Part shown: positions 1 through 64,000 of the stretch, piece after piece
Numbering within the stretch: the first letter of the stretch is position 1
How the letters are laid out: the number at the start of each line of letters is the position of its first letter
Source of the DNA: an uncultured archaeon
GTDB lineage: Archaea; Altiarchaeota; Altiarchaeia; IMC4; SCGC-AAA252-I15
DNA length: 64,000 nucleotides
Assembly: GCA_964587725.1 (NCBI GenBank)
Contig: CAZPLO010000001.1
Location: 16,327-80,326 of the forward strand
Direction of reading: 5' to 3'
Position numbers and translations under genes: made by a program
Notes under the pieces: generated by a model
Told to the model about the DNA's origin: nothing
The model's database searches: none
Seen by the model: only the letters and a program-made list of their open reading frames with translations

Positions 1-368
1 CCCAGCCGCCTGCACTCCTCGCACACGGTGCGTTCAGGCCGCACCTCCCAATGCAGTCTGTCTTCGAACGGAACACGTTTGTAGGATGCCTTCACCTCGA
101 CGTCGAACAGCATGCTACCTGCCTTCTCTTCCGCCCGCACCCGCAGCCGCCTTACCCTAACCCCCTCCGGCGGGTGGATGCTCTTCTCCGCGACGTCGTG
201 GAACAGTTTCATCCGGTCGTCGTACCATTTGCCTTTGAAGAACATGAGCCCGCACTCGCACACCCGGTACGAGTCCGGCTTCACCCTGAACGGGTGCTTC
301 TTCACATAGCATTCCGGGCACACGCCGCCTGAGGGGCGGCCGCAGCTTGGACACGGTAAATCAGCCAT
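1..368 (-). CDS. Partial (5' part, runs off window) NMD3-like 60S ribosomal subunit export/maturation adaptor; N-terminal Cys-cluster region
   Basis: Minus-strand ATG at 366-368 gives MADLPCPSCGRPSGGVCPECYVKKHP...CEECRRL with CxxC...CxxC clusters typical of the NMD3 N-terminus. Not in the ORF track because there is no stop codon inside the window. Confidence 0.5.
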   Translation of the reverse strand, partial: MADLPCPSCGRPSGGVCPECYVKKHPFRVKPDSYRVCECGLMFFKGKWYDDRMKLFHDVAEKSIHPPEGVRVRRLRVRAEEKAGSMLFDVEVKASYKRVPFEDRLHWEVRPERTVCEECRRL

Positions 369-407
369 ACAGGCTTTTTATAGGAAGATACCCTATAAAA
401 TAGGGTC

Positions 408-563
408 ATGGCCCGGAACAAGGAGCAGCACAAGAAGGACGAGCTCGTTAAAGCCAACAGAACCCGGAAACGAGCCCCCATATGGGTTTTCGTCAAAACA
501 GACCGGAAAGTAAGGGACAGCCCCAAAAGCAGGAGAAACTGGAGGCGCAGCAGCCTCTACTAG
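408..563 (+). CDS. rpl39e: Ribosomal protein L39e (51 aa)
   Basis: Hand translation gives MARNKEQHKKDELVKANRTRKRAPIWVFVKTDRKVRDSPKSRRNWRRSSLY. This is the classic L39e basic signature (MARNK...P.WV..KT.R.V...P.RR.WRR). It is below the ORF-track size cutoff. A TATA-like TTTTTATAGG lies about 27 nt upstream. Confidence 0.8.
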   Translation: MARNKEQHKKDELVKANRTRKRAPIWVFVKTDRKVRDSPKSRRNWRRSSLY

Positions 564-1309
564 AAGGATTCTATTAAACCAGACAGCTCCCTACGCACTC
601 GTTCATCCCGCAGGTCATGCACGTCCAGGTCTACCGGCCGATCATAGAGGTTAAGCCCGTCCAGCAGCTGCGGAATGTCTGAAGCCTCCATCTGGGACAC
701 AATCTCCTCCAGGTTATTGGAGCGGGGCTTAACCCACACCGTGGTTGAGTTGACGTATCCGTCCTTATGCTTCACCGGATGGGCTAAGGACGCCGGGTCC
801 CTCTGGACGCCATGGGCTATCTCAACCCCCTCATGCGCTATGACGGTGAAGTGCTCAAGGTCGTATTCCTTCCCGGTCATCTGCTCAAAGCCGGTTAGGG
901 TGCATCTGTCACGTATCCCCTTTGACGCTTTTTCAATGGATTCTCTGTCGCCTACAAACCATACCGTTGACATAGACGACTCCCACACGTCCGCGTAGTC
1001 TCTTGGAGTGAATGATACCACACCCCCCTCCGGAGTCTTCTTCACAACCAGACGATGTCCCGCCGGGGTTTTGTAGTCGAATCTTTCAATAGACGACTGT
1101 AGAACGGGCTCTCCAAAATAGTCCGATGGTGCGTTGAAAAAACGCAGCTTCGAGAAAAAACACTCTCCCTCCGCCGGCAGGAGAAGATGCCTGACAGCTG
1201 ACAATCCTGATATACCCTGGGGCTCGCCGCCGGCCATCAACTCAACATCCGGCACCGGCTCTTTACCCCTGTTCCTCTGACGTCCTTTACCCCCTACAGT
1301 GTTCATCAT
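560..1309 (-). CDS. Conserved hypothetical protein (249 aa)
   Basis: Long ORF with non-repetitive composition, convergent with rpl39e and overlapping it by 4 nt. It contains an H-x-T-x element (EHFTVIAH). I recognise no clear family; membership of the 2H phosphoesterase superfamily is only a weak guess. Confidence 0.45.
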   Translation of the reverse strand: MMNTVGGKGRQRNRGKEPVPDVELMAGGEPQGISGLSAVRHLLLPAEGECFFSKLRFFNAPSDYFGEPVLQSSIERFDYKTPAGHRLVVKKTPEGGVVSFTPRDYADVWESSMSTVWFVGDRESIEKASKGIRDRCTLTGFEQMTGKEYDLEHFTVIAHEGVEIAHGVQRDPASLAHPVKHKDGYVNSTTVWVKPRSNNLEEIVSQMEASDIPQLLDGLNLYDRPVDLDVHDLRDERVRRELSGLIESF

Positions 1310-1316
1310 CCCAGCT

Positions 1317-2201
1317 CTACTGATTCTTTACGTGCTGATAAGCCCGCAAAGCAGCCACACATGCTTCGCCCACGGCCTTCGCAATCTGCGGTATGCCGCC
1401 GGTGACGTCGCCTGCCGCATACACGCCCGGCAGGTTGGTGGCCATGTCACGGTTGACTTTGATGAATCCTTTGTCGTCCAGTTCCACGCCCGCCTGCGAC
1501 GCCACCTCGGCGGAGGGGACGCTGCCGGCTGCAATGAACACGCCTTCCACATCCAACGTCTCGCCGGACTTCAGCGCAACCGAGTTCAGGAACTCGTCGC
1601 CGAGTATTTCAACAACCGAGTCCGACACAGCCTCCACACCGGACGACTCCAGCCTCTCCAGCAGAACCTCCTCGGCCGTCAGCTTATCGGACACCAGGTA
1701 TGTTTTCGACGCCAACGTGTTGAGGTATAGTGCGTCCTCCACCGCCATGTTGCCGCCGCCGACGACGACAACCTTCCTGCCCTTGAAGAAGGGGCCGTCG
1801 CACGTAGCGCAGTAGCTGACGCCCTTGCCCACATAGTCTTCCTCGCCCTTCACCTTCAGTTTCCGGTGCTGGCCGCCCGTAGCCAGTATTACCGCTGATG
1901 AAGTGATTTTTTTGTCGCGCAGTGTGATTGTCTTCTCACCCCCCTGCAGGTCCATGGACACGGCCTCGTCGTATATGAACTCCGCCCCCAGGGATTTCGC
2001 GTGCTCCTCCATCCTTTTAGAAAGTTCTACGCCGCTGATAAGGGTGTCGCCGGGCCAGTTCCCTATCTCCGACGCCAACTGCATCTGCCCGCCCAAGGTC
2101 ATCCTCTCCAACACCACGGCCTTCAGTTTCCGGCGGACACAGTATATTGCCGCCGTCAAACCCGCAGGGCCGCCGCCGACGATGACCACCTCATAGTCCA
2201 T
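1317..2201 (-). CDS. trxB: Thioredoxin-disulfide reductase
   Basis: N-terminal FAD site VVIVGGGPAGLTAA, redox-active CATCDG motif, second GGGNMAVEDALYL NAD(P)-binding motif; about 294 aa. Confidence 0.9.
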   Translation of the reverse strand: MDYEVVIVGGGPAGLTAAIYCVRRKLKAVVLERMTLGGQMQLASEIGNWPGDTLISGVELSKRMEEHAKSLGAEFIYDEAVSMDLQGGEKTITLRDKKITSSAVILATGGQHRKLKVKGEEDYVGKGVSYCATCDGPFFKGRKVVVVGGGNMAVEDALYLNTLASKTYLVSDKLTAEEVLLERLESSGVEAVSDSVVEILGDEFLNSVALKSGETLDVEGVFIAAGSVPSAEVASQAGVELDDKGFIKVNRDMATNLPGVYAAGDVTGGIPQIAKAVGEACVAALRAYQHVKNQ

Positions 2202-2209
2202 AGAAAATG

Positions 2210-2623
2210 TTAAGAGACTTCAAGTATAATAGTCGCTTCACCGCCTTTCTTCAGCACCTCCACCAAGTCCCTGCCGAGGTCGCAGGCGGCCTTGTCCGCA
2301 TTTACGGCGAGGGTACGGGGGCATATGAACGCGCTCTTCCGTATGACGGCATCGGTGGGGTGCGTCAATATGAGGCCGGGGTGACCACGGGCGACGACGG
2401 TGTAGGAGACGCCACCGCATTCTACAGTCATGGTTAAGACGGCGTTTTCCGAACGCAACGCGTCCTTGAACTCCGCAGGCAGGTCCGGGAGTGATTTGTC
2501 CGCCGCAACAGCGAATATGCAGTCGCCCCGCGGCGTCAAATGCGTTTCCCGTGTGAACTCCAGCGTGGTCTCATGAAGGGACAGGACGTTCGGGTGGCCG
2601 CGGGCACGCACTTCAACCCTCAT
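2210..2623 (-). CDS. Conserved archaeal hypothetical protein (DUF371-like?)
   Basis: ORF MRVEVRARGHPNVLSLHETTLEFTRE.... The internal Met was chosen as start so that it does not overlap the RIO kinase stop. It resembles small conserved archaeal proteins of unknown function. The family assignment comes from memory only. Confidence 0.4.
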   Translation of the reverse strand: MRVEVRARGHPNVLSLHETTLEFTRETHLTPRGDCIFAVAADKSLPDLPAEFKDALRSENAVLTMTVECGGVSYTVVARGHPGLILTHPTDAVIRKSAFICPRTLAVNADKAACDLGRDLVEVLKKGGEATIILEVS

Positions 2624-3362
2624 CCAACACACCCCGCAGGGCTTCGCCGTAGTCCGCCTCCACCCCAACCTTGTTGAAGTAGTTGACTATGTTCCGGACG
2701 TCACGCTGTAGGAACTCCATCGCCTTCGGATGATCCAGCAGCACGCCGGCGCTGAAGTCTATTATCACAGGTTCACCGTAGTCGAGGATGTTGTATTCGC
2801 TCAAGTCCGCATGCACAAGACGCAGCTTACGCATTTCTTTGACATACCCCATCACCCTGCCAAAATAGGCTGCGGGCTCACTGGGCGCAGACTCCTTCAG
2901 CTTCGGGGCAGGCAGAGCATCGTCGCCGATGAACTCCATCACCAAAACGTTCCTGTAATGCTCAACCGGCTGCGGACACCTTATCTTCTCGCGCACCCTC
3001 ATCAGGTTCTTATATTCCTTCTGCGCCCACATGTGGACGAGCTGGCGGCGGTTCTTCCACGAACTGAACCGCGGGTCGCCGCGGACGTACTTGCTCATGT
3101 GCCGGAAGTCGCTGGTCTCCACCTTATACACCTTCAACGCCACATCCGCGTCGCCGCGGCGGCCGTGGTAGACGTTGGCCTCCTTGCCTGTGGAGACTAG
3201 ACTTACTATTTCACTGAAGGCGTCCTTCTTCGCCAGCTTATACAACGCCATCAGCGTCTCGCGGTCAAACACGGCCTCGCTGATTTTCCGGCTGTGAGCC
3301 TCCCTACGCGCCTCCTTCAAATCCCCGACGTCCAGGCGTTGAAAGAGTTCATCCTCCCTCAT
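2613..3362 (-). CDS. rio1: RIO-type serine/threonine protein kinase (Rio1-like)
   Basis: RIO domain signatures: ...STGKEANVYHG..., LVHADLSEYNIL, DFSAG. About 249 aa; next to aIF1A, as in many archaea. Confidence 0.9.
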   Translation of the reverse strand: MREDELFQRLDVGDLKEARREAHSRKISEAVFDRETLMALYKLAKKDAFSEIVSLVSTGKEANVYHGRRGDADVALKVYKVETSDFRHMSKYVRGDPRFSSWKNRRQLVHMWAQKEYKNLMRVREKIRCPQPVEHYRNVLVMEFIGDDALPAPKLKESAPSEPAAYFGRVMGYVKEMRKLRLVHADLSEYNILDYGEPVIIDFSAGVLLDHPKAMEFLQRDVRNIVNYFNKVGVEADYGEALRGVLDEG

Positions 3363-3396
3363 GGAAAATGCATTAGGCCGTGGCGGTTAAATAGAC

Positions 3397-3765
3397 TCAG
3401 AATTCCTCTATGCCTTCCAGGTAGCCGTGTTTCCGAAGCCAGTCGGCCTGCTGGTTGGTGTAACGCCACAGTATGTCGCCGCGCTCCTTAGACTGCACCT
3501 CCCACGGCTCCACCAACACGATGTTGCCTTCCTTAATCCAGATGCGCCGACGTATCTTCCCTGGTATGCGGCACAGGCGGGTGTGGCCGTCGGTGCAGCG
3601 GACGCTCATACGGCGGTCTCCGAGGAGCTGCTCCACCCCCCCCAATAGCTGCCCCCTCTTGGGCAACCTCACCCTGACTATGACTTCGCCGTCCTCACTC
3701 AACTCCGGTTTCGGATTATACGCCACTTTCTTTAATAACGAATGCGGCCTTATTAAATACATGGC
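3397..3765 (-). CDS. eif1a: Translation initiation factor aIF-1A
   Basis: S1-like OB core [51 protein letters not shown]...DILWRY. The ATG start at 3765 is used here. A GTG at 3727-3729 would give a typical 110-aa protein beginning (M)[13 protein letters not shown]. Confidence 0.8.
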
Positions 3766-4150
3766 CTTGTGGGATGAGCTGAAGACGCGGAAAATAAACG
3801 ACATAGACGGTCTCGTCACCGTGGTGGTGCAGGACGCGGAAAACAAGGATGTGCTGATGTTGGCGTACGCCAACCGTGAGGCGGTGGAGAAGACACTGGA
3901 AACCGGGTTGGCCCACTACTACAGCACCTCCAGAAACAAGCTGTGGTTGAAGGGCGAGAGCAGCGGAAACACCCAGAAAGTGCACGAGGTGCTGGTGGAC
4001 TGCGACGGAGACGCCCTCATATACAGGGTTGGGCAGAAGGGCGGCGCATGCCATAAAGGCTACAGGACCTGCTTCTACCGCAGGGTAGAGGATGGCAGCC
4101 TCGAAGTGGTGGGGGAGAAGGTGTTCGACCCGGACAACGCATACAAGTGA
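3761..4150 (+). CDS. hisI: Phosphoribosyl-AMP cyclohydrolase
   Basis: Internal ATG of track ORF 3473..4150; the upstream part of that ORF overlaps eif1a on the other strand. The protein MALWDELK...[29 protein letters not shown]...[29 protein letters not shown]...GACH matches HisI, with TTTAATAA about 25 nt upstream. Confidence 0.8.
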
Positions 4151-4180
4151 GCTTTTATAATACGACGCTCATATTTTACC

Positions 4181-4576
4181 ATGAAGACCGAGGAGAAAGC
4201 GGCGGTCATCGGAGTAGTGGTCGTTGTAGCCTTAGTTCTATTCCTCGGCGGAGGCGAGCAGCCCACCGCCACAACCACGACCACGGTGAGAAGGGTCACG
4301 CAGACGACGCTGATGCCGGACATACAGAACTTCAGGGAAGCCGTCGCAGGCACAGACGCCAGCGAATGCGACAAAATAGAGCGCCAGCGAATGAAGGACA
4401 TATGCATACGTGACATCGCGGTCAAAAACGACGACCTGGAGCTGTGCGGAACAATAGAGACGGAGGACCTGGCTGACCTCTGCTACTACAAGATAGCCGT
4501 GAACAGGGGAGACGGCGGAGTCTGCGGCAGCATAGCCAACGAGTTCGTGAGAAACAGCTGTCTCGACAAGACGTAA
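4181..4576 (+). CDS. Small secreted/membrane-anchored Cys-repeat protein
   Basis: N-terminal hydrophobic helix (VIGVVVVVALVLFLGG), Thr stretch, then two copies of a roughly 20-aa motif C(I/Y)xxIAVxxxDxxxCG.I. It is paralogous to 19381..19704. Confidence 0.5.
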   Translation: MKTEEKAAVIGVVVVVALVLFLGGGEQPTATTTTTVRRVTQTTLMPDIQNFREAVAGTDASECDKIERQRMKDICIRDIAVKNDDLELCGTIETEDLADLCYYKIAVNRGDGGVCGSIANEFVRNSCLDKT

Positions 4577-4577
4577 T

Positions 4578-6059
4578 TCACTCGGCGGAGTTGTTCATGC
4601 CTTTTATCTCAGATATCACCCTCTTGGGGTTCCGGTGATATTTCTGGAAGAAGTTCTGGACTGCGTCGTTGTCGCGTATCCCCTTCGCCATCATGTACTG
4701 CAGCACCTTTTCGCGGATGAGGAGTTCAGTGTTCAACCGCTTCTTGGTGATGCCGCAGTCCTTGGCTATCTTCTCCGTCAACAATATGGGGTAGTCGGTG
4801 CGCTTGACCTGGTCGCTGTTGATGTCGTAGTAGAAGATGTCGCCCAGCTGCACCACCTCCCCTTCGACGCCAGACACCTCCGAAACCTGCGTGATCCTCC
4901 TCATCATACCGCGCTTCCGGTCGAATATCCGGTTCATCACCACAATCAAATTCAACAGGGGAATCATGCGTATGGGAACGTTCATGGGCTCGTCCATCAG
5001 CCGGATGGTGGTCTCGCGGGAGTTGTTGGCGTGCAGCGTGCACATGCTCCCGTCCAATCCGATGTCCATGGCCACGAACAACGTCTCAGCCTCCTGCCCC
5101 CTCACCTCGCCGACGATGACGCGGTCGGGCCGCATGCGGAGGCTGTTTTTCAGGAGACTATGCATGCTTAATCTGTGGCTCAAATCTGTTACGGTAGGGG
5201 ATGCCTCCAGCGGCACCCAGTTCTCTATGAACTCGAAGTTAAGCTCCAACGTGTCCTCAACCGTAACCACCCGCTCCGTCTTCGGAATGAACATGGCGAG
5301 GGCGTTCAACAACGTCGTCTTCCCTGAGCCCGCGCCGCCCGCAATCAGCAAATCCACGGGCGACAGCCCGAACCCCTCCACGCACACCCACAGGAACGCC
5401 GCCAGCTCCGAGCTCATGCTCCCCAACTCGATGAGGTCTAATATGTTATAGGGGGTCTTCTTGAACTTCCGTATAGTCACCGCCGGCCCGTAGGGGGCTG
5501 CGGGAGGGATGGCCACGTTCGCCCGGCTGCCGTCGGGCATGTGCGCGTCCAGCAGCGGACTCTCCTCGTTCAGTTCGCGGCCGACGTAGTTGGCGAGCCA
5601 GTGTATCAGATCCTCCAGCGGCTCATGGGATTCGAAGTTTACGTTGGTCACGCACATCCCGTGCTTGCGGTGGACGACGAACACGGGGTTGTTGACGCCG
5701 TTGACCATGATTTCCTCCAGCATCTCATCCCTCATCAACGGCCCCAGGCGGCCGTAGCCGAGGAATATGTCGTCCATCACCGTCGAAACCACGTACTCCA
5801 GGTTCTCGGCGGAAACGTTCCGGCCCTTAATCTGCTCCTTCAAATAGTTTCGGAGGAACTCCTCCTTCTCCACGCTGCTGTGTATCTTCTCCAGCTCCGC
5901 GGTAATCTTCTTGTAGTCTCCTATGAAGTTACGGGCCTCGGAGATGACCTTCTTCTCCTCCTCAGTCAGTTCAGGCGTCAACGAGATGTAGTAGGGTATC
6001 TGGTCCCCATCCCCCTCCATAATCTTCACGTTCCCGTAGGAGTCCAGCAGCTCAGGCAT
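4578..6059 (-). CDS. Type IV filament / secretion ATPase, FlaI/PilB/GspE family (orphan copy)
   Basis: Walker A LLIAGGAGSGKTTLLNAL, Asp box and Walker B (RPDRVIVGEVRG), His box (TLHANN); 493 aa. There is no adjacent platform gene. Confidence 0.85.
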   Translation of the reverse strand: MPELLDSYGNVKIMEGDGDQIPYYISLTPELTEEEKKVISEARNFIGDYKKITAELEKIHSSVEKEEFLRNYLKEQIKGRNVSAENLEYVVSTVMDDIFLGYGRLGPLMRDEMLEEIMVNGVNNPVFVVHRKHGMCVTNVNFESHEPLEDLIHWLANYVGRELNEESPLLDAHMPDGSRANVAIPPAAPYGPAVTIRKFKKTPYNILDLIELGSMSSELAAFLWVCVEGFGLSPVDLLIAGGAGSGKTTLLNALAMFIPKTERVVTVEDTLELNFEFIENWVPLEASPTVTDLSHRLSMHSLLKNSLRMRPDRVIVGEVRGQEAETLFVAMDIGLDGSMCTLHANNSRETTIRLMDEPMNVPIRMIPLLNLIVVMNRIFDRKRGMMRRITQVSEVSGVEGEVVQLGDIFYYDINSDQVKRTDYPILLTEKIAKDCGITKKRLNTELLIREKVLQYMMAKGIRDNDAVQNFFQKYHRNPKRVISEIKGMNNSAE

Positions 6060-6089
6060 CAGTAAACTATTATGTCCCGCGAATAAAAA

Positions 6090-6911
6090 CTACAAGCGGG
6101 TGCGTGACAGCATGTCCTCGACTTCGCCGTCGTCAAACCCTATCAGCGGATGATACACCGGCACATCCTTCTTCCGCATGCTGACGTCCTCCACCGACGC
6201 AGGAGACACCAGCCCCAGGGAGCACTGGAGTGCTTCCTCCAGTGAACCGTAGACTTTCACGCCGGGGTTGCTGTAGTAACTGAGTTTCACAGCGTATTCC
6301 TTCGGACCCAGCAGGTTTATCAGGCAGCCGCGGCGCATCATCATCCACGCAGCCAACGCACCCCTTCGGGTGTTTACTTCCGCAGCCAGCGGACCCTGGG
6401 TCCCATACGGGAGGCCTCCGAATCCATCGTATGATGCGGTGTGCACGTATGCGGTGTCGGATTTCACCTCCACCCCCACCGTCACATCCGGGTTCGACAG
6501 ATCAACGGGGTTCCCGTATTCTTCCTGGATGCGGGCGCCCAGCATACTCTCCAACTCCCTGCTCGACCTCCCGTAATCCCTTGACCTGCGGACCCTAACA
6601 GCGAAGGAGCCGTCCAGGCCTCTGAACTGTTCGACAACGGATTCAGCCAGTTTCCGAGGGTCGGAGTCGACTTCGACAGCGGGGCTGACCGACTTAACCC
6701 CGAAGACTTCTGCAACCCGTTTGGCGGCCTTATCGGCTTCCGGGGACTTCAGGTATATGCGGTGCCTCTTTGTCAGAATCTTAGCCTCTAAGCCGGAGGA
6801 GTCGAGTGCGTGGCGTACGTTGCCTACCAGTTGTCGGGTGAACTGCCGGCGCACGTAGCCGCTCTTCAGAAAAATCTCGCCGTAACGGACTATGACTGTG
6901 TCGCAGTCCAT
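6090..6911 (-). CDS. ThiI-like THUMP-domain protein lacking a canonical PP-loop
   Basis: The N-terminus IVRYGEIFLKSGYVRRQF is the ThiI/THUMP signature. A C-terminal ...RPLIGFDDGEV-like element is also ThiI-like. The expected SGGxDS PP-loop is replaced by ...TRRGALAAWMMMRRG..., and the protein is about 100 aa shorter than ThiI. Confidence 0.6.
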   Translation of the reverse strand: MDCDTVIVRYGEIFLKSGYVRRQFTRQLVGNVRHALDSSGLEAKILTKRHRIYLKSPEADKAAKRVAEVFGVKSVSPAVEVDSDPRKLAESVVEQFRGLDGSFAVRVRRSRDYGRSSRELESMLGARIQEEYGNPVDLSNPDVTVGVEVKSDTAYVHTASYDGFGGLPYGTQGPLAAEVNTRRGALAAWMMMRRGCLINLLGPKEYAVKLSYYSNPGVKVYGSLEEALQCSLGLVSPASVEDVSMRKKDVPVYHPLIGFDDGEVEDMLSRTRL

Positions 6912-6917
6912 CGTGTT

Positions 6918-7265
6918 TCAGCCGCCCGTCGGTGGCTGCAGCATCCCCTGGATTTCGGAGCGCATCTGGTTGAGTTTCTCGGCTAGCTTCTTCTCCTGCT
7001 TCTCCAGCACCTTCAGCTTAGCGGAGGCGGTGTCCTTCTCGTCTCCCAGGTACTTGAGGCCGTCGTCTTTGTTGGTTTCCACCATCACCGGCCCCACCAT
7101 ACGGTACACCTTACCCTGCTGGAGTTTGTCCAGCTCCTTCCGGGCATTCTCCAAGTCCGTGCTCTGCAGCATCAGCTGTTGTTTCTGCACCGCAATCATC
7201 TGAAGCTGGTTCTGGAGGTTCTGGAACTGCGCCAGCTTATCCTGCACCTGCTGTGGAACATCCAT
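6918..7265 (-). CDS. pfdB: Prefoldin beta subunit
   Basis: 115-aa coiled-coil protein with QQ/LQ-rich helices flanking a central beta hairpin (KVYRMVGPVMVE), typical of prefoldin beta; it sits at the conserved position after pcc1/rpoP. Confidence 0.85.
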   Translation of the reverse strand: MDVPQQVQDKLAQFQNLQNQLQMIAVQKQQLMLQSTDLENARKELDKLQQGKVYRMVGPVMVETNKDDGLKYLGDEKDTASAKLKVLEKQEKKLAEKLNQMRSEIQGMLQPPTGG

Positions 7266-7287
7266 TGCCTCAATACATAAGGAGAGA

Positions 7288-7361
7288 GGGTATAAAAGGG
7301 GGGAGGGAGGAGTATAAGATATTCAGAAAAAAGTTTAAACAGTTTAAAATAAAGTTTAAAC
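7288..7361 (-). promoter_or_regulatory. pcc1-pfdB intergenic region: oligo-T terminator-like stretch, three AGTTTAAA(C) direct repeats, TATA-like box for pfdB
   Basis: The minus strand reads GTTTAAACTTTATTTTAAACTGTTTAAACTTTTTTCTGAAT...CCTTTTATACCC, located about 25-35 nt upstream of the pfdB ATG at 7265. Confidence 0.4.
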
Positions 7362-7597
7362 TATTTTGACTCCGTGAGTTTCAGGCACATGTCGAGCCAC
7401 CGTATGTAGGTGTTGGCGGCGGCCCGCATCGCATGGAGGTCCCCGGCCTTCGCATTGAGTACGATTTCGCAGTCTTCATAGGAGAGGCTGACTTCGCTGC
7501 GCTGGTAGGCGTCGGACTCCGCCTCCGGCTTAATCGACTGCAGGACTGCTTCGGCGGCTTCCACTGGAACCTTCACCCTGACAGTGAGTGTGTTCAT
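7361..7597 (-). CDS. pcc1: KEOPS complex subunit Pcc1
   Basis: 78-aa protein between rpoP and pfdB, the conserved superoperon position of Pcc1. The layout is a small alpha/beta protein (VRVKVPVEAAEAV...). Confidence 0.65.
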   Translation of the reverse strand: MNTLTVRVKVPVEAAEAVLQSIKPEAESDAYQRSEVSLSYEDCEIVLNAKAGDLHAMRAAANTYIRWLDMCLKLTESK

Positions 7598-7746
7598 CTC
7601 GCGATGACGGTCTTGGTTATGTTTTCGGGGCGCTTTTTAATCCAGATGTTGCTCCTCTTCTCAGTGCAGCTGTTGCACTTCATCTTGTTCCGCGCCAGCT
7701 CCTCGTACTCGTATTCCGCACCGCACTCTATGCATACGTAGGTCAT
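7594..7746 (-). CDS. rpoP: DNA-directed RNA polymerase subunit P (Rpo12/RpoP)
   Basis: Internal ATG of track ORF 7594..7869. The 49-aa Zn-ribbon protein is MTYVCIECGAEYEYEE...KCNSCT (CxxC..CxxC). It overlaps the rpl37ae stop by 4 nt. Confidence 0.8.
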   Translation of the reverse strand: MTYVCIECGAEYEYEELARNKMKCNSCTEKRSNIWIKKRPENITKTVIAR

Positions 7747-7991
7747 TGCTCCTCCTCCGCCGTCACCCGGCGGACAACGGGTACGTGGGAGCCGCCCGTG
7801 AACGTGTATCCGCAGGTCCGGCACATCCAGACGCCCGCGGAAACCCGCTTCAGCTTCCCCCTGCTGCATGTGGGGCAGCCGCTGGCCTTCCTCCGGTCAA
7901 CCTCCACCTTAACGGCTTCGTTCCGGAGTTTCCGGCCTACGCGGGTGCCGTAGCGGCCCATGCTCCCGACCTTGCGTGTGTGACTGAACAT
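7743..7991 (-). CDS. rpl37ae: Ribosomal protein L37ae (eL43)
   Basis: GRYGTRVGRKLRNEAVKVE...CPTCSRGKLKRVSAGVWMCRTCGYTFTGG is the classic L37ae Zn-ribbon. Confidence 0.9.
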   Translation of the reverse strand: MFSHTRKVGSMGRYGTRVGRKLRNEAVKVEVDRRKASGCPTCSRGKLKRVSAGVWMCRTCGYTFTGGSHVPVVRRVTAEEEQ

Positions 7992-8037
7992 CTTGGCTTA
8001 TGTTGTAGGAAGTAGGGGGTTATAAATATCGCCGGCC

Positions 8038-8060
8038 GGTTGGGCCGGCGATTAAAACCC
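8038..8060 (-). terminator. Perfect 9-bp-stem hairpin immediately after the rrp42 stop, followed by a TATA-like ATATTTAT ahead of rpl37ae
   Basis: TCGCCGGCC-GGTTG-GGCCGGCGA inverted repeat at 8038..8060; TTTATA element at 8031..8038. Confidence 0.45.
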
Positions 8061-8837
8061 TTATTTCTCCATCACAGACCGTATCTCCTTGCCCCTCTTG
8101 AAGGCTGTGTCGACGCACGACTTCGCCTCGTCGACGGTGAAGGAGCCTGTCCCGCCCTTCTGCAACGCGTTCAGCGTGTCCGTGGTGGTTACCGTCAGAC
8201 GCGCGTCCATCGCGTACTCTTCGTCGGTGGTCGGGTCAAGTATTATCTTGTCCCGGATCTTGTGGAAGGTCAGCGGCACGGGCGTCGACTCCATGGGGAT
8301 TTTACCGTCCCATTCCCCGCGCACGGCCCTGCCGTCCTCCAATTTCGGCATCCTCGAATCCAACAATGCTGCTGCTGCGGATATGCCGCAGGCGTCGATT
8401 AGGTTGCCGTCGTTGTTGAGTATGTGGATGTCCAAGAACAGAATCCACACCTTCCCTTCTTCGATGAAGAGTTTCTTGAAGTCTATGCAGCCTGACTCCC
8501 GTATTCCTCGGTCAACGACACGCGCCAACTCAATCGCGTGTTCACGCGGAGGCCCCGACTCGAAATACGGTGACGCAATCGGCCGCAGCTCCGCTGCCGT
8601 CGTCATGACGCCGGAGTCCGGCGAGTCCGGGTAGGGTTCCGCGACGTCCATGCTGACGCCCGTCAACACCTCGGTGTCGCCGAGTTTCACATATGCGGAG
8701 CCGCTGGACTTCTCCCCGACGTAGCCCTTTGTTATCTCCAACGGCCTTATTTCGTCGAGTTTCCGGCCGTCAACCCTCTTGCCCTCCGACACGAGGTTGG
8801 CTATGTAGTCTCTCTTGAGATAGTATTCTATTTTCAT
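8061..8837 (-). CDS. rrp42: Exosome complex component Rrp42 (RNase PH-like, inactive subunit)
   Basis: RNase PH fold protein (...[16 protein letters not shown]...[13 protein letters not shown]...) immediately after rrp41, the conserved order. Confidence 0.85.
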
Positions 8838-9562
8838 TCCTGCACCTCCACTTCCTTAAGCGTCTTCTTCATGAGTTCGTACACCTGCATGCAGCCGTCG
8901 AACGCGAGGTCGAAGGCCTTCTCGAACTCTTCCTGCGTCAATACGCCGTCCATCTGCAGCAGCACTACCTCCCCGGTCCTGGGCACGATCGCCAGCGGCA
9001 GGTCGCATTGTCCGAAGTTGTCCTCCTCCTTCATCAAATCGAGGATTATTTCTCCGTCCGCCTTCCCGGCCGCGCAGGCCACAACCAGGTCCCTCATGGG
9101 GATTCCCGCGTCCGCCAAAGCCAGCGACGCCGCAGTCAACCCGACGCACCGTGTGCCGGCGTCCGCCTGCAGTATCTCCACGAAGACGTCGATTGCCGCG
9201 TTCGGGTACTTGTGTGTGCGTACGACGTTGGTCAGCGCCTCGCTGCTTATCTTGCTGATTTCAACGCTTCTCCTGTCGGGGCCCGGCCGCTTGCGGTCGT
9301 CCACGCTGAACGCCGCCATATTGTAAGTCAGACGCACCGTAGCCTCCGTCGGGTTCTGGAGGCGCCGCGGATGCATCTCCCGCGGACCGTACACTCCAGC
9401 CAACACCTTGTTTTTACCCCACTCAACGTAGGCGGAGCCCTGGGCGTTCTTCAACACCCTGACCTTCATCTTTATCTCCCTAAGTTGGTCGAACTTTCGG
9501 CCGTCCAGTCTGACGCCCTTGTCTATCAACTTCATATTCGTTTCGCCACTCATTTGCATCAC
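8834..9562 (-). CDS. rrp41: Exosome complex exonuclease Rrp41 (RNase PH-like, catalytic subunit)
   Basis: ...[17 protein letters not shown]...[19 protein letters not shown]...; RNase PH signatures, 242 aa, overlapping-stop coupling with rrp4 and rrp42. Confidence 0.9.
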
Positions 9563-10218
9563 TTCTTCTTTGATTTTGAACTAAGGAACTTGGTAACCCT
9601 GTCTGTCAAGCCGGAGGTCTGGGCCTCCCGCTCCACCATCCGCAGCGCCTCCACCGCCAGCGGAAGGTTTCCGCCCTTCAGCCATATGAGGCCGTTCTGC
9701 CCCACGATGATATGAGATCGTGTATTATCACGTATCAACGTTATCATCGATCTTTTGCGGCCGATTATGCGGGGCACCCGCATGGGCTTAACCCTTATCA
9801 CGTACCCCTCCTCGAGCTTCCTGGGGCCCGTCAGCTGAGCCTCCTTCACCTCGTCAACGTACACTATCTTCGCACTCAACAAATCGCCGACAGAGTATGA
9901 CTCCTGCTCCCTGGGGCCGCGGCGGTCGTTCCTCGGCTCCCGGAGCACGCCCAGGTAGGGGCCGTCCAAGTCCACCAGGTATATGCCTCCGAGGTCGCGG
10001 TCTACCACGCCCAGTACGACGTCGCCTGACTTCGGCACGTACGCGCCGTCCGACGGTATGATGTTCACGTTCTTGCCGCTGACCCGCGCCAGCCCCCTCA
10101 CCAGAGAGTATGCGCTGTCTCCCTCGGCAATGCATTCTCCTTCGCATCTCACGCCTTCACCCAGTTTCTCCCCGGGCAACACTATCTGCCTGTCTTTCAC
10201 GTTACTCATGTTTAACAA
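9559..10218 (-). CDS. rrp4: Exosome RNA-binding cap subunit Rrp4 (S1 + KH)
   Basis: N-terminal domain + S1 ([26 protein letters not shown]) + C-terminal KH ([10 protein letters not shown]) arrangement; conserved position upstream of rrp41. Confidence 0.85.
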
Positions 10219-10915
10219 CCTTCGTCTTCACGTCGCCGTGTGTCATACTGTTAAGCCGGCTGAACAGTTCGTCCTGCATGCCAGCAGGTATCTCAATCAG
10301 CACGTACTGTTCGCCGCCAACCCAGTCCTCCTTCTTCACGTCACCGTATTCCCGGAGGGTGCTGTACATCTTCCCCGCGTACTCCGCGGGTATTTTCACG
10401 GCTATCTCGAGTTTCTCGAATTTGATTGGTATTATGGGCTTCAGCGCCTTCAGCACCTTCTCCACCTGCTCCCTCGCGCTCTTGGAAAGCAGTATCTCAA
10501 CCCGCGCCTCCTCCATCGCCGCCTCGATGCGATTGATTGGGTGGGGGGTGTTGGTCTGCGGGTTTATGGCGTTCCGCGCTATTACGGCGGCCACCTGTTT
10601 CCAGCGGTCCTCCATCATCTTCCGCCTCTGCTCGGTGGTGAGGTGGAGTTCGCCCTTGCGGAGTATCTCGTCGTATACCCCGTTCATGTCCTCGGCCTTG
10701 AACAGTTCGAGGAGGTGTTCCTCGCTGGCCTTCTCCCCCTTTTTGGCGTCCTTGAACACGTGCTCCGCGGCCAGTACGTCTTCGAGGCGGACGTCTCCGC
10801 CGCTCTTGTATTCGAGGGCCGGGTCTGGGTCCACGTATATCTCGTATGTTTCGCCGTGGGTCTTCAACCGCACTATCACGGCGTCTTCTAAACTGGTCAT
10901 GCTTCCACACTCCAT
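10202..10915 (-). CDS. sdo1: Ribosome maturation protein Sdo1/SBDS
   Basis: The N-terminal FYSH-like domain (VIVRLKTHGETYEIYVDPDPALEYKSG) and the 237-aa length match archaeal SBDS; conserved superoperon position. Confidence 0.85.
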   Translation of the reverse strand: MECGSMTSLEDAVIVRLKTHGETYEIYVDPDPALEYKSGGDVRLEDVLAAEHVFKDAKKGEKASEEHLLELFKAEDMNGVYDEILRKGELHLTTEQRRKMMEDRWKQVAAVIARNAINPQTNTPHPINRIEAAMEEARVEILLSKSAREQVEKVLKALKPIIPIKFEKLEIAVKIPAEYAGKMYSTLREYGDVKKEDWVGGEQYVLIEIPAGMQDELFSRLNSMTHGDVKTKVVKHE

Positions 10916-10952
10916 CCACGCACAAAAGGCAGATGATATATTCTGATGAACG

Positions 10953-11696
10953 TTACTCCTTGGGTTCCTTACTGTCTAGTTCCTTACCCAATTCTTTAAT
11001 AGACTTCTCTATCTCCCCGGTCTGCACCGGCACGTACTTGTCCTTGACTTCGACGGTTATCATGTCGACGCTCTCCGCCTTCACCTTGCCCTCGGACACC
11101 CTGTTCAATCCTATGAGGGCGAGGTTGACCGCCTCCTGCCTGCTGACCCCGGGGCTGTACTTCTCCTCCAGCAGCTTCTCCACGTCCCGCTTCCCCATCC
11201 CTATGGCGCCCGCCATGTATTCTGTGAACGCGCCGCTGGGGTCTGTCTCGAACAGATGCGGGCGGTCGTTGACCCCAGCAACCAGCAGCGCGGTGCCGAA
11301 TGGGCGTGCGCCGCCGAACTGGGTGTAAGCCTGCTTGATATCGCACAGCTCCCTGGTTAGGCCTGCAACGTTCACGGGCTCGCTGTATACGAGACGGTGG
11401 CGCTGAGCCCTCACCCGCGCGTCTTCGACAAGACGTCGGGCGTCAGCCACCAAACCGGATGTCGCAACTGCAATGTGCTCGTCTATCTGGAATATTTTCT
11501 CGATGCTTTTGGGGACAATCAGGCTGGTTGAAACGTTTTTGTCCACAGCCAACAGCACGCCGCCACCGTACACTATTCCCACCGCCGTGGTGCCCCTTTT
11601 GACTGCTTCACGGGCGTATTCGACCTGGAATAGTCTGCCATCGGGGCTGAAAACCGTTATAGCGCGGTCGTATGCCGCAGGACCTTGAGGATACAT
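10953..11696 (-). CDS. psmA: Proteasome subunit alpha
   Basis: YDRAITVFSPDGRLFQVEYA N-terminal alpha-subunit signature; 247 aa. Confidence 0.95.
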   Translation of the reverse strand: MYPQGPAAYDRAITVFSPDGRLFQVEYAREAVKRGTTAVGIVYGGGVLLAVDKNVSTSLIVPKSIEKIFQIDEHIAVATSGLVADARRLVEDARVRAQRHRLVYSEPVNVAGLTRELCDIKQAYTQFGGARPFGTALLVAGVNDRPHLFETDPSGAFTEYMAGAIGMGKRDVEKLLEEKYSPGVSRQEAVNLALIGLNRVSEGKVKAESVDMITVEVKDKYVPVQTGEIEKSIKELGKELDSKEPKE

Positions 11697-11760
11697 TTTT
11701 TCTGCCTGATTCTACCTATTCACTACGTAGCAATGAATATGTAGTTTACCTTTAAAAAGC

Positions 11761-12258
11761 CTACTTGAGGATGTCCCTCGCCAAGTTCAGCCGCTCTGCG
11801 ACGGATTTCCCTTCCCTGGGCCTGTAGCCCTTGGTTTCCCCCACGTAGTCGAGCAGATCGCTCACGTTCGCGCCTGTGAGGCTGGCTGCCTGGGTTACGG
11901 AGACTCCGCGGCTGTGTAGCCGGGAGGCAATCTTTATCCTGGCTTTCCCGACGAGGCCGCCTTCGAAGAACCCGTGTTCGCTGTCGAATTTATCTATTTC
12001 AGAGAGTATGCCGTCGAAATCGTGTTCCCCCAGCTTCATCACCGCCTTTTCAGCGATTTCCTCTGTCTTCTCGCGCATGTGGAGTTTTATGTAGATTTTG
12101 TGGAAGCAGTAGGTTACCATGGCGAGCTTTATCATGTCCTCGCCCTGGGTGGTGGATGCTTCGTCGCTGTAGTGGGACGCGAGCTCCCGCAGCTTCACCG
12201 AATCCCCTGATTTTATGGCCTCCGCGACTTCATCAAGCTTTTTCACTGTAAACTCCAC
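11761..12258 (-). CDS. Hypothetical protein with C-terminal HTH-like segment (165 aa)
   Basis: ORF between the eIF2B-like gene and psmA, overlapping the former by 16 nt. The C-terminal ...RGVSVTQAASLTGANVSDLLDYV... resembles a helix-turn-helix. No confident family. Confidence 0.4.
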   Translation of the reverse strand: MEFTVKKLDEVAEAIKSGDSVKLRELASHYSDEASTTQGEDMIKLAMVTYCFHKIYIKLHMREKTEEIAEKAVMKLGEHDFDGILSEIDKFDSEHGFFEGGLVGKARIKIASRLHSRGVSVTQAASLTGANVSDLLDYVGETKGYRPREGKSVAERLNLARDILK

Positions 12259-13139
12259 CCGAAACGTTCCTTTATGAGGTTGTATGCAGCCTCAGGGGGT
12301 ATTACCCCGTACTCGGTCACAATCATGTTCACGTATTCTTTCTGGGTGACGTCGAATGCTGGGTTGAACACGCCCACACCTTCTATGTCGGCGACTTCCT
12401 TGGGGTCGCGTTCCTCAATTTCTGAAATCATACCCTGCATGCTGTAGGGGGAGAACTTTATGGATTCCGTGCAGACTATGAATTCGACGCCCGCGTGCTT
12501 AGCGGTGACGGCAACCTGGCTGGTGCCTATCTTGTTTATGACGTCGCCGTTCGCGTACACGGTGTCCGCGCCCACGAACACCTTCTTCACGTCGCGGTGT
12601 AGCATGGTGTGGTATGCTGCGCCGTCCACAATCAAGGTCACATCCACCCCCGCCGCCGATAGGTCTTTGGCTGTGATGTGGCCCTGCCACCTCGGCCGCG
12701 TCTCGCATGCGTACACCTTGAACCGTTTCCCCTGCCCCCACGCACGGGACATGGTTTCGGTGACTGTGCGGCTGTTACATATCGTCAACAAAATGTCGCC
12801 GTCTTCGATGAGGTTCGCGCCTATGTCGGCGGCCTTGTCTATGGACGAGTCCAGCTGGGATATGAAGTCCGACACGTCCGCCAGCAGGGTGGCTTTGGCT
12901 ATGCTGGGGTCCTCGTCTCGGTGGGATTCAGCCAGGTGGAGGATGTAGTTGATGGCATTCGGGAGTGAAACAGCGGTGGGCCGCGCATCCCTCAAGATGT
13001 CGCCGGCCTTCACCAGCTCGTCATACGACGCGCCCTCCGAAATCCTCTCCTCCAAGGCCTTGGACGCCGAGACCGCAATCTTCAACGCGCCCCGAACCTC
13101 CATGGACCGAATCTTGCCGGCGGTGTCTTCGACGGACAT
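12243..13139 (-). CDS. eIF-2B alpha/beta/delta family protein (aIF-2B-like or ribose-1,5-bisphosphate isomerase)
   Basis: 298 aa with the family layout: N-terminal helical region, then Rossmann-like domain with ...TICNSRTV..., ...VFVGADTVYANGDVINKIGTSQVAV..., ...FIVCTESIKF.... Confidence 0.75.
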   Translation of the reverse strand: MSVEDTAGKIRSMEVRGALKIAVSASKALEERISEGASYDELVKAGDILRDARPTAVSLPNAINYILHLAESHRDEDPSIAKATLLADVSDFISQLDSSIDKAADIGANLIEDGDILLTICNSRTVTETMSRAWGQGKRFKVYACETRPRWQGHITAKDLSAAGVDVTLIVDGAAYHTMLHRDVKKVFVGADTVYANGDVINKIGTSQVAVTAKHAGVEFIVCTESIKFSPYSMQGMISEIEERDPKEVADIEGVGVFNPAFDVTQKEYVNMIVTEYGVIPPEAAYNLIKERFGWSLQ

Positions 13140-13159
13140 GGTAGAATATTGTTTTACAG

Positions 13160-16100
13160 TTATAAGTCCCTGAGGCCTTTTGTCCGCGGACGCCCGCGGG
13201 AGATGGCATATGCGGCTGCGGCAGCCAATGTAAACCCGGACGCAATCAGTAATCCCAGGTAGATGAGTGCTGTAGAGGCGCCGGCTTCCGGCTGCGTAGT
13301 GGACGTTGACTCCACTGCGGCGGGTGACGGAACCTCAGCCGCCAACGCTATAGTCGATGACGTTGGATGAGACGACATCATTGTGGAGTATGTCGTCTGG
13401 GTTGGGGGGGTAGAGTGGGATGACGCTGTAGAGTAGATCGTTGAAGTAGACGACGTCGTTGTGGAGTATGTCTTCGTGGTGGTCGACTGGGTTGTAGTGG
13501 CCACGCCGACCGCCTCCACCATGCATTCCATAAGCCGGTACCCACTTTTGCTAGTCAGTATCTCGTATAAGCCGGGGGCGGAGGGCGTGAAGGATACTCT
13601 GCCCCCAGAGTCGGTTTTACCCTCAAACACGAGTTCACCACCGAGATAGATTGAAACCACAGCATTCATTATAATAGCTCCTGTTCCGCGGCCATCATCC
13701 AGGCGGACGGTGATTCCGTATGGGACGCCGACCGTCAACTCACCCGGACACGCCATGCGCAGCTCAGGCTTAACGCTCCTGCCCACGCCTCCGCCTCCGG
13801 GGGCGGGGACGCTGACAGTCAATGAATAGTTTGTGGAGTTTCCGGCGTTACCCACGGAGTCGAAGCAGGACACACGCCAAGTGTATGCACCATCGGGGAG
13901 GTTTAGGGTGAACGACTGGGTTGTGTCCTCGGAGACTGTGTCGTCGGTCTCATTCAACGGGCCATTGAGGTAGAGGCTGCAGTTCGCCACATTAGACAAT
14001 ACGTCGGAGACGTTGTACCGGAGGGTTACCGTCGCGGATTGTGTTGTGGAACCGTTGTCCGGGCCCACAAGGTTCACTGTCGGCGGCGTCGAATCCGACT
14101 TCAATGATTGATTGCTATCTCCCCAGTCGCTGAGGTTGGCGTCGTCGTATGCGAGGCAGTTCCACAGGTAAAAACCGTCTTCAAGTGTCCTGGCCCAGCC
14201 GATGGCGTTCGACAAATCAGATACGTCCGCGGTTTCGTTGGCGTGCCAGCCACTCCAGTTCCCGTACAGGGTTATGTTCACCACGACGTTGTCGTCTACG
14301 GCGGAGCAATTGAAGGTCACGTTCGAAGAAGACGAGTTGAAGCCGTCCACAGGCGCGTCCAACACGACCGTGGGGGCTGAGACGCTGACCGTCAGGTTGT
14401 ATGCGGACGAGTTCCCGACGTTGCCGACGATGTCGCTGCAGTTTATGCTCCAGTTGTATTGGCCGTTCGCCAGCACCTTGGTGAAGGATTGTGTGGTGTC
14501 TTCGGCGACGGAGTCGTCTGAATCGTTCCAGACGCCATTCAGGTAGAAGGTGCAGTTTAGGATATGGGATGTGGTGTCGGACACGTTGTATTCGAAGTCT
14601 ACAACATGGGTGGTCTGCTCCAGCGTGTCGTCTCCCGGACTCTCCAAATACACTGCAGGCGGTGTGGTGTCGAGCAGGTAAGTGTTTGTTTCAGATTTGT
14701 TGTAGTTGCCGTCGGAGTCGTTGGCGGACGCGTTCAGATAGTAGAGGTCGTCCGGCAGGTTGGTGATGTTCCAGTAGAGGGGGGTTGAGGCGGAGGAGTT
14801 GGTGGCGTGCAGGGTGGAGGAGTTGTAGAGGTATGCTGTGACGTTGATTAGGTTGTCGTCCACCGCAGACACGTTGGCTGTGACGTAGTCTCTGCTGTAG
14901 TTTCCGGCTGGCGTCGTGGGGTCGGCCAACGACACCTCCGGGGTGACCCACAGGTCCGAGAGGGGGAGGTAGTCAACGTTGTCTGGTGCTAGGGTGTGGA
15001 TTTCGTCGCAGAAGCCGTCGAACAACGTGTCGTTGCAGTTTTCGCTGTGGCCGCTGCCGTCAGGATTGAGCCAGACGTTCCCGCCCAACACGTTCCCGCC
15101 CAACACGTTAACACCGGTAGCATTTGTCGTGTTCCAGTCGTTATGGTATGTGGCGCCCGCGAACTGCGCATTGACGGTGTTGTTGAAGAGGTTGTTGTAT
15201 AAGCTGTTGTCGGGGCTGGAGTATAACATTACGCCGTAGTTGCTGTTGGCGGTGAAGTTGCAAGCGGATACGGTGTTGTTGGAGCAGTACATAAAGTACA
15301 TGCCGTATGTGTTGCGTGTTATGGAGGAGTTCACCACCGACACGTTCACGCCGTAGTCGATGCGCGCCCCGTAAGAGCCGCTGCCGTTGAAGCGAAGGTC
15401 TTCGAGCATAGGGTGGTTTGAGTTGCTCACGTACAGACAGTAGTCTTTGCAGTAGTTCATGTGGATGGAGGTGAAGTTGCAGTAGTCGGAGTACTGGACT
15501 GATATGCCGTCGTCTGAGTTGTTGTCGGCTGTGAAGCCGTCGACGACCGCGTAGTGGGAGTAGTAGAGGGTCAGCGCCTCCTGGGTGTTGCTGTCGGCTG
15601 TGAGGTTGAAGAACCTGTTTCCGAACCCGTATCGGTCGTACACGCCGTAGACGTTTTCGTCCAAGGTGACGTTACTCAAGGTGATGTTGGTGGAGTTGAG
15701 CATGTAGACGCCGTAGTATGCGTTGGTGGAGTTGGAATCCAGTATGCGGGAGTTGTTCGTCCGATACAAGAAAATGAGGTCGTCTGCGGTCATTTTCACA
15801 GTCACGTTGTCGCAGCCTATCAGGCTCAAATGGGAGTATGCTGTTCCGTAGTCGAGCAGCTGGTTGTCCGGGCAGGGATTGTATACGCCGTCGAAGTATT
15901 TTACGGGCTTGCCGTTGATGGTGTTGCTGGCATCTATGTCGTTGACGTATTCGTCGGCAACCCAGAGACCTCTGACCCTCCCCCGTAATATGCTGGTGTT
16001 CCTGAACGTGTTGTTCACGCTACTGGACAGGTAGCTTCCATAGGCGGTGTTGTTCTCCAGCCACAGGTCTGCGAGGTTGTTATATGAACTCGAATACATG

Positions 16101-18277
16101 TACAGCCCCCTTGAGTTGTCGCCCGCTGTTCCATTGAATATGTTATTGTATGAACTCGAAGACAGATAGAGGCCGTAGTATTTGTTGCCGTCTGCTGTTA
16201 CGTTGAGTAGTGTGTTGTTCATGGAATCATCCACTTCAACCCCGATACCCCAGTCACCGTATAGGCCGTGGTTGTGGCTGGAGGTTGAGTTGATGAGTTT
16301 ATTGCTGGAGCCCCCGGACAACAGGATTCCGTGTTCGGAGTTGTTGTACGTCCACACGTTCCTGACCGTGCTGTAGGCGGTCGAAGACAACAGGATTCCG
16401 CGGTTGTTGTTGGTTGCGTTCACGTACTCTATAAGGCCGCCGTAGTTCGAGGCGAAGAATATGCCTGACTTGTAGTGATGATTCGTCCCGGTTATCGGTG
16501 TTGCAGTACCCACACGGACAGTACAGTTTCTCACCCGGGTGTTGTTGTAGCCGGATGTTACACCATAGTAGTAGGTGTACAAACTGCTGTTGCCATAGTC
16601 TATTGTGTGGCCTAGGCAGTCAAGGGTGACGTTGTCCGCCTCGACAGTTATGCAAGTCTCCTCTGAGAAGACGTCGTTCAACAGATAATGTGTGGTGTCT
16701 TCCAAGGTGAGGTTCCTGCAGAAGGTGACGTTCTCCCCGGTTTCGACGTTAAATGATGTGGATGCCTCGCCCCAGCTGCCGGCGGTGTCGTTGCAGTAGA
16801 ATGTGACATTGTGGAAACCGTCCGGTACTGTGGAGTTGACATAGCCAAAGTTGAAGGCCGTGATATTCCCCATGCTCGTATTTTCTCCGCCGTCGAGGCT
16901 GAATCCGCACCAGCTCCCCTCCTTGTCCAAGGTGACGTTAAAGTACACTGTCTGGGCGGAGTAGTTGCTGTACTGCGGCGAATCTATAGTAACCACCACC
17001 GGCTCACTCCCACCCTCTAAGACTATGTCGCGGACCTCATTATCGTTGCCGGAGAACATGAAATACGTTGAGTTTGTCAGGTAGCCGGCCTTGCTCGCGT
17101 TTAAGGTGTGGTTCCAGTAGGATGCGGTACCGGAGTGGTTTATGTAGTACACCAACGCCAGCAGGTCTGTCAGGCCCCCGGAGTCCGTCAGCACCTCATA
17201 CTCCAATGTGCCGGATTCATTCCACAACCTGACCTTGGCGTCCTGCAGTTGTGACGTGCTGTTGGACACATTCACCCGCAGATACCATTTCCGGACTAAA
17301 TTACACGGCCAGTTTTCAGGCATGCCCCAATTCTGGAAGTATTCTGTCTCATAGGTTGAGTTCAGGAATGTGACGTTCGAGCACTCGGACCGCATGTACA
17401 AGTCATAGTCGCCGGAGTTCTCAACCACAATGTTACTGTAGAGGTTGTGATTTCCCTGATTCAAATACATTCCATAGTCTCCGCTGTTGTTGATGTACCC
17501 GTTGACAATGCTTATCCTGTCTGAGCGGTCGTTGTAGAAGCCAGTCCAGGAACCACCCTGTATTTCAACGCCTTCAAAGTGGTTGTCGTCTGCTAGAGAA
17601 ACATAGACTGTGGAGCCCCGGACCACCACGTCCCTGTAGACGCCGTACTCGGACCACCGGATGTACATCATCTTGCCTATGGACTCCAAGTGTTCGCCGT
17701 AGGTGTACGTCTGGTCCTCCAAGTAGTAGTTGTATGAACCGCCGCTGCCGCTGACGGTGATGTTGGTCATGTTAAGGTAGTAGACGTTGGCGTTGTTGCT
17801 GTAGACGCCGTAGTATCCGTTCGACGACAGATTCAGGTTCTGGAGCAGCGCAGACCATGTGTTGCCAACCCAGACACCAAATCGGGGGCTGGTGGTGCGG
17901 GTTGTCGTGATAAGGCAGTTCCGGACCGTGGAGTCGTTGTTATATAATTCTCCGGAGGATGGCAGGATGTAGACTCCTGAGTAGAAGGTCGAGCCGGATG
18001 ATGTCCCGTAGGTGACGGTGTTGCTCCAGCTAACACAGTCGAGTGTGACGTTGGATGCGTTTATGGTGAAGCAGGTGCCTGTTGAGGACACGGGCTGGGT
18101 GAGGCGATAGGTTTTGCCGGACTCGTTCAAGACGCGGCAGCCAGTGATGTCTTCGGTGTCTGCTGAAACGGTGGAGAGCATGAACAGTAGAGCAACGGCT
18201 GACAACACAGGATATTGTTTGACGTCCAATCCGCCACCTTTATGGATTCTACACCCCTTATTTAATTCGAGTAACAC
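13160..18277 (-). CDS. Giant (1705 aa) secreted surface protein: parallel beta-helix repeats, heavily N-glycosylatable, Thr/Ser-rich stalk, C-terminal TM anchor (S-layer/adhesin candidate)
   Basis: GTG start and a signal-peptide-like N-terminus (PVLSAVALLFMLSTVSA). Many NxS/T sequons. Repeated N.GxY.YNN..N...YN type beta-helix (pectate-lyase-like) repeats. Ig-like modules near the C-terminus. The tail is a Thr-rich stalk (TTTQSTTTKTYSTTTSSTST...), a TM (ALIYLGLLIASGFTLAAAAAYAI), then a basic end (SRGRPRTK...). Confidence 0.7.
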   Translation of the reverse strand: MLLELNKGCRIHKGGGLDVKQYPVLSAVALLFMLSTVSADTEDITGCRVLNESGKTYRLTQPVSSTGTCFTINASNVTLDCVSWSNTVTYGTSSGSTFYSGVYILPSSGELYNNDSTVRNCLITTTRTTSPRFGVWVGNTWSALLQNLNLSSNGYYGVYSNNANVYYLNMTNITVSGSGGSYNYYLEDQTYTYGEHLESIGKMMYIRWSEYGVYRDVVVRGSTVYVSLADDNHFEGVEIQGGSWTGFYNDRSDRISIVNGYINNSGDYGMYLNQGNHNLYSNIVVENSGDYDLYMRSECSNVTFLNSTYETEYFQNWGMPENWPCNLVRKWYLRVNVSNSTSQLQDAKVRLWNESGTLEYEVLTDSGGLTDLLALVYYINHSGTASYWNHTLNASKAGYLTNSTYFMFSGNDNEVRDIVLEGGSEPVVVTIDSPQYSNYSAQTVYFNVTLDKEGSWCGFSLDGGENTSMGNITAFNFGYVNSTVPDGFHNVTFYCNDTAGSWGEASTSFNVETGENVTFCRNLTLEDTTHYLLNDVFSEETCITVEADNVTLDCLGHTIDYGNSSLYTYYYGVTSGYNNTRVRNCTVRVGTATPITGTNHHYKSGIFFASNYGGLIEYVNATNNNRGILLSSTAYSTVRNVWTYNNSEHGILLSGGSSNKLINSTSSHNHGLYGDWGIGVEVDDSMNNTLLNVTADGNKYYGLYLSSSSYNNIFNGTAGDNSRGLYMYSSSYNNLADLWLENNTAYGSYLSSSVNNTFRNTSILRGRVRGLWVADEYVNDIDASNTINGKPVKYFDGVYNPCPDNQLLDYGTAYSHLSLIGCDNVTVKMTADDLIFLYRTNNSRILDSNSTNAYYGVYMLNSTNITLSNVTLDENVYGVYDRYGFGNRFFNLTADSNTQEALTLYYSHYAVVDGFTADNNSDDGISVQYSDYCNFTSIHMNYCKDYCLYVSNSNHPMLEDLRFNGSGSYGARIDYGVNVSVVNSSITRNTYGMYFMYCSNNTVSACNFTANSNYGVMLYSSPDNSLYNNLFNNTVNAQFAGATYHNDWNTTNATGVNVLGGNVLGGNVWLNPDGSGHSENCNDTLFDGFCDEIHTLAPDNVDYLPLSDLWVTPEVSLADPTTPAGNYSRDYVTANVSAVDDNLINVTAYLYNSSTLHATNSSASTPLYWNITNLPDDLYYLNASANDSDGNYNKSETNTYLLDTTPPAVYLESPGDDTLEQTTHVVDFEYNVSDTTSHILNCTFYLNGVWNDSDDSVAEDTTQSFTKVLANGQYNWSINCSDIVGNVGNSSAYNLTVSVSAPTVVLDAPVDGFNSSSSNVTFNCSAVDDNVVVNITLYGNWSGWHANETADVSDLSNAIGWARTLEDGFYLWNCLAYDDANLSDWGDSNQSLKSDSTPPTVNLVGPDNGSTTQSATVTLRYNVSDVLSNVANCSLYLNGPLNETDDTVSEDTTQSFTLNLPDGAYTWRVSCFDSVGNAGNSTNYSLTVSVPAPGGGGVGRSVKPELRMACPGELTVGVPYGITVRLDDGRGTGAIIMNAVVSIYLGGELVFEGKTDSGGRVSFTPSAPGLYEILTSKSGYRLMECMVEAVGVATTTQSTTTKTYSTTTSSTSTIYSTASSHSTPPTQTTYSTMMSSHPTSSTIALAAEVPSPAAVESTSTTQPEAGASTALIYLGLLIASGFTLAAAAAYAISRGRPRTKGLRDL

Positions 18278-18322
18278 TTTTTATAAAGTATTAAGGGGTT
18301 TTCAAAACAATTTCAAACAAAG

Positions 18323-19384
18323 ATGAAGACGGAGCTGTCGAGCGTCGACCTGCGGGTGCTGGTGCGGGAGTTCCAGGAGCTGCTGGTCGGGTCGAGGGTG
18401 GATAAGGTGTTTCAGGTGGGTGAGCGGGAGCTGGTGTTCCGTTTATACGGGGGCGGGAGCAGGGAGCTCGTCTACAACCCGGACTTCATCTGCTTGACAA
18501 GATACAGGCGGACGCCGCCGAAGCAGCCGTCTTCGTTCGCGATGCAGTTGAGGAAACACTTGAGGGGGAAGGAGATAACTGGGGTCAGGCAGCACGGATT
18601 CGACCGCGTCGTGGAACTGTTATTCGATGAATATGTCTTGGTGTTCGAATTGTTCAGCAAAGGCAACGCCATACTATGCGACAACGACATGAATATTCTG
18701 GGGTTGTTGGACTGGCAGAAGTGGCGGGCTAGGACGCTGGGTGTCGGAAAAAAATACGAGTACCCACCAGAGGTGACGGACCCCTACGAAGTCGACAGGG
18801 GAGGGTTCGACCGGATTATGGAGGAATCCGGGAAAGGTGTTGCGGCGACGCTTGCCACGAAGTTCAGCCTCGGCGGAGAATACGCCGAACAGGTGTGTGA
18901 AAAGGCCGGGGTTAAGCCGGACGCGGAGGAGGGCGGGGAAGAGCTGTGGCAGGCATTCAAATCGTTTCTGGAGCGCGTGGGCGGGGAAGTCGACGCACGG
19001 GTGTCGGAGGATGATGTTACTCCGTTCGGCGGAGACGGCGAGAAAAAGGAAACCTTCAACGACGCCGTCGACGACTACTTCAGCAGGAAGGAGATTGCTG
19101 AGAAGAAGGACGTCATTGAATCCAGGGTAGACGACAGGAGGGGGAAGATAGAGGACATACTCCGGAAGCAGGAGGAAGCACTGGAGGACGCGGAGAAACG
19201 CGCTGAAGAAGAGAAGGGCATAGGCGACGCCATATACGCCCGCATGGTTGAAGTGGAGGAGGCCGGAGCTAAAGCCAGGGAGTTGCGTGACCGCGGCTTG
19301 TCGGACGAAGAAATACTCCAGGAACTCCGGAGATACGGGTTCGTGAAGGGCGTCAGCAGACCGGAGCTGGTTCTAGAATTCTAG
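18323..19384 (+). CDS. NFACT-N domain protein (short Rqc2/NEMF/FbpA-like homolog)
   Basis: The N-terminus MKTELSSVDLRVLVREFQELLVGSRVDKVFQVGERELVFRL matches the NFACT-N signature; charged coiled-coil C-terminus. At 353 aa it is shorter than typical archaeal NEMF homologs (about 600 aa or more). Confidence 0.55.
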   Translation: MKTELSSVDLRVLVREFQELLVGSRVDKVFQVGERELVFRLYGGGSRELVYNPDFICLTRYRRTPPKQPSSFAMQLRKHLRGKEITGVRQHGFDRVVELLFDEYVLVFELFSKGNAILCDNDMNILGLLDWQKWRARTLGVGKKYEYPPEVTDPYEVDRGGFDRIMEESGKGVAATLATKFSLGGEYAEQVCEKAGVKPDAEEGGEELWQAFKSFLERVGGEVDARVSEDDVTPFGGDGEKKETFNDAVDDYFSRKEIAEKKDVIESRVDDRRGKIEDILRKQEEALEDAEKRAEEEKGIGDAIYARMVEVEEAGAKARELRDRGLSDEEILQELRRYGFVKGVSRPELVLEF

Positions 19385-19704
19385 AGTGTAGCGCTGGATA
19401 TGCAGTCGTTGAGGCGCCAGTCGTCGTTTTTTATGTTAAGGCAAATCTGGACGTCCCCGACCTTCTTAGCAACCTTATGATAACAGAGGTTGCGGAGGTT
19501 ATGCATGCAAACGTCCGCACACAATGGAGCCTTGGAGCTGTGGACTGCAGCATCCACAATACACTGGTCCCTGGACTCCCCCGCCAGCCTACCGCATACG
19601 ACAAGCTCCGGCTTTGTTGAAACAGGGCATTCCGTCTCAGCCTCCGAAGTGGAGCCGATGCACCCGCAGACGAGCAGAACACACACTAGAGGCAGATACC
19701 TCAT
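19381..19704 (-). CDS. Small secreted Cys-repeat protein (paralog of 4181..4576)
   Basis: Lipobox-like N-terminus (LLVCGCIGS). Two copies of the C(Y)xK(V/I)AxxxxDxxICxxI motif (NLCYHKVAKKVGDVQICLNIKNDD). Confidence 0.5.
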   Translation of the reverse strand: MRYLPLVCVLLVCGCIGSTSEAETECPVSTKPELVVCGRLAGESRDQCIVDAAVHSSKAPLCADVCMHNLRNLCYHKVAKKVGDVQICLNIKNDDWRLNDCISSATL

Positions 19705-19745
19705 TTAGACCACCTATATATTGTTCAGTGGATAATATAAGGAGG

Positions 19746-21923
19746 ATGGATTTGAAGGACCTGCTGAAATCCAGTGTGTGGAAGCTGGGTGCGGTGGTCT
19801 TCGCCGTGTCCTTCGCGGCGAGGGCGGTGCTCGACTTCATGTTCCAGAGCCGCCTGGGATGGCATGCAGTCAACCACGCGGAGTCCTGGCTGTATACCGG
19901 CGTCATGAAAGGCACCCATGTCACAGGCTACATGCTCCAAGACCCGACGGTGTGGCTTCTTCGCGGGGTGGGCGTTTTCTTCCCCGGCAACCTAGCACTG
20001 TATGGCGTGTTCTTAACCTCGGCGGCTTTGTCCGCCCTCACTGCCTCCCTCATACTCCTCCTGGCTTCGGAATTGTACGACAAGAAGACGGGGTTTATCG
20101 CAGGCATGGCATACGGGGGGATGGTGGAGCCCCTGGCTCTGTCGCTGTCGGGGTTCACCCACGACCACCTGCAGCTGCCGGTGATGGTGCTGCTGCTTTG
20201 GATGACAGTGAAGGCTGTTAAGGTCAAGGGCTGGATGCGGTACAGCCTGGTTGTCGCGTACGCGATCATAGTGTATTGGGCGCGGTTCATCAACGAAGTC
20301 GTCTACGTCGCGGTCGGCGCATCCGCAGTGTATGTCGGATACGTTGTGCTTGAAAGATACTATGGGGGGAGGAACGTACACGCCGCCTATATGACATTGG
20401 GTTTGGTGGCGTTGGCGGCCGCCGGTCAGTGGGGCCTCAACACGTACCTCGCATCCAAGCTCGAACTCCTCCCGCAGGGGAGGATGGGGAGCGTCGACGT
20501 GCTGCCCCTGAGCATGCTGACGTTCTGGCTCAGATACAACATGCTGTTGTTCCTCATGCCCTTCGGCGTAGCAGCCGCGTACAAAAGGAGGGACACTGTG
20601 GGGCTGACGCTTACGGCGGTCGGGTTTGTGGTGGCGACGGTGATGGACCGGGGTACGAGGATAAGCGACCTCGGCGTAGCGTTGTTGTTTTCTTACGCGG
20701 TCGTGGACTGGGGTGTGAAGGAGAAGGTCTTGGGGCTGGACAGGAGAAACAGGCTGTACCTGACCGCCGGTTCCGGGGTGCTTGCGTCCGCGTACGTCTA
20801 CTTCAACACCCACCAGCCGCTGCATTACAACATCATATACCTTCTGGGGGGGGCAGTCCTACTCTTCACACTGTGGAGGGTCAATGGCGTGAAGGGCATG
20901 GTTGCCGCCGCTTCCGTTGTTGTTTTGGTGGGTGTAGCGGCCAACGCGGCGTACGTATACAATCTGGAGCCTAGGAGGATAGTGTCGGACACTGAATACC
21001 ATGTCCTTGAATGGCTGCGCGGCAACAACGACGGAGGCATGGTGCTGACGGGGTGGGACCGCGGATACATGGTGGAGGTGGTGTCCGGGTTGGAAGCCGC
21101 TTCCACGCCGGGGAGGATACGGGCTGAAGTACACGACATGCTGTGGCAGCTGGACCGTCAGGCGGCAGCCAACCTCCGTAAAGCCGGCGTACGGTATGTG
21201 ATGCTGACCAGCGAACACTTCAACGTGGTAAAGATGGGGGATGAGATGGCCTACCGGATAAGCGGGGGGTTAGTGTTCGCCCCAGAAAACCAGCCGCCGA
21301 TGGAGTTCACCAACCGCCTCACAGTGTACAAGCTGAGACACGACACCGCACCCCGGTACTTCAGACTGTTGAAAAACGAGACGGACCCCTCCACTGGCGT
21401 GAAGGTGATGCTGTACGAGGTGGCTTCAGAACCGGCGGAGGGTTCGTTGGTCGGGGGCATCGCAGTCAACCACGGCTCTGAAAAAAACGCGTCCCTGGAG
21501 GCTGCAGCCTACGGCAGCAGGGAATACTCTGAGGTCTACGTGGAAACCTTCAAGTCGAACGAGGTGAAGGAGGTGGTGTATCCTGTGGGGAAGTGGATGC
21601 GGGAGTTCAACTGCAGTCTGGCGCCCGTGGACGAGTGGGGATACACCGGAACCATAACGTACCTGAACATGGGGGGAGCCCACACAGTTGACGCTAACGT
21701 TGTTTTAGTGGACGCGGGTTCAGGGGAGACTGTGGACTCCGCTCTCCTCAGGATTAGTTTCAGAGCAGGAGAAAAGAGGACAGTCCAGTACACCTTCAAA
21801 CCCGAGGACCTGTCCAGGGAGTACCTAGTGGGCCACAACGTCATAGAAGGCGTCGACGTGTTGGAGAACGAGTCCACGCCCCCCGTCCTTGAGGGCGTGG
21901 GCGTGCTGGCTATGTTCTGCTAG
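19746..21923 (+). CDS. aglB: AglB/STT3-like oligosaccharyltransferase (GT-C fold) with degenerate WWDYG motif
   Basis: Internal ATG of track ORF 19524..21923, preceded by GGAGG. About 13 predicted TM helices, then a soluble C-terminal domain. The segment TEYHVLEWLRGNNDGGMVLTGWDRGYMVEV matches the STT3/PglB pattern E..L.W(L/V)RENt.....V.sWWDYGY in position and spacing. Confidence 0.55.
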   Translation: MDLKDLLKSSVWKLGAVVFAVSFAARAVLDFMFQSRLGWHAVNHAESWLYTGVMKGTHVTGYMLQDPTVWLLRGVGVFFPGNLALYGVFLTSAALSALTASLILLLASELYDKKTGFIAGMAYGGMVEPLALSLSGFTHDHLQLPVMVLLLWMTVKAVKVKGWMRYSLVVAYAIIVYWARFINEVVYVAVGASAVYVGYVVLERYYGGRNVHAAYMTLGLVALAAAGQWGLNTYLASKLELLPQGRMGSVDVLPLSMLTFWLRYNMLLFLMPFGVAAAYKRRDTVGLTLTAVGFVVATVMDRGTRISDLGVALLFSYAVVDWGVKEKVLGLDRRNRLYLTAGSGVLASAYVYFNTHQPLHYNIIYLLGGAVLLFTLWRVNGVKGMVAAASVVVLVGVAANAAYVYNLEPRRIVSDTEYHVLEWLRGNNDGGMVLTGWDRGYMVEVVSGLEAASTPGRIRAEVHDMLWQLDRQAAANLRKAGVRYVMLTSEHFNVVKMGDEMAYRISGGLVFAPENQPPMEFTNRLTVYKLRHDTAPRYFRLLKNETDPSTGVKVMLYEVASEPAEGSLVGGIAVNHGSEKNASLEAAAYGSREYSEVYVETFKSNEVKEVVYPVGKWMREFNCSLAPVDEWGYTGTITYLNMGGAHTVDANVVLVDAGSGETVDSALLRISFRAGEKRTVQYTFKPEDLSREYLVGHNVIEGVDVLENESTPPVLEGVGVLAMFC

Positions 21924-23668
21924 GTAACCGGCGCCACCCCGCCGACGACGTTGCTGCCGGCCTGCCCCTGCGCGAACAACCAGTCGAACAGCGCCGGCAA
22001 TGCCACGGCCAGTATGGCCACGAACCACACCATCAGCACGAAATCCAGCAATGCCGTGTATTTGCTGCCGCCGTCCACCATCTTTATCGAGTAAGCTGAA
22101 AAGGCCGCGTGTAGCAGCAGCACGATGAACAGGAGGTCCTGCACCAAAGGCACGTTTATTTCACCTATCGACGGGAGCAGGCCCTGAGTGAGGCTGCTAA
22201 CCGACGGCGTCTGAGCTATCGCCGCGAAAGACTGCTTGAACGTGTTGTCTAGTATGCCGACCATCCGGAGTGTGGCGTAGGCTGAACCGGTGACCCCCAG
22301 CAGCGTCCCGTAGTATACGCCTTTGACGCTGGACGCCAGCTGAAGCCGCAGCTCCCTAAGGGACAGCAGCTGTATGAAGTTGTCGCTGATTATCTGGCTC
22401 GCCTCCTCCGGGTCGCCTCCGAGGTTGATGACCTGTATGAATATGCTGCCGAACTTCTCTATCATGTTGCTGCCTGTCTCGCCGGCGAAGTACATCCACG
22501 ACTGGAATTTGTCGCAACGCACCTTCAAACGCATGTAGAGTTTGTTGACCGCGTCGTTGAGGACCCCGAACTCGTGTATCCTGAGCGGCCCTATGGTACT
22601 GTATAAACTGCCGCCGCGGGCCGACAGTGAGCCGCCGAGGGAGCGGACGAACGCGGGGAAAGCCTGATCCTTGCGTATTACGGCGTTCTCCATCTGCTGG
22701 GACATGAACCCTATCACCGCCAGGGGGGAGGCGGAAATGGCCATCAGCACGGGAAACCAGGGGAGGGGTCTGAATATTAGGAGGGGTACGCCCAAGACGA
22801 AGCAGGACGCTATTACGGGTATCAAAACCCGCCTCATTTTCTTATATTCTGGAGGCTTGATGGGGAGGCGGTGGGTTATGGGGTCGTGGGTTATGAAACT
22901 GTCTATGAACACAATCGACAGCAGATCTATGAAGAATAGTGCGAGTGCGCTGAGGCCGACGAGCATGTAGATGTTGTAGCCCATCACCAACGGCAACATA
23001 AAGGCGATGGCCATCATGAAGGATATGGCTATGGTGAGTGATACAAGGGCGTCCTGGACCAGGCTAAGTGTTTGGAGGCTCTGCTTGTACTCGGATGCAA
23101 AGTCCTCCATGACGGCGGACTGCTCCTTCCGGAGGAAGGCGTCGATGCGTTCACCGAAGTCGAAGGCCGCGCTCATCCGGTCCAGGAAGTTGCCGAGAAT
23201 CTTCGACGGCACAAGGGTGCTGAGTTTCCTGCACGTCCTCACCAGCCCCAGGTTCCAGTAGTCCGACAAATACGCGACCTTCTCCATCACCTTCGCAATC
23301 TCCCCGTATTCGACGCGCTGGGATGCTAGGCGGAACAGCTGCCGGCGTTTCACGTGCAGGGTTGAGAGGGCGCCGGCGTAGGTTATGAAGTAGTGTATGT
23401 TCTCGTGTATGTTCACCTTAATACGCTCTATCACGTAGTAGGGGTAGACGAAGATGGCGGAAACCCCGAGTATCATTATTATCATCGGCGCCAGCAGCAA
23501 AACCATGGGGGGCACGCCCAGGTCGAAGGTGCCGCCGTAGAATACCACGAACAGTAGGCCGGAGATGAACAACACCATGGTGACCGCCAGCACCGGTGCC
23601 ACGAATTTCTTGAAGTAGTCGTCTACAGTGTTGTAGCCTGCTAGCCTGATTGCCTCCTCGAAGTCCAT
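21920..23668 (-). CDS. flaJ: Type IV filament platform membrane protein FlaJ/TadC family (two T2SSF-like halves)
   Basis: 582-aa polytopic membrane protein with two repeated cytoplasmic T2SSF-type domains, immediately downstream of the FlaI-like ATPase (adjacent stop and start codons, 1-nt gap). Confidence 0.8.
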   Translation of the reverse strand: MDFEEAIRLAGYNTVDDYFKKFVAPVLAVTMVLFISGLLFVVFYGGTFDLGVPPMVLLLAPMIIMILGVSAIFVYPYYVIERIKVNIHENIHYFITYAGALSTLHVKRRQLFRLASQRVEYGEIAKVMEKVAYLSDYWNLGLVRTCRKLSTLVPSKILGNFLDRMSAAFDFGERIDAFLRKEQSAVMEDFASEYKQSLQTLSLVQDALVSLTIAISFMMAIAFMLPLVMGYNIYMLVGLSALALFFIDLLSIVFIDSFITHDPITHRLPIKPPEYKKMRRVLIPVIASCFVLGVPLLIFRPLPWFPVLMAISASPLAVIGFMSQQMENAVIRKDQAFPAFVRSLGGSLSARGGSLYSTIGPLRIHEFGVLNDAVNKLYMRLKVRCDKFQSWMYFAGETGSNMIEKFGSIFIQVINLGGDPEEASQIISDNFIQLLSLRELRLQLASSVKGVYYGTLLGVTGSAYATLRMVGILDNTFKQSFAAIAQTPSVSSLTQGLLPSIGEINVPLVQDLLFIVLLLHAAFSAYSIKMVDGGSKYTALLDFVLMVWFVAILAVALPALFDWLFAQGQAGSNVVGGVAPVT

Positions 23669-23669
23669 G

Positions 23670-25322
23670 TTACACCGAGAATGGGAGACCCTCCTTGCCC
23701 TTGTAGTAGTAGGACTTTATTATCTCCCACACGTCGAAGTAGTTGAATATGCCCTCAGATATCATCTTGTTTATGATTTTTGCCCTGTACTCGAGTTCAT
23801 TGTATATTTCGCGCACGTCCTTGTAGCCGAGCATCCGGGCTATCTTCTCCTCCAGGATGTAACTGTTGTGGTAGCCGAGGAAGCCGAACTCGTCCGACGT
23901 CGGCACCCACTCGAACACGGCCGCGGTTCCGACCTTGCCGAGTTCGTCGTAGTATTTGATAAGCTCTGTGACGCTCAGGACACGGCGGACGAACTTCCCG
24001 TGAAGGTACACGGCCTGCTGGATTAAGACGACGTTGAGGTTGTCTATCGCAGATATGGGGACGTTGATTGGGTGGCCGGTCATACGCTGTATCATCTTGT
24101 GGGGGTCGCCGGCGTGGAAGGTGCTCATAACCGGGTGGCCGGTCTGCATCGCCTGGAACGCTATGTTGCCCTCTTTCTCACGTATCTCACCCACGATGAT
24201 GTAGTTGGGCCTTGACCGGAGGGCCGCCACCAGCAGCGTCATCATGGTCACGTCCGTTTCCTTCCCGGACTCCCTAGTTACGAGGTGCTGCCACGCCGGA
24301 TGCGGCATCGTTACCTCGGGTGTGTTTTCGACGCTGTAGACCTTAGCGTCCGGTTTGATGAATGCGCTGACAGCGTTCAACGTCGTCGTCTTCCCGGAGG
24401 CTGTTTCGCCGCAGATGAATATGCTCATCCCGTTCTCCAGGCACAGCCACATGTATGCGGCCATGTCCGCGGTCATCGTGCGCCAGTTCACCAATTGGGT
24501 GATGCTGATGGGGACCTTGCTGAACTTCCGGATGGTGAAGCTGCTGCCCTCCAAACTTACTTCGCGACCGTAGATGAAGTTGGCCCGGCTGCCATCCGGC
24601 ATGATGGCGTCCACCACCGGCTGCGCCTCGCTAACCGGCCGCTCCACCCGCTCGCTGCTGTTGAAGACGTACTTGTCCAACTGCAGGTCTGTGTTGAATA
24701 TGATGTTTGTGGCAACCATCTCGAAAATCTTGTGGATGGTATACACTCTCGCGACGCCTATGCAGTGTATGTCCTCTATGTAGGGGTCACGGAGCAGCGG
24801 CTCCAGTATGCCGTAGCCGACCCGTTCGCGGATGAGAAAGTACTTGATTTTCTCGTACTCCTGCTGGGTCATCCTGATTCTTCCGCCACCTCCTAACTGC
24901 GACATAATATTTTCTATGGCGCCTTTCTTCCTGCCGGACTCCAGCCTCTTACCCTCCACCTCCACCAAATCACCCATCAGCTTCACCAGTATGTCGCTGA
25001 GGTCCTCGGTGGTCTCGCTGGTGTCCATGGTGTGAGCTATCTTAATCAGCTGGTCGCTGATTTTGTTGAACATCTCCTGCTCATGCGGCATCAGCTGAGG
25101 CTCCACCGCAATGTACTGGGTCTCGTTCTCCCCGGGGCGGCGGAGGATGTGGATGAATATGGGGTCGCCGACGGGGTACATGATGTTGGGGAACTCCTCC
25201 CCCTTCAGACTCCGGTCCAGCTGCACGTAGAAGTCCGGCTTCTCCACGCTCTTGTTCTGCAGGTACTCCCGCAGGTGCGGGTTCCTCGCCTGCGCCTCCT
25301 GGAACTCCTTCTCGTCCGGCAT
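23670..25322 (-). CDS. flaI: Archaeal type IV filament ATPase FlaI/ArlI-like
   Basis: Walker A FICGETASGKTTTLNAV, Walker B (RPNYIIVGEIREKEG), His box (MSTFHAGD); 550 aa with the FlaI-like N-terminal domain. Confidence 0.9.
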   Translation of the reverse strand: MPDEKEFQEAQARNPHLREYLQNKSVEKPDFYVQLDRSLKGEEFPNIMYPVGDPIFIHILRRPGENETQYIAVEPQLMPHEQEMFNKISDQLIKIAHTMDTSETTEDLSDILVKLMGDLVEVEGKRLESGRKKGAIENIMSQLGGGGRIRMTQQEYEKIKYFLIRERVGYGILEPLLRDPYIEDIHCIGVARVYTIHKIFEMVATNIIFNTDLQLDKYVFNSSERVERPVSEAQPVVDAIMPDGSRANFIYGREVSLEGSSFTIRKFSKVPISITQLVNWRTMTADMAAYMWLCLENGMSIFICGETASGKTTTLNAVSAFIKPDAKVYSVENTPEVTMPHPAWQHLVTRESGKETDVTMMTLLVAALRSRPNYIIVGEIREKEGNIAFQAMQTGHPVMSTFHAGDPHKMIQRMTGHPINVPISAIDNLNVVLIQQAVYLHGKFVRRVLSVTELIKYYDELGKVGTAAVFEWVPTSDEFGFLGYHNSYILEEKIARMLGYKDVREIYNELEYRAKIINKMISEGIFNYFDVWEIIKSYYYKGKEGLPFSV

Positions 25323-25323
25323 C

Positions 25324-26052
25324 CTAAGCCAAACCTCCTATGTCTATGATGAGGCCCTGGCCCGGCTCAACACGGAACGCAATCTGGGGAACAACCTGTA
25401 TCTTGCTGCGCTTGAACCGGTTCACCGCCATGTACTTCTTGGTTTCCCCTCCCAGCTCCTTCATCCCGAACTCCAGGTATATGTCCGACACCGACCGGAA
25501 GAGCGTTAACAGGCTCTTGTTCAATTGGTCGGGGTCGACGGTCATCATCACAATCTTCCCCTTGTTGGTGAGTTTCTTGAAGAACTTAATGACCTCGAAT
25601 GCTTTCTCGTCGCTGATGTTGCCCTGCACCAGCAGAAAGGATATGGTATCTATGATTATCACCGTCTTCTCGAATAGTTTCTTGGCGGACAGCAGCCTTT
25701 CAAGAAAGTCTTTCCGCAGTTTTCCTCCGCCTATGAACGGGAACATGGGTATGAACAGGAGGCGCTCGTCTATCACGTATTCGTCGACCACGTACTGGAG
25801 GGAGTCCATCTGCTCCAGGAACTCCTTCGTCGACAGTTCCGCGCTGATGTAGGTGGCGGTTGCGCCGTTAACCAGCGACGAATACAGGAGACGCTGGACC
25901 AGCAGGCTCTTGCCCATCCCGTCCTTCCCCTCTATAAGCATCAGGGAACCGTAGGGAAGGGCGCCGCCTAACTTGGTGTGCAGCATGTCCCTTTTAATCC
26001 GCATGCTCAGGAACTGGTTGTCGGATTCCTGCTCGTCTGGTTCCTCAGCCAT
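25324..26052 (-). CDS. flaH: FlaH/ArlH-like KaiC/RecA-superfamily ATPase
   Basis: Single RecA-like domain of about 240 aa with Walker A LIEGKDGMGKSLLVQ. Located immediately upstream of flaI, as in archaellum operons. Confidence 0.75.
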   Translation of the reverse strand: MAEEPDEQESDNQFLSMRIKRDMLHTKLGGALPYGSLMLIEGKDGMGKSLLVQRLLYSSLVNGATATYISAELSTKEFLEQMDSLQYVVDEYVIDERLLFIPMFPFIGGGKLRKDFLERLLSAKKLFEKTVIIIDTISFLLVQGNISDEKAFEVIKFFKKLTNKGKIVMMTVDPDQLNKSLLTLFRSVSDIYLEFGMKELGGETKKYMAVNRFKRSKIQVVPQIAFRVEPGQGLIIDIGGLA

Positions 26053-26083
26053 CCTGCGTTACAGTATTTGTAAAGGGTATATA

Positions 26084-26419
26084 TTATTCCGATTCAGCGT
26101 TCTCCTGCGCCTCCTGCTGTCCCTGTTCCCTGACACCCGCCTTCTCCAGCAGGTTTTCCGACATGGCTATGATCCTCTCCAGATTGTCTTCGATGCTGGT
26201 GAGCCGCTCCTGATTCTCGTGAGTGAGTTCAAGGGTTTTTGAGACTGTAACGTCGAGTTCGTCGGTTTTGGACTCCAGCGTGTGTATGCGGTCGTTTATC
26301 TGCTCCTTTGCTTCGTTGAACTCCTTGACCTGTTCGGCAATAATTTCCAGTCTGACGGTGGTGACACTCTTCTTCCGCCTGAATAACCCCCCCAACTTGT
26401 TCAGCAATCCGTCCAACAT
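26084..26419 (-). CDS. Small coiled-coil protein (111 aa) in the FlaHIJ-like operon
   Basis: Heptad-rich sequence (EQVKEFNEAKEQINDRIHTLESKTDELDVTVSKTLELTHENQERLTSIEDNLERI); position where FlaC/D/E/G/F-type accessory genes would occur. Confidence 0.45.
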   Translation of the reverse strand: MLDGLLNKLGGLFRRKKSVTTVRLEIIAEQVKEFNEAKEQINDRIHTLESKTDELDVTVSKTLELTHENQERLTSIEDNLERIIAMSENLLEKAGVREQGQQEAQENAESE

Positions 26420-26467
26420 AGACCCGGGACACCCAAGAGTACTTACGTTTAAGCGTATAAAACGGCT

Positions 26468-27193
26468 TCAGCGGGGGCATACCAGCGAGTACCCGCGTTC
26501 CAGCTGGGTCTCGCATTCCGCCACCTTCATAGGGTTCATGAACGACCTGCACAGGCTCTCGTTGTTGAGGTTGAACGCCACGCACATGATGCATTTGTCG
26601 TGTATCGCCATCAAGTCGATGTCCTCGCCGGGAACACGCTTGCATATCTCTGTGTCGTTGAGTTTCATCCCCACCGACCCGTAGCAGTTGTATGTTGCCT
26701 TCTGCGTGGACAGTTTGTCGCATAAGGTGACGTTGGCTGTGCTCAACGCGAGGGAGAGGAAGCAGCGGTCTCGCTCCGCCGGGTCGGTTTTTTTATCGCA
26801 GAGTTTGACTGTCTGGAAGGTGGTGGTGTAATAGACTGCCACCGCCACCACGAGAATCAACAGCGCCACAACCGCCACCACAAACCATTTGGTGAAGTTT
26901 ATCCGCTCCAGGATGTGTATTTTCCCGCGTTTCTCCTCCACCGTGCGATGGTACCCTGGGACGTGGAGGGTCTCCTTCGCCAGCACCTCCTTCGTCCTCT
27001 CCAGGCCGACGTAGTCGATGAAAACGTTTTTGATTATCCTGTTGAGGACCAGCTTCAGCTGCTCGTCCTTCAGCTCGTCCTCCGAGACGCCGGTTTTCTT
27101 GACCGCCTGGTCTACCTTCTGAACTCCATCGGGACCCTCGTAGAGTACGAACGCCTTCTTCCGGAGGTCCTCTATCTTCGGGTTCATATACAT
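26468..27193 (-). CDS. Bitopic membrane protein: N-terminal cytoplasmic domain, single TM, Cys-rich (about 14 Cys) extracellular domain
   Basis: TM helix WFVVAVVALLILVVAVAVYY; the ectodomain has LCDK...C..L...YNCYG...C repeats. First gene of the minus-strand FlaHIJ-like operon. Confidence 0.5.
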   Translation of the reverse strand: MYMNPKIEDLRKKAFVLYEGPDGVQKVDQAVKKTGVSEDELKDEQLKLVLNRIIKNVFIDYVGLERTKEVLAKETLHVPGYHRTVEEKRGKIHILERINFTKWFVVAVVALLILVVAVAVYYTTTFQTVKLCDKKTDPAERDRCFLSLALSTANVTLCDKLSTQKATYNCYGSVGMKLNDTEICKRVPGEDIDLMAIHDKCIMCVAFNLNNESLCRSFMNPMKVAECETQLERGYSLVCPR

Positions 27194-27238
27194 GAGTATA
27201 TGCGGTGTTTAATAAAATACCCGGCTTATATTCTATCG
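27194..27238. promoter_or_regulatory. Divergent promoter region between the FlaHIJ-like operon (-) and the five-gene pilin operon (+)
   Basis: AT-rich 45-bp spacer with TTTAATAAAAT about 25 nt upstream of the pilin ATG (27239) and a TATA-like CATATACAT / ATATGTATATG element on the other side. Confidence 0.4.
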
Positions 27239-27667
27239 ATGAGTGGTCAGGCCTCGGTGGAATGGATTGTGATAATGTCCGTCGCCATACTGGTGCTCGC
27301 CATCATGCTCTCCCTGAACGAAAACAGCTACCAGACGTTCAAGAGCAACGTCCGCGTGGGGAAGGCGAAGGCGGCGTTGAACGACATCAAAAACGCGGTG
27401 GACTTCGTGTACAGCCAGGGAACGGGCGCCAAGACCAGACTCTATGTCACGGTGCCGGAGGCCAGCAACTTCACCATAACCACGCTGCCCGGTGGCGTGG
27501 GACACATACAGTGCATAGTGTATGTGCGCGGTCAGGAGGAGGTGTTCGACGCGTTCACTGACGCTAACATAACAGGGAGCATACCGTCGACATCTGGAGG
27601 ATACTGCATCGACGTGGAATACGCGGAAGCGGCGGTCAGCATAACCAGGAGCAGCGGCTCGTGTTGA
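27239..27667 (+). CDS. Type IV pilin-like protein, class III signal peptide (DUF361/QxSxEY type)
   Basis: Internal ATG of track ORF 26915..27667. MSG|QASVEWIVIMSVAILVLAI is a prepilin-peptidase-type signal peptide; TTTAATAAAAT TATA box about 25 nt upstream. Confidence 0.75.
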   Translation: MSGQASVEWIVIMSVAILVLAIMLSLNENSYQTFKSNVRVGKAKAALNDIKNAVDFVYSQGTGAKTRLYVTVPEASNFTITTLPGGVGHIQCIVYVRGQEEVFDAFTDANITGSIPSTSGGYCIDVEYAEAAVSITRSSGSC

Positions 27668-28080
27668 GGATGAACGGGGGACAGGTTACGGTGGAATACA
27701 TCATAATCACCGGGATAGTGTCCATTATCTTTCTGGTGGCGTTCAACTTCATATCCGAGGAGCGGAAGACCACGGCAGAGGACATCTGGTCCATGGACGG
27801 CGACAAGACTGCGGAGGCCGTAGCCCACGCCATAAACACCGCATACCTCGCAGGCGACGGCGCGGAAGTCAACGTCACCCTGCCTGAGAAGCTGACAGGT
27901 GGCTTAGACTACACGGTGACGGTGTATCGGCGGCTGGTGACAGTGGAGGTGCCCTCCTACGGCAGGGAGTTCGAGTGGAAGTACGTCACCGGCGGAGTAA
28001 ATGGAACCACGGACGGCCTCACACTCGGCAAAGGCACGGTGACTGTTGAAAACAGGAACGGGACAATCTATTTGACATGA
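27661..28080 (+). CDS. Type IV pilin-like protein, class III signal peptide
   Basis: (MLR)MNGG|QVTVEYIIITGIVSIIFLVAF has the QxxVEY motif followed by a hydrophobic helix; tightly packed with neighbouring genes. Confidence 0.7.
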   Translation: MLRMNGGQVTVEYIIITGIVSIIFLVAFNFISEERKTTAEDIWSMDGDKTAEAVAHAINTAYLAGDGAEVNVTLPEKLTGGLDYTVTVYRRLVTVEVPSYGREFEWKYVTGGVNGTTDGLTLGKGTVTVENRNGTIYLT

Positions 28081-28592
28081 AATCTTCGGACAACAGGGGG
28101 CTGGTGTTGACGTTGGATTTAGTGGCGGCGCTGCTGCTTTTCCTGGTTATAATACTGACGGTTCTGTGGCTGTGGGGGCTTTCAAGAACCAATGTAACGG
28201 ATTACCGGGAGACGGACGCCCGCCAGGAGAGGCTGCTGGCTGTGTCTTCCATGCTGGTCGGCACGGGGGGGCAGCCTCCTGACTGGCACCTCCAGGGATC
28301 GATAGACAGGGATAACGTCGACGCCCTCGGCCTCGCATCCGATCCGCACATACTGGACAGGAACAAACTGGAGGCGTTAGAGGCCGCAGACTACCAGGAC
28401 CTCCGGGAGATACTGGGGCTGGGGGACGAAGAATTCAACGTCAGCGTAATAGAGAACTGGAGCGGCGACGCCAGGGTATTGTACAGCGCCGGCCGGACGG
28501 TGGAGTCTGGTGAGGTCAGGGTTTTCAGGCGCTACGCGCTGCTGAACGATACGAGGGTGGAGTTGAGGTTGGAGGCGTACTACGACAAATGA
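28077..28592 (+). CDS. Pilin-like / pilus accessory protein with N-terminal hydrophobic helix
   Basis: MKSSDNRG|LVLTLDLVAALLLFLVIILTV...; 4-nt overlaps with both neighbouring genes. Confidence 0.5.
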   Translation: MKSSDNRGLVLTLDLVAALLLFLVIILTVLWLWGLSRTNVTDYRETDARQERLLAVSSMLVGTGGQPPDWHLQGSIDRDNVDALGLASDPHILDRNKLEALEAADYQDLREILGLGDEEFNVSVIENWSGDARVLYSAGRTVESGEVRVFRRYALLNDTRVELRLEAYYDK

Positions 28593-28978
28593 AAAAAGGG
28601 TTCATACTCACCATGGACGCGATGGTGGCCCTCATGGTGGGGGCGGTGCTGGTGACCGGCATACTGTATTTCGTAACCCGCCCCAGCCACGACACCGGCG
28701 AACAAATGTATGCGGCGGCCGCTGACTTCCTGGCCGTGGGAGACAAGGAGGGCAGCATCGTCGACGCGTTGAACGGCCGGCCGGGAGACGTCAGCGAGCT
28801 CATGTATTCGATGCCCCATAACCTGTGCCTCAACCTGACGGTGGTGAACGCATCAGGGCAAGTGTTTTACAGCAACAGCAGCGGCTGCAACGAATCATAC
28901 AGTTACGTGATGGCGAAACGCATCATAGTGAACGGCACCGACTATTACACAGCCAGGGCGAGGGTGTGGTCGAGATGA
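28589..28978 (+). CDS. Type IV pilin-like protein, class III signal peptide
   Basis: MKKG|FILTMDAMVALMVGAVLV resembles the bacterial G|FTLxE type; NxS/T sequons in the C-terminal part. Confidence 0.65.
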   Translation: MKKGFILTMDAMVALMVGAVLVTGILYFVTRPSHDTGEQMYAAAADFLAVGDKEGSIVDALNGRPGDVSELMYSMPHNLCLNLTVVNASGQVFYSNSSGCNESYSYVMAKRIIVNGTDYYTARARVWSR

Positions 28979-30234
28979 GAGGCTACCTGTTCACCGCCTT
29001 GACGGTGTTGATGCTGGCGTCCCTGTTCGTATTCTCCTACTACTTCTACACCACAGACTACGCCTCCACCGCCGCAGACATACGAGCCGAAAAAACAGCC
29101 AACGTATTCGACGACGTCGCCTGTGACGTGGAGGAAATACTGGGGTTGGACGCCGCCGTTAGGGCGGGCTCGGACACCGTATACGGGTTCAACGACCGGT
29201 TCCCCGCCGCAGGAATACCGTCGACCATACGGAACTACACAGACTACGTTGAAGGCGCGTACGCCACTGAAACAGCGGCGGAACTCTCGTTGAACGCTGG
29301 AGCACTGTCTTCTGCCACCGCGTCGGTGGACTTCACACTCCATCCGTTCAAGTACGCGTACGGTTACGGGAACCTCAGCAAGAAGACGGTTTGGTTCAGG
29401 AACCTCACCCTGGAGTACGAGCCCCTGGAATTGAACCTGACGCTCGACTTCCGCGGCGAGAACGCTAAAGACATGATATGGACGGAGGCTGAAGACTACT
29501 CCCTCACAGGCGAAACAGTGGTGGACGACTCCGACGCGTCCGAAGACAGCTACGTAAGGGACTTCGCCTCCATGAACACGTTCATAGATGTGCCCTTGAA
29601 CGTTAACTACACGTTATGGGTCAGAACAGTATACGACAATAGCAGCAAAAACTTCACCGTGGAAATAGACGGACGGAATAGCAGCAGATTCGACTTGAGG
29701 GATGAGGGGGCATCTTCCGCGTCGTTCAAATGGTTCAACGACACCGACGAATTCAACCTCACCGCCGGGGTGAAGACGGTGAAGGTGCATTCACTGGGCG
29801 CCGGGACGGAGTCCATAGACGTCATCATGCTGACGACGGACTACCTCGACCTGGCGGACGCGCACAATACCCGGCCCCGAGACCCCTTCACATTCTACAA
29901 CATAAGCGGTGGAGACATGGAGGTGAATGTGAAGGTGTTGTTCGACAACGCCAACCACACCCACACGTCGGATTTGAGCAGGACTGCGGAGTCGCAGTGG
30001 AACATCACATTCAGGGACGGGGACGGGGTGAACGTGCGTCTCGGAGGAGCGGATGGACACTACAGCAGCTTCACCGCGGCATTGAACGACACAGTGAACT
30101 CCAGCAACGGAAACCTGAACTCTTCGGCGGTGTTCTCGGACACGGGCGACGAACGGTACGTGGACAGCGGCTGCACGCTCAACCAGGCCGGCGGACTCGC
30201 TAGAACAGGAAGGCTGTGGCTCGCAGCCGGCTGA
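28975..30234 (+). CDS. Large pilin-like / pilus-tip candidate protein (419 aa), N-glycosylatable
   Basis: Internal ATG of track ORF 28825..30234 (ATGA overlap with the upstream gene). N-terminus MRG|YLFTALTVLMLASLFVFSYYF; more than 15 NxS/T sequons. Confidence 0.55.
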   Translation: MRGYLFTALTVLMLASLFVFSYYFYTTDYASTAADIRAEKTANVFDDVACDVEEILGLDAAVRAGSDTVYGFNDRFPAAGIPSTIRNYTDYVEGAYATETAAELSLNAGALSSATASVDFTLHPFKYAYGYGNLSKKTVWFRNLTLEYEPLELNLTLDFRGENAKDMIWTEAEDYSLTGETVVDDSDASEDSYVRDFASMNTFIDVPLNVNYTLWVRTVYDNSSKNFTVEIDGRNSSRFDLRDEGASSASFKWFNDTDEFNLTAGVKTVKVHSLGAGTESIDVIMLTTDYLDLADAHNTRPRDPFTFYNISGGDMEVNVKVLFDNANHTHTSDLSRTAESQWNITFRDGDGVNVRLGGADGHYSSFTAALNDTVNSSNGNLNSSAVFSDTGDERYVDSGCTLNQAGGLARTGRLWLAAG

Positions 30235-30268
30235 AGTTTTTATTACTGCACAGTAATGGTTTAGTAGG

Positions 30269-32008
30269 ATGGTCGAGATCAGGACTAAAGCGGACGCGCT
30301 GGTCGACGCGGTGAGGAAGTCCGAGGAGGGGGTGGGACTCGACCGCCTCGCAAAGGAAGCCGGCGTCGACGCAGACACAGCGGAACGCTGGGTCAACCAG
30401 ATGGAGGACATGCTGGACATAGACTACAGCATAAACCTGTTCAAGAAACCCACCGTCCGGATGAAAAAAGCCGAAGTCAAACGCACACCCAACATATTCC
30501 TAGACAGCGAAGGTGAGACCATCGAATCCTACGACATAACCGTCGACAAGGTCCCCGCGCAGATAATCATCCAGGACCGGAAAGGCGACTTCATGCGCAC
30601 CTACTACGTTGGAATGCCTGTTTTGGGAGAGGGAACCCACACCCTACTCAACAACGTGGTTAAGGAACTCGCGGTGAAGGTGTCCACCCGCACCGAAGAC
30701 ATATCAGACCCCCGGAAGGCGTCCGAGATAAAAGGCAAGTTCAGGATGGAGGCGCGGCAGAGGATACTTGACGAGATGCCGGTTACGGAGGAGCAGGCCG
30801 ACATACTCTCCGGGCTGATAATGCACAGGGTGTACGGCCTCGACGACCTGGAGATAATCCTGGGAGACGACCTCATAGAGGAACTGTGCATAAACGCCGG
30901 CGACCTCCCCATCATAGTGTATCACAGGAAGTACGGGTGGCTGAAGACCAACGTCGTCGTGCCGGAGGAGAAGGACATATTCGACTACGCCTCCCTCATC
31001 GGCCGTAAGGTGGGTAAGGACATCACCAACTTGAACCCGCTGATGGACGCCCGCCTCATCACCGGCGACCGCGTCGCGGCGTCGCTGTTCCCCATCTCCT
31101 CACAGGGGAATACGATAACCATACGGAAGTTCGCGCGGGAGCCGTGGACGATAGTGGACTTCATGAGCCCGGAATACAACACCATCTCTTCCGAGATAGC
31201 GGCGTTCCTGTGGCTGTGCATACAATACGAGTTGAGCGTCATGGTCGCCGGCGGCACAGCCTCCGGGAAGACGAGCATGCTCAACAGTTTGTGCGCGTTC
31301 ATACCGCCGGGGCAGAGGGTGGTAAGCATAGAGGACACCCGCGAGATACAACTGCCGTCGCACCTGGGATTGAACTGGATACAGCTGACCACGCGGGAGC
31401 CGAACCCCGACGGCCTCGGAGGCGTCACCATGCTGGATTTGATTGTGTCTTCGCTGAGGATGCGACCGGACCGCGTGATAGTGGGCGAGATACGGAACCG
31501 GGACGAGGCGGAGGTATTGTTCGAGGCCATGCACACCGGCCACTCAGTGTATTCGACGATGCACGCGGACACCGCCATGCACGTCCGCCGGCGGGTGACG
31601 GAGCCGCCGATACAGATTCCGGAGGCCGAATTGGAGGCACTGCAGGTGATACTTACACAGTACCGTGACCGCCTGCACGGGATACGCCGCACATTCGAGA
31701 TAGCGGAGGTCATACCTGGGACGAGGGAGCGGCGGCTGGAGCTGAAGTACCTTTACAGGTGGAGGATCAAGACCGACACCTTCGAACAGGTCGACAGAAG
31801 CAACCGCGTATACAACGACCTCAACCTGTACACCGGCATGAGCGTGAAGGAGATAGAGCAGGACCTGCTGGAAAAAAAGCAGGTGCTGGAGTGGCTGCTG
31901 GAGAACAAAGTCAACCGGATGGACGAGATAGGGCAGGTCATGAACATGTACTACACGGACAAGGACGAACTCATAAACGCGGTCCAAGCCAAGAAGAAGA
32001 TAGAATGA
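30269..32008 (+). CDS. TadA/FlaI/VirB11-family secretion ATPase with N-terminal extra domain
   Basis: Walker A MVAGGTASGKTSMLNSL, Walker B (RPDRVIVGEIRNRDE), His box (VYSTMHAD); 579 aa with an N-terminal HTH-like segment (GLDRLAKEAGVDADTAERWVNQ). Confidence 0.85.
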   Translation: MVEIRTKADALVDAVRKSEEGVGLDRLAKEAGVDADTAERWVNQMEDMLDIDYSINLFKKPTVRMKKAEVKRTPNIFLDSEGETIESYDITVDKVPAQIIIQDRKGDFMRTYYVGMPVLGEGTHTLLNNVVKELAVKVSTRTEDISDPRKASEIKGKFRMEARQRILDEMPVTEEQADILSGLIMHRVYGLDDLEIILGDDLIEELCINAGDLPIIVYHRKYGWLKTNVVVPEEKDIFDYASLIGRKVGKDITNLNPLMDARLITGDRVAASLFPISSQGNTITIRKFAREPWTIVDFMSPEYNTISSEIAAFLWLCIQYELSVMVAGGTASGKTSMLNSLCAFIPPGQRVVSIEDTREIQLPSHLGLNWIQLTTREPNPDGLGGVTMLDLIVSSLRMRPDRVIVGEIRNRDEAEVLFEAMHTGHSVYSTMHADTAMHVRRRVTEPPIQIPEAELEALQVILTQYRDRLHGIRRTFEIAEVIPGTRERRLELKYLYRWRIKTDTFEQVDRSNRVYNDLNLYTGMSVKEIEQDLLEKKQVLEWLLENKVNRMDEIGQVMNMYYTDKDELINAVQAKKKIE

Positions 32009-32892
32009 GGGTCTACGCCATGGTGCTGCCTCAGGCGGCGGGCAGGAAACTCGGCAGCAGGTTCGAGTGGCTGGGGAGGATTCTGACGGACTTCACGCCG
32101 CAGCTGAAAAGCGACATCGTGCTGTCGAACATAGACATGACCGCGGAGGAATACATGGTGTCTTCGCTGGCGTCCGCGTCCATACTGGGGGCTATGATGT
32201 TCACCTTCACCTACCTGCCAGTTTATTTACTGGAGATGGTGCCCGGCAGCGAACTCATCGTTTCCATTGCGCCGGCGGTGGTGATAGCGTTGCTGGACTT
32301 CTTCATAATGATGCAATATCCTCGGATACTCGCCGTTAAACGGGCGGAGCTTATAGACCGAGACCTCATATACGCGCTCAAGGAGCTGCTGCTGAACATG
32401 AGCGCCGGCCTGAGCCTGTTCGAAAGCCTCCGCCGGGTGTCGGACGCCAATTACGGGTACGTGTCATCCGACCTCCGGGGGGTGGTGGAGAAGACCACGC
32501 AGGGGACTCCGTTGGACGACGCCCTTGAAGGCCTCGCCCTCCGGACGTCGAGCGAGTACATGAGGAACGCGCTGTGGCAGACGGTGAACGCGGTGAAGGC
32601 TGGCACCAGCGTCAAAGAAGCATTGTCGGGCATAATAGACGCGCTGGTGCGGGAGCAGACGCGGAAGATACGCAATTACATACAGGAATTGAACGTCCTC
32701 ACCATGGTGTATATGCTGTTCGCAGTCGCCGTCCCCACCATAATAACGACTGTACTGGTGGTATTGACTTCGCTGATGGGGACGGGGGTGGACGAGATAA
32801 CCTACGTAACCGTCATAGTGGTGTGCATATTCATACAGGTGGCGTTGGTGGGTTTCATAAGGAGCAGGCGGCCGCTGGTCTACAGCATCTAG
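32005..32892 (+). CDS. Single-domain T2SSF-family platform protein (TadB/TadC-like)
   Basis: Internal ATG of track ORF 31759..32892, overlapping the ATPase stop (ATGA). One cytoplasmic T2SSF-like domain flanked by TM helices. Confidence 0.7.
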   Translation: MRVYAMVLPQAAGRKLGSRFEWLGRILTDFTPQLKSDIVLSNIDMTAEEYMVSSLASASILGAMMFTFTYLPVYLLEMVPGSELIVSIAPAVVIALLDFFIMMQYPRILAVKRAELIDRDLIYALKELLLNMSAGLSLFESLRRVSDANYGYVSSDLRGVVEKTTQGTPLDDALEGLALRTSSEYMRNALWQTVNAVKAGTSVKEALSGIIDALVREQTRKIRNYIQELNVLTMVYMLFAVAVPTIITTVLVVLTSLMGTGVDEITYVTVIVVCIFIQVALVGFIRSRRPLVYSI

Positions 32893-33209
32893 GCCTCCGG
32901 CTTCCCCATCAGGTTGGGGCTGCGGGGTTTCTTGTAGCCTCTGTCGTGGACGCGGTAGGATTCCTCGTTCAAGCCCAGTATGCTCACCAGCTCCGAACGC
33001 GCCACCAGAAACCTGCTGTGCCCGAGGAACGTGGACAGGTAGTCGGTGGTCAGACCGTTCAGCAGGCTCTCTTTTTCGACATCGCTCATGTGCTCGACGT
33101 CCATTATGCCTAGTTTCTTCATCTCGTTAACCAGGACCAATCCCCCGGACTTGCCGGACCACTTGAACATGAACTCCAGCAGCTGTCTGCCCACCTTGGC
33201 CATCTTCAC
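32889..33209 (-). CDS. Small hypothetical protein (106 aa) coupled to the KaiC-like ATPase
   Basis: Its start overlaps the KaiC-like stop by 4 nt; no recognisable family. Confidence 0.4.
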   Translation of the reverse strand: MKMAKVGRQLLEFMFKWSGKSGGLVLVNEMKKLGIMDVEHMSDVEKESLLNGLTTDYLSTFLGHSRFLVARSELVSILGLNEESYRVHDRGYKKPRSPNLMGKPEA

Positions 33210-33913
33210 TTATACAGTACCTTCAATCCCTCCGACGATATGTCGTAGTCTACGAAGTTTTTGACGTGATTTGAGCCGCGCATCTTATGGACCTTCACCT
33301 GCCGCCCCCACTCCTCCCTGATTCGGAACAACGTGACGGAGTCGGCTAGGAAGTCCTCCATGCCGAAACGGCTGGTGTCGTTCGACGAATACGGTATCTC
33401 GGTGGTGAACACGGTGGTGATGCCCATCTTCTTCAGCGACACCATGAAACGGAACAGCTCCGCCCTGAATACTTTCTCGTCCTCGTACGCGATAGCCAGC
33501 GGCACCACGCTGTCCAACCCCAGGCGGACTGCATCGCTGTAGTTCAACTGTATGAACTCCAGCAGGTTCTCGAAGCGGAGCGGACTCTCCGGGCTCTCCA
33601 CCTCGTCGGCGGTGTTCAACGCGTTGACACGTAGCGAGGACAGGTCGAACATGGTGAGCATGTCATCGTCCACGTCCTCCAGGTCGAGGCCGACCGTTTT
33701 GCTGTCCCTTACTATGTGGTCCCTCATCTCCTCCAAGGTAATGTAAACTCCCTTCTGCCCGTACTTCACCGCCCCGTTGTAGAGAAAGTAGAGGGTGAAC
33801 AGGGTCTTCCCGGAGCCGCTGCACCCGCACAGCAGGTTTATGCTGTGGGGTATAAAGCCGCCCCCCAAAAGGTTGTCGTAGCCTTCAATGCCGGTCTTGA
33901 TTCGCTCATCCAT
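33206..33913 (-). CDS. KaiC-like / FlaH-like single-domain RecA-superfamily ATPase
   Basis: GIEGYDNLLGGGFIPHSINLLCGCSGSGKTLFTLYFLYNG (Walker A) with the KaiC/RadA-like layout; 235 aa. Confidence 0.8.
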   Translation of the reverse strand: MDERIKTGIEGYDNLLGGGFIPHSINLLCGCSGSGKTLFTLYFLYNGAVKYGQKGVYITLEEMRDHIVRDSKTVGLDLEDVDDDMLTMFDLSSLRVNALNTADEVESPESPLRFENLLEFIQLNYSDAVRLGLDSVVPLAIAYEDEKVFRAELFRFMVSLKKMGITTVFTTEIPYSSNDTSRFGMEDFLADSVTLFRIREEWGRQVKVHKMRGSNHVKNFVDYDISSEGLKVLYK

Positions 33914-33983
33914 AATAAAACCCCCCTTAGAACGTTAGATATTGAATGTTTTATTAAAATAACCGGGATTTAATACATTACCT

Positions 33984-34964
33984 ATGGAACGGACCTACAT
34001 CCTCGCCTCCCGGATTTTCCCATCCAGGGTTAATAGAAGCATCAGCGACCTCCTCAGGTACTGCGGAAGCACCATGACGGCCGAGACCTGGCTGGGGAGG
34101 GCCGCCATAATCAGCATCATAATATTCGTTTTAACGGCGGCGGTGTTTTTGTTCACCGTCCAAAACCCCCTGATGGCCCTGTTCCTGGTATTGGTGGGGC
34201 TCCTGATATTCCACGTGGCAAACTACATGCTCCTGTATTTGAAGGCGGAGAGCAGGGCTAGGGCTGTGGAACGCGTTCTCCCCAATCTCCTGCAGCTGAT
34301 AGCCGCCAACCTCAACTCCGGGATGACGCCTTTCCAGGCTGTGAAGGAGGCGTCTAGGATAGAGTTCGGAATCCTGAAGGAGGAGATAGACACCGCCATC
34401 GCATTGTCGCTGGGGACCATGCCTTTCCCGGACGCGCTGATGTACATGACGACGAAGGTGAAATCCGAAACCTTCAGGAACGTGATGGAGTTGTTCGTGG
34501 AGGGGATGAGGACGGGGGGGCCCCTGGCCACCCTGCTGAACGACATAGCAGACGACATAATAGAGAACCTGGACCTGCGGCGGGAGATTGTCACGCGGAG
34601 CAAAAGCTACATACTGTTCATATCCTTCATCGTGGTGGTGGGGGCTCCGCTGCTGTCGGCGGTGTCGATACACTTCATCCGCACCATCACCAGCATAACA
34701 AGCACCGTCGCCTTGGACGTGCCGGAGGTGGCTAACGTGGGCGGCATAACATTCGGGCAGCTGAGCCTCACCGAAAGCTTCCTCACCACCGTGTCGGTGG
34801 CCAACATACTGGTGACCGCGTTGATTGCGAGCTGGCTGATTGCCATAATAGCGGAGGGCAGGGACAAGTACATGTTCAAGTACGCCATAATGCTGGTGCC
34901 GTTCTCCATGGTCATGTTCTACTCCCTCGACTACCTGATAGCGCTGGTATTGACCGTAGAATGA
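33984..34964 (+). CDS. Single-domain T2SSF-family platform protein (TadC-like)
   Basis: N-terminal TM helices, then one T2SSF-type cytoplasmic domain (...NLNSGMTPFQAVKEA...), then C-terminal TM helices; 326 aa. Confidence 0.7.
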   Translation: MERTYILASRIFPSRVNRSISDLLRYCGSTMTAETWLGRAAIISIIIFVLTAAVFLFTVQNPLMALFLVLVGLLIFHVANYMLLYLKAESRARAVERVLPNLLQLIAANLNSGMTPFQAVKEASRIEFGILKEEIDTAIALSLGTMPFPDALMYMTTKVKSETFRNVMELFVEGMRTGGPLATLLNDIADDIIENLDLRREIVTRSKSYILFISFIVVVGAPLLSAVSIHFIRTITSITSTVALDVPEVANVGGITFGQLSLTESFLTTVSVANILVTALIASWLIAIIAEGRDKYMFKYAIMLVPFSMVMFYSLDYLIALVLTVE

Positions 34965-36064
34965 AAATAGCGTTGATCTGCGAGTTCTTCCCGGAGTCCA
35001 GCGGCCGGGAGATGCGAGGGGGCGTCGAAGCCCGGACGTACTTCATGGGCAGGGGCCTGGCGAAACGACACGACGTCACCGTATACAGCGTCAAAGAACC
35101 GGGGTTTACGAACACTTCCATTGACGGCATGGACGTGGTGCGGGTGGGGCCGGAGATGAAGTACACGCAGGCGTCGTCGCTGCCAGACAGAATCCGTTTC
35201 ATGCGAGACGCCGCCGAGCAGGTGAAAGGCTTTGACGTGGTGGACGGAGCCAGCGTCATAGGCTACCCGGCCGCGTGGTGGAGCAAATGCCCCGTGAAGA
35301 CTGTGACATACCATGACGTGTGGGTCGGACGCTGGATTCGAAACATCGGGTGGAAGGGCGCGTTCGGCGAACTCATGGAACGATACGTGCTGTCGCGCCG
35401 GTGGAATCTGGTGACGGCGGTGAGCGAGTACACGAAACAGAATCTCGTGAAACACGGCGTAGACGCTGAAAAGATTACGGTGGCGCCGAACGGCATAGAC
35501 GTCCGCGAATACGCGGGGGTGAAGGCGGAGAAATTCGACAAACCCACCGTGTGCACGGTAGCGAGGCTGGTGAAGTACAAGCGGGTCGGCGACCTCATTC
35601 AAGCGGCTGCGAATATGAAGGAGGACGTACCCGGCCTTCAGGTGAAGGTTGTGGGGACGGGGCCGGAGAGGAAAACCCTGGAGCGTCTCGCACGTGACCT
35701 CGGAGTAGATGCGGATTTCATGGGGTACGTGCCAAAACACTCCAGGGTGTTGGAGACAGTGAAGGCGTCGCACGCGTTCTGCTTGCCCAGCGCGGTGGAA
35801 GGCTACGGCATCACCGTCGTGGAGGCGATGGCGTTGGATGTCCCGTACGTGGCGTCCGACATACCCGCCGTCAGGGAGGCGACGCGGAACGGTTCAGGGG
35901 GCCTGCTGTATGAGACAGGCAACATAGGGAAGCTTGCAGACGGACTGAAGACTGTGCTGCAGGGAGGCGTTGAAGGCGGCGTGGACTTCATCGGCGAATA
36001 CGAGTGGAGCCGTACGGTGGAGAAGGTGGAGGAGGCGTATGAAAGGGCATCTGACATTAAGTGA
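34961..36064 (+). CDS. GT4-family (GT-B) glycosyltransferase
   Basis: N-terminus MKIALICEFFPESSGREMRGG. The C-terminal EX7E motif is ...PSAVEGYGITVVEAMA.... Confidence 0.85.
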   Translation: MKIALICEFFPESSGREMRGGVEARTYFMGRGLAKRHDVTVYSVKEPGFTNTSIDGMDVVRVGPEMKYTQASSLPDRIRFMRDAAEQVKGFDVVDGASVIGYPAAWWSKCPVKTVTYHDVWVGRWIRNIGWKGAFGELMERYVLSRRWNLVTAVSEYTKQNLVKHGVDAEKITVAPNGIDVREYAGVKAEKFDKPTVCTVARLVKYKRVGDLIQAAANMKEDVPGLQVKVVGTGPERKTLERLARDLGVDADFMGYVPKHSRVLETVKASHAFCLPSAVEGYGITVVEAMALDVPYVASDIPAVREATRNGSGGLLYETGNIGKLADGLKTVLQGGVEGGVDFIGEYEWSRTVEKVEEAYERASDIK

Positions 36065-37592
36065 CCGGCACGGGCTGGCAGTCATACTGCTGGTTGCTCT
36101 GGCGCTGATGCTCCAGCACATAGGCGGCGCCTTCGGGGGATACCACGGATTCAACGAAGCATTCTACACCCGGCTGGCCGGGAGCATAGCAGAAAACCCC
36201 CTGTCGTATCCGCGGCTGCCCGAAGGCAGAGCAGACTACAACATACCCCCGCTCCTCGCCTACCTCCTCGGATACGCGTTCATACTGTTCGGGGAAGGGG
36301 AGGCGGTTGCGAGGATGGTTCCCGTAGCATTCAGCCTCCTCGCGGTCGCATCAACATACCTCATCGGCAGGAGACTGTATGGGGGGCGGACGGGGCTGGC
36401 GGCGGCCGCCATACTTTCCGTGACGCCCATGCACTTCATCGTAGGCAGGAACGTGCAGACGGACATGGTGTTCGTGGCATTGGGGTTGACCGCAGTATAC
36501 CTGTATCTCCGAGGGTCGGTGAAGGCCGCCGGCGCAGTATTGGGGCTGGGATTCCTCGCCAAACAGCCGGCGGCACTGTATTACGTGGGGTTGCTGGCGT
36601 ACGAGGTTTGGCGGACGCACGACTCGGAAGACCGCCGTGGAACCTTGAAAAAGTTCGCAGTGTTCACTGCGTGCGCCGCTGCAGTGGCAGCACCGTATAT
36701 AATATACAATCTCGTCAACGACCCCGGAGGGTTCCTGGGCGGGCAGACACGCGACGTCATGCTCGCCTCGACCGGCGGCCCGGGATTGTTCGCGCTAGCC
36801 TCCGAAGCATACAATGGATTGTCTCCGCTGACTACATTGGCATTCATCGCAGGCGTCATACTCGTGCTGCGTAAACGTGAACGCGACCTCACACTCATCT
36901 ACACGGCATTGTTTGCGGTGTTCTTCCTGTTCTACAACTTCCACTCATACTATGCGCTGCCGCTGGCGGCGTTCGCTGCATTGGCGGCGGCACGGGCATG
37001 CTCAGGGATACCGTCTAAGAAACTCCGCCTAGCAGCCATCTTACTACTCTACTGCGCTGGACTCTTCAACACCGCGCTGATGATGTGCGCCAACAAATAC
37101 GGGTACGAAGAGTTCAGGAGGCTGCCCCGGCACATCCCCGAACAGGATGCTGTGCTTGTTGCTTCAGACGTCATAGAACGCAGTTACCTGCCGGTGCTCC
37201 AATACTATGCGGACAAGGAGGTGGTTGCAGCCGGCGGATACGACGTCGAAGCAGGTGAAATGTATCCGCTGGACTACTCGAAACCCACGTATGCGCTGAT
37301 ACACCGGAGCGAAGTGGACCTGGGGCGGCTGACCGAACAGCACCGGCAGAGACTAGTTGACAACGGCGTCTACGCGGACGTGCACGCGCTAGCCCTGGGC
37401 GGCGTGGTATTCCACCGGCCGCCCATAAACCCCCACTTCTTCACCAACGGCCCACTACAGGTGGAGTGGCTGCTTCCCCCAACATCATACGGGGTCGTGA
37501 AGGTGGGTGAGGTGCCGGAGGTGTTCGCCGTGAAACTGCGGCCCAGCGAACGCCTGTACAGAAGCGACAGAGGAGGCTACAGCATCAGATAG
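36039..37592 (+). CDS. GT-C membrane glycosyltransferase, GT39/GT83 (PMT/ArnT)-like
   Basis: Internal ATG of track ORF 35970..37592. Polytopic membrane protein with ...VAVASTYLIGRRLYGGRTGLAAAAILSVTPMHFIVGRNVQTDMVFVALGL..., typical of the PMT/ArnT family. Confidence 0.65.
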   Translation: MKGHLTLSDRHGLAVILLVALALMLQHIGGAFGGYHGFNEAFYTRLAGSIAENPLSYPRLPEGRADYNIPPLLAYLLGYAFILFGEGEAVARMVPVAFSLLAVASTYLIGRRLYGGRTGLAAAAILSVTPMHFIVGRNVQTDMVFVALGLTAVYLYLRGSVKAAGAVLGLGFLAKQPAALYYVGLLAYEVWRTHDSEDRRGTLKKFAVFTACAAAVAAPYIIYNLVNDPGGFLGGQTRDVMLASTGGPGLFALASEAYNGLSPLTTLAFIAGVILVLRKRERDLTLIYTALFAVFFLFYNFHSYYALPLAAFAALAAARACSGIPSKKLRLAAILLLYCAGLFNTALMMCANKYGYEEFRRLPRHIPEQDAVLVASDVIERSYLPVLQYYADKEVVAAGGYDVEAGEMYPLDYSKPTYALIHRSEVDLGRLTEQHRQRLVDNGVYADVHALALGGVVFHRPPINPHFFTNGPLQVEWLLPPTSYGVVKVGEVPEVFAVKLRPSERLYRSDRGGYSIR

Positions 37593-37638
37593 TGTTTTTA
37601 ACCGTCTCTTTGAATACATTACATCAAGGTGATAGACT

Positions 37639-38337
37639 ATGGTTGAGCGCGTTCAAACGGGTATACCGGGGCTCGACGAGCTCCTCGGCGGCGGATTCAT
37701 CAGGAGACGGCATGTTGTCATATGCGGCGGCCCGGGAACCGGAAAGACCACGCTGGCATACGAGTTCCTGTACCGGGGGGCCGAACAATACGGTGAGAAA
37801 GGGTTGTTCGTGTCATTGGAGCAGAGCCCCGAACGGGTGGTGGATGGGGCGAAGGCGTTGTTCAGCAGCTGGGACTGGGACAGACACCTGGACTCTAACA
37901 TAGTGGTGACGAGGGTGCAGATAGACGACTTCACCCACCTCCAGGACATCATAGGAAACTACGTCAAGGAACACGGTGTGAAGCGGGTGGCGTTGGACAG
38001 CCTAACCCTGCTGCGGCTGTATTTCAGGGGCGAAGACGCGTACCGGAACAATCTGTATGAGCTGCTCACGTTCCTCGGAGACCTCGACTGCACCACCCTG
38101 CTGACGCTGGAGAAGGCGATGAACCGACGGTCCGACGCCCAATACGACATGGAGGAGTTCGTAGCAGACGGCGTAATCAACATGTATCTGGTTCCGAAGG
38201 AGCGGGACCGTCTGAGGGTATTGGAGATTGTGAAGATGAGGGACACCGACCACAGCACCCGCCTTAGCCCGTTCAAGATAACACCGGACGGACTGATGAT
38301 TTCCCCTGACGCGCAGATGTTCGGAGACATCGAGTGA
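37639..38337 (+). CDS. KaiC-like single-domain RecA-superfamily ATPase
   Basis: GIPGLDELLGGGFIRRRHVVICGGPGTGKTTLAYEFLYRG; 232 aa; related to 33206..33913. Confidence 0.8.
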   Translation: MVERVQTGIPGLDELLGGGFIRRRHVVICGGPGTGKTTLAYEFLYRGAEQYGEKGLFVSLEQSPERVVDGAKALFSSWDWDRHLDSNIVVTRVQIDDFTHLQDIIGNYVKEHGVKRVALDSLTLLRLYFRGEDAYRNNLYELLTFLGDLDCTTLLTLEKAMNRRSDAQYDMEEFVADGVINMYLVPKERDRLRVLEIVKMRDTDHSTRLSPFKITPDGLMISPDAQMFGDIE

Positions 38338-39221
38338 AGATGGACAAGGCATCCCGGGTGTACTCCAGCCTGCTCGCCGGCGAAACAGCATACCTTGCTA
38401 AGGTGAACCCGCAGCTGGCTGCGAAGACGCTGGAGGAGAAGGCGGAGGCGCTGAAGAAGGCCGGCGTACAGTATACTGTAGAAGGCGGTCTGAAGATAAC
38501 CGAGGCACCCGAAAACTCCGGGGAGCTGCTGTATCAGACCATACTCGACTTGGCAGCACCCTATGAGAAACAGTACGGGGTGAACAAGCTCTGGAACCCG
38601 CTGAAGACCGTGATAGTGAAGGTGTTCCAGAAGAACCGGGACGTGGTCCGGGAGACGGGCATGGAGGTTCCCGTCGCAAAGTACGAGATAGAGTACATGA
38701 TACTGGAGACGCTGTTCGGCTTCCAGGGCACCGACTTCCGGAAGAAGAGGTGGATAAACGGGGCCGTGCTCGTGACAAACCACGAAATCGTGCTGCCGGA
38801 GGACGGCGGCGCAGAACACATTCCCTTGCAGGCCGTCGCCACCGTCGGCCGCGAAATATACGTGGGCTACGAGCACGAGATGACCAAGGGGATAGTACGG
38901 GCCATAGACTACCAGGTGAAGGAGTCCGGGATGTCCTGTGCGGTGCTGCTGGCGAAGGGGGAGTTGATGAAGGAGTTCATGAAGGTCGCGTCCGTCATGA
39001 GGGCGGAGTATCGGAGGCTGAACCCCACGGAGGAGAGGATACTGCTCGCATTATACGATGAGACGCCGGTTGAACAGCTGGCGGGAAAGACAGGTGTGAA
39101 GGGGGTCGACGTGACGGCCGCCTTCAAGCGGCTGATGGAGCTCCGGTACACGGACGGGAAAGGCCACCTCACGTCGTATGGCATTAACGCTTCAATGGAG
39201 TTGAAACAGAGAGGTAGATGA
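38334..39221 (+). CDS. Hypothetical protein (295 aa) with C-terminal winged-helix-like region, translationally coupled to the KaiC-like ATPase
   Basis: ATGA overlap with the upstream gene. The C-terminal ...TEERILLALYDETPVEQLAGKTGVKGVDVTAAFKRLMELRY... looks like a wHTH. The N-terminal 230 aa are not recognised. Confidence 0.45.
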   Translation: MKMDKASRVYSSLLAGETAYLAKVNPQLAAKTLEEKAEALKKAGVQYTVEGGLKITEAPENSGELLYQTILDLAAPYEKQYGVNKLWNPLKTVIVKVFQKNRDVVRETGMEVPVAKYEIEYMILETLFGFQGTDFRKKRWINGAVLVTNHEIVLPEDGGAEHIPLQAVATVGREIYVGYEHEMTKGIVRAIDYQVKESGMSCAVLLAKGELMKEFMKVASVMRAEYRRLNPTEERILLALYDETPVEQLAGKTGVKGVDVTAAFKRLMELRYTDGKGHLTSYGINASMELKQRGR

Positions 39222-39919
39222 AGATGACGGTTGATTTAAGGAGGAGTGTTGTTGTGAACTTTAAGACGTACGAGCAGGCCACCGGCGCCAAGGCAGTGGC
39301 GTTGGCGAAAGTATGCGACGAGGTGGCGCGGGAGCTCGGCGCCAACATCGTGGTTACTGTACAGGCAGTGGACTTGAAGGCCGTGGCTGACGCCGTCGGC
39401 ATACCAGTGTTCGCACAGCACATCGACCCCGTGAGGTACGGCAGCAACACCGGGTGGGTGCTGGCCGAAGCCGTTAAGGAGGCCGGCGCGGTCGGGACGC
39501 TGATTAACCACAGCGAACACAAGCTGCCGCTGGAGGAAATCAGGAAACGGATTGAACGGGCCCGTGAAATAGGTCTGACGACAATCGTATGCTCCGGCAA
39601 GGACAGCAACGAGGAGACAATCGACGAAACCAAAGCTATTGCGGCGTTGAAGCCCGACTTCGTGGCCGCTGAACCCCCGGACCTCATCGGCGGAGACGTT
39701 TCAGTGACCACACGGCCGGAGCTGGTGACGGGTGTCGTGGATGCCGTGAACGAAGTGGACTCCGGAGTCGGCGTGTTGACGGGGGCGGGGGTGAAGACGG
39801 GAGACGACGTCCGGGATGCACTGAAGCTCGGCACACTCGGCGTGCTGCTCGCCTCCGGGGTTACGAAGGCGAAGGACCCGGCGGCTGCGCTGAAGAACCT
39901 GTGCAGGGGGCTGGAATAA
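39218..39919 (+). CDS. tpiA: Triosephosphate isomerase (archaeal type)
   Basis: VVVNFKTYEQATG, LINHSEH, ...GGDVSVTT...; about 225 aa, the archaeal short TIM. Confidence 0.85.
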   Translation: MKMTVDLRRSVVVNFKTYEQATGAKAVALAKVCDEVARELGANIVVTVQAVDLKAVADAVGIPVFAQHIDPVRYGSNTGWVLAEAVKEAGAVGTLINHSEHKLPLEEIRKRIERAREIGLTTIVCSGKDSNEETIDETKAIAALKPDFVAAEPPDLIGGDVSVTTRPELVTGVVDAVNEVDSGVGVLTGAGVKTGDDVRDALKLGTLGVLLASGVTKAKDPAAALKNLCRGLE

Positions 39920-39981
39920 ACCAGCCCTTTCACAATTATTATAATTTATTTAAAATAGTTTATAATTTTTTCTAAACAGTT

Positions 39982-40992
39982 TCAACTGCGTTTTCTGCGG
40001 TATTTTTCTATGATTCCTTCGACGTCCGCCGGCTGCTCGGACAGTTCAGCAAGCTGTTCGGCGTTTATGTGGTAGTAGCCGTGGGTGCGCTGGAGTTCGG
40101 AGGAGTCGTATACGGGGACGCCTTTTTCCAGGAGGTGTTCGCGCACCTTCTTCTTGGACGTGAACGCAGCCTTCAACCCCTCCACTGACTCCGGGACCTG
40201 CTCCACCAGCGCCATCCCGCAGACGACGTTGGGGCAGACCCCCACCAACAACGTGCTCCCCAACATGACATCATCCAGCAGGCGGCGGCACTCAGACAGC
40301 TCCCCCACCTTCCGGGACAGTGTTTTGACTCGGGGGCCGGGCTTCACCTTCGGACGGGACTTCACGTGTTTACGGCGTTTCTCGGCAGCCAACTTCTCCT
40401 TTAGAACCTGTATTGTTTCGTCGCGTTCAGACGCCTCATTGGAGAGGACCCTAACCCGCTTCTCAAGGGAGCGTATCTGTTTCTCCTCCTCAGACGGTTC
40501 ACGGTGGGGCTGCGCTTCAACCTCCCGCTCCTCATCCTCCGGATCCTCCTCCAAAGACTGACAGGCCCGGCTGATGCTCTTGCCCTGCAGCACAAAGTGC
40601 TTAACATCCTCCCCCAGGCCGAGGGACTCTATCTTCTGCATCTTGTTCCTGAACTGGCTGAACGCGTGCAATGCGGCAGCCAATGCGTCACGCTGGTGGG
40701 CGTCGGAGACATCATATTCCCTGGTCAACTCCAGCTTCTCCTGAACCGTCAAAGACTTTTCAGGCACGTAGAAGGTGACGCCGAAGTTTGACGCGATGCG
40801 GGAAACAAACTCCGGGCCGGGGCGGACGTCGCATGCTATGACAGACGGATGACCCATGGACACTATGTACTCTATCGCGGAAGACAAGCCCATCTCCTTC
40901 CCGCTTGTCACCCCAACCAGTCCACCCTTCAGGTCGACCGCAGCCACCGCGGTGGTGGTCCCCGGGTCGACTCCAAAGATAAGGTGTTTCAT
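39982..40992 (-). CDS. DUF460-like archaeal protein with N-terminal RNase H-like (YqgF/RuvC-like) fold and central coiled coil
   Basis: MKHLIFGVDPGTTTAVAAVDLKG is an RNase-H-like-fold start; charged coiled-coil middle; 4-nt overlap with purF. Confidence 0.5.
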   Translation of the reverse strand: MKHLIFGVDPGTTTAVAAVDLKGGLVGVTSGKEMGLSSAIEYIVSMGHPSVIACDVRPGPEFVSRIASNFGVTFYVPEKSLTVQEKLELTREYDVSDAHQRDALAAALHAFSQFRNKMQKIESLGLGEDVKHFVLQGKSISRACQSLEEDPEDEEREVEAQPHREPSEEEKQIRSLEKRVRVLSNEASERDETIQVLKEKLAAEKRRKHVKSRPKVKPGPRVKTLSRKVGELSECRRLLDDVMLGSTLLVGVCPNVVCGMALVEQVPESVEGLKAAFTSKKKVREHLLEKGVPVYDSSELQRTHGYYHINAEQLAELSEQPADVEGIIEKYRRKRS

Positions 40993-42344
40993 GACAGTCT
41001 GGTCTGACGGTCCTCAAGGGGATACGCGCCGGTGAGGCATGCGAGGCACAGCTGCTTATCCCCATGGCCTATCGCTTCGACGAGGCCGTCGACGCTGAGG
41101 TATGCGATGGAATCCGCGCCTATGGCGTCGCCTATCTCCTCCACCGTCTTCTCCGACGCGATGAACTCCTTGGCGGTCTGCATGTCTATGCCGTACAGGC
41201 ACGGGTTCTTAATCGGCGGCGACGCTATGCGAACGTGGACCTCCCGCGCACCCGCCCCGCGGAGCAGCGAAACGATGCGCTTCAACGTGGTGCCGCGGAC
41301 TATGGAGTCGTCAACGATTATGATGCGCTTGCCCTCCACCTCCGACTTCACGGGATTCAACTTCACCCTCACACCCAGGTCCCGCTGCCTCTGGTCCGGC
41401 ATTATGAAGGTGCGGCCGACGTAACGGTTTTTTATCAAACCCTCGCCGTAGCTGATGCCGGAGCCCTCCGAGTAGCCGATGGCGTGTGTGATTCCGCTGT
41501 CCGGAACCGCACACACCAGATCAGCGCCGACGGGCGACTCCTCAGCCAGTATCCTGCCCAGGTTCCTCCGCACCTCGTACACGGACTTACCGTCTATGAT
41601 GCTGTCCTCGCGGGCGAAGTAGACGTACTCGAACATGCAGTGACACATTCTGCCCTTGGGGCCGGTGTAGGAGCGGAGCGTGTCGCCCAACACAATAATC
41701 TCCGACGGCTTCACGTCCCGCACCAGCTCCGCACCCAACACATCCAATGCGCAGCTCTCCGAGGCGAGATAGTATGCGTCGTCTAACTGGCCGAGGCACA
41801 GGGGGCGGACGCCGCCGGGGTCCCGGACGCCTATTACGCCACCGTCGTAGAGTATGGCGAGTGAGTATGAGCCCACCAGCTGCTTCATCGCCGCCTTCAC
41901 CGCCTTGATGAAGTCGCCCTGGCGGAGGTGCTCCTGCGCAATAAGCTTTGCAATGATTTCGGTGTCCGTGGTGGTGGTGAATATTCCGCCAGTGGACTCG
42001 AGTTTCTGACGGAGTTCGGCGTGGTTGACGATGTTGCCGTTGTGGGCTATGGCGAACGAATGCTGGCCGTAGTTTATAAGCAGCGGCTGCGCGTTCTCCG
42101 GCCGGGACTCCCCCGTCGTCGAGTAGCGTACGTGTCCGATGCCGCATCCCCCAGACAGGTAAGCGTTTTTGAAGACTTCGGTTACCAGCCCCATCCCCTT
42201 GTGCACACGTATTTTGTCGTTGCAGGTGGCTATGCCGGCGCTCTCCTGGCCGCGGTGCTGCATGGAGTGGAGGGCGTAGTACACGCTTTCGAAGACGTCC
42301 GTGCCGGATTTAGCCCCGAATACCGCGCATTTCTCCCTCATTCT
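40989..42344 (-). CDS. purF: Amidophosphoribosyltransferase
   Basis: N-terminal nucleophile region (MREK)CAVFGA, a glutamine amidotransferase class-II domain, and a PRTase motif ...IIIVDDSIVRGTTLKRIV.... The start was placed at Met17 of the track ORF, leaving a 3-residue propeptide before the catalytic Cys. Confidence 0.85.
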   Translation of the reverse strand, partial: RMREKCAVFGAKSGTDVFESVYYALHSMQHRGQESAGIATCNDKIRVHKGMGLVTEVFKNAYLSGGCGIGHVRYSTTGESRPENAQPLLINYGQHSFAIAHNGNIVNHAELRQKLESTGGIFTTTTDTEIIAKLIAQEHLRQGDFIKAVKAAMKQLVGSYSLAILYDGGVIGVRDPGGVRPLCLGQLDDAYYLASESCALDVLGAELVRDVKPSEIIVLGDTLRSYTGPKGRMCHCMFEYVYFAREDSIIDGKSVYEVRRNLGRILAEESPVGADLVCAVPDSGITHAIGYSEGSGISYGEGLIKNRYVGRTFIMPDQRQRDLGVRVKLNPVKSEVEGKRIIIVDDSIVRGTTLKRIVSLLRGAGAREVHVRIASPPIKNPCLYGIDMQTAKEFIASEKTVEEIGDAIGADSIAYLSVDGLVEAIGHGDKQLCLACLTGAYPLEDRQTRLS

Positions 42345-42390
42345 GACGAAGGTAATACTTTTCAACACCAGGGTATAATAATGTAAGGCC

Positions 42391-43539
42391 ATGAAATACA
42401 GGAGGAAATACTACGGCGTCTGCCAGCCGGGGTTCAAGGCCGGCGGCTCCCGGAAGGGAAAATACGGCGTCGCACTGATACTCGCCGACAGAGTCTGTGA
42501 AACCGCTGCGGTGTTCACGCGGAACACCGTGAAGGCCGCGCCTGTGAAGTACACAAGACGCATGTTCAGGAGGGGGGTGCAGGCCGTGGTCGCCAACTCC
42601 GGGAACGCCAACTGCTGCGTCCCCGAGGGGATGAATGACGCCGGAGAGATGGTGGAGGAAGCAGCCGACGTTCTGAAAGTCGATGTAGGAGATGTTGCCG
42701 TATCCTCCACCGGCATAATAGGTCGTCGAATGGATGTGAAAACCGTCCGCCAGCTGATACGGGAGACGTCCGTGCGTTCCGGGCGCCGCGGCAGCTCCGA
42801 CGCCGCGAAGGCCATCATGACCACGGACACGCGGATGAAGATGTACGCCGCAGAATACCGCGGCATACGTGTGGGGGGCATATGCAAGGGCGCCGGCATG
42901 ATTGCGCCCGACATGGCCACCATGCTCTGTTACATAACAACCAACGCCGACCTCCCGCGCAGCAGACTGCAGGAGGCATTGTCGGAGGCGGTGGGGGACA
43001 GCTTCAACATGATTTCGGTGGAGGGGGACATGAGCACCAACGACACCGTGTTGTTGATGAGCAACCGGACACGCAAATGCGGTGTGAAGGACTTCAAGGG
43101 GCTGATGAAGCACGTCACCGCGGAGCTGGCGAAGATGATAGTCCGCGACGGCGAAGGCGCCAGCAAATTCATCGAAGTCGAGGTAAAGGGTGCCAAATCA
43201 GTGAAGGATGCGAGGACGGCGGTGAATGCCGTCATAAACTCCCCGCTGGTGAAGACCGCGTTCTACGGCGAGAACCCCAACTGGGGCCGCATAACAGCAG
43301 CCATCGGGTCCAGAATCAAGGTGGACGAGTCCAGGGTGGACATCACCTACTCGTCTGGGAGGAAGCGGGTGAAGCTGGTGTCCAAGGGCGGGGGCCGGAG
43401 GACTCCGGAAGCGAAGAAGGTTATGAAAAACAGGGACATCAAGGTCACAGTAGACCTCCGCATGGGACGGTATCAGGCTGTTGGGTGGGGATGCGACCTC
43501 ACAGAGGAATACGTGCGGGTGAACGCGGGCTACAGCTGA
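42391..43539 (+). CDS. argJ: Glutamate N-acetyltransferase / ornithine acetyltransferase ArgJ
   Basis: ...GFKAGGSRKGKYGVALI... N-terminus and the autoproteolytic ATML site (PDMATMLCYITTNA). Confidence 0.85.
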   Translation: MKYRRKYYGVCQPGFKAGGSRKGKYGVALILADRVCETAAVFTRNTVKAAPVKYTRRMFRRGVQAVVANSGNANCCVPEGMNDAGEMVEEAADVLKVDVGDVAVSSTGIIGRRMDVKTVRQLIRETSVRSGRRGSSDAAKAIMTTDTRMKMYAAEYRGIRVGGICKGAGMIAPDMATMLCYITTNADLPRSRLQEALSEAVGDSFNMISVEGDMSTNDTVLLMSNRTRKCGVKDFKGLMKHVTAELAKMIVRDGEGASKFIEVEVKGAKSVKDARTAVNAVINSPLVKTAFYGENPNWGRITAAIGSRIKVDESRVDITYSSGRKRVKLVSKGGGRRTPEAKKVMKNRDIKVTVDLRMGRYQAVGWGCDLTEEYVRVNAGYS

Positions 43540-43572
43540 GCTTTTATATGCCAAACACTTATGTAGTGTGAA

Positions 43573-44187
43573 ATGTTTTGGATGCAGCGCGGAAGGGTCA
43601 TAGAGTATCTGATACTAGCTAACGCCTTCATGTTCATGGTGACGGTGGCGGTTCCCGAGCTGGCCATACGTTACCTTGCCGTGACCCCCGACAGGGTGCT
43701 GCAGATGCCGTGGACGCTCGTAACAAACATGTTCGTGCACGCCGGGGTCATGCACTTGTTCTTCAACATGTTCTTCGGCGTGTTGATGTTCGGCGGCTAC
43801 CTTGAAAGGATCATAGGGGAACGGGAGTTTCTGCGGGTGTATTTCCTCGGCGGACTCGCAGCCGCACTGTTTTACGTGCTGTTGGCGCTGGGTTTCGGGT
43901 TCCCAGACCCCAGTACTCCCGCGGTCGGCGCGTCGGGTGCGGTGTTCGCCGTAATAGGAGCGTTGGTTATGCTGCGGCCGAACATGCAGATTTTCCTATA
44001 CTTCCTGTTCCCCATGCCCCTGTGGGTGTTCGCCGGATTCTATGTGTTATACAGCATATTCGCGATACCCACCATGGGGGGGGTTGCCGTGTCGGCGCAC
44101 CTAGGCGGACTGCTGGCGGGCCTCTACTTCGGGCTTAAGAACAAAGGCGGTGGGGAGCCCGAATACCAGTACGTAAGGTACTACTGA
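43573..44187 (+). CDS. Rhomboid-family intramembrane serine protease
   Basis: Six TM helices with the GxSG motif (GASGAVFAV) and a downstream His (AHLGGLLAG). Confidence 0.8.
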   Translation: MFWMQRGRVIEYLILANAFMFMVTVAVPELAIRYLAVTPDRVLQMPWTLVTNMFVHAGVMHLFFNMFFGVLMFGGYLERIIGEREFLRVYFLGGLAAALFYVLLALGFGFPDPSTPAVGASGAVFAVIGALVMLRPNMQIFLYFLFPMPLWVFAGFYVLYSIFAIPTMGGVAVSAHLGGLLAGLYFGLKNKGGGEPEYQYVRYY

Positions 44188-45056
44188 TCAGGTATCAGCC
44201 GTACGGTGCCGCCGCCGACCGGGTAAACCTGTTTTCCACCGTATCCCATATCGCCTTTATACAGTATCCATAGGCCGTGGCCGCGGTAGCCGTGTTCGCC
44301 GACCGCATTCAATACTGTGTCGTCGTATGAGCCAACGTAGGGGTCGTAGCGGAACGTCTGAACCGCCCGTCGGGGAACATACGTTGCGTACGAGGGGTAG
44401 AATCCAGTCTCCGACACCGCGTCTGCAAAGGTTACGTAGTCGTCGCCCACCAGGTAGGATGCAACCAGCAGAACCAGGAGGGTGACTGCAGAAATCCGCA
44501 GAGCCCTCTTCAACTCCCCCCTACGGTCCATCGACCCCGATTTATCCACGACACGGGCGGCTAAAAAATATACCAACCCGAAGCCGAACAGTAGGCCTGT
44601 CATCAGACGGAGTTCGTTGCTGCTCTCCCGCATCATCAGAAGCGTCTGGGTGATGCCGTCCACAGTCAATGGAATGAAGGACAGTATCAGGAAGGGGACG
44701 GACCTGAAGAAACGGTGAAGCTTCAACCCCAGAAGCGGAGTCAAACCGCCGAGGAGGCAGCCGAAGTACACCCCCATGTCTCGGGCGCACATCGGCGTCT
44801 GAAAGCCGTTCAGGAACAGGGAGCGCTGTGGCATCTGATGGCAGTTGGTTGCTAGGTAGCCGTAGTTGTATGCTAGCATGCTCAGTCCGAACAGCAGCCT
44901 GCTGGAGGACTGCGCCAGCAGCGGCGTCAGCAGAAACCACGCCAACATTATCGCGTCCAACGCAACGTATACCAGCAGCAGAAGGTAGAGGAACTCCACA
45001 GTCGACTGCCTGTTCATGTAAGACGTCAGCAGGGATTTCAGTTGTTGCGCGTCCAT
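44181..45056 (-). CDS. DUF2085-family membrane protein
   Basis: Contains the NCHQMPQRS(F) motif characteristic of DUF2085, plus multiple TM helices. Confidence 0.6.
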   Translation of the reverse strand: MDAQQLKSLLTSYMNRQSTVEFLYLLLLVYVALDAIMLAWFLLTPLLAQSSSRLLFGLSMLAYNYGYLATNCHQMPQRSLFLNGFQTPMCARDMGVYFGCLLGGLTPLLGLKLHRFFRSVPFLILSFIPLTVDGITQTLLMMRESSNELRLMTGLLFGFGLVYFLAARVVDKSGSMDRRGELKRALRISAVTLLVLLVASYLVGDDYVTFADAVSETGFYPSYATYVPRRAVQTFRYDPYVGSYDDTVLNAVGEHGYRGHGLWILYKGDMGYGGKQVYPVGGGTVRLIPDQ

Positions 45057-45057
45057 G

Positions 45058-45585
45058 TTAGAACCTGTTGTACGATACAGTGTCGTTTAAATCCTTCCGC
45101 GGCTTCGGGTCCGGCTCCTCCCAGGGCACACCGAATGCTAGAAGGGCGATGGGAGAATAAGACTCCTGAATCCCGAACATTTCTGTGAACTCTTCCACTC
45201 CTGTTTCGTCCATGGGGGAGGTCATGACGATGCCCCCGTAGCCCAGGTCGACCGCTGCCAGGAGCATGTTCTCGCACGCCAGCATCGTAGACCAGTCGAA
45301 GCGCGGCTTAGAAGCGTCCGCGCATGCCAGAACTAGGATGCCAGCCTCCAGGAAGGAGGAGTCCTGCTCGTACAGTCTCAGCCGTTCACGGGCGCGGTCG
45401 TACAAGCCCCTCAACTTCTTCTTCAGCCCTGGTTCGTCGACGACTATGAAACGCCACGGTTGCGTGTTCAAACCGGACGGAGCCCACCGCCCCGCCTCCA
45501 ATATCTTTTTCAAATCGTCTTCCGGCACAGGCTCGGTGAACCTGCGCACCGACCTCCGGCGCAAAGCCAGGTCAAGAAAACCCAT
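45058..45585 (-). CDS. Nitroreductase-family protein
   Basis: N-terminal RRSVRRF...GRWAPSGLNTQPWRFIVV is the typical nitroreductase FMN-binding signature. Confidence 0.75.
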   Translation of the reverse strand: MGFLDLALRRRSVRRFTEPVPEDDLKKILEAGRWAPSGLNTQPWRFIVVDEPGLKKKLRGLYDRARERLRLYEQDSSFLEAGILVLACADASKPRFDWSTMLACENMLLAAVDLGYGGIVMTSPMDETGVEEFTEMFGIQESYSPIALLAFGVPWEEPDPKPRKDLNDTVSYNRF

Positions 45586-45646
45586 GGGAGAATATCTGAT
45601 TCCGCGCTTTTATAACAGGAACCCCTTGTAGTATAAGGTTGATTCA

Positions 45647-45880
45647 ATGGACGTCAAAGTTTATTCTACCCCCACCTGCCCCTGGTGCAAACGCACCAAG
45701 GAGTTTCTGGACAAAAACGGCGTGGAATACGAGGACGTTAACGTGTCCGGCAACCAGGAGGCCGCGCAGGAGATGGTTAAGAAGAGCAAGCAGATGGGCG
45801 TCCCGGTGGTGGACGTGGACGGCACCATCGTGGTGGGATACGACGAGGACGCGCTCAGGAAGGCGCTCAACCTTAACTGA
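45647..45880 (+). CDS. Glutaredoxin/NrdH-like small redoxin
   Basis: 77 aa, VKVYSTPTCPWCKRTKEFL (CPWC active site). Confidence 0.8.
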   Translation: MDVKVYSTPTCPWCKRTKEFLDKNGVEYEDVNVSGNQEAAQEMVKKSKQMGVPVVDVDGTIVVGYDEDALRKALNLN

Positions 45881-45890
45881 CGGATTATCT

Positions 45891-46091
45891 ATGGCTAAGT
45901 GGATTATCGAACACGACCGTGACGCGTGCATCGGCTGCGGAGCCTGCGAGAAGGCGTGCGAGAACTGGGCTATGATGCCCGACGGAAAAAGCAAGCCCAA
46001 GAAGACCGATGTGGACGAGGTGGGGTGTAACCGTGACGCCGTCGACGTATGCCCCGTAGCATGCATTAAAGTGGTTGAAAAGAAGAAGTGA
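45891..46091 (+). CDS. 4Fe-4S ferredoxin (66 aa)
   Basis: Internal ATG of track ORF 45639..46091. CIGCGACEKAC plus a second Cys cluster ...C....D.CPVAC. Confidence 0.75.
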   Translation: MAKWIIEHDRDACIGCGACEKACENWAMMPDGKSKPKKTDVDEVGCNRDAVDVCPVACIKVVEKKK

Positions 46092-46110
46092 AAGGGGTTT
46101 AACCCCCTTT
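46091..46110. terminator. GC hairpin between convergent ferredoxin (+) and PC4-like (-) genes
   Basis: AAAGGGG-TTTAA-CCCCCTTT directly after the ferredoxin stop codon; flanked by A/T runs on both strands, so it could act bidirectionally. Confidence 0.45.
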
Positions 46111-46117
46111 GCAGATT

Positions 46118-46387
46118 CTAGTCCTCCAGGTCTTCGCCTGCGGACTCTGACTCGCCCGCCGGCACCTTCATGACCGACTGAAGCTTCTCTATTATCCCGT
46201 TTACTATCTCCTCCTCGGGCGGGAAACCAATCCCCCTCTGGTATCTCTTCTCCCCCTCTGGGGTGTAGTAGCCCTTGCTTATGTTCAAGAACACCGCGTT
46301 GTCTGGCATGACGCGCTTCTTTGATATCTCAATAAACTTGTTGCGTCCGTAGTCCACGTATTCTCCGGATATTGTCTCGTATTCCAT
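46118..46387 (-). CDS. PC4/YdbC-like putative ssDNA-binding protein (89 aa)
   Basis: ...GRNKFIEISKKRV....AVFLNISKGYYTPEGEKRYQRGIGFPPEE... resembles the PC4 C-terminal domain pattern (G..R.V.V..F.GK..IDIREY....G...PG.KGISL..EQ). Confidence 0.4.
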   Translation of the reverse strand: MEYETISGEYVDYGRNKFIEISKKRVMPDNAVFLNISKGYYTPEGEKRYQRGIGFPPEEEIVNGIIEKLQSVMKVPAGESESAGEDLED

Positions 46388-46460
46388 TTCCTTACCTCAA
46401 AACCTAAAGCCTAGTTTATAAGTAATCTATATTATAATTTAAATAGGAGAGGGTGAGAGA
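46388..46460 (+). promoter_or_regulatory. Promoter region of the second pilin operon
   Basis: AT-rich segment with TTTATAAGTAAT and TATATTATAATTTAAATAGG upstream of pilin gene 46461..46886. Confidence 0.35.
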
Positions 46461-46886
46461 TTGACTTCTAAGGGACAGGCTTCGCTGGAGTACATGGTTA
46501 TGCTGGCCATTTCGCTGGCGGTGTTCGCCGCCGTACTGTACGTCACCAGCATCCTCATCAGCACGAGCAGCGTTCAGGTGGGGGTGGACTCTGCCAACCG
46601 GGCTGTTGAGAAGCTCAAGTCTGCGGCGGACTTCATATACGTCCACGGCCACCCGTCGAGGACGGAGGTGAACGTCTACATACCCCCGAACATAGAAAAC
46701 ATGGACATCGTCGGCCGAAACAACAGTCTGAGGGCTAGGGTGGCGGTGGGGGAGACGTACACGGACATATACGGCGTGACGAAGGGGAAGATTTACGGCG
46801 ATTTGTCCTACGTGGACAAGGAAGGATACTACGTTTTGAGGGTGGAGTCGACTTCCCCCCACACCATAAACATCAGCGTGTTATGA
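46461..46886 (+). CDS. Type IV pilin, class III signal peptide (canonical DUF361 KG|QASLEY)
   Basis: (M)TSKG|QASLEYMVMLAISLAVFAAVLYV. The non-ATG start is taken from the track. An AT-rich promoter region lies upstream. Confidence 0.8.
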   Translation: MTSKGQASLEYMVMLAISLAVFAAVLYVTSILISTSSVQVGVDSANRAVEKLKSAADFIYVHGHPSRTEVNVYIPPNIENMDIVGRNNSLRARVAVGETYTDIYGVTKGKIYGDLSYVDKEGYYVLRVESTSPHTINISVL

Positions 46887-47834
46887 ATGCTCATGGACCG
46901 CAGAGCACAAGCGAGTATAGAGTTCATGGTGGTGGTGGGCGTAGTGCTGATGGTGTTCATCATACTCGGGTACGTCGTCTACAGGAATTTCGTGAAAAGC
47001 AATGACCTGAAGATACACATAGACGGCACCCGGGTGGCCAACCACGTGGCCGACAGCATCAACACAGTCAACGTCCTCGGCGACGGCTACAGCACCACCT
47101 CCATGGTCCCTGGCACACTCTACGGAGGCCGCCCGTACACCGTCAACTTCTACGAGAACGAGTCCGCAGTGTATTTGATGGGGAGCGGGTTCTCAACAGG
47201 CAGCGAACTCACCTTCAGCAGCCCGTTGTATACGAGCCAGATAGAATGCCTGCTCCCCGGTTGCGCCTCGGGATGCAACCAGACCGGCGGGGAACAGTGC
47301 CTGCAGGTCAACGACTCCATGACTGTGAAGCTGACGGGGTGGGGTGGAAGTGTGTACTTGAGCCCGAAGTTCAACGTGGAACAGCAGAGCTTGAGGGGGG
47401 ATGTAGTGTCTTATACCTCATACCAGGACCCCGACCCCTTCGCGGCCGAAGGCTTCGTATTGGGCGAGGAAGTGAACTGGAACGTGATGTATGTACATGA
47501 GAACGTCGACGACGGCTCGTTGAGCCTGGTGTTCAGCCTTAACCTGTCGGGGGAGGGGTTTAGGGCCGACGTCGAGGAGGTCTTGGGGGAGCGGGTGGAG
47601 TTCGGGTCGAACGATGACTTGGACGAATTCAACATGGACGTCGTGCCAGGAGCCGACGAGGGCCGGTGGAGTTCCGGCGGAGGGGACGTCGACGGAGGCT
47701 ACGTGAAATACGCCGGCGGATTCAGGGTGTGCGTGCAGCCGGAGACCATGCCGTCCGTGGAGTGGAGGTTCCTCAGCTCCGACGGAAACCACCTGACATT
47801 ATACGATGAGAGAGTATGCGTAACGTATCCGTGA
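46887..47834 (+). CDS. Pilin-like protein, class III signal peptide (315 aa)
   Basis: MLMDRRA|QASIEFMVVVGVVLMVFIILGYV (QASIEF motif); the start abuts the previous stop (TGAATG). Confidence 0.6.
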   Translation: MLMDRRAQASIEFMVVVGVVLMVFIILGYVVYRNFVKSNDLKIHIDGTRVANHVADSINTVNVLGDGYSTTSMVPGTLYGGRPYTVNFYENESAVYLMGSGFSTGSELTFSSPLYTSQIECLLPGCASGCNQTGGEQCLQVNDSMTVKLTGWGGSVYLSPKFNVEQQSLRGDVVSYTSYQDPDPFAAEGFVLGEEVNWNVMYVHENVDDGSLSLVFSLNLSGEGFRADVEEVLGERVEFGSNDDLDEFNMDVVPGADEGRWSSGGGDVDGGYVKYAGGFRVCVQPETMPSVEWRFLSSDGNHLTLYDERVCVTYP

Positions 47835-47836
47835 CG

Positions 47837-50086
47837 ATGAAGAAGGGGCAGATTTTCACGTGGGACATGATATTCGGGATTACGGTATTCCTGGTCGCCC
47901 TGGTGTTGGTGGTTTACCTGTGGGAGGCATCCTACCGTGAGCTCCGTCATGCGGAGGAAGCCTATGGGATGAACTGGCTTGCGGAGACGGTGTCGGAGCA
48001 GCTGGTGCGCACCGGCGGAGAGCCTCATTACTGGATTCCTGAGCAGGTGGTGGCATACGGATTAGCGGAGGTGCGCGGAGGGGAGGTGGCCGTGGATCCC
48101 CATGATCTGCAGATCAAGGTTTCGAGGAAGCCTGTGGAGAGCAGGGTGTTGGACGCGGACAAGATACTGTACCTGATAAAAGCCTTCCAAGAAGACTACG
48201 AGGGAGTCAGGAACAGGATGCTCGGTTCCTCCAGATACGATCTGTATGTGGAGCTGTCGTGCGTCAACCGCAGCGACCTCACCTGCCTGCAGGGATTGCA
48301 CCTGGACAACGTCAACGAACCCGTGCACTGCACAAACACCAGGGTAAGCGTCAGCGGATTCAGGACAGACAGTTACGTGTGGCTGGAGGCCGAGGACGTG
48401 TGGGGCAGCCCATCATCATCATTCTGCCTGAAGGGATGCAGCGGCGGAAACACGAGCAGGATAGATGATGTGGAACCTGTGACAGTGGGCATAGACCCGG
48501 GAAAGTACCAGATATGGGTTCGGGCCTACGAAGACAACAGCGACGCCAAGATAGTGTTGGATGGCGTGGAACACGGGATATATGGCCTCAGGCGACCGGG
48601 CAGCCTGGGGTGGAGCCACGTTGGCGAACAGGATCTCGACAGCGAAGTGGTGATAGGGTTCGCCGACACGGAGGATGGAAACCGGGTGGATGCTGTACTG
48701 CTTTCAACCGAAGGATCCTACACCCCCGGCGTAGAAAACATAGAATTTTACGGCAACCCCAACACCTTCGAATCGTGTATAATTGGAAATCCGAGTGAGG
48801 GAAGCGATACTGTGAGCTCCGCCAAAACCGCGGTGGTTGGCGTGCCCCTGAGCAGGACGGAGTTGCTGGGGGGCGTGCACAGGATACTCGACAAAGTGGT
48901 TGAGGTGAAGGTGGTTGTGTGGGGCGGGGAGGCTCTGCCGCCGCGTGAGATATCCGGGGAGTCGGCGACAACAACGACTACTACCCTGCCTCCAACGGAC
49001 ATAATATGCAGCGGCGGTGAACTGACGGAATACTGCGTAGCCAACTACCCGCCGGCCATAGACGTGACCGGCGTTAAGTTCTCCGGGGGGAACACGCTGT
49101 CGTGCGGAGACAGCAAGGACTTTACGGTGTCGTGGAGGGGCACCCACCTCAGGGACCCCAACTATTTCGCGTTCTACTTAGACAACAGGAGCTTCTTCCT
49201 CGGCGCCTGCAGCAGCTTCGTGGACGAAGGCGACCTCGGCTACCACAATTACAACATGAGCTGCGCCGTGGACGTGCCGGAAGGGCTGGATGTGGTGGAC
49301 GGGCAGCACGAGTTTATCGTAACCGCAGAAGACGAGGACGGATACTGCATGCCCGGTGACGAACGTGCCGACGACCAGGAATCCTACGCCGTCAACATCC
49401 AGAACTGTCTCGGCTACGCCAACCTGCCCTGTTCGCAGACGTACGGCAAGAAGAGTGGGTGCGTGGAGAACGTGAACAGCGTGGACACAGTATACAGGAT
49501 GGAGTCGAACGGTCTGGAGTGCACCAACTACGGCAACACCGCGGACACCTACTGGGGCGGCGGCCACGGAGACAGTGGGACAGTGTACTGGACCTATCTC
49601 CTGGAGGTCGACGGCTCATACGTGTGCCTCGCCACCTGCGAGTCCACGGGGGCGACAGCACACTATAACATGAGCTGCACGTTGAACCTGGGATCCGACT
49701 GCGACGGAAATCCATTAAACATTCCGGACGGACAGTACCGTCTGCTGGTTACCGCGGAAACCCACCCCGAAAACTACTGCAGAGACCCAGAGGCCGCGGA
49801 TGCTGTGGGCTCCGGCACGGTGTCTTGGAGCTGCGAAACCGGAGGGAGTAACGTCTTACTCACGTATTATATAGCCGACGCGTCCGGCGTCGAAGAGGCG
49901 GAACTATACTCTGACGTGTCAGGCAGCTGGGGTTACACCGCGGTTGAACCAGCCCCCACCCATAATGCGGGGGAGAATGCGGTGTTGTTGGTGAACGTGC
50001 CCCCAGGCACCTACCAGTGGAACATCAAACTACAGCCCCTGAGAGGCTTCTTATATGGGGAAAACCAAGTTTTTACTGTGGAGTAA
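47837..50086 (+). CDS. Large pilin-like adhesin (about 749 aa), class III signal peptide, Cys-rich
   Basis: Internal ATG of track ORF 47816..50086. MKKG|QIFTWDMIFGITVFLVALVLVV; many paired Cys, NxS/T sequons, Thr linker (ATTTTTTLPPT). Confidence 0.6.
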   Translation: MKKGQIFTWDMIFGITVFLVALVLVVYLWEASYRELRHAEEAYGMNWLAETVSEQLVRTGGEPHYWIPEQVVAYGLAEVRGGEVAVDPHDLQIKVSRKPVESRVLDADKILYLIKAFQEDYEGVRNRMLGSSRYDLYVELSCVNRSDLTCLQGLHLDNVNEPVHCTNTRVSVSGFRTDSYVWLEAEDVWGSPSSSFCLKGCSGGNTSRIDDVEPVTVGIDPGKYQIWVRAYEDNSDAKIVLDGVEHGIYGLRRPGSLGWSHVGEQDLDSEVVIGFADTEDGNRVDAVLLSTEGSYTPGVENIEFYGNPNTFESCIIGNPSEGSDTVSSAKTAVVGVPLSRTELLGGVHRILDKVVEVKVVVWGGEALPPREISGESATTTTTTLPPTDIICSGGELTEYCVANYPPAIDVTGVKFSGGNTLSCGDSKDFTVSWRGTHLRDPNYFAFYLDNRSFFLGACSSFVDEGDLGYHNYNMSCAVDVPEGLDVVDGQHEFIVTAEDEDGYCMPGDERADDQESYAVNIQNCLGYANLPCSQTYGKKSGCVENVNSVDTVYRMESNGLECTNYGNTADTYWGGGHGDSGTVYWTYLLEVDGSYVCLATCESTGATAHYNMSCTLNLGSDCDGNPLNIPDGQYRLLVTAETHPENYCRDPEAADAVGSGTVSWSCETGGSNVLLTYYIADASGVEEAELYSDVSGSWGYTAVEPAPTHNAGENAVLLVNVPPGTYQWNIKLQPLRGFLYGENQVFTVE

Positions 50087-50087
50087 C

Positions 50088-52196
50088 ATGAGGTGGCAGC
50101 ATATTATGGTGGTGGCGGTTCTTGCTTCCGCGGCCGCGGGGCAGCTGTCGATGCAGGTGGACGAGAGCAGCCAGACCTCCGGCGGCGGAGAATCCGTGGA
50201 ATACGGTTTAACGGTCACCAACGATGGAGCCGCCACACTGTGGGTGGACTTCCAGGCAATCGGTTTAAGCGAGGGTATGTCGGCTGCGATAGTCTACCGG
50301 GGGGGTTTCCTGGCTCCAGGAAACTCAAAAAATGCGATGGTGAAGGTGACGTCGGCCCCGTATGTTCCTGTCGGCTCATATCCCCTGCAGTTGAAGGCGA
50401 TACCGTCTGAGGGAATCCCTGTTGAAGTATCCGTAACATACAACGTGAACTCCACCCCCGTCACCACCACAACACTGTACCCGCCCACAACAACATCTTC
50501 AACCACTACGACACAGCCGACGACGTCGACCACAGTACCAACCAACGAAACCAGCACATCAACCAGCACACCAAGTTCGTCAACAAGTAGCACCTCATCC
50601 AGCACCAGCACGGCACCGTCAACCGCCTCAACCAGCTCATCATCAACCACCACGCCAAGTTCAACAAGCACGGCACCTTCTACCACAACCAGCACCGAAA
50701 CACCCACTACAACCACACTACCTCCAACCACCACGACCATAGTCAACATCACCACCACAACCTCCACAACCCAGCCGACCACCACCACCATACCCTCCTC
50801 CCTCGTGGCGGAGGGGACGGTGTACAGCTGCCCCGGCTCCTGCTACGACACCTACTGGTTCGACTCATCCAGCTTGTGCGGCGGCGCGCAGATAGGGGAC
50901 TGGGTTGGCTTCTACACCGGCGTGGAAACAGGGAACTGCTATCAGATTGCAGACACGTACTGCGACTACTGCTGGGACATATACCCGTGCGTGGATTTAG
51001 GGGTTCCGGTGAGGATAGCCACGAACGACCAGTTCAAGGTCTGGGGGCTGCAGGCCGACTGCCTTAACACGGTTCCGTCAACCACGACAACCACCCTGGC
51101 GCCGACCACAACGACACTGGCCCCCACAACCACTACAGTCACCAACGCCACAACCACCACACAGGCTCCGACCACCACGACCACGCCTTCTGGGCAGATA
51201 CTCCAGGGCACAGTATACAGCTGCTGGGAAGACTGCGCCAACGCAGACTACATAGACTCAACAGCACTCTGCGGGCCGGCGCAAACCGGAGACTACATAG
51301 GCTTCGCCACCGGACCCTCCGCGGGAACATGCGTTGAAATAATAGACCTGTACTGCGACGGATGCTGGAACATCGATTTCAACTGCGTCGGATTCCCCAC
51401 CCCGTTGACCATACAACCAGGAGACACCTTCGAAATATACGCCACACAGACGGAATGCGCAACCAACATGCCATCGACCACAACCACAACATCCACGACA
51501 ACCACCCTGGCGCCGACCACAACCATACCACCAACCACAACCACACGACCAACAGGCATGATACTCCAAGGCACAGTATACAGCTGCCCCGAACCATGCG
51601 ACAACACAGACTACATAGACTCAACAGCACTCTGCGGGCCGGCGCAAACCGGAGACTACATAGGCTTCGCCACCGGACCCTCCGCGGGAACATGCGTTGA
51701 AATAATAGACCTGTACTGCGACGGATGCTGGAACATCGATTTCAACTGCGTCGGATTCCCCACCCCGTTGACCATACAACCAGGAGACACCTTCGAAATA
51801 TACGCCACACAGACGGAATGCGCAACCAACATGCCATCGACCACAACCACAACATCCACGACAACCACCCTGGCGCCGACCACAACCATACCACCAACCA
51901 CAACCACACGACCAACAGGCATGATACTCCAAGGCACAGTATACAGCTGCTGGGAAGACTGCGCCAACGCAGACTACATAGACAGCCCCAGCCTATGTGG
52001 AGGCACCCAGGTAGGAGATTGGGTCGGCTTCTACAACGGCACCGAGGCAGGGAACTGCTACGAAGTAATAGACATATACTGTGACTACTGCTGGGGGGAC
52101 TACCCGTGCATAGGGACCGGCTTGGGAATGCAGCTGACGGAGGGAGACCTCTTCAGGGTGTGGGGGGCGCAGACGGAGTGTGTAAACTCGTTCTGA
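50088..52196 (+). CDS. Secreted modular protein: N-terminal domain + Thr/Ser-rich linkers + four roughly 100-aa Cys-rich (8 Cys) domains (A-B-B-A' arrangement)
   Basis: Internal ATG of the track ORF. Signal peptide MRWQHIMVVAVLASAAAGQ. Four repeats of GTVYSC..C....(Y)(I)DS..LCG..Q.GD..GF..G...G.C.E.ID.YCD.CW.....C........GD.F......TEC, separated by poly-Thr linkers. Repeats 2 and 3 are nearly identical. Confidence 0.65.
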   Translation: MRWQHIMVVAVLASAAAGQLSMQVDESSQTSGGGESVEYGLTVTNDGAATLWVDFQAIGLSEGMSAAIVYRGGFLAPGNSKNAMVKVTSAPYVPVGSYPLQLKAIPSEGIPVEVSVTYNVNSTPVTTTTLYPPTTTSSTTTTQPTTSTTVPTNETSTSTSTPSSSTSSTSSSTSTAPSTASTSSSSTTTPSSTSTAPSTTTSTETPTTTTLPPTTTTIVNITTTTSTTQPTTTTIPSSLVAEGTVYSCPGSCYDTYWFDSSSLCGGAQIGDWVGFYTGVETGNCYQIADTYCDYCWDIYPCVDLGVPVRIATNDQFKVWGLQADCLNTVPSTTTTTLAPTTTTLAPTTTTVTNATTTTQAPTTTTTPSGQILQGTVYSCWEDCANADYIDSTALCGPAQTGDYIGFATGPSAGTCVEIIDLYCDGCWNIDFNCVGFPTPLTIQPGDTFEIYATQTECATNMPSTTTTTSTTTTLAPTTTIPPTTTTRPTGMILQGTVYSCPEPCDNTDYIDSTALCGPAQTGDYIGFATGPSAGTCVEIIDLYCDGCWNIDFNCVGFPTPLTIQPGDTFEIYATQTECATNMPSTTTTTSTTTTLAPTTTIPPTTTTRPTGMILQGTVYSCWEDCANADYIDSPSLCGGTQVGDWVGFYNGTEAGNCYEVIDIYCDYCWGDYPCIGTGLGMQLTEGDLFRVWGAQTECVNSF
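51244..51961 (+). repeat. Perfect tandem duplication, 2 x 363 bp (about 355 bp of identity per copy), inside CDS 50088..52196
   Basis: A long identical DNA string begins around 51244 and again around 51607 (gactacatagactcaacagcactctgcgggccggcgcaaaccggagactacatagg...). The ORF track shows identical antisense ORFs offset by exactly 363 nt (51258..51569 and 51621..51932). Confidence 0.85.
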
Positions 52197-52229
52197 CGGG
52201 TTTTTAGACCCTAGTCTGTATTATAGTAC

Positions 52230-53702
52230 ATGGTCGCGTGGAGGAGGATAGCGTCTGAAACCCCCAGGTATCTGCCATACGCATTACTCGCCGTGATGGT
52301 GCTGGGGCATTTCATAGGGTTCTCCGCGACCGTGTTGAACGAGTTCAACAGGTTCTGGTACGGGAACTTCGACCTCGGCATACCAGACCAGGGCATGTGG
52401 CTGCTGTCGCGGTTCCACAACCCCTACCTGACGACGAGGGGCCTGCATTTGTTCGGAGACCACGCATCCTACATACACCTTCTGGTGGCGCCCCTGTACT
52501 GGATATGGAATGATGTGAAGGCGCTGCTGCTGCTCCACACCGCAGTCCTCGCGATAGGGGCGGTGCCCGTGTACCTGCTGGCTAAAGACAGATTCGGAGA
52601 CCGGTGGACTCCCCTGGTCTTCTCCCTCTCCTACCTGATGCTGCCTGCGCTTCATTACAGCAACCTCGACCAAGGATACCACTACGAGTCGTTCATGGTT
52701 CCGCTGATGCTGTTCGGCCACTGGCTCCTCACCCGCAAAAAAACCCGGCTGTACTACGGCACCGTTTTCCTGTCGCTGATATGTAAGGAGGAGATTGCGT
52801 TGACGTACATACTCTACGGGCTGTACGTGGCGTTGAAGCACGACCGCCGCGCAGGATTGACAACCTCCGTGGTTTCGCTAGTGTACCTGCTGGCAGTGAT
52901 GACTGTGCTGCTGCCGGCGTTCAACCAGGAGGGCGCGTTCTACAGCGGCAGGACACTTGGCTCGTACGGAGACACCATGGGGGAGAAAATAAGAAGCCTC
53001 ACCAACCCCTACTTCATGGAGGACAAAATCAACACCCCCGTGAACAGGAGATACGTGAAGGAGGTGCTGGCGCCCGTAGGCTACCTGCCGGTGTTAGAGC
53101 CGCTGGCGATAGCGTCTTCCGGTTCGCTGTGGCTTAACCTCCTCCAGGACTGGCCGTACGCCCACCATATACAGTACCACTATGTCACACCCATCATACC
53201 GATGATTTACATCGCCCTCATAGCCGGCGTCGGAAGGTTCAAAAATAATCTGTGGCTGAAGCAGGTGCTTTTGTTCACGGTCCTCGCATCCGCCGTGATA
53301 GGAAACTACCTGTACGCGCCCGACCAGAGCAGCCTCCGAGACCCAGGGCGAATGCTGGAGGAGGTTAGGAACTTCGACCGCGTGTCGGACGAGAACAGGG
53401 AGATACTCGAGTTGATGGAGTCCATACCCGACGACGCCTCCGTGTCGGCTTCATACGACTTCGTCAGCCACCTCAGCCACCGCATAACAATCTACATGTT
53501 CCCCAACCCCTTCCGCGTCAACCTCTACGGCATAGACGACAAAGGCGTCCACCCGGACCGGCGTGTCGACTACGTGCTCCTGGACGCCCGCCTCACAGAT
53601 GAGGAGGAAAGGGAACACGGCACCGTCAGCATGGTGAGGGACGAATACGAGCTGGTAGACGGCAGGGGGTACGCGCAGCTGTGGAAGAGAAAAAGTGAAT
53701 AA
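52230..53702 (+). CDS. DUF2079-like polytopic membrane protein (probable GT-C-type glycosyl/lipid transferase)
   Basis: 490 aa, about 11 TM helices, large loop with conserved-looking Asp/His residues (FGDHASYIHLL). The family assignment comes from memory of overall layout. Confidence 0.5.
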   Translation: MVAWRRIASETPRYLPYALLAVMVLGHFIGFSATVLNEFNRFWYGNFDLGIPDQGMWLLSRFHNPYLTTRGLHLFGDHASYIHLLVAPLYWIWNDVKALLLLHTAVLAIGAVPVYLLAKDRFGDRWTPLVFSLSYLMLPALHYSNLDQGYHYESFMVPLMLFGHWLLTRKKTRLYYGTVFLSLICKEEIALTYILYGLYVALKHDRRAGLTTSVVSLVYLLAVMTVLLPAFNQEGAFYSGRTLGSYGDTMGEKIRSLTNPYFMEDKINTPVNRRYVKEVLAPVGYLPVLEPLAIASSGSLWLNLLQDWPYAHHIQYHYVTPIIPMIYIALIAGVGRFKNNLWLKQVLLFTVLASAVIGNYLYAPDQSSLRDPGRMLEEVRNFDRVSDENREILELMESIPDDASVSASYDFVSHLSHRITIYMFPNPFRVNLYGIDDKGVHPDRRVDYVLLDARLTDEEEREHGTVSMVRDEYELVDGRGYAQLWKRKSE

Positions 53703-53750
53703 TTTAAATGAATTATAAAATAGTTTGAAGATAAGTTCAAATAATTTAAA

Positions 53751-54437
53751 ATGCCCGAGTACAGCGTGTTGATTCCCGTATACAACGAGGAGGCGATACT
53801 GGAGGAGAAGCTGAAGCAGCTGGCAGACTACCTTGACGTCTTCAACCCCGACTACGAGGTCATCGTGTGCAGCAACGGCAGCAACGACCGTACGGACGAG
53901 GTAGGAGAGTCGTTGGGGATGCCGAAGGTCAGGTTCGCCGCCATCCCCGACAGGGGTGTGGGCAGGGCCTTCAAAAAAATGGTTCAGGAAGCCGGAAGCG
54001 AAAAAATTATTTCGATGGACGTGGATTTGAGCTCCGACCTCGAGTTCATACCAGAGTGCGTGCGCATGCTAGACGAATACGACGTCGTAGTCGGCTCAAA
54101 ACGGAAGGGGGAGCAGGAGCGGCAGTGGCACCGGACCTTCATAAGCGGCGTGTTCATTTGGATGGTTAAGGTGCTGCTCGGCCTAACATACGGGGACTAC
54201 AGCATCGGCACCAAGGGTTGGCGGCGGAGCAGCATAATAGGGTACGTTGATGGAATAGACCACGGCAGCTCCTACGTGGTGGAACTCATATACTATGTGG
54301 AACGCTCAGGCGGGAAGGTCATCGAGGTGCCCGTGTACTGTTCGGACACCCGGGGCAGCAGATTCAATCTCGTGCACGAGGTGTTCTACAGACTGAAGAA
54401 CCTTTTAAGCTTCTGGCTGCGGCCGAAGACCGTGTAG
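53751..54437 (+). CDS. GT2-family glycosyltransferase (dolichyl-phosphate hexose synthase-like)
   Basis: YSVLIPVYNEE N-terminus and a DxD-like motif (MDVDLSSD); 228 aa; an AT-rich promoter is upstream. The 3' end overlaps the convergent gene by about 50 nt, so one of the two ends is uncertain. Confidence 0.8.
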   Translation: MPEYSVLIPVYNEEAILEEKLKQLADYLDVFNPDYEVIVCSNGSNDRTDEVGESLGMPKVRFAAIPDRGVGRAFKKMVQEAGSEKIISMDVDLSSDLEFIPECVRMLDEYDVVVGSKRKGEQERQWHRTFISGVFIWMVKVLLGLTYGDYSIGTKGWRRSSIIGYVDGIDHGSSYVVELIYYVERSGGKVIEVPVYCSDTRGSRFNLVHEVFYRLKNLLSFWLRPKTV

Positions 54438-56593
54438 AGTATTACGGCGGCCGCGGAGACGGTGAGGAGGATGCCCAGCCAATCCACCGCGGTCTTACTG
54501 TATACCAGCCGCACCCGCTCCTCCGCCGGATAAACCAGCATGAAAGACGGCGACACCAGATAGACCCTGTCCGCGCCCTCCGCCCGCCAGCTCGGATAAT
54601 AGGAGACGCTTATTATGTGGGGTTCGCCCACGCAGTCGGTGGTGAACTCTATCGACTCCGCCTCCACGATTTCCCGGACGCTGCACTCCCTGCCGACGGG
54701 AGCTCCTTCCAGGGTTTCGAGGTCGCCCATCACCGCATCCTCGTAGACGGAGGTGAAGTGCTCACGGTCCACCGAATCCACGGAGTGTTTGAAGGCCACG
54801 GGCGTGTCCAACAGTTCAACGCGCTTGAACCATTGGTAGCTGATGTTCTTCCAGTCCGACGTCTCAAACAATACCGGACGGTTCTCTGGAACAGTCACGT
54901 ACTGCCCGGTGTTGGTGGTGAGCTCCCACACCTCAAACGGGTCCTCCGAGTAGGCGAGCCGCCACTCCGGATGCTCTCTTAAAGCTTTTTTGGCTTTCTC
55001 GCTCCGCGCAACCAGATACTGTGTGTTGAACAGCTTCAGGTGCTCGGTGCCGTTTCCAAGATTGAATGAGGTGCACGGATATATCGCCCAGAAGGGGCAG
55101 CTCTGCTGTTCACTCACCTCCGACTGTATGTAGAATGTGAAGGGGGACGTGTGTATGGACTGCATGTACAGGCCCTCCAGTATGCTGCGGCCCGCGAACA
55201 AAGGTATGCTCTCGAATGCACGCACGGTGCCGGCTGCGTTGTGCTGGTCGCTGTGCTCGAACTTCGCCCTCGGGCTGGCTACGCCGCCCCCCATGAAGTC
55301 GTTCACCGCCTTATACTGCGGCCACAGACTCTTCCTTTCGAACCCTTCGTAGTTCCACCGCACCCAGTGGGGGGTGAATCCGCTGTACTTCCACTCCAGC
55401 AGCTGCGGAACAACCTGGTTGGTGTTGAACTTCACCCCGTCGTCGGAGACCGACACAACAGCCTTGCTGCCGTTCACCCAGTAAACTGTGAGCAGTACTA
55501 CAATCAACGGGACAATCCATTTGGCCTTCAGCGGGCGGATGAGCTGCTGCAGCCCGTATGCGCCGGCGAGCATCAGCGTAACATAAACGAACGGGAGGAA
55601 CCGTATGTCCACCACACCCAGCTTCGAGGCGAGGAAGAAGAACACCAGACCCGACAATATGGAGTAGCCGAGATACCAGACCCTCTTATCCCGGCTGTAC
55701 AGTGAGGTGAAGAAGCCGAACCCCGCCAAAACCACGAACGGCCACAGAATCGGAGGCATCACGTCCTCCGTAATCCGCCAGGGTATGTCGTATGCTGTGG
55801 TGTATTTTATGCGGGCCAGCAGGGGTATAATCCAGAAGCCAGTAAGCATGAACGCGAGCGGATAGGATTTCGCCATGTACAGTATGCGAGATTTCACGTC
55901 GTCCATGTTTTTCCTCAGCAGCAGATAGGTAGTTGACAGCACAGCCCACAACACCGTGTACACGTGGGTCAACGCCACGAACGCCAGCAACACTGAGTTG
56001 TGGAGCACGTATTTCCTGTCTTCCATGCCGCGGTACATGAGGCCGAGGAACAGTATCGTCAGCGACAGGCTTATGCTGTAGCTGAATTCGCCGGCGAGGG
56101 TGCTGGGGATGTTGCCCCCCCACATGCTGTGGGACTCCATGAACAGGAACGGGAGAGAGAATGCGGCCGCCGCAGAGGGTACGGGGAACTTGAACCGCAT
56201 CAGCTTCATGCACGCGTAAGCCGTCAAAGGCAGGGTGAACACCCCCAGCACGGTCACCAGCTTGAACGCTATCTGCAGGGGCATCACATAGCTCATCAGC
56301 GCCATCAACACGAACGGGACCGTGAAGTAGAACTGGAACAACGGCATGCCGCCGTACCATCCCGGCAGCCACCCCATAACATGGCCTTTAGGCAGCAGTT
56401 CGTCGCGTAGGAACTCCGCAGGATAGTAATGTGATGCGGTGTCTCCGCCGGCGGTTATGGTCTCGCTCAACATCACGTCTGGGGTGAATACACTCAGGAG
56501 GAAGCCGTAGACCGCCAGCAACACCACCGCATCAACCACTGACTCCGCGGCGACCTCAACCCTGCGCCCCATGAACTCGAATGTGCGGCTCAT
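54386..56593 (-). CDS. Large polytopic membrane protein (about 735 aa), GT-C-like/YfhO-like candidate
   Basis: Start placed at the internal Met (MSRTFEF...), which gives a 4-nt overlap with the upstream CARDB-like gene. About 13 TM helices, a first loop with a D..SHYY element, a soluble C-terminal domain and a final TM. Confidence 0.5.
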   Translation of the reverse strand: MSRTFEFMGRRVEVAAESVVDAVVLLAVYGFLLSVFTPDVMLSETITAGGDTASHYYPAEFLRDELLPKGHVMGWLPGWYGGMPLFQFYFTVPFVLMALMSYVMPLQIAFKLVTVLGVFTLPLTAYACMKLMRFKFPVPSAAAAFSLPFLFMESHSMWGGNIPSTLAGEFSYSISLSLTILFLGLMYRGMEDRKYVLHNSVLLAFVALTHVYTVLWAVLSTTYLLLRKNMDDVKSRILYMAKSYPLAFMLTGFWIIPLLARIKYTTAYDIPWRITEDVMPPILWPFVVLAGFGFFTSLYSRDKRVWYLGYSILSGLVFFFLASKLGVVDIRFLPFVYVTLMLAGAYGLQQLIRPLKAKWIVPLIVVLLTVYWVNGSKAVVSVSDDGVKFNTNQVVPQLLEWKYSGFTPHWVRWNYEGFERKSLWPQYKAVNDFMGGGVASPRAKFEHSDQHNAAGTVRAFESIPLFAGRSILEGLYMQSIHTSPFTFYIQSEVSEQQSCPFWAIYPCTSFNLGNGTEHLKLFNTQYLVARSEKAKKALREHPEWRLAYSEDPFEVWELTTNTGQYVTVPENRPVLFETSDWKNISYQWFKRVELLDTPVAFKHSVDSVDREHFTSVYEDAVMGDLETLEGAPVGRECSVREIVEAESIEFTTDCVGEPHIISVSYYPSWRAEGADRVYLVSPSFMLVYPAEERVRLVYSKTAVDWLGILLTVSAAAVILYTVFGRSQKLKRFFSL

Positions 56594-57402
56594 CTCCGCA
56601 CCTGATAGTAAAGTAGTACGACAACCAGCGCAGCCAGTATTAATAGCGGCGTCCAAGGGGGGAGGCCGCCCTCACCCGCCTCCACAATGGACACCATGCC
56701 ATTGGCGGCCGCGCTGTAGTGGAAGTCCTCCTCAGCGTAGTCCATGGTCGCGAAAACAACGTAGCTGGACCCAGGCAGCGCCCCGAACGATTTCACCGGA
56801 AAAGACAGCCGGCTTATGCCCCGGGCTGGGACTTCAATGTCTCTGACGTAGTAGTTGGCTGCGAGTTCATCCGGGAGGTGCAGGCGGACGGTGACGTCAT
56901 GGGGTTTTTCGTCTAGGTTGCTGACCTCCAGGCGTAGGTCGCCTCCTTGTTCAGGGGTTATCTTGAGCTCCTCCACGGCTCCGCGAAGGCGGAACGGGGT
57001 GGGGTTCATGTAGCGTATGAACAGGGGGGAGATGGTGGAGAAGGGGTATGCGTTGGCGTCAGTGTAATGCGTCTTCAACACCACCGCATAGGTTCCCGGC
57101 TTCACGGAGTCGTTGACGGACACGGTGTAGGAGTGCGTCTGGGGTGCATTGGGGTTGAGCACGCCCAGGTGCGCCGGTTCAGCGGTGAAGCCTTCCGGAA
57201 GCACCAAATCCACTTGGACGTCGTATGCCGGCTCGTCGCCGGTGTTCAACACGGTCACGTTCAATGGGAAAGAGTCTTCCGTTACCACCTCCGTCTGCGC
57301 CACAGACACCGTCATCTGTATGTAGGATGCCGAACAAGACCCCGACAGAAGGCATAAGACTAAAAACGCGTTTAAAAGTCCGTCTTTCATGAAATCAGCC
57401 AC
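56590..57402 (-). CDS. Secreted CARDB/DUF11-like Ig-fold protein with C-terminal TM anchor
   Basis: Signal peptide (LLNAFLVLCLLSGSCSA). Two beta-sandwich-like modules (NVTVLNTGDEPAYDVQVDL..., LRLEVSNLDEKPHDVTVRL...). C-terminal TM followed by RR. Confidence 0.55.
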   Translation of the reverse strand: MADFMKDGLLNAFLVLCLLSGSCSASYIQMTVSVAQTEVVTEDSFPLNVTVLNTGDEPAYDVQVDLVLPEGFTAEPAHLGVLNPNAPQTHSYTVSVNDSVKPGTYAVVLKTHYTDANAYPFSTISPLFIRYMNPTPFRLRGAVEELKITPEQGGDLRLEVSNLDEKPHDVTVRLHLPDELAANYYVRDIEVPARGISRLSFPVKSFGALPGSSYVVFATMDYAEEDFHYSAAANGMVSIVEAGEGGLPPWTPLLILAALVVVLLYYQVRR

Positions 57403-57451
57403 TCCCTTTTAATTGGAAATCAATATTATTAACTAGTCGGTTAATAAAAGA

Positions 57452-59176
57452 ATGAATTTCTTAAGACGGCGTGGGCGCGCGGGGCAGGCGGGTTTGGAGA
57501 GCATAATACTCTACGGGGGCGTCATAGTCGTCTTGGCCGTGGGCTTGGTGGTGGTGTGGCAGAGCGGCATCCTCCGCCCCTTCCTGGGCCTCAAAGGCTA
57601 CGTGGGATTCAGCCAGGTGGTGCCTGAGGACTGGTCTGTGGGCGTGGACAACGTAGCCTACATGAGTTTGAAGAACACCGGCAGCGCGCCGGTCAACATA
57701 CACGCCCTCGGCGTCGACGTACGTGTTGGGAGGGTACAGTGTGAGCCCTCTCCTCTGGAGGCGGAGGCCGTGCAGCCTGGAGGCGGAGCCATACTGACGT
57801 TCATATGCCCCGGCCCGCCGCCGATAAACGATGAATACGAGGTCGGAGACTACTACGAAGCGGACGTCACCATAAACTACACCAACCTTGTTTCAAACCG
57901 GTTCCACCAGAGCGTGGGCAAACTATACGGTCTCATGGAGGTCGCGGACCTTCCCATCCCAACCACCGTCACCACCATGACGGGAACGACGCTGCCGTGC
58001 GGATGCTTTGAATGCGAATGCAACAAGTCGGGGGAGATAGATGAGGAAAACTGTGAGAAAATACGGTACGGACAGAGCTGCGACTACTGCCCGGAGAGAC
58101 TGGACCTGGACGGCAAGCGGAAGTGCTGGTACAGGGGCAAATGCGGGGACAACTGCAACATCAACAAGGACTGCGTGGACCGCAACGCCAACTACGGACA
58201 CCTTAACGTCTGCAGGGACTGCGTGGACGGAAAGTGCAGGGAGAGCTCGCACCCCTGGTATCCATCCTGCGGCCAGTGCGATTCGGAGGACGCGGGCACA
58301 CTCTACAGCCCTAAATGCGACGGCGAAGAATGCCCGTACTGCCAGAGGGAGTGGGTGCAGTTGAGCGAGCTCCCCGGCGAAAGCGAAGGATACTATAGTT
58401 ACTCCTGCACCACAGGAGACGACTGCGGGGACTCCTGCCTGAACTTCGGAGACGACGTGTACGAGGAGTGCCAGGTACGGTGCGTGCACTGCAGCGAAAC
58501 CCCTGGCGGAGAGCCCACCTGCAGCCAGGGAAGCTGCGGGGAACGCTGCAGCGTAACAGACGACCCCACCTGCAACAGAGGCTGCCTGTGGTGCAACCTC
58601 ACAACGTACAAGTGCGAATTGGGAGACTGCGGCAGACCCTGCGTGATAGGGGACGACGCCTGCCAGCTCGGCTGTGATACTTGCTGGGACGGACGGTGCG
58701 TCGACACCGAAGTAGGCGTCACCATAGACGCGCACAACGGCACCGGCGGAGACGTGGTGGCTGAGAACACCACCATCCACCTGGACGTCCGCGGAGAATG
58801 CGACGACGGAATACACCGGATTCTGGTCAGCAACAGCATACCTCTGCCCCGTGGATTCGACGGCATCACCAGCTGCAGGGACGTGGCCAACGACCGAAAC
58901 AGGCTCGGCGCGATAGAGGATCCGTACGGCGACCCCCAGACTGCGGAGTGGATGAACACGTGGAACATAACCTGGAACGACACATATAGCTGCGGCGGCG
59001 TGAGCCCCTGCGCCAACGTGTGGGAGACCAACGAGTCCGAGATAAACGTTTACTGTTATTTCGCATTGGCTCAGAAGCAGACGCTGTTCGGCGGAGGCAG
59101 GTGGAGCATGATAGCGTCCGACTACATCCAGGTAGGGGACATCGACGTCTACCTTGCTTTCCCGCCTCCCTTTTAG
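57452..59176 (+). CDS. Pilin-like protein with class III signal peptide and hyper-Cys-rich extracellular region (574 aa, more than 60 Cys)
   Basis: MNFLRRRGRAG|QAGLESIILYGGVIVVLAVGLVVV is a QxxxE prepilin-like start followed by a hydrophobic helix. Residues about 185-400 are packed with CxxC, CGxC and DCxDGKC-type motifs. Confidence 0.6.
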   Translation: MNFLRRRGRAGQAGLESIILYGGVIVVLAVGLVVVWQSGILRPFLGLKGYVGFSQVVPEDWSVGVDNVAYMSLKNTGSAPVNIHALGVDVRVGRVQCEPSPLEAEAVQPGGGAILTFICPGPPPINDEYEVGDYYEADVTINYTNLVSNRFHQSVGKLYGLMEVADLPIPTTVTTMTGTTLPCGCFECECNKSGEIDEENCEKIRYGQSCDYCPERLDLDGKRKCWYRGKCGDNCNINKDCVDRNANYGHLNVCRDCVDGKCRESSHPWYPSCGQCDSEDAGTLYSPKCDGEECPYCQREWVQLSELPGESEGYYSYSCTTGDDCGDSCLNFGDDVYEECQVRCVHCSETPGGEPTCSQGSCGERCSVTDDPTCNRGCLWCNLTTYKCELGDCGRPCVIGDDACQLGCDTCWDGRCVDTEVGVTIDAHNGTGGDVVAENTTIHLDVRGECDDGIHRILVSNSIPLPRGFDGITSCRDVANDRNRLGAIEDPYGDPQTAEWMNTWNITWNDTYSCGGVSPCANVWETNESEINVYCYFALAQKQTLFGGGRWSMIASDYIQVGDIDVYLAFPPPF

Positions 59177-59183
59177 GTTTAAG

Positions 59184-62100
59184 ATGAGCAGAGGCTACGT
59201 GGTCACCTGGGACGCGCTGATTGCCCTCAGCTTCGTCCTCTTCCTGATGGTGGGTTTCATAGGCGTACAGTACTTCGGCCGCGTCGCCCGCGGAGGCAGC
59301 GCCTTCGAACGCGCTCACGCGGTGGCCGAGAACGCCATGGACACCATGAACCGCCAGGGTGTGCTGGAGGAGATAGCCCAGGAGTGGGCTCTCGGAAACA
59401 ACGCGTCCGCAGGAAACCTAACCAAAGAATACTTCGACAACGTAATACCCCCGCAGATGGGATACCGCCTTGAGGCCGTCACCCCCGGGGGTGTGAAGGC
59501 CATATACGGCAGCGGAGACGACCGGCCCCCGGAAGAAGACGCCACGGACCAGACCAAAGCCTCCAGACACCTCTCCGGATACAAGGAGGACGCCCCCAGG
59601 TCGGGGTGGACGGGCCGCGCGTGGCTCATAGAAAACCAGAGCTGGTCCGTAAACCTCGTCTCGAACAGGAGCTCTTTTTTCCCGGGCTGGGAGAGCGTGT
59701 CCCTGAAATACAGTCCTGTTCCCCTGAGAAACAACACATTCTATCTCTTGGTGCCGGGTGGAAGCAGCCTTAAACACGCCTCCTTCAACGTCAGCTGGGA
59801 GGGGGGGTCGGTCCCCTCCTACACCACCTTAACCTCTTCATCCAGTTCGTCGTCCTCCAGCTCAACCTCCTCTTCCTCCACCACGGAGCCGAGGGACTGC
59901 CACGACTGTCCGCCAGGAGAAGGCTGCGGCACACCCGGATGGCATGAGATGTCCGGGGACGACTACAACTACCACAACTTCACCATCGGTTCTGGGGACA
60001 GCTGCAACCTCAACCTTAACATATACCGGGAACCGGCCAACCACATGCTGGGGTTCAACCTCTATGACATATACTTCAACCGGATGGACTACTGCGAGCC
60101 CTGCCCGCCGGATGACCCTAACTGCCAGTGCATGTGCAGCCACCCCGAGAGCAGGCCGGACCTGAGGCCCTGGGACTGCGAGACCATAGACATTTTCTAC
60201 GAAAGCTACGAATCCTGTCCAGTGCCGGACCTGCCTCCCGGAACCTACGAGATTATGGTGGACTGCTGGAACCCTGAGGGGATTTCAGTCGACTTCTGCC
60301 CCGGCAGATACTACGTGTACGTAACCTCCGACGGCGGCGACAACTGCCCCAACGACCCGCCCCCGTCCTTCTCCACATCAACTTCCACCGCGGCGACCAC
60401 CGTGGAGGAACCGGGCATGATAGCGCACTGGAAGTTCGACGAAAGCACCGGGCAGATTGCCCTAGACTCCATAGGCGACCACGACGGCACCCTGTACGGG
60501 CCCGAGCGAACGGATGATGCGGTGGACGGACGGGCTTTGTATTTCACCGGCACCGGCGACCTAGTCAGCGTACCCGACGATTCCGCTCTGGATTTGGCGG
60601 AATTCACCCTTGTGGCGTGGATTAAAATGGACAGCAGCGCCCAGCTAGACAATTACCCCGCCATAGTGGGTAAGGGAACGGGGGGTAACAGTAACAGAAA
60701 CTACCGGATGGGGGTGATACAGGCCTCAGGGACAGCTGAGGGAGGCTTCCACAACACCGCCGGGGGATGGATTTCCGTTGAGGGAGATTACGTGGGAGAC
60801 AACACCTGGCACCATGTGGTGTTAACCTATGACCGGTCCCATCTGAGGATATACGTGGACGGTGAAGAACCAAACTCCTTACCGGCGACCGGCACGCCCG
60901 CAACAAACAACGAACCCCTGGAGATAGGCAATGTTGAAGGTGATGATTTAAAGGGTATCGTAGACGACGTGAGGATGTACAATTACGCCCTTGACGCGGG
61001 GGAGGTTCAGTCCATCTACGATGAAACAAGGCCGGACAACAAGGGAGACGCCTGCACCGAGGACAGCGACTGCATGTCGGGGAACTGCGCGCCAGACTAC
61101 GACGGGGATGGAAGCTGGTGTGCTCCGGCGGGCAACTGCGCCCACAGCCCCACCAGCTCATGCGATGAAACCTGCTACGGATACCGACAGGGAGACTACG
61201 GCGCAGACTGCATAGACGACACCCACCTGCACCAGTGCGACCCGGACGGAAACGGCGACGGGGTGTGGGGAATCGTTCTCTGCCCGGTATGCAGTCCCGC
61301 GGAGCCGGAACCCAAGGACACCCCCTGCATAGGAAGGTGGATGTGCCAGGACACCGGCGGCCATGCCTCCTGCGACGCAGGCTGCACCAGAGACGGGGCG
61401 GCATGCGACTTCTGCGGAAGCTACGCCAGGGACACGCCAGGAAGCGACACTTGGTACGACGGAGAATGCCTGGCCGGGGTGTGCGAGACCGTTAAGATAG
61501 AGTGCCAGCGTTGTATGTCCTGCAGGAACCTGTCACAGTACGAGTGTTTGTGCACGGCAACCGGAGGCGTCAACAACTACGTCTACGGCGAGGAGGATAA
61601 CGTGGGACCCAACACCTGCTACGGAACACAATACTGTGACGGCGCGGGGGGCTGCCTGTCGCCGGTAACATGCTCCAACTGGCCCATCAACATAATATAT
61701 GAGTCAGATATGTGCTCCGACTCGTGGGACTGCGACGACGACGGAAGCGAAGACGGCAACCACACGAGGTTAAGCTGGAGAAACCATGGTTCCGGAGACT
61801 ACTACATTGGGGGGTGGCACGAGTATGATGACCCTGTGGAGGAATGGACTCACACGAACCGGGACGACGATGACGTCTCCATAGGGGTGGAGCAGGTAGA
61901 TTTTGACGGAAGCCCCTACGTACACCACGGCTCCTCATTCGACTTCACAGCCTACGTGGGGGAGGGAGTCGACACGTTAAGCTTTGGCTTCTCTGCCATG
62001 CCAAGAGGCAACTGCTATGAAACAGTAGAACTCTACGCCTCCGGAACCCTGCTGGGATCCTGCGACATAGGGGGCGTGGACTGCAACAACGACAACCTGC

Positions 62101-62300
62101 TACCCCCCGTAGGTGATTCGGTGTGGCATTACTGCACCATAGATGTGAGTGGAATCCAGGGCGGGGGACCGGTGACGCCGGGTGCGGTCAACACATTCAA
62201 CGTCGAATTCCCGCTGCTCCCCGGTGTTTCTGGACCGATGGGTTGCAGCGCGTACCCGTGCACCATGTTCATCGACGCGATAGGTATTACATGCGGCTGA
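59184..62300 (+). CDS. Giant pilin-like adhesin (about 1038 aa) with LamG/ConA-like lectin domain and Cys-rich modules
   Basis: Internal ATG of track ORF 59154..62300. MSRG|YVVTWDALIALSFVLFLMVGF N-terminus. Central LamG-like signature (...GRALYFTGTGDLVSVPDDSALDLAEFTLVAWIKMDS...WHHVVLTYDRSHLRIYVDGEE...DDVRMYNYAL). Ser linker SSSSSSSSSSTSSSS. Many Cys. Confidence 0.6.
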   Translation: MSRGYVVTWDALIALSFVLFLMVGFIGVQYFGRVARGGSAFERAHAVAENAMDTMNRQGVLEEIAQEWALGNNASAGNLTKEYFDNVIPPQMGYRLEAVTPGGVKAIYGSGDDRPPEEDATDQTKASRHLSGYKEDAPRSGWTGRAWLIENQSWSVNLVSNRSSFFPGWESVSLKYSPVPLRNNTFYLLVPGGSSLKHASFNVSWEGGSVPSYTTLTSSSSSSSSSSTSSSSTTEPRDCHDCPPGEGCGTPGWHEMSGDDYNYHNFTIGSGDSCNLNLNIYREPANHMLGFNLYDIYFNRMDYCEPCPPDDPNCQCMCSHPESRPDLRPWDCETIDIFYESYESCPVPDLPPGTYEIMVDCWNPEGISVDFCPGRYYVYVTSDGGDNCPNDPPPSFSTSTSTAATTVEEPGMIAHWKFDESTGQIALDSIGDHDGTLYGPERTDDAVDGRALYFTGTGDLVSVPDDSALDLAEFTLVAWIKMDSSAQLDNYPAIVGKGTGGNSNRNYRMGVIQASGTAEGGFHNTAGGWISVEGDYVGDNTWHHVVLTYDRSHLRIYVDGEEPNSLPATGTPATNNEPLEIGNVEGDDLKGIVDDVRMYNYALDAGEVQSIYDETRPDNKGDACTEDSDCMSGNCAPDYDGDGSWCAPAGNCAHSPTSSCDETCYGYRQGDYGADCIDDTHLHQCDPDGNGDGVWGIVLCPVCSPAEPEPKDTPCIGRWMCQDTGGHASCDAGCTRDGAACDFCGSYARDTPGSDTWYDGECLAGVCETVKIECQRCMSCRNLSQYECLCTATGGVNNYVYGEEDNVGPNTCYGTQYCDGAGGCLSPVTCSNWPINIIYESDMCSDSWDCDDDGSEDGNHTRLSWRNHGSGDYYIGGWHEYDDPVEEWTHTNRDDDDVSIGVEQVDFDGSPYVHHGSSFDFTAYVGEGVDTLSFGFSAMPRGNCYETVELYASGTLLGSCDIGGVDCNNDNLLPPVGDSVWHYCTIDVSGIQGGGPVTPGAVNTFNVEFPLLPGVSGPMGCSAYPCTMFIDAIGITCG

Positions 62301-62338
62301 CGGGCCTGTATTTAAGTCCGAATTCCATAATATAATGG

Positions 62339-62839
62339 ATGGCTTCGGTGATGAAATCCGCTGTTGTTCGCAACATTCTATCGGAGTCCATGAGCGAAAA
62401 CCACATCTGCGTCCTGGATAAGCTGTCCGGGCCCAAGTACGACGAAGACATCGCGTCCGATCTGGGACTGAAGGCCACCATTATTCGAACACTGTTGAAC
62501 GACCTTCACCAGAATAGCCTCGTCGAGTACCAGAGGACGAAAAACAAGAGGACCGGGTGGTACACGTACCTGTGGGTTAGGCGGGAGGACAAGATAAAGG
62601 ACTACGTGCAGGGATACCTGAAAACGCAGCTTTTAGACCTTAACGACCGCCTTGGGGATGAGACGAACGTGGTGACGTTCCAGTGCGAGTGCATGCGCGT
62701 CCCCTATGACGCGGCTATGGAGGCGGGTTTCATATGCCCCCGCTGCAGTAAGCCGTTTGTGGAGTGCGACAACAGCCTGGTCATCGACGGGATAGTTAGC
62801 GAGGTCGCCCGCATAAACAGTCTGCTGGAGCAGACGTGA
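62339..62839 (+). CDS. tfe: Transcription factor E (TFE, TFIIE-alpha homolog)
   Basis: N-terminal winged helix (...ICVLDKLSGPKYDEDIASDLGLKATIIRTLLNDLHQNSLVEY...) plus C-terminal Zn ribbon (FQCECMRVPYDAAMEAGFICPRCSKPF). Confidence 0.8.
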   Translation: MASVMKSAVVRNILSESMSENHICVLDKLSGPKYDEDIASDLGLKATIIRTLLNDLHQNSLVEYQRTKNKRTGWYTYLWVRREDKIKDYVQGYLKTQLLDLNDRLGDETNVVTFQCECMRVPYDAAMEAGFICPRCSKPFVECDNSLVIDGIVSEVARINSLLEQT

Positions 62840-62840
62840 G

Positions 62841-63356
62841 ATGTCTGAGTTAAGCAGGGAAGACGCCATCCGGTTGCTGTCAGATAACAATACACCCCAA
62901 AGAGTTATTGAACATTGTTTAACCGTTTCTTCTTTGGCTGTTGGGATTGCAGAGAAAATAAGGGCTGCCGGCCATGAAGTCGACGTCGAATTCATAGAAA
63001 CAGCCGCCTTATTACACGACATCGGACGCTCCAGGACACAGGAGATGCGGCACAACGTAGAAGGCGCCGACATACTGAAAAAGTATCCGAGGTACGCTCG
63101 AGTGGCTGAACGCCACATCGGGGCAGGCATAACAAAAGCTGAGGCCGCCGAACTCGGACTGCCCGCTAAAGACTATCTGCCTGAAACACTGGAGGAGGGG
63201 ATAATAGCGTACGCAGACAACCTCGTGGACGAAGACCGCGTAGTCAGCTTCGATGAAACTCTGGACAGGTTCAAACGGGAACTCGGACCACAACACCCCG
63301 CAGTCGGACGGCTTAAGAAACTGCACAGGAGAATAACCGAGATAGGGGGTAGTTAG
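62841..63356 (+). CDS. HD-domain phosphohydrolase
   Basis: H...HD motif (ALLHDIGRS) and downstream His/Asp residues (AERHIGAG, AYADNL); 171 aa. Confidence 0.75.
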   Translation: MSELSREDAIRLLSDNNTPQRVIEHCLTVSSLAVGIAEKIRAAGHEVDVEFIETAALLHDIGRSRTQEMRHNVEGADILKKYPRYARVAERHIGAGITKAEAAELGLPAKDYLPETLEEGIIAYADNLVDEDRVVSFDETLDRFKRELGPQHPAVGRLKKLHRRITEIGGS

Positions 63357-64000
63357 ACGAACATGCTGTTTCTGCGGCGCATGGAATAATACAGGTAGCC
63401 GAGAACGGTCAGCAGAAGCATGGACACCATGACCGCCGCCCGGTTGGAATAAATCAGCGAGAAAACCATGTTGGCTAAGACGAAGGTCCTGTCCTGGACA
63501 ACCCTGACGTCCGGCACATCCAATCCGCCGCCGGGCAGGGGAATCCTCAAAGGCTCCAAGACAGTGACCTCCGACATTTCACGTGACCTCAGACTGCCGG
63601 CGGAGTCATATGCGGCTACGGAGAGGTTATGCCTGACGCCCGCGCCCTCCGAAACCGACACCTCCCAGACCACCGACTCCGGCACACCCGCCTCCAAATC
63701 CAATGTCACCCCAGCCGGTGAGCTAAGAACCATGCCTTCAGAGTCCATGAAGCTCAGGTTCACACCGTTTACGTCCCTGGTGGACTGGACTTCAGCCTCC
63801 ACAGTGAATTCCTCGCCAGGGTGGACGTAGTTCCTCGAACGAAGCCTCAAGGTGATGTTAAATTCTGAAGTGGAAACCACGTCCGCTTCACGTATAGATG
63901 GAACATCCTCCGACACAGAATACCCCCCATGTCTCCCCCCACCGAGGGTGGTGGTTGTAGAAGACACGGAGGTGGTGGATGTTGTCGTAGAGGATGTGGT
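63353..64000 (-). CDS. Partial (C-terminal part) Thr-rich surface protein with C-terminal TM anchor; N-terminus lies beyond the window
   Basis: The minus-strand reading frame is open to the window edge (…TTSSTTTSTTSVSSTTTTLGGG...); beta-sandwich-like segment; TM (VMVSMLLLTVLGYLYY) followed by RRR. Confidence 0.5.
   Translation of the reverse strand, partial: TTSSTTTSTTSVSSTTTTLGGGRHGGYSVSEDVPSIREADVVSTSEFNITLRLRSRNYVHPGEEFTVEAEVQSTRDVNGVNLSFMDSEGMVLSSPAGVTLDLEAGVPESVVWEVSVSEGAGVRHNLSVAAYDSAGSLRSREMSEVTVLEPLRIPLPGGGLDVPDVRVVQDRTFVLANMVFSLIYSNRAAVMVSMLLLTVLGYLYYSMRRRNSMFV

Follow-up and report, generated by a model that had tools for sequence, protein, structure and literature searches.

Positions 30269-34964 of the window (the whole 64,000-nucleotide stretch of DNA analysed here, from an uncultured archaeon of the Altiarchaeota) probably form the motor half of an operon encoding a conventional archaeal type IV pilus; in it, a gene pair for a KaiC-family ATPase and a small helical protein is a likely regulatory insert. 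This is the best explanation of the gene content, sequence motifs, a pilin fold model, synteny and phyletic distribution. The locus is of the two-platform Epd/Tad-like type IV filament class, common across DPANN and Altiarchaeota, and the operon product is a conventional adhesion-type pilus machine of known kind; its sole unusual trait is the lineage-specific KaiC-like ATPase with its small partner between the platform genes. KaiC-family ATPases are already known at archaeal pilus loci; new here are the clade-specific KaiC and helical-partner module and a partner family that is undescribed. The five genes of a preliminary description of this segment are real, and its domain calls (T2SSE, two T2SSF, KaiC-like and a 106-aa open reading frame) hold in Pfam and NCBIfam searches (Table 1).

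Table 1. Genes of the pilus locus and its surroundings in the window (arrows mark predicted prepilin cleavage sites).
Feature	Coordinates	Strand	Description
ArlH-ArlI-ArlJ	21920-26052	-	archaellum motor copy
pil1	27239..27667	+	142-aa prepilin-like protein, candidate major pilin; MSG↓QASVEW then hydrophobic helix
pil2	27670..28080	+	136-aa prepilin-like protein; MNGG↓QVTVEY
pil3	28077..28592	+	171-aa minor prepilin-like protein; NRG↓LVLTLD; ATGA overlap with pil2
pil4	28589..28978	+	129-aa minor prepilin-like protein; KKG↓FILTMD; ATGA overlap with pil3
pil5	28975..30234	+	419-aa large prepilin-like protein; MRG↓YLFTAL; candidate tip or adhesin subunit
Assembly ATPase	30269..32008	+	PilB/FlaI family, 579 aa; Pfam T2SSE E=2e-31; extra N-terminal domain
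Platform protein 1	32005..32892	+	295 aa; one T2SSF domain, Pfam E=5.7e-17; ArlJ N-terminal half
KaiC partner	32889..33209	-	small helical protein, 104-106 aa; 3-helix bundle and conserved tail PRSPNLxGKP
KaiC1	33206..33913	-	single-domain KaiC-family ATPase, 235 aa; PF06745 E=5.8e-49
Platform protein 2	33984..34964	+	326 aa; one T2SSF domain, Pfam E=1.5e-15; ArlJ C-terminal half
GT4	34961..36064	+	GT4-family glycosyltransferase; Pfam Glycos_transf_1 2e-32 and Glyco_transf_4; ATGA-coupled to platform gene 2
PMT_2	36039..37592	+	PMT_2-type membrane glycosyltransferase; Pfam PMT_2 5.8e-20; start uncertain, 36039 or 36108

Prepilin genes and the assembly ATPase

The preliminary description reported no pilin gene, and because the pilin was thought missing it took the locus to encode a device for secretion or signal transduction instead of a pilus. 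The first statement is correct within 30269-34964 but fails in substance, as five prepilin-like genes lie just upstream (27239-30234) in a translationally coupled string whose successive genes overlap (ATGA) or lie 2 nt apart and whose end is 34 bp before the ATPase start. A pilin gene just beyond the segment in the same operon is something that the description itself had named as counting against its reading. Each product has a single N-terminal hydrophobic helix, and the class III signal cleavage motifs are conserved within each pil family among DPANN homologues: [KR][GA]↓Q in pil2, [KR]G↓Q.(F/I)S.(L/T)D in pil3 homologues that sit upstream of the ATPase in ~25 loci, [KRST]G↓F(V/I)(I/V)(T/S)(L/M)D in pil4 and [KR]G↓(Y/I/L)(L/I/V)F(T/S) in pil5. 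The pil1 product has Ser rather than Lys or Arg at position -2 of the predicted site, and its structure model is a classic pilin with a long N-terminal helix and a beta domain. None of the pil families passes curated Pfam or NCBIfam thresholds (PF04021 E about 0.04); the weak matches include pil2 to PF04021 Class_IIIsignal (E=0.043) and pil5 to CBM_35 (E=0.029). The pil5 gene is annotated at the same 419 aa in another assembly. Sequons number 1.4-3.9 per 100 aa in pil1-pil5 compared with 0-0.9 for cytoplasmic proteins encoded at the locus, with three in pil2 (which has one N-terminal TM segment), five in pil4 and 16 N-x-S/T sites in pil5. None of the window ORFs tested was identified as a prepilin peptidase.

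Homologues of pil1-pil5 are found upstream in identical order in two related loci (L001 and L009) and as partial sets in others, e.g. L011, L017, L036 and L081. In L004 the ATPase is preceded by genes other than prepilins, and the motor module is thus separable from the pilin set. A device that combines a FlaI-type ATPase, TadB/TadC-type proteins and KaiC and works without pilins, suggested by the segment's lack of a pilin gene and its embedded KaiC-like ATPase, is therefore very improbable: the cognate prepilin genes are directly upstream in one coupled string, distant DPANN lineages also keep these pilin families in synteny with the ATPase and platform genes, and the pilin fold of the pil1 model contradicts it.

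Pilus and pseudopilus are inseparable by sequence, and the filament could be a short pseudopilus for uptake, bindosome-like display of binding proteins or DNA transfer rather than a long adhesive pilus. The ATPase has a weak match to the bindosome BasE model (137 bits, cut-off 1000), large class-III-signal proteins with lectin-like domains are encoded nearby (46887-62300), and archaeal TFF machines may, on one proposal, be functionalised by SPIII-bearing binding proteins (bioRxiv 10.64898/2026.04.22.720090). We consider this improbable given the complete pilin architecture of the pil1 model, the conservation of the five-family pilin set in genomes generally annotated with type IV pili (PMC8561730), and a domain scan in which the operon contains no substrate-binding-protein or DNA-processing genes.

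The assembly ATPase has more than 6000 homologues, the best from Altiarchaeota and DPANN, and its closest solved structures are afGspE2 (2OAP; 7.6e-69, residues 84-566), FlaI (4II7) and CpaF (8RKD; 6e-41); its match to the PilB3_C profile is sub-threshold. Residues ~1-83 fall outside all solved homologues. The HTH-like extension assigned to this region is plausible but weak, since its own matches to HTH models are sub-threshold (E 0.018-0.026), while in some homologues this N-terminal position matches the winged-helix-like PF25212 with a score above its cut-off.

The split platform and related pilus systems

The two platform proteins correspond to successive halves of ArlJ, platform 1 covering positions 3-248 of 555 in one profile and platform 2 positions 192-461 of 465 in another, and the start of the platform 1 gene overlaps the ATPase stop (ATGA). 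This ordered mapping would also be expected if a FlaJ-type gene had recently been frameshifted or disrupted in a pseudogenised conventional system, a reading that we regard as scarcely credible: the platform genes stay separate in 76/82 related loci, their products share only 24% identity, two conserved intact genes stand between them, and the split is an ancient fission common to Epd and Tad (PMC6668835). The gene-fission model proposed for Epd and Tad (PMC6668835) agrees with the observed mapping. Among 82 related DPANN and Altiarchaeota loci, the ATPase, platform 1 and platform 2 genes are contiguous in 73 (72 by automated count plus L009, which that count omits because its genes overlap), and they often follow the same pilin families. 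The split is accordingly the ancestral state of the platform, one known also from Epd-like pili of archaea and from bacterial Tad, and does not result from a frameshift in FlaJ.

The locus was rightly described as Tad/Epd-like in having two separate single-domain T2SSF platform genes. The accompanying premise that split halves are the bacterial Tad arrangement is true of Tad and incomplete, as archaeal Epd-like/system 1 pili, together with many loci of clade 2 and of DPANN, typically have two platform genes as well, and bacterial Tad is thought to derive from these (PMC6668835, PMC4858521, PMC4371748, bioRxiv 10.64898/2026.04.22.720090). The Epd pilus of Methanococcus maripaludis (TFF 'system 1', Makarova clade 1) similarly has one PilB-type ATPase, two single-T2SSF paralogues, both of which (EpdJ and EpdK) are needed for piliation (PMC4371748), several prepilins with Gln at +1 (KG↓Q in Epd, PMC4371748; [KR][GA]↓Q here) and a KaiC-superfamily secondary ATPase, listed in Epd loci as FlaH-like (arCOG04148; PMC6668835); this likeness is one of shared locus features. 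System 1 has been reported in some DPANN (bioRxiv 10.64898/2026.04.22.720090). The present locus differs from Epd in its order (pilins, ATPase, platform N-half, platform C-half), in a pil1 model with a globular beta domain where the Epd major pilin is short (PMC6668835), in having no dedicated EppA-like peptidase, and in an accessory ATPase that is KaiC-type rather than FlaH-type, on the opposite strand and with a dedicated helical partner.

With the Tad/Flp pilus (TadA/CpaF, TadB, TadC, TadZ) it shares the split platform, a single ATPase with CpaF among its closest solved homologues, and an accessory P-loop ATPase; in sister Altiarchaeota loci the gene immediately before the ATPase is even ParA/MinD-like. 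The present locus nonetheless has archaeal-type signal peptides and pilins, its ATPase is below the TadA-family cut-off (158 vs 373 bits), and no secretin, Flp pilin, TadV or TadD-G family was matched among the scanned ORFs, which took in every gene of the operon and its flanks. The archaellum motor ArlH-ArlI-ArlJ also places a KaiC-like ATPase gene beside a FlaI-type ATPase and T2SSF platform; ArlJ, however, is fused, and the pilus ATPase is 28% identical to the window's ArlI. A further likeness is with DPANN type IV pilus loci, described generically as FlaI, TadB, TadC and 'dark matter' pilins (PMC6393860 Fig. 2A, PMC8561730), which share the ATPase family (43-53% identity), two platform genes and homologous pil1-pil5 families. 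They lack the embedded KaiC1 pair, and many have a KaiC2-like gene upstream of the pilins.

The KaiC1 gene pair

The best PDB matches of KaiC1 are to the KaiC CI domain (~1e-48 to 1e-51), and its Walker A GCSGSGKT, TLEE, LDS and KMRGSxH motifs are kept across seven orthologues. It falls below the cut-offs of the ArlH and FlaH models (31 and 40 bits vs 215 and 194) and has the Walker A region alone in common with the window's ArlH. A GTGA overlap couples it to the partner gene, whose product (AF2 model pLDDT 81) has 30 close homologues with identities of 55% or more; it matched no Pfam or NCBIfam family, and comparison of its fold gave no informative match. The partner stop overlaps that of platform gene 1 in a 4-nt convergent arrangement (CTAG). 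On the other side, a 70-bp AT-rich divergent intergenic region (33914..33983) separates KaiC1 from platform gene 2 and is a predicted bidirectional promoter for the two, with a TATA-like element, TTTTATTAAAATA, ~20-35 bp before the platform-2 ATG; the spacers of orthologous loci are likewise short and AT-rich with TATA-like elements.

The preliminary description allowed that the pair might be unrelated in homologous loci; it is instead a real and conserved feature of these in close relatives. The pair is embedded at the same position in the window and in L001, L004, L005, L006, L084 and L085 with varying outer flanks, and the partner follows a KaiC1-type gene in all seven of these contexts, as does the one distant member of its family with readable neighbours. 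Its location between platform genes is seen only in one Altiarchaeota subclade, and the pair is absent from all more distant loci.

The role of the pair is most likely regulatory. It might alternatively be a passenger, a general signalling module inherited vertically from one ancestor and functionally unlinked to the pilus. The pair is missing from the 73/82 loci with contiguous platform genes, and most related loci work without it; it is encoded on the opposite strand, archaea have many KaiC paralogues (the window alone has three KaiC-family genes), and pairs of KaiC1-type and partner genes occur on short contigs with no pilus gene visible there. We nevertheless judge a passenger unlikely in view of the position kept in 7/7 contexts that differ in their outer flanks (ATPase identity 57-100%, partner identity 55-100%), the tight packing against both platform genes, and the recurrence of KaiC genes beside DPANN members of the pilus family, an association documented in PMC4858521. 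By raw count, KaiC-like genes are upstream of the pilin cluster in 13/38 DPANN loci with a full upstream flank, and adjoin the pil1 homologue in 7/76 loci scored for gene order.

A regulatory role has parallels, although, as the preliminary description correctly held, KaiC-associated modules of this kind are poorly characterised, being experimentally uncharacterised. KaiC families associated with archaeal type IV pili include arCOG01174 with the alpha-helical arCOG03758 in subclade 4B (PMC4858521), likewise a single-domain ATPase in a pilus locus with a small helical second component; the partner here apparently belongs to another family, an uncurated one. In Haloferax volcanii the KaiC-like gene cirA is on the opposite strand within the arl cluster and represses arl genes (PMC10983859). 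The place between platform genes distinguishes the present pair from known KaiC regulators.

Proposed working and flanking genes

By analogy with homologous systems, we suggest that pil1-pil5 would be made with class III signal peptides and cut by a prepilin peptidase encoded elsewhere, and that N-glycosylation of the prepilins is probable, with the neighbouring GT4 and PMT_2 enzymes as candidates for this step. A hexameric PilB/FlaI-type ATPase would dock on a heteromeric membrane platform, formed by the two single-T2SSF proteins that match the halves of fused FlaJ, and polymerise a surface filament from pil1 and perhaps pil2, with pil3-pil5 as putative minor or tip subunits. ArlH binds and modulates ArlI in the archaellum (reviewed in PMC8978795). 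In the one Altiarchaeota subclade where KaiC1 and its three-helix partner are inserted, apparently sharing a divergent promoter region with platform gene 2, the module may similarly switch the assembly ATPase or platform in an ATP- or phosphorylation-dependent manner; alternatively, it may act on pilus gene expression, as CirA does on arl genes.

Since the pilins are sequon-rich, the PMT_2 enzyme possibly glycosylates them. A GT4 gene also follows platform gene 2 in L001, L004, L005 and L085, with a PMT_2 gene after it in L001 and L085.

Prepilin-like genes and the pilus motor

The locus at 30269-34964 belongs to a conventional archaeal type IV pilus operon, and the class is a known one; its single lineage-specific feature is a KaiC-family ATPase (KaiC1) that, with a helical partner of no curated family, has been inserted between the platform genes. 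The structural and motor gene set for a type IV filament is complete and its synteny is conserved across lineages; the KaiC module is clade-specific. All five genes reported in the preliminary description are present with the domains ascribed to them (see table), and the ATGA coupling of the ATPase gene to the first T2SSF gene (platform 1) is seen directly in the sequence. The preliminary description is thus confirmed in part, but its reading as a pilin-less secretion or signal-transduction device is not supported: five coupled prepilin-like genes on the same strand (pil1-pil5, 27239-30234) end 34 bp 5' of the ATPase gene, just outside the described interval. With these genes included, what looked like a pilus motor without pilins becomes a complete type IV pilus operon of standard make-up.

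Coordinates of the pilus operon and of other genes in the window whose products have class-III-signal-like N-termini; arrows mark the cleavage-type position in N-terminal motifs, and E-values are for Pfam models.
Feature	Position	Strand	Size (aa)	Motif or family
pil1	27239-27667	+	142	MSG↓QASVEW
pil2	27670-28080	+	136	MNGG↓QVTVEY
pil3	28077-28592	+		NRG↓LVLTLD
pil4	28589-28978	+		KKG↓FILTMD
pil5	28975-30234	+	419	MRG↓YLFTAL
ATPase	30269-32008	+	579	T2SSE (PF00437), 2e-31, above gathering score
Platform 1	32005-32892	+	295	one T2SSF (PF00482), 5.7e-17, above gathering score
Partner	32889-33209	-	106	ORF, no family
KaiC1	33206-33913	-	235	KaiC (PF06745), 5.8e-49; 167 bits vs cut-off 26.6
Platform 2	33984-34964	+	326	one T2SSF (PF00482), 1.5e-15, above gathering score
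Class-III-signal-like protein	46887-47834	+		RRA↓QASIEF
Class-III-signal-like protein	47816-50086	+		KKG↓QIFTWD
Class-III-signal-like protein	59154-62300	+	1048	SRG↓YVVTWD; Laminin_G_3 lectin domain

The pil genes are separated by a 2-nt gap or joined by ATGA overlaps, and each product opens with a few polar residues, which precede a cleavage-type motif (G↓X) and a single strongly hydrophobic helix. This class III signal peptide feature ([KRSG]G↓ plus hydrophobic helix) is present in all five genes and kept family by family; homologs in distant loci were found for every family, each with its own cleavage motif, such as [KR][GA]↓Q[AS]x[IV]E for pil1 and [KR][GA]↓Q.(S/T).(E/D) for pil2. Glutamine at +1 is the hallmark of the Methanococcus Epd pilins, which are cut at KG↓Q (PMC4371748). 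The structure model of pil1 has a pilin fold with a beta-sandwich domain after the helix, and its homologs are labelled 'PilE' or 'UPF0333' in source annotations. N-x-S/T sequons occur at 1.4-3.9 per 100 aa in pil1-pil5 (16 in pil5) versus 0-0.9 in the cytoplasmic proteins of the locus. Assignment of pil1 and pil2 as archaellins of the adjacent arlHIJ genes is rejected, because of their size, because their Q-x-S/T-x-E motif is typical of pilin/UPF0333 proteins and because their linkage to the pilus ATPase is kept in genomes without an arlHIJ neighbor.

None of pil1-pil5 passes curated Pfam or NCBIfam thresholds. The NCBI record for pil1 (P0179) is 132 aa long, covering 93% of the ORF, and appears to start ~10 codons late, which would drop the class III signal motif from the entry; this may explain why the pil genes look anonymous. 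A Pfam scan of ~50 window ORFs reveals no class III signal (prepilin) peptidase (PibD/FlaK/EppA), genes for which are often unlinked to pilus loci. In the 34 bp that separate pil5 from the ATPase gene, a T-run is followed by a 6-bp inverted repeat (TTACTG-CA-CAGTAA, 30243-30256) that is identical in L086, another assembly with an identical ATPase protein, and that could be an attenuator, a terminator or a regulator site.

The ATPase has PDB homologs in afGspE2, FlaI and CpaF, and scores under the cut-off of both the NCBIfam TadA-family and FlaI models. An HTH-like N-terminal extension had been proposed for it: residues ~1-83 do lie outside every solved homolog and their own HTH matches are all sub-threshold, while homologs match the winged-helix-like PF25212 at the equivalent place. 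Variable N-terminal domains are a known trait of archaeal TFF ATPases (bioRxiv 10.64898/2026.04.22.720090). Both platform proteins have multiple predicted transmembrane segments and their genes lie close to the ATPase gene; an ATGA overlap also joins platform 2 to the downstream glycosyltransferase gene (GT4), and the stop codons of platform 1 and the partner ORF overlap convergently (CTAG).

Against ArlJ profiles, platform 1 aligns to positions 3-248 of 555 and platform 2 to 192-461 of 465, corresponding to the N- and C-halves respectively, and the two proteins are only 24% identical. This agrees with the ancient gene-fission scenario of Denise et al. for Epd and Tad platforms (PMC6668835). 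Among 82 related loci from DPANN and Altiarchaeota, 76 encode the two platform proteins by separate genes. The alternative raised in the preliminary description, that the two are pieces of a frameshifted FlaJ gene, would also give N- and C-halves; the ORFs are, however, 1.09 kb apart with two conserved genes between them, they are paralogs at that low identity, and the split is kept across phyla. A recent frameshift is thus excluded.

Conservation and relationship to known systems

Homologs of the ATPase number in the thousands, the closest (57-74% identity) being in Candidatus Altiarchaeales and Altiarchaeota MAGs, with a second tier (43-53%) in Micr-, Aenigm-, Woese-, Nano- and Iainarchaeota. 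Window proteins were placed by tblastn on the 82 non-redundant loci, and the ATPase, platform 1 and platform 2 genes are contiguous on one strand in 73 of these (median gap 48 nt), with each platform gene the best match to its own ortholog. Homologs of pil1-pil5 lie 5' of the ATPase gene in identical order in L001 and L009, and partial sets do so in many other loci (e.g. L011, L017, L036 and L081). Division of the platform between two genes is therefore an ancestral trait that has been conserved. GT4 and the adjoining PMT_2 gene are conserved 3' of platform 2 in L001 and L085. The arrangement of five pilins, one ATPase and two platforms is common to Altiarchaeota and many DPANN lineages, in which pili are thought to mediate attachment.

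By inference from homologous systems, the prepilins would be cleaved by an unlinked class III peptidase, glycosylated (GT4 and PMT_2 being encoded downstream), and polymerized by a hexameric ATPase acting on a heteromeric platform. The major subunit is most likely pil1, and pil5, which has a weak CBM_35 match, is a candidate tip adhesin.

The split platform had been regarded as a bacterial Tad trait, an incomplete view since two-platform archaeal pili are established. These include EpdL with EpdJ and EpdK, both needed for piliation (PMC4371748), the clade 1 and clade 2 loci (PMC4858521), and system 1 in methanogens and DPANN, with DPANN 4A-like loci having two platforms (bioRxiv 10.64898/2026.04.22.720090); an Epd-like system of archaea is the presumed ancestor of bacterial Tad itself (PMC6668835). 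The locus shares with the Epd/Tad class two separate one-T2SSF genes matching the N- and C-halves of fused platforms. It differs from Epd in gene order and in the lack of a linked peptidase, and pil1 has a beta-sandwich domain whereas major pilins of the Epd/Tad class are short and lack a globular domain. The accessory ATPase is KaiC-type, unlike the FlaH-like secondary ATPase that Epd loci carry in place of Tad's TadZ (PMC6668835). A bacterial Tad system as such is rejected: the secretin RcpA, TadZ, Flp-type pilin and TadV families are matched by none of the scanned window ORFs, and the host is archaeal, as the ATPase best matches Altiarchaeota and the window encodes exosome, proteasome and TFIIE genes.

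Several related loci differ in composition. The genes 5' of the ATPase in L004 (1-4115), a relative with the KaiC1 insert, do not encode prepilins; their products include a membrane protein of 610 aa and one with a Sec signal, so that the ATPase-platform-KaiC-GT4 module is separable from the pilin set. In L002 (2315-3257) and L017 (4594-5539) a ParA/MinD-like ATPase and a 65-aa protein (PF27359) are encoded directly 5' of a 784-aa ATPase; these loci are from sister Altiarchaeota (47-50% identity) and are without the KaiC1 insert. The ParA/MinD-like gene recalls TadZ of bacterial Tad loci; as a general alternative to KaiC1 it is rejected, since it is present in few loci and is a parallel at most. 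In the DPANN locus L003 (11881-13817) the genes after the platform pair encode a KaiC-small-GTPase (Ras/Arf-like) fusion of 404 aa, then a 110-aa protein and a Roadblock/LC7 protein, and a further KaiC gene heads the pilin operon of this locus.

KaiC1 and its helical partner

The KaiC1 stop codon overlaps a GTG start of the partner, with an ATG 6 nt further on. The pair occupies exactly the same position on the opposite strand in the window and in L001, L004, L005, L006, L084 and L085, spanning 57-100% ATPase identity and 55-100% partner identity, and outside the ATPase-to-GT4 core the flanking genes vary among these seven loci. It was found in none of the more distant loci, including other Altiarchaeota at 47-50% identity. 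The ATPase-T2SSF-[KaiC+small]-T2SSF arrangement of the preliminary description is therefore seen in the seven close contexts and not beyond them.

KaiC1 is a single-domain protein with best PDB matches to the KaiC CI domain, and its Walker A (GCSGSGKT), EE pair (TLEE), Walker B (LDS) and KMRGSxH motifs are kept in all seven orthologs. As judged by equivalog models it is not an ArlH/FlaH ortholog, scoring 31.2 bits vs 215 for ArlH and 39.7 vs 194 for FlaH; the window's own ArlH (25324-26052) scores 225.8 bits on the ArlH model. A circadian KaiABC oscillator is likewise rejected, given the single domain, a score of 124 vs a cut-off of 546 on circ_KaiC models, and a neighbor that is an unrelated helical protein, with no KaiB-like gene adjacent to KaiC1.

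The partner is modelled as a three-helix bundle with a disordered yet invariant tail, PRSPNLxGKP. An exhaustive profile search yields only 28 relatives, including distant single-domain proteins and ~340-aa proteins in which the domain occurs two or three times, and a Pfam family was found for none of them. One distant single-domain relative (P0165) is encoded 3 nt 3' of a KaiC1-type gene, indicating that KaiC1 and the partner form a conserved two-gene module. Records P0159-P0164 (L089, 405-1475) have 2-3 tandem copies, and a CBS-domain gene adjoins in two contexts, on short contigs. KaiC1 and platform 2 are 70 bp apart; the sequence between them is AT-rich and has TATA-like elements, as do the orthologous spacers, suggesting a shared bidirectional promoter.

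We predict that the KaiC1 pair most likely regulates the pilus machine, by analogy with three precedents. In the archaellum ArlH acts on ArlI; CirA, a KaiC-like protein whose gene lies within the Haloferax arl cluster on the opposite strand, represses arl transcription (PMC10983859); and pairs of a KaiC protein with a helical partner were predicted for T4P loci by Makarova et al. (PMC4858521). Control would be either post-translational or transcriptional. A more specific and rather doubtful proposal is that KaiC1 and the three-helix protein together make a dedicated switch or timer that acts post-translationally while docked on the pilus motor, the partner tail probably being phosphorylatable. 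They might dock at the ATPase, on its extra N-terminal domain, or at the cytoplasmic side of one of the platform halves, and the switch would set the single ATPase to either assembly or disassembly, or make it alternate between piliation and the neighboring archaellum. The partner domain would then represent a new family of KaiC output or adaptor domains. The locking of a KaiC-family ATPase and an undescribed helical partner between platform genes in one clade is of narrow, testable interest as a natural case for how KaiC-like proteins control type IV filament machines. KaiC-like proteins have been proposed as general archaeal signalling hubs.

Other KaiC genes are found around pilus loci. KaiC2 (37639-38337; PF06745, 1e-56) is 30% identical to KaiC1 and is translationally coupled to a gene whose 295-aa product has weak CheF-arch and wHTH matches (the pair spans 37639-39221, + strand); L001, L005 and L085 keep this gene pair 3' of the pilus locus. 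The KaiC genes by DPANN pilus loci are closer to KaiC2 than to KaiC1. By raw counts, a KaiC-like gene lies 5' of the pilin cluster in 13 of the 38 DPANN loci whose upstream flank is complete, and directly adjoins the pil1 homolog in 7 of 76 loci scored for gene order.

Neighboring genes in the window

Divergent from the pilin operon is an archaellum motor cluster (21920-27193, - strand) with arlJ (582 aa), arlI (716 bits, over the equivalog cut-off) and arlH, together with a 111-aa coiled-coil protein and a 241-aa single-TM protein, in the same arrangement as in L001. No archaellin, ArlF or ArlG is recognized among the scanned window ORFs. A third T2SSE-family ATPase (4578-6059, - strand, 493 aa; T2SSE 1.3e-35) scores 278 bits on the FlaI model and 193 bits on the TadA-family model, both under cut-off, and has no T2SSF gene among the scanned neighboring ORFs.

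Other large proteins whose N-termini resemble class III signals are encoded in a second cluster (46887-62300, + strand), where genes for DUF2079, GT2 and PTPS-related membrane proteins lie between them; the class-III-signal-like proteins may be additional substrates of the pilus machine, or adhesins belonging to it. Close to the motility and pilus genes, a 1705-aa protein (13160-18277, - strand) with right-handed beta-helix/NosD, Big_13 and CarboxypepD_reg domains is probably a large surface protein.

Follow-up and report, generated by a model that had tools for sequence, protein, structure and literature searches.

A KaiC-like ATPase encoded next to a distant relative of the chemotaxis adaptor CheF in uncultivated archaea

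In the 64 kb stretch of DNA analysed here (the window), which comes from an uncultivated member of the Altiarchaeota, a gene coding for a single-domain, CI-like KaiC ATPase (KaiC3) is directly followed by a gene whose product (the partner) is, on the basis of profile comparisons, a previously unannotated and distant relative of CheF. As a module, the two genes are conserved and tightly linked. Archaea encode many KaiC-like ATPases, and a role as signalling hubs has been suggested for them. CheF is known to date as an archaeal-specific link through which the archaellum is connected to the Che system, itself imported and of bacterial type. The reading that we favour, tentatively and short of calling it probable, is that the pair would act as a CheF-type adaptor system that depends on the state of KaiC3 and signals through protein contacts with the motor of an archaellum or a pilus.

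Two open reading frames were read on the same strand, 37639-38337 (+, 232 aa, KaiC3) and 38334/38340-39221 (+, 295 or 293 aa according to the start, the partner). The KaiC3 stop codon occupies positions 38335-38337 and the junction reads GAG TGA AG ATG, the ATG at 38340 being located 2 nt past this stop. The use of an alternative GTG at 38334 would be needed for a 4-nt overlap (GTGA). The ATG at 38340 is the start in all partner homologues and in an identical public gene call of 293 aa (P0001), and the partner is best taken as 38340-39221. An ATGA overlap coupling the two genes, as claimed in the original prediction, is thus not found at this junction; an ATGA is located at the following one (39218-39221), between the partner gene and tpiA, which codes for triosephosphate isomerase (39224-39919, +; Pfam TIM, E 6e-35). 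For tpiA an alternative ATG lies at 39218, and the ATG at 39224, 2 nt past the partner stop, is the most likely start because TIM homologues begin with MTVDL or MTVNL. In the window lineage, KaiC3, the partner gene and tpiA make up an apparent operon in which tpiA is the third gene. Both open reading frames are clearly real genes and chance ORFs are excluded, since conserved homologues were found and the AF2 model of the partner is confident (pLDDT 87.4, pTM 0.83).

The KaiC3 protein matched Pfam KaiC (PF06745) from end to end (E 1e-56, 192.3 bits for a gathering score of 26.6), residues 5-224 covering model positions 1-229 of 231, in agreement with the KaiC-like identity first assigned to it. 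When its profile was compared with the PDB, the best match was the CI half of true KaiC (residues 19-248), with E values down to 7.5e-64. In a set of six orthologues, Walker A (GGPGTGKT), a Walker B-like motif RV(V/A)(I/L/V)DS (RVALDS in the window) and the catalytic glutamate E61 (SLEQ), all assigned by inspection, are either invariant or conserved. With these motifs intact KaiC3 is a predicted ATPase. A bona fide circadian KaiC (TIGR02655 / NF006799), defined by a CI-CII duplication, a length of about 500 aa and a score above the equivalog cut-off, was rejected, the 232-aa protein having one domain, aligning to the CI half alone and scoring 149.6 bits for a cut-off of 408. An identification with ArlH (FlaH) was rejected as well (22.1 bits for an NCBIfam ArlH cut-off of 215), the gene lying outside the arl operon. 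KaiC3 and ArlH are both ATPases of the KaiC/RecA-like type, about 230 aa long and with one domain, but KaiC3 is not orthologous to ArlH and is closer to the KaiC CI domain; it shares 27 % identity with the ArlH encoded in the window (25324-26052; NCBIfam 225.8 bits, cut-off 215). The KaiC3 orthologues encoded beside partner genes are 56-83 % identical (56-60 % across lineages), and the paralogues 25-31 %. One of these paralogues, KaiC2, is encoded at 33206-33913 (-) with a 104-aa gene downstream of it (32889-33203, -). With those of ArlH and KaiC2, the gene at 37639 does bring the number of KaiC-like genes within 13 kb to three.

The AF2 model of the partner predicts three parts: an N-terminal domain (aa 1-106; 38340-38657, +) made of a helical bundle with a beta-hairpin insert, a PH-like domain (aa 109-206; 38664-38957, +) and, at 38958-39218 (+), a linker helix (aa 207-226) followed by a CheF-CTD-like winged helix (aa 227-293). 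The N-terminal domain carries a conserved loop, E76-x3-G80-x4-W85. The first 230 residues or so had been described as lacking any recognisable domain. This still applies to residues 1-106, since a fold search with the model of this part gave no informative match and no PH similarity, but not to residues from about 109 to 226, which hold the CheF-type PH-like domain and the linker helix. A CheF/DUF439-like nature of the protein, raised in the original prediction as something to look for, was borne out: the only protein found among 177,635 PDB sequences with the partner family profile was CheF (7ovp, 7od9), and alignment of the family with the CheF alignment by hhalign gave a probability of 98.4 % and E 1e-14, partner residues 134-291 being aligned to CheF residues 124-287. 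An exhaustive search with the same profile grades into true CheF, such as P0055 (CheF-arch, E 2.6e-67). From profile-profile and structure comparison together, the PH domain, the linker and the C-terminus of the partner are taken as homologous to CheF. Foldseek placed eukaryotic DH-PH RhoGEF modules at the top of its matches (TM about 0.29), a likeness of helical-plus-PH type that was judged superficial.

CheF (CheF-arch PF04283, DUF439; arCOG02394; 7OVP, 7OD9), an archaeal chemotaxis adaptor, is the closest known system of the partner, and it differs in several respects. CheF has two N-terminal PH-like domains (PMC9126983), whereas the partner has one, and the place of the first is taken by a helical domain, about 106 aa long and unrelated to it; in this respect the partner is not a CheF in the strict sense. 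Against Pfam CheF-arch it reached 17.7 bits for a gathering score of 25 (E 3.2e-3, residues 137-217 only), and below-threshold matches of this kind were given by 5 of the 9 family members. Moreover, the partner gene adjoins genes for a KaiC-like ATPase and tpiA and lies outside che and arl operons: in the window arlHIJ are 12 kb away, ArlCDE is encoded near one homologue (locus L015), and no arl gene accompanies the pair in a further context (group B, below).

The pairing of the two genes extends well beyond the window, roughly 12 loci having been gathered. A KaiC3 orthologue was found directly upstream of the partner gene, with gaps of 1-19 nt, in three unrelated gene contexts: KaiC3-partner-TIM (group A, which includes the window), KaiC3-partner-330-aa gene-AMP phosphorylase-like gene (group B) and KaiC-KaiC3-partner (L015). 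In GTDB reference genomes the partner follows KaiC3 in 7/7 testable loci, which belong to Altiarchaeota or to a few further MAGs of archaea; these partner genes were recovered only by a KaiC3 scan followed by a local hmmsearch, a GTDB scan with partner patterns having found nothing. A metagenome scan with the partner alignment A1 gave only 6 short loci. In a set of 1.84 billion representative proteins, the family numbers about 25 clusters when the limit is E <= 1e-30 and 53 when it is E <= 1e-3, and it occurs only in uncultivated lineages, namely Altiarchaeota and a few further MAGs. No KaiC gene adjoins the distant partner branches P0033 and P0034 on their short contigs. The group-A loci are all syntenic from the pilus locus to argJ, so that conservation within this group alone is uninformative, and it could be argued that the adjacency is inherited synteny among close genomes with no functional pairing behind it. 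This explanation is strongly disfavoured and appears very improbable: KaiC3 and the partner gene are adjacent in two more contexts that have no flanking genes in common, and they have stayed so although the partner has diverged there to 25-30 % identity (25-51 % between the homologues in pairs overall). The main objection foreseen to the original prediction, a pair without conservation in other genomes, fails because the pair is conserved and tightly linked.

The genes that follow the pair could point to another role. In every group-A locus that extends beyond the partner 3' end, tpiA is found 0-35 nt past the partner gene, and in group B the 330-aa gene comes next, together with a protein that has the archaeal AMP phosphorylase domain set (Glycos_trans_3N, Glycos_transf_3, PYNP_C). 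The 330-aa gene has no similarity to the group-A DUF460 gene by BLASTP. The ATP/ADP ratio is a signal to which ATPases of the KaiC family respond, and KaiC3 might then sense the adenylate state and, with the partner, control TIM or the AMP phosphorylase-like enzyme instead of surface structures. Such a regulation of metabolism is improbable. Only two contexts point to it, the gene downstream has a housekeeping role in each of them and could be a passenger, the third context (L015) is without such an enzyme, and no known mechanism joins PH or winged-helix adaptors to these enzymes.

Motility or pilus genes are close by in two of the three contexts. An archaellin gene is found 1 kb downstream in L004 and L005, and ArlCDE and two archaellin-like (possibly ArlF/G) genes are found within 5 kb in L015. 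In the window, a type IV pilus-like locus (27661-37592; Pfam matches, the whole block being syntenic in related loci) lies immediately upstream of the pair and contains pilin-like genes, a T2SSE ATPase (30269-32008) and two T2SSF genes (32008-32892 and 33984-34964). It also holds KaiC2 with its 104-aa downstream gene and is completed by glycosyltransferases, GT4 (34961-36064) and PMT_2 (ending at 37592), and the pair is therefore placed between glycosylation genes and tpiA, as had been noted. The archaellum motor genes arlJ, arlI and arlH (21920-26052, -) were recognized with NCBIfam, FlaI scoring 716 bits (cut-off 550) and ArlJ 428, its best match, below the 550 cut-off. None of the roughly 50 larger ORFs scanned in the 64 kb was recognized as a che gene, which fits an input that is independent of CheY. 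PADLOC gave only generic P-loop matches and an anti-phage defence system was discarded.

The favoured adaptor reading can be drawn by analogy with the known relay. The CheF C-terminal domain (alpha5-alpha7, beta16, alpha8) dimerises and binds CheY-P, and the CheF PH domains have been proposed to dock on ArlCDE (PMC9126983), which contacts the KaiC-like ArlH (PMC8978795); ArlH and the docking partner of CheF are members of one complex. In our case, KaiC3 would presumably form a ring whose nucleotide or phosphorylation state serves as a switch. The partner would be a re-modelled CheF that has kept one PH-like domain, the linker helix and the C-terminal winged-helix-like domain, its first PH domain having been replaced by a lineage-specific helical domain. 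This adaptor, probably a dimer, would sense the state in which KaiC3 is, the likely contact being made by the new N-terminal domain or by the CTD, and would relay it through contacts between proteins to the motor of a type IV filament, for which the archaellum (ArlCDE/ArlH/ArlI) and the adjacent pilus machinery are the candidates. The whole would amount to a CheY-independent version of the CheY-P -> CheF -> ArlCDE -> ArlH/ArlI relay. Several observations stand against it: the pair is co-arranged with tpiA and not with motility genes, no gene of an archaellum or a pilus lies within about 8 kb of the pair in group B, the distant branches P0033 and P0034 have no KaiC neighbour on their short contigs, the C-terminus has a winged-helix fold of canonical type, and the partner stays below the CheF gathering score with a single PH domain.

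The main rival is the idea of the original prediction, a transcription factor controlled by KaiC, in which the partner would bind DNA through its winged helix, the ATP or phosphorylation state of KaiC3 modulating this binding at its own operon and at the neighbouring pilus, glycosylation and surface-protein genes. The predicted C-terminus is a canonical winged-helix fold, as was expected, and on that account DNA binding by the partner is possible. The GvpD/GvpE pair of haloarchaea, a KaiC-like regulator with a DNA-binding transcription factor, offers a precedent. Pfam HTH models point the same way in part: one family member matched HTH_24, MarR_2 and IclR, all below threshold, and a distant relative matched TrmB and MarR_2. 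The window protein itself gave a single match, wHTH-PRTase_assc, below threshold (18.9 vs 27 bits), and no HTH model reached its threshold in the family members checked. The winged-helix domain is not basic, its net charge being +1 in the window protein and +0.1 on average in the family (+0.4 for the putative recognition helix), which argues weakly against DNA binding. Its closest homologue is the CheY-P-binding CTD of CheF, for which DNA binding has not been described (PMC9126983). An ATPase-regulated DNA-binding partner is accordingly not the best-supported interpretation, and we consider it unlikely, if still worth weighing.

The DNA upstream of the pair bears on the same question. A leader at 37595-37632 (+), delimited by sequence reading and cross-locus comparison, contains a TATA-like TTTTTAA (37595-37601), a conserved element GAATACATTAC (37612-37622) and a Shine-Dalgarno GGTGA (37628-37632), and would act as the promoter of the pair. 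The order TATA-like box, about 10 nt, GAATACnTTAC / AAATACATAAC and GGTGA recurs upstream of KaiC3 in most group-A loci (window, L004, L023, L024 and L025; only loosely in L009, and not seen in L026), and the DNA flanking these elements is otherwise unconserved between the loci. An identical 10-mer, AATACATTAC, is found just downstream of the TATA-like box at 37613 (KaiC3) and at 33972, in the T2SSF/GT4/PMT_2 promoter region, and related forms AATACATAA occupy the same position in other genomes, which counts in favour of the transcription-factor reading. The shared element is not palindromic, however, and GAATACnTTAC is not enriched in the window, with 3 occurrences observed vs 1.83 expected by chance; only its position and its conservation across genomes are notable, and it may be a plain core-promoter or initiator element. 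The proposal that the pair regulates the surface-structure island is weakened to a possibility by its own promoter-like region, by the operon arrangement with tpiA and by the AMP-phosphorylase-like context, where no surface-structure or pilus genes are near the pair.

More generally, the fact that a distinct subfamily of KaiC shares a conserved operon with a homologue of CheF that has been re-modelled suggests that CheF-type adaptors may be an older and more general archaeal module that takes inputs other than CheY. In archaea without CheA/CheY, a KaiC-type ATPase would then be the input to a CheF-derived adaptor, giving a KaiC -> CheF-like -> type IV filament motor pathway for post-translational control of the archaellum or pilus. 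Because tpiA and AMP-phosphorylase-like genes are co-arranged with the pair, this pathway could possibly report the energy state. This extension is speculative and rather unlikely as it stands. If true, it would be a previously unrecognised pathway, and one KaiC-like hub would have gained its missing "second component". The pair already gives one such ATPase a concrete and testable candidate partner and output. The family being small and confined to uncultivated lineages, heterologous biochemistry will be needed and the immediate impact is limited.

In the literature searched, no description of a KaiC-CheF or KaiC-like/PH-domain pairing was found, a mention in Makarova et al. 2017 (mBio) being possible. 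In Haloferax volcanii, the KaiC-like regulator of the CirA/CsmR system has been proposed to modulate a partner controlling motility, shape or surface structures (PMC13286277), and this link to a motility transcription factor favours the transcription-factor alternative. The partners in the Gvp and CirA/CsmR systems, however, are genuine DNA-binding regulators and have no relation to CheF, and an operon pairing is not described for the CirA and CsmR genes. According to Makarova et al. 2016 (PMC4858521), nothing indicated that components of chemotaxis act on other pili, and a second component is not evident for most KaiC-like ATPases, but pairs of a KaiC-like ATPase and a second component were predicted at pilus loci, such as the arCOG01174 KaiC with a DEATH-like helical protein. 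As in those pairs, where a small cytoplasmic partner was proposed to relay the state of the ATPase, KaiC3 is a KaiC-family ATPase encoded next to a pilus locus, whereas its candidate second component is a CheF homologue.

KaiC3 (37639-38337, 232 aa) encodes a KaiC-like ATPase matching the KaiC family model over its full length (Pfam PF06745, E 1e-56); its assignment as a true double-domain KaiC or as ArlH was rejected by NCBIfam and PDB-profile comparison. As originally predicted, it shares a 13-kb stretch with two further KaiC-like genes, ArlH (25324-26052; NCBIfam 225.8 bits for a cut-off of 215), which adjoins FlaI/ArlI and ArlJ, and the paralogue KaiC2 (33206-33913, minus strand), located within a type IV pilus-like locus. 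KaiC2 is accompanied by a conserved small 3' gene of 104-105 aa with no Pfam match (32889-33203, minus strand; in locus L004, 3781-4098, minus strand). This gene may be the helical 'DEATH-like' partner predicted by Makarova et al. (2016), in which case every non-ArlH KaiC here would own a partner. The gene following KaiC3 on the same strand, referred to as the partner, ends at 39221. An ATGA overlap had been claimed for the two genes; the junction reads GAG-TGA-AG-ATG and there is therefore no such overlap, the ATGA string being found instead at the partner/tpiA junction. A 4-nt overlap (GTGA) is obtained only with GTG 38334 as start (295 aa). The ATG at 38340, 2 nt past the KaiC3 stop, is the start in all homologues and in P0001, an identical public gene call of 293 aa. 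Since TIM homologues begin MTVDL or MTVNL, the tpiA start is most likely 39224, 2 nt past the partner stop.

The partner family is small and unannotated, with 9 clusters in a 5.8-billion-protein index and 53 matches at E <= 1e-3, 25 of them at E <= 1e-30, among 1.84 billion representatives. The partner gave no match in NCBIfam and nothing above threshold in Pfam; sub-threshold Pfam signals across the family were CheF-arch (5 of 9 members) and wHTH-PRTase_assc (8 of 9). A CheF/DUF439-like protein, one of the folds to be tried according to the original prediction, was indeed found: CheF (7ovp_A, 7od9_C) was the sole match of the family profile in the whole PDB, and hhalign of the family against the CheF alignment (98.4 % probability, E 1e-14) aligned partner residues 134-291 with CheF residues 124-287, which comprise the second PH domain, the linker and the C-terminal domain (CTD). 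The tail of the exhaustive search consisted of true CheF proteins, such as P0055 (CheF-arch E 2.6e-67), with the same C-terminal domain. Sequence profiles establish the homology of the partner to CheF.

In CheF, docking on ArlCDE has been proposed for the two PH-like domains, and the CTD (alpha5-alpha7, beta16, alpha8) dimerises and binds CheY-P (Altegoer et al. 2022, PMC9126983). The AlphaFold2 model of the partner, obtained from a 9-sequence alignment, is confident (pLDDT 87.4, pTM 0.83). In this model, residues 1-106 form a helical domain that includes a small hairpin, residues 109-226 a beta domain of seven strands with a helix cap, and residues 227-293 a C-terminus made of three helices, a wing and a helix. 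On the basis of the profile homology and this domain layout, the partner is therefore a re-modelled CheF, in which a new helical domain replaces the first PH domain and the rest is kept. It is homologous to CheF, yet it stays below the Pfam threshold and does not carry two PH domains, and should be named CheF-related protein rather than CheF.

The order KaiC3-partner-TIM was present in every related locus of the window's lineage (group A) whose contig reaches the respective gene, with identities of 70-83 % for KaiC3, 68-83 % for TIM and only 30-51 % for the partner. The partner evolves much faster than both flanking genes in the same genomes (37639-39919 compared with L002-L013 and L023-L026), relaxed constraint and co-evolution with a variable target being the possibilities. 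A DUF460 gene (39982-40992, minus strand), directly 3' of tpiA on the opposite strand, is conserved in the group-A loci extending that far; in L004 and L005, the two are separated by the insertion of an archaellin gene and a small MazE-like gene. Group B (P0028 from the NCBI MAG GCA_043822165.1, P0030, single-cell genome SCGC AAA252-I15) has the order KaiC3-partner-330-aa protein-AMP phosphorylase-like gene and shares no flanking gene with group A. The 330-aa gene is conserved, overlaps the partner by 4 nt (L019 8927-9919, plus strand; L020 1838-2839; L029 7633-8616) and shows a faint NurA-like match (E 0.03) and a DGS motif, and the next gene has the domain set of AMP phosphorylase; in group B, the 330-aa gene may form the third component of the module. 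The arrangement of tpiA and AMP phosphorylase-like genes with the pair would fit a metabolic or energy link, which we consider improbable. In group C (P0031), the order KaiC(275 aa)-KaiC3-partner is convergent with an operon holding ArlCDE and two archaellin-like (possibly ArlF/G) genes. In this third context (L015, 6477-7990), the KaiC of 275 aa and the KaiC3 orthologue of 227 aa stand in tandem, 2 nt apart and followed by the partner, a layout that recalls a two-domain KaiC split into two genes.

The KaiC genes next to the partner are orthologues of one another, 56-60 % identical across groups, and share 25-31 % identity with KaiC2, ArlH or group C's second KaiC; partner identity across groups falls to 25-30 %. 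When the KaiC3 alignment was scanned against one genome per GTDB species, 8 loci were returned, six labelled Altiarchaeota or belonging to an uncultured archaeon syntenic with Altiarchaeota, one from a 'Methanobacteriota archaeon' MAG and one from a Euryarchaeota single-cell genome. The partner was directly 3' of KaiC3 in all seven loci extending past KaiC3 (local hmmsearch), and the intergenic gaps were 1-19 nt. The proposed pair is thus conserved in groups A, B and C, beyond simple synteny, and mere synteny is a very improbable explanation of the adjacency. No adjacent KaiC was detected beside P0033 and P0034, the most distant full-length branches, on the short contigs L007, L017 and L018, so that not every branch of the partner family shows the pairing. 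In L017 and L018, a YjbQ gene lies upstream. In L032 (219-2477), the short CheF-like protein P0047 (208 aa), which consists of a PH domain and a winged helix alone, precedes a V4R-domain protein and then another KaiC-like paralogue sharing 32 % identity with KaiC3; this single case hints that the CheF-like/KaiC-like association may be broader than the pair.

In the established archaellum relay, CheY-P binds the CheF CTD and CheF docks on ArlCDE (PMC9126983), which contacts the KaiC-like ArlH, regulator of ArlI (PMC8978795). No che gene was detected by Pfam scan among the ~50 larger ORFs of the 64-kb window. The CheF derivative would here be hard-wired to a KaiC-like ATPase; we infer the KaiC3-partner contact, the oligomeric states and the target alike. 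In the most economical reading, which we favour tentatively, the partner would sense which nucleotide or phosphorylation state KaiC3 is in and convey this, through contacts between proteins, to the motor of a type IV filament. In two of the three contexts of the pair, archaellum and pilus genes lie close by. The original prediction of a DNA-binding partner was correct as to the winged-helix fold of the C-terminus, which supports the rival reading of a KaiC-controlled transcription factor. The closest characterised homologue of this winged helix is a protein-binding module (CheF CTD), and with a family mean of +0.1 the domain carries almost no net charge. The transcription-factor reading, which we regard as rather unlikely, is also supported by an identical 10-mer, AATACATTAC, that follows a TATA-like box in two promoter regions, that of the KaiC3 operon (37595-37622) and that of the adjacent T2SSF(33984)/GT4/PMT_2 operon (33948-33981). 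Such elements may serve as a common operator or may simply be a core-promoter/initiator element typical of the lineage, and across the window they are no more frequent than expected by chance.

In most group-A genomes, the region upstream of KaiC3 contains a TATA-like box, ~10 nt, a GAATACnTTAC / AAATACATAAC element and then GGTGA, in DNA otherwise unconserved around the element; the order is loose in L009 and was not seen in L026. Judging from this conserved arrangement, the pair seems to be transcribed together with tpiA from a promoter of its own, and does not resemble the tail of the pilus/glycosylation operon. Related AATACATAA elements occupy the same position upstream of T2SSF orthologues in L023, L024 and L025, and AATACTTTA (18284-18292, minus strand) is found 7 nt ahead of the gene of a large protein of 1705 aa (13160-18277, minus strand). 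This protein carries right-handed beta-helix/NosD, Big_13 and CarboxypepD_reg domains and is presumably located at the cell surface.

KaiC-family ATPases have been noted at archaeal pilus loci with a mostly unknown second component, and no evidence was reported for chemotaxis components acting on other pili (Makarova et al. 2016, PMC4858521). A link between a KaiC-like ATPase and a CheF-like protein was not found in the literature searched, a scope outside which Makarova et al. 2017 falls. The pair bears on archaeal signalling and motility, in a small and uncultivated host range. For an Altiarchaeota-like genome, the window holds unusually many surface-filament genes. Three T2SSE/FlaI-type secretion ATPases, one true FlaI and two others, are encoded at 4578-6059 (minus strand), 23670-25322 (minus strand) and 30269-32008 (plus strand), and many proteins display class III signal-peptide-like N-termini (27661-28592, 46887-52196 and 57452-62300, the last region including a Laminin_G domain).

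Follow-up and report, generated by a model that had tools for sequence, protein, structure and literature searches.

Four eight-cysteine domains with a perfect tandem repeat in a predicted surface protein from a pilin-like operon of an uncultured altiarchaeote

We report on a gene that, judging from its spacing and from gene order in a related genome, is the fourth of a conserved pilin-like operon in an uncultured member of the Altiarchaeota. In the window (i.e., the whole 64-kb stretch of DNA that was analysed) the protein it encodes is the only one with copies of a domain carrying eight cysteines (8-Cys domain), of which it has four, and the second and third of these lie in a perfect in-frame tandem repeat. 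Our preferred reading, to which we give a probability of roughly one half, is that the product is a secreted, probably glycosylated, Cys-rich and multivalent pilus-associated adhesin-like surface protein that has been reshaped by intragenic recombination. Specifically, the protein would be exported by Sec, each module of approximately 90 aa would fold into a small closed beta-barrel that is probably locked by four disulfides, and glycosylated Thr/Ser stalks would hold the four barrels off the cell, giving a multivalent binding array that most likely works with a filament or complex of the three upstream pilin-like proteins. The coordinates of all features are collected in Table 1.

Table 1. 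Features of the focal gene, its repeats and the flanking operon (window coordinates)
Feature	Position	Strand	Basis and comments
TATA-like A/T-rich stretch and GGAG	46415..46449	+	Before the first pilin gene; putative operon promoter and ribosome-binding site
Pilin-like gene 1, 141 aa, MTSKGQASLEY...	46461..46886	+	Class_IIIsignal 25.9 bits (cut-off 23.7)
Pilin-like gene 2, 315 aa, ...RRAQASIEF...	46887..47834	+	Class_IIIsignal 18.9 bits, under cut-off
Large pilin-like gene 3, 756 aa, MKKGQIFTWDMIFGITVFLVAL...	47816..50086	+	Class III signal by eye
Focal gene	50088..52196	+	702 aa plus stop; single ORF spans 50055-52196
Sec-type signal peptide, MRWQHIMVVAVLASAAAG	50088..50141	+	Read from the sequence by eye; putative cleavage site
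N-terminal domain, ~105 aa	50142..50456	+	Homologous to P0002 N-terminus; possibly CARDB/NPCBM_assoc-like Ig fold
Thr/Ser/Pro spacer, 115 aa	50457..50801	+	84% T+S+P; two N-x-S/T sequons; presumed glycosylated stalk
8-Cys domain 1 (A type)	50802..51080	+	Domain alignment
Linker 1, Thr-rich, 38 aa	51081..51194	+	Composition
8-Cys domain 2 (B type, W-E-D head)	51195..51473	+	Domain alignment
Head tract of domain 2, 51 bp	51207..51257	+	Identical to 51933-51983
Exact repeat copy 1, 344 bp	51244..51587	+	Base-by-base comparison; B body, linker, GMILQGTVYSC
8-Cys domain 3 (B type, P-E-P head)	51558..51836	+	Domain alignment
Variable patch	51588..51606	+	C10-x3-C14 loop plus three residues; sole difference between the 363-bp units
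Exact repeat copy 2, 344 bp	51607..51950	+	Base-by-base comparison; in frame, period 363
8-Cys domain 4 (head as domain 2, A-type body)	51921..52193	+	Sequence comparison
Head tract of domain 4, 51 bp	51933..51983	+	Identical to 51207-51257, offset 726 bp
T5 run	52201..52205	+	5 nt after the stop; hairpin plus T-run listed; possible archaeal terminator closing the operon
DUF2079 membrane protein	52230..53702	+	Pfam E 9e-62; candidate stalk glycosyltransferase

Protein anatomy and the 8-Cys family

The ATG at 50088 is the likely start of the focal gene, and the publicly available gene call yields a truncated version of the protein. The 702 aa are rich in Thr (22%) and Ser (9%), and no Pfam or NCBIfam family matches the whole protein. 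The first-pass annotation, made from the DNA alone, described a modular secreted protein; the modularity is seen directly in the domain alignment, and by its signal peptide the protein looks secreted. The N-terminus MRWQHIMVVAVLASAAAGQ carries no class III signal, having neither a KG/Q motif nor a Pfam match to Class_IIIsignal or Pilin_N. An archaeal type IV pilin was considered for the focal protein and rejected, given a Sec-like N-terminus with no [KR]G followed by a hydrophobic helix.

The mature part would begin with a domain that is 36% identical (E 1e-16) to the N-terminal domain of P0002 (see below). Assignment of this domain to the CARDB/NPCBM_assoc Ig families was rejected, as it has no Pfam match; moreover, since BLASTP against the NPCBM_assoc protein encoded in the window gave a non-significant E-value of 0.41, we regard the likeness to this fold as a resemblance of pattern. 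Downstream of the Thr/Ser/Pro spacer follow the four 8-Cys domains, each of approximately 90 aa, with GTVYSC starts at 50814, 51207, 51570 and 51933 and with 31 invariant columns in common. They are separated by linkers of 38, 28 and 28 aa with a Thr/Ser/Pro content of 74-84%, and judging from their composition both the linkers and the stalk are probably glycosylated. The protein ends with domain 4 and has no C-terminal hydrophobic anchor.

HMMER profile searching, run exhaustively against 1.84 billion (1.84e9) representative proteins, returned five proteins, the focal one itself and four others, with E-values between 1e-190 and 2e-5. The four are P0002 (MBD3388488.1, hypothetical protein, Candidatus Altiarchaeales; 3005 aa with two 8-Cys domains), P0005 (NCBI hypothetical protein, Candidatus Altiarchaeota; 336 aa), and P0003 (399 aa) and P0004 (970 aa) from JGI metagenomes; P0006 is P0003 read from a longer start. 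All family members (the focal protein, P0002, P0003/P0006, P0004 and P0005) have the core motif [WY][VI]GF-x-[TS]G-x3-G-x-C ... CW ... C ... GD-x-F-x-[VI][WYF] ... C with its four core Cys, and F37, G40, G44, C46, C57, C63, F78 and C87 are invariant over the nine domains. Further copies of the domain were present neither elsewhere in the 64-kb window nor in any of the related loci that were fetched. The other cysteines are lost in pairs: P0003 has no C10 and C14, and P0004 has no C10, C14, C26 and C54. From these paired losses, C10-C14 and C26-C54 would be disulfides, and two more would form among C46, C57, C63 and C87.

The first pass had not recognised the domain and had proposed a profile search, and both the search result and the databases agree with a very rare family. 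Specifically, the domain has no match in Pfam, NCBIfam or PDB sequence searches: Pfam, run on the nine domain sequences alone with E up to 10, gave two stray single-member matches only, and the PDB sequence profile search gave 0 matches at E up to 10. The 8-Cys sequence family is undescribed as well as very rare; its fold, as predicted below, appears to be a common one.

Operon context and the variable fourth slot

The three genes upstream of the focal gene are pilin-like, and CTAGTTTATAAGTAAT...TATAATTTAAATAGGAG is found nearly unchanged upstream of the orthologous pilin gene in an Altiarchaeales MAG (GCA_014727915.1, L004). Gene 1 has 141-aa orthologues in L004, GCA_043804895.1 (L015) and GCA_964467145.1 (L016), and gene 2 has syntenic orthologues of 306-324 aa. 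The 756-aa product of gene 3 has no Pfam match and is 43-47% identical to a 763-aa protein of L004, with eleven relatives in total. No tRNA or Rfam features were detected in the window.

The neighbourhood in L004 is wholly syntenic, with the order DUF460, PurF, ArgJ, rhomboid, DUF2085, nitroreductase, glutaredoxin, ferredoxin, pilin (141 aa), pilin (324 aa) and the 763-aa gene, followed by P0002 in the focal slot and then by DUF2079. P0002 thus occupies the same slot after the same three pilin-like genes, and it shares with the focal protein a homologous N-terminal domain, 8-Cys domains (two) and Thr-rich linkers. It differs in being far larger and in containing CARDB, GEVED and numerous further Cys-rich modules, and it lacks both a perfect tandem copy of the 8-Cys unit and a long Thr/Ser spacer behind the N-terminal domain. 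In a JGI contig the last slot holds an 831-aa CARDB protein. The other two genomes have no fourth gene: in L015 gene 3 is lengthened to 1087 aa by a linker rich in Ser, a Cys-rich stretch and a terminal lectin-like part, and in L016 gene 3 ends in an F5_F8_type_C (discoidin) domain. The 8-Cys domain is absent from the last-slot loci of the JGI contig, L015 and L016. The fourth operon slot therefore varies between genomes, and since the focal gene closes a conserved pilus-gene cluster at this variable position, it probably encodes a cell-surface adhesin.

Family members elsewhere also tend to lie among pilus genes. The context is that of type IV pilins for four of the five; the exception is P0004, on a contig with SecG that looks bacterial. 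In L015, P0005 is found at another pilus locus, directly before a pilin-like gene of 451 aa, a T2SSE ATPase and two T2SSF genes. Moreover, P0006 begins MQKRG|MTQVVETIILVLILL and has a weak Pilin_N match, and so appears to carry its 8-Cys domain fused to a pilin-like N-terminus.

An alternative, which we hold to be possible but on balance unlikely, is that the focal protein is a pilus-independent envelope or matrix glycoprotein, i.e., S-layer-associated or part of a biofilm matrix, that happens to be encoded next to its own glycosylation genes. The signal peptide, being of Sec type and not class III, would fit such a protein, as would the 8-Cys domain of P0004 outside a pilin context. The same holds for the genes that follow: DUF2079, GT2 (53751-54437) and PTPS_related (54386-56656, minus strand) lie directly downstream and stay linked in other genomes even where there is no fourth gene, DUF2079 being a neighbour of the operon both in L004 and in the JGI contig. 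Together with PMT_2 (35970-37592), GT2 and PTPS_related are the other candidate glycosylation genes as judged by neighbourhood; we take the membrane families PMT_2, DUF2079 and PTPS_related to be of the GT-C type, and literature look-ups on DUF2079 and on the run and assembly accessions found nothing. However, the focal gene is separated from the stop codon of gene 3 by 1 nt, which points to coupling, the T-run comes only after the focal gene, and the position is the same in L004. The first-pass annotation, which placed the gene directly after a pilin operon, in this respect understated the link, as the gene appears to be part of the operon. Binding-type domains are, furthermore, fused to the large pilin-like protein in L015 and L016, and P0006 joins an 8-Cys domain directly to a pilin-like N-terminus; these fusions are the strongest arguments for a functional link to the pilus beyond adjacency.

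Repeat structure, recombination and copy number

Tandem Repeats Finder gave a period of 363, 2.2 copies and a score of 1512 for the array, and base-by-base comparison showed that an exact repeat spanning domains 2 and 3 accounts for 344 of the 363 bp of the unit, which is far beyond chance. The unit comprises one domain and one linker and corresponds to 121 codons. The first pass had described a perfect in-frame duplication of 363 bp with approximately 355 identical bp per copy and right-hand ends at 51598 and 51961; the duplication of domains 2 and 3, its exactness, its frame and the period of 363 all stand, but the identical tract is 344 bp long and its copies end at 51587 and 51950.

The two 363-bp units differ by 8 nt, all within 19 bp (51225-51243 vs 51588-51606), and these affect four codons, all non-synonymously (WEDCANA vs PEPCDNT). 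A second copy or donor of the P-E-P patch was not found within the window. Read along the gene, a W-E-D head with a B body and linker is followed by a P-E-P head with an identical B body and an identical linker, and after that linker the last module joins a W-E-D head to a different, A-type body. Amino acid identity of the domain 4 body is 55% to domain 1 and 43% to domain 2, and the 51-bp head of the domain matches that of domain 2 exactly. Domain 4 is accordingly a mosaic, as had been noted earlier, and is best read as an old, diverged A-type domain with a copied domain 2 head.

Because the array combines a 344-bp tract, a 51-bp tract and one clustered 19-bp patch, it cannot have arisen by fewer than two recombination or conversion events: simple tandem duplication would have left identical heads and drift would have left scattered differences, and neither pattern is seen here. 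We suggest that the array was remodelled by intragenic homologous recombination, which would have left the 363-bp unit present twice and the domain 2 head copied onto domain 4. The ends of the tracts fall in the conserved GGCACAGTATACAGCTGC (GTVYSC) and GACTACATAGAC (DYID) segments, and breakpoints may lie at these microhomologies. The ongoing recombination or gene conversion proposed in the first pass is a fair inference, at the level of this one gene sequence, from such a patchwork of identical tracts. The analogy it drew to phase-variable adhesins did not hold, as a unit of 121 codons alters the length and not the frame when its copy number changes and would not give on/off phase variation, and promoter-type invertible repeats were lacking, the inverted repeats across 45900-52400 being short, imperfect and scattered. 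Both a frame-shifting repeat and an invertible promoter were rejected on these grounds.

The differences between the units coincide with the C10-C14 loop, which is also the most length-variable segment across the 8-Cys family, and this makes it a candidate specificity loop, a role that is speculative. A more far-reaching reading builds on this loop, namely that the 8-Cys barrel is a binding module not described before, which serves pili specifically in Altiarchaeota and in ultra-small lineages close to them, occurs either fused to a pilin N-terminus (P0006) or as a free-standing array in the last slot of a minor-pilin operon, and has its specificity in the C10-C14 loop. In this genome the loop is the only site at which the otherwise identical units differ, as if it were diversified by short-tract recombination. 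We consider a claim of this breadth to be doubtful.

It is improbable, in our judgement, that the perfect duplication or its copy number is a product of assembly (a graph loop or a strain chimera) and that the real gene has three or more than four domains. The full-length evidence comes from one assembly: P0001, which alone among database proteins is identical to the focal protein, lies on a single NCBI contig of 253 kb and presumably stems from the same assembly as the window. The 344-bp exact repeat exceeds the typical short-read length, and in the k=31 Logan assemblies of SRR7048219 and SRR7048220 the contigs fail to span the array, breaking off precisely at the edges of the repeat. Specifically, L003 ends at 51111, and L001 and L002 begin at 51954, the position of the first unique 31-mer past the domain 4 head tract; the breaks match the points where 31-mers of the window become repeated, e.g. 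the 31-mer at 51082-51112 in linker 1 is found again in linkers 2 and 3. However, the same Logan assemblies contain the same organism (0 mismatches over 5.6 and 11.7 kb) and their contigs match the window at 100% identity on either side, so that the outer junctions of the unspanned array are independently supported. Inside the array, the P-E-P head (51588-51606) occurs just once within the window; linker 2 lies on its left and the B body on its right, and only 18 bp are common with its alternative left flank. Any genome carrying this head with these flanks has at least two tandem B-type units, and since the assembled order takes the shortest possible route through the graph, two copies of the B unit are a lower bound. 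The number of B units is accordingly two or more, and there may be further copies or a mixed population.

Predicted fold and comparison with known systems

AlphaFold run with the four window copies alone gave an unusable model (pLDDT 43), and run with the nine-sequence alignment it gave five models with pLDDT 91.7-92.7 and pTM 0.84. The structure prediction of a single domain that the first pass had proposed thereby yielded a small all-beta barrel with a short C-terminal helix. A Foldseek comparison with the PDB and with viral models returned nothing at E <= 1e-3. At the level of the fold there is a generic resemblance, with 7-20% sequence identity, to closed beta-barrels like domain II of EF-Tu, among them the N-terminal domain of GH110 (7jw4, 8pvs), decorations of phage hub, Dit and tail-tube proteins (8gtc, 8vjh, 9n71) and N-terminal domains of tailspikes. 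The 8-Cys domain differs from these barrels in that it has no sequence match and no significant Foldseek E-value to them, and the eight-cysteine framework is what defines the family here. That such barrels sit beside the catalytic domains of the GH110 glycosidase and of phage depolymerases and tailspikes could hint at a divergent member of an existing carbohydrate-binding-module family, an idea raised in the first pass that is very improbable, as no such family was matched by sequence.

For the uncultivated Altiarchaeota and their likewise uncultivated relatives, knowledge of surface appendages comes mostly from microscopy. The locus described here combines a conserved core of three pilin-like genes with a terminal, swappable gene for a putative binding protein, and the 8-Cys domain, being small, confidently modelled and probably disulfide-rich, could be expressed and tested for ligands. 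It would also be a clean example of recombination rebuilding a tandem array in an archaeal surface protein.

Three kinds of known systems are relevant for comparison. First, in the alpha C/Rib proteins of Streptococcus agalactiae, SasG/Aap of Staphylococcus and the fungal Als/Flo proteins, all secreted and modular, in-frame units consisting of whole folded domains with their linker stay identical at the DNA level and are subject to recombination that changes length and valency, and variation in copy number between strains is documented. The focal protein has the same kind of identical in-frame tandem unit, a whole domain plus linker (344 of 363 bp), in a protein that carries, by inspection, a signal peptide for export. 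It differs in belonging to another domain of life, in its unrelated fold and in having no anchor, where the others have LPXTG or GPI anchors.

Second, long Thr-rich O-glycosylated stalks are present in the S-layer glycoprotein of Halobacterium salinarum, and Pro/Thr linkers in cellulases. The focal protein likewise has long Thr/Ser/Pro runs between folded domains that are presumably extracellular, and PMT_2, DUF2079 and PTPS_related are encoded nearby; the difference is that glycosylation is here presumed, and that enzymes and substrate are linked by neighbourhood only.

Finally, PilY1/PilC are large, Sec-exported non-pilin adhesins encoded alongside minor pilins in bacterial type IV pilus systems. 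The focal protein is similar in that it is probably Sec-exported, has no pilin N-terminus and is encoded with minor-pilin-like genes in what appears to be one operon (1-nt gap, same order in L004). In contrast to PilY1/PilC it is archaeal and has no beta-propeller domain (no Pfam match), its C-terminal part consisting of the 8-Cys barrels. The focal protein thus resembles both the tandem-repeat surface proteins and PilY1/PilC and is a member of neither. Its domain family is new and very rare, with a fold that appears to be known; the protein itself is of a familiar type, encoded by a little-known lineage of archaea, and no general concept is changed.

Gene content at the end of the pilin-like operon

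The terminal position of the conserved Altiarchaeal pilin-like operon, which in the window holds the gene of the 8-Cys protein, is a variable slot. Across the related loci compared (see the table; a JGI contig, 3300075153, lacking DNA sequence, was also included) it is filled by a 3005-aa giant protein or an 831-aa CARDB protein, or the fourth gene is absent, in which case the large pilin-like protein carries a fused lectin-like region or F5_F8_type_C domain. Upstream of the slot, the second pilin-like gene shares 19 nt with the 756-aa gene (window 47816-47834), and a comparable overlap is called between the corresponding genes in related loci, which suggests that the two are translationally coupled. 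Grouped around the operon are genes for glycosyltransferase-like membrane proteins (PMT_2, DUF2079, PTPS_related) and for a GT2, and in other Altiarchaeota the same set remains linked to it. Among the other large surface-type proteins encoded in the window, the 574-aa and Laminin_G_3 proteins are kept downstream in related genomes.

Representation of the 8-Cys protein in databases

The public call of the focal protein (P0001) is too short, 458 aa, and starts at a GTG within domain 1, while on the Logan contig of the same organism a Val/Gly-rich, 165-aa ORF is called opposite the Thr/Ser spacer. This antisense ORF is spurious, and as a result of the two calls the N-terminal domain and the spacer are absent from database entries. 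Moreover, the word-indexed protein search returned zero matches for the 8-Cys profiles, though five members of the family (P0001-P0005) are present in the searched collection; negatives from this search are therefore unreliable for short Cys-rich domains.

Coordinates of features in the window and of related loci
Feature	Position	Strand	Remark
Stretch relevant to shortened public call	50088-50820		focal protein
Antisense ORF over Thr/Ser spacer	50294-50791	minus	called on Logan contig L003
T2SSE	30269-32008		second pilus-like locus
T2SSF	33984-34964		second pilus-like locus
Additional T2SSE-like ATPase	23670-25322	minus	second pilus-like locus
KaiC-like gene	25324-26052	minus	second pilus-like locus
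Glycosyltransferase-like/GT2 gene	35970-37592		round operon
Glycosyltransferase-like/GT2 gene	52230-53702		round operon
Glycosyltransferase-like/GT2 gene	53751-54437		round operon
Glycosyltransferase-like/GT2 gene	54386-56656	minus	round operon
Beta-helix/NosD protein with Big_13	13160-18277	minus	1705 aa, surface-type
Protein, no family	57452-59176		574 aa, surface-type
Laminin_G_3 protein	59154-62300		1048 aa, surface-type
Operon-end locus, GCA_014727915.1	L004 10001-19018
Operon-end locus, GCA_043804895.1	L015 10001-13264
Operon-end locus, GCA_964467145.1	L016 10001-12853

Other pilus-like and pilin-like genes

The window carries a second type IV pilus-like locus (23670-34964), larger than the focal operon, with at least five small or medium-sized genes having pilin-like N-termini (≈27.2-30.2 kb). 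One of its genes, of 469 aa (MRGYLFTALTVLML), shows a weak match to the 451-aa gene next to that of P0005, an 8-Cys protein at a separate pilus locus. At a further locus (L011), two neighbouring pilin-like genes (7986-9200 and 9247-10569) have identical N-terminal 54 aa and differing Cys-rich globular parts, the 8-Cys-family domain being present in the first gene only. This pair looks as though pilin heads were being diversified in the manner of cassettes.
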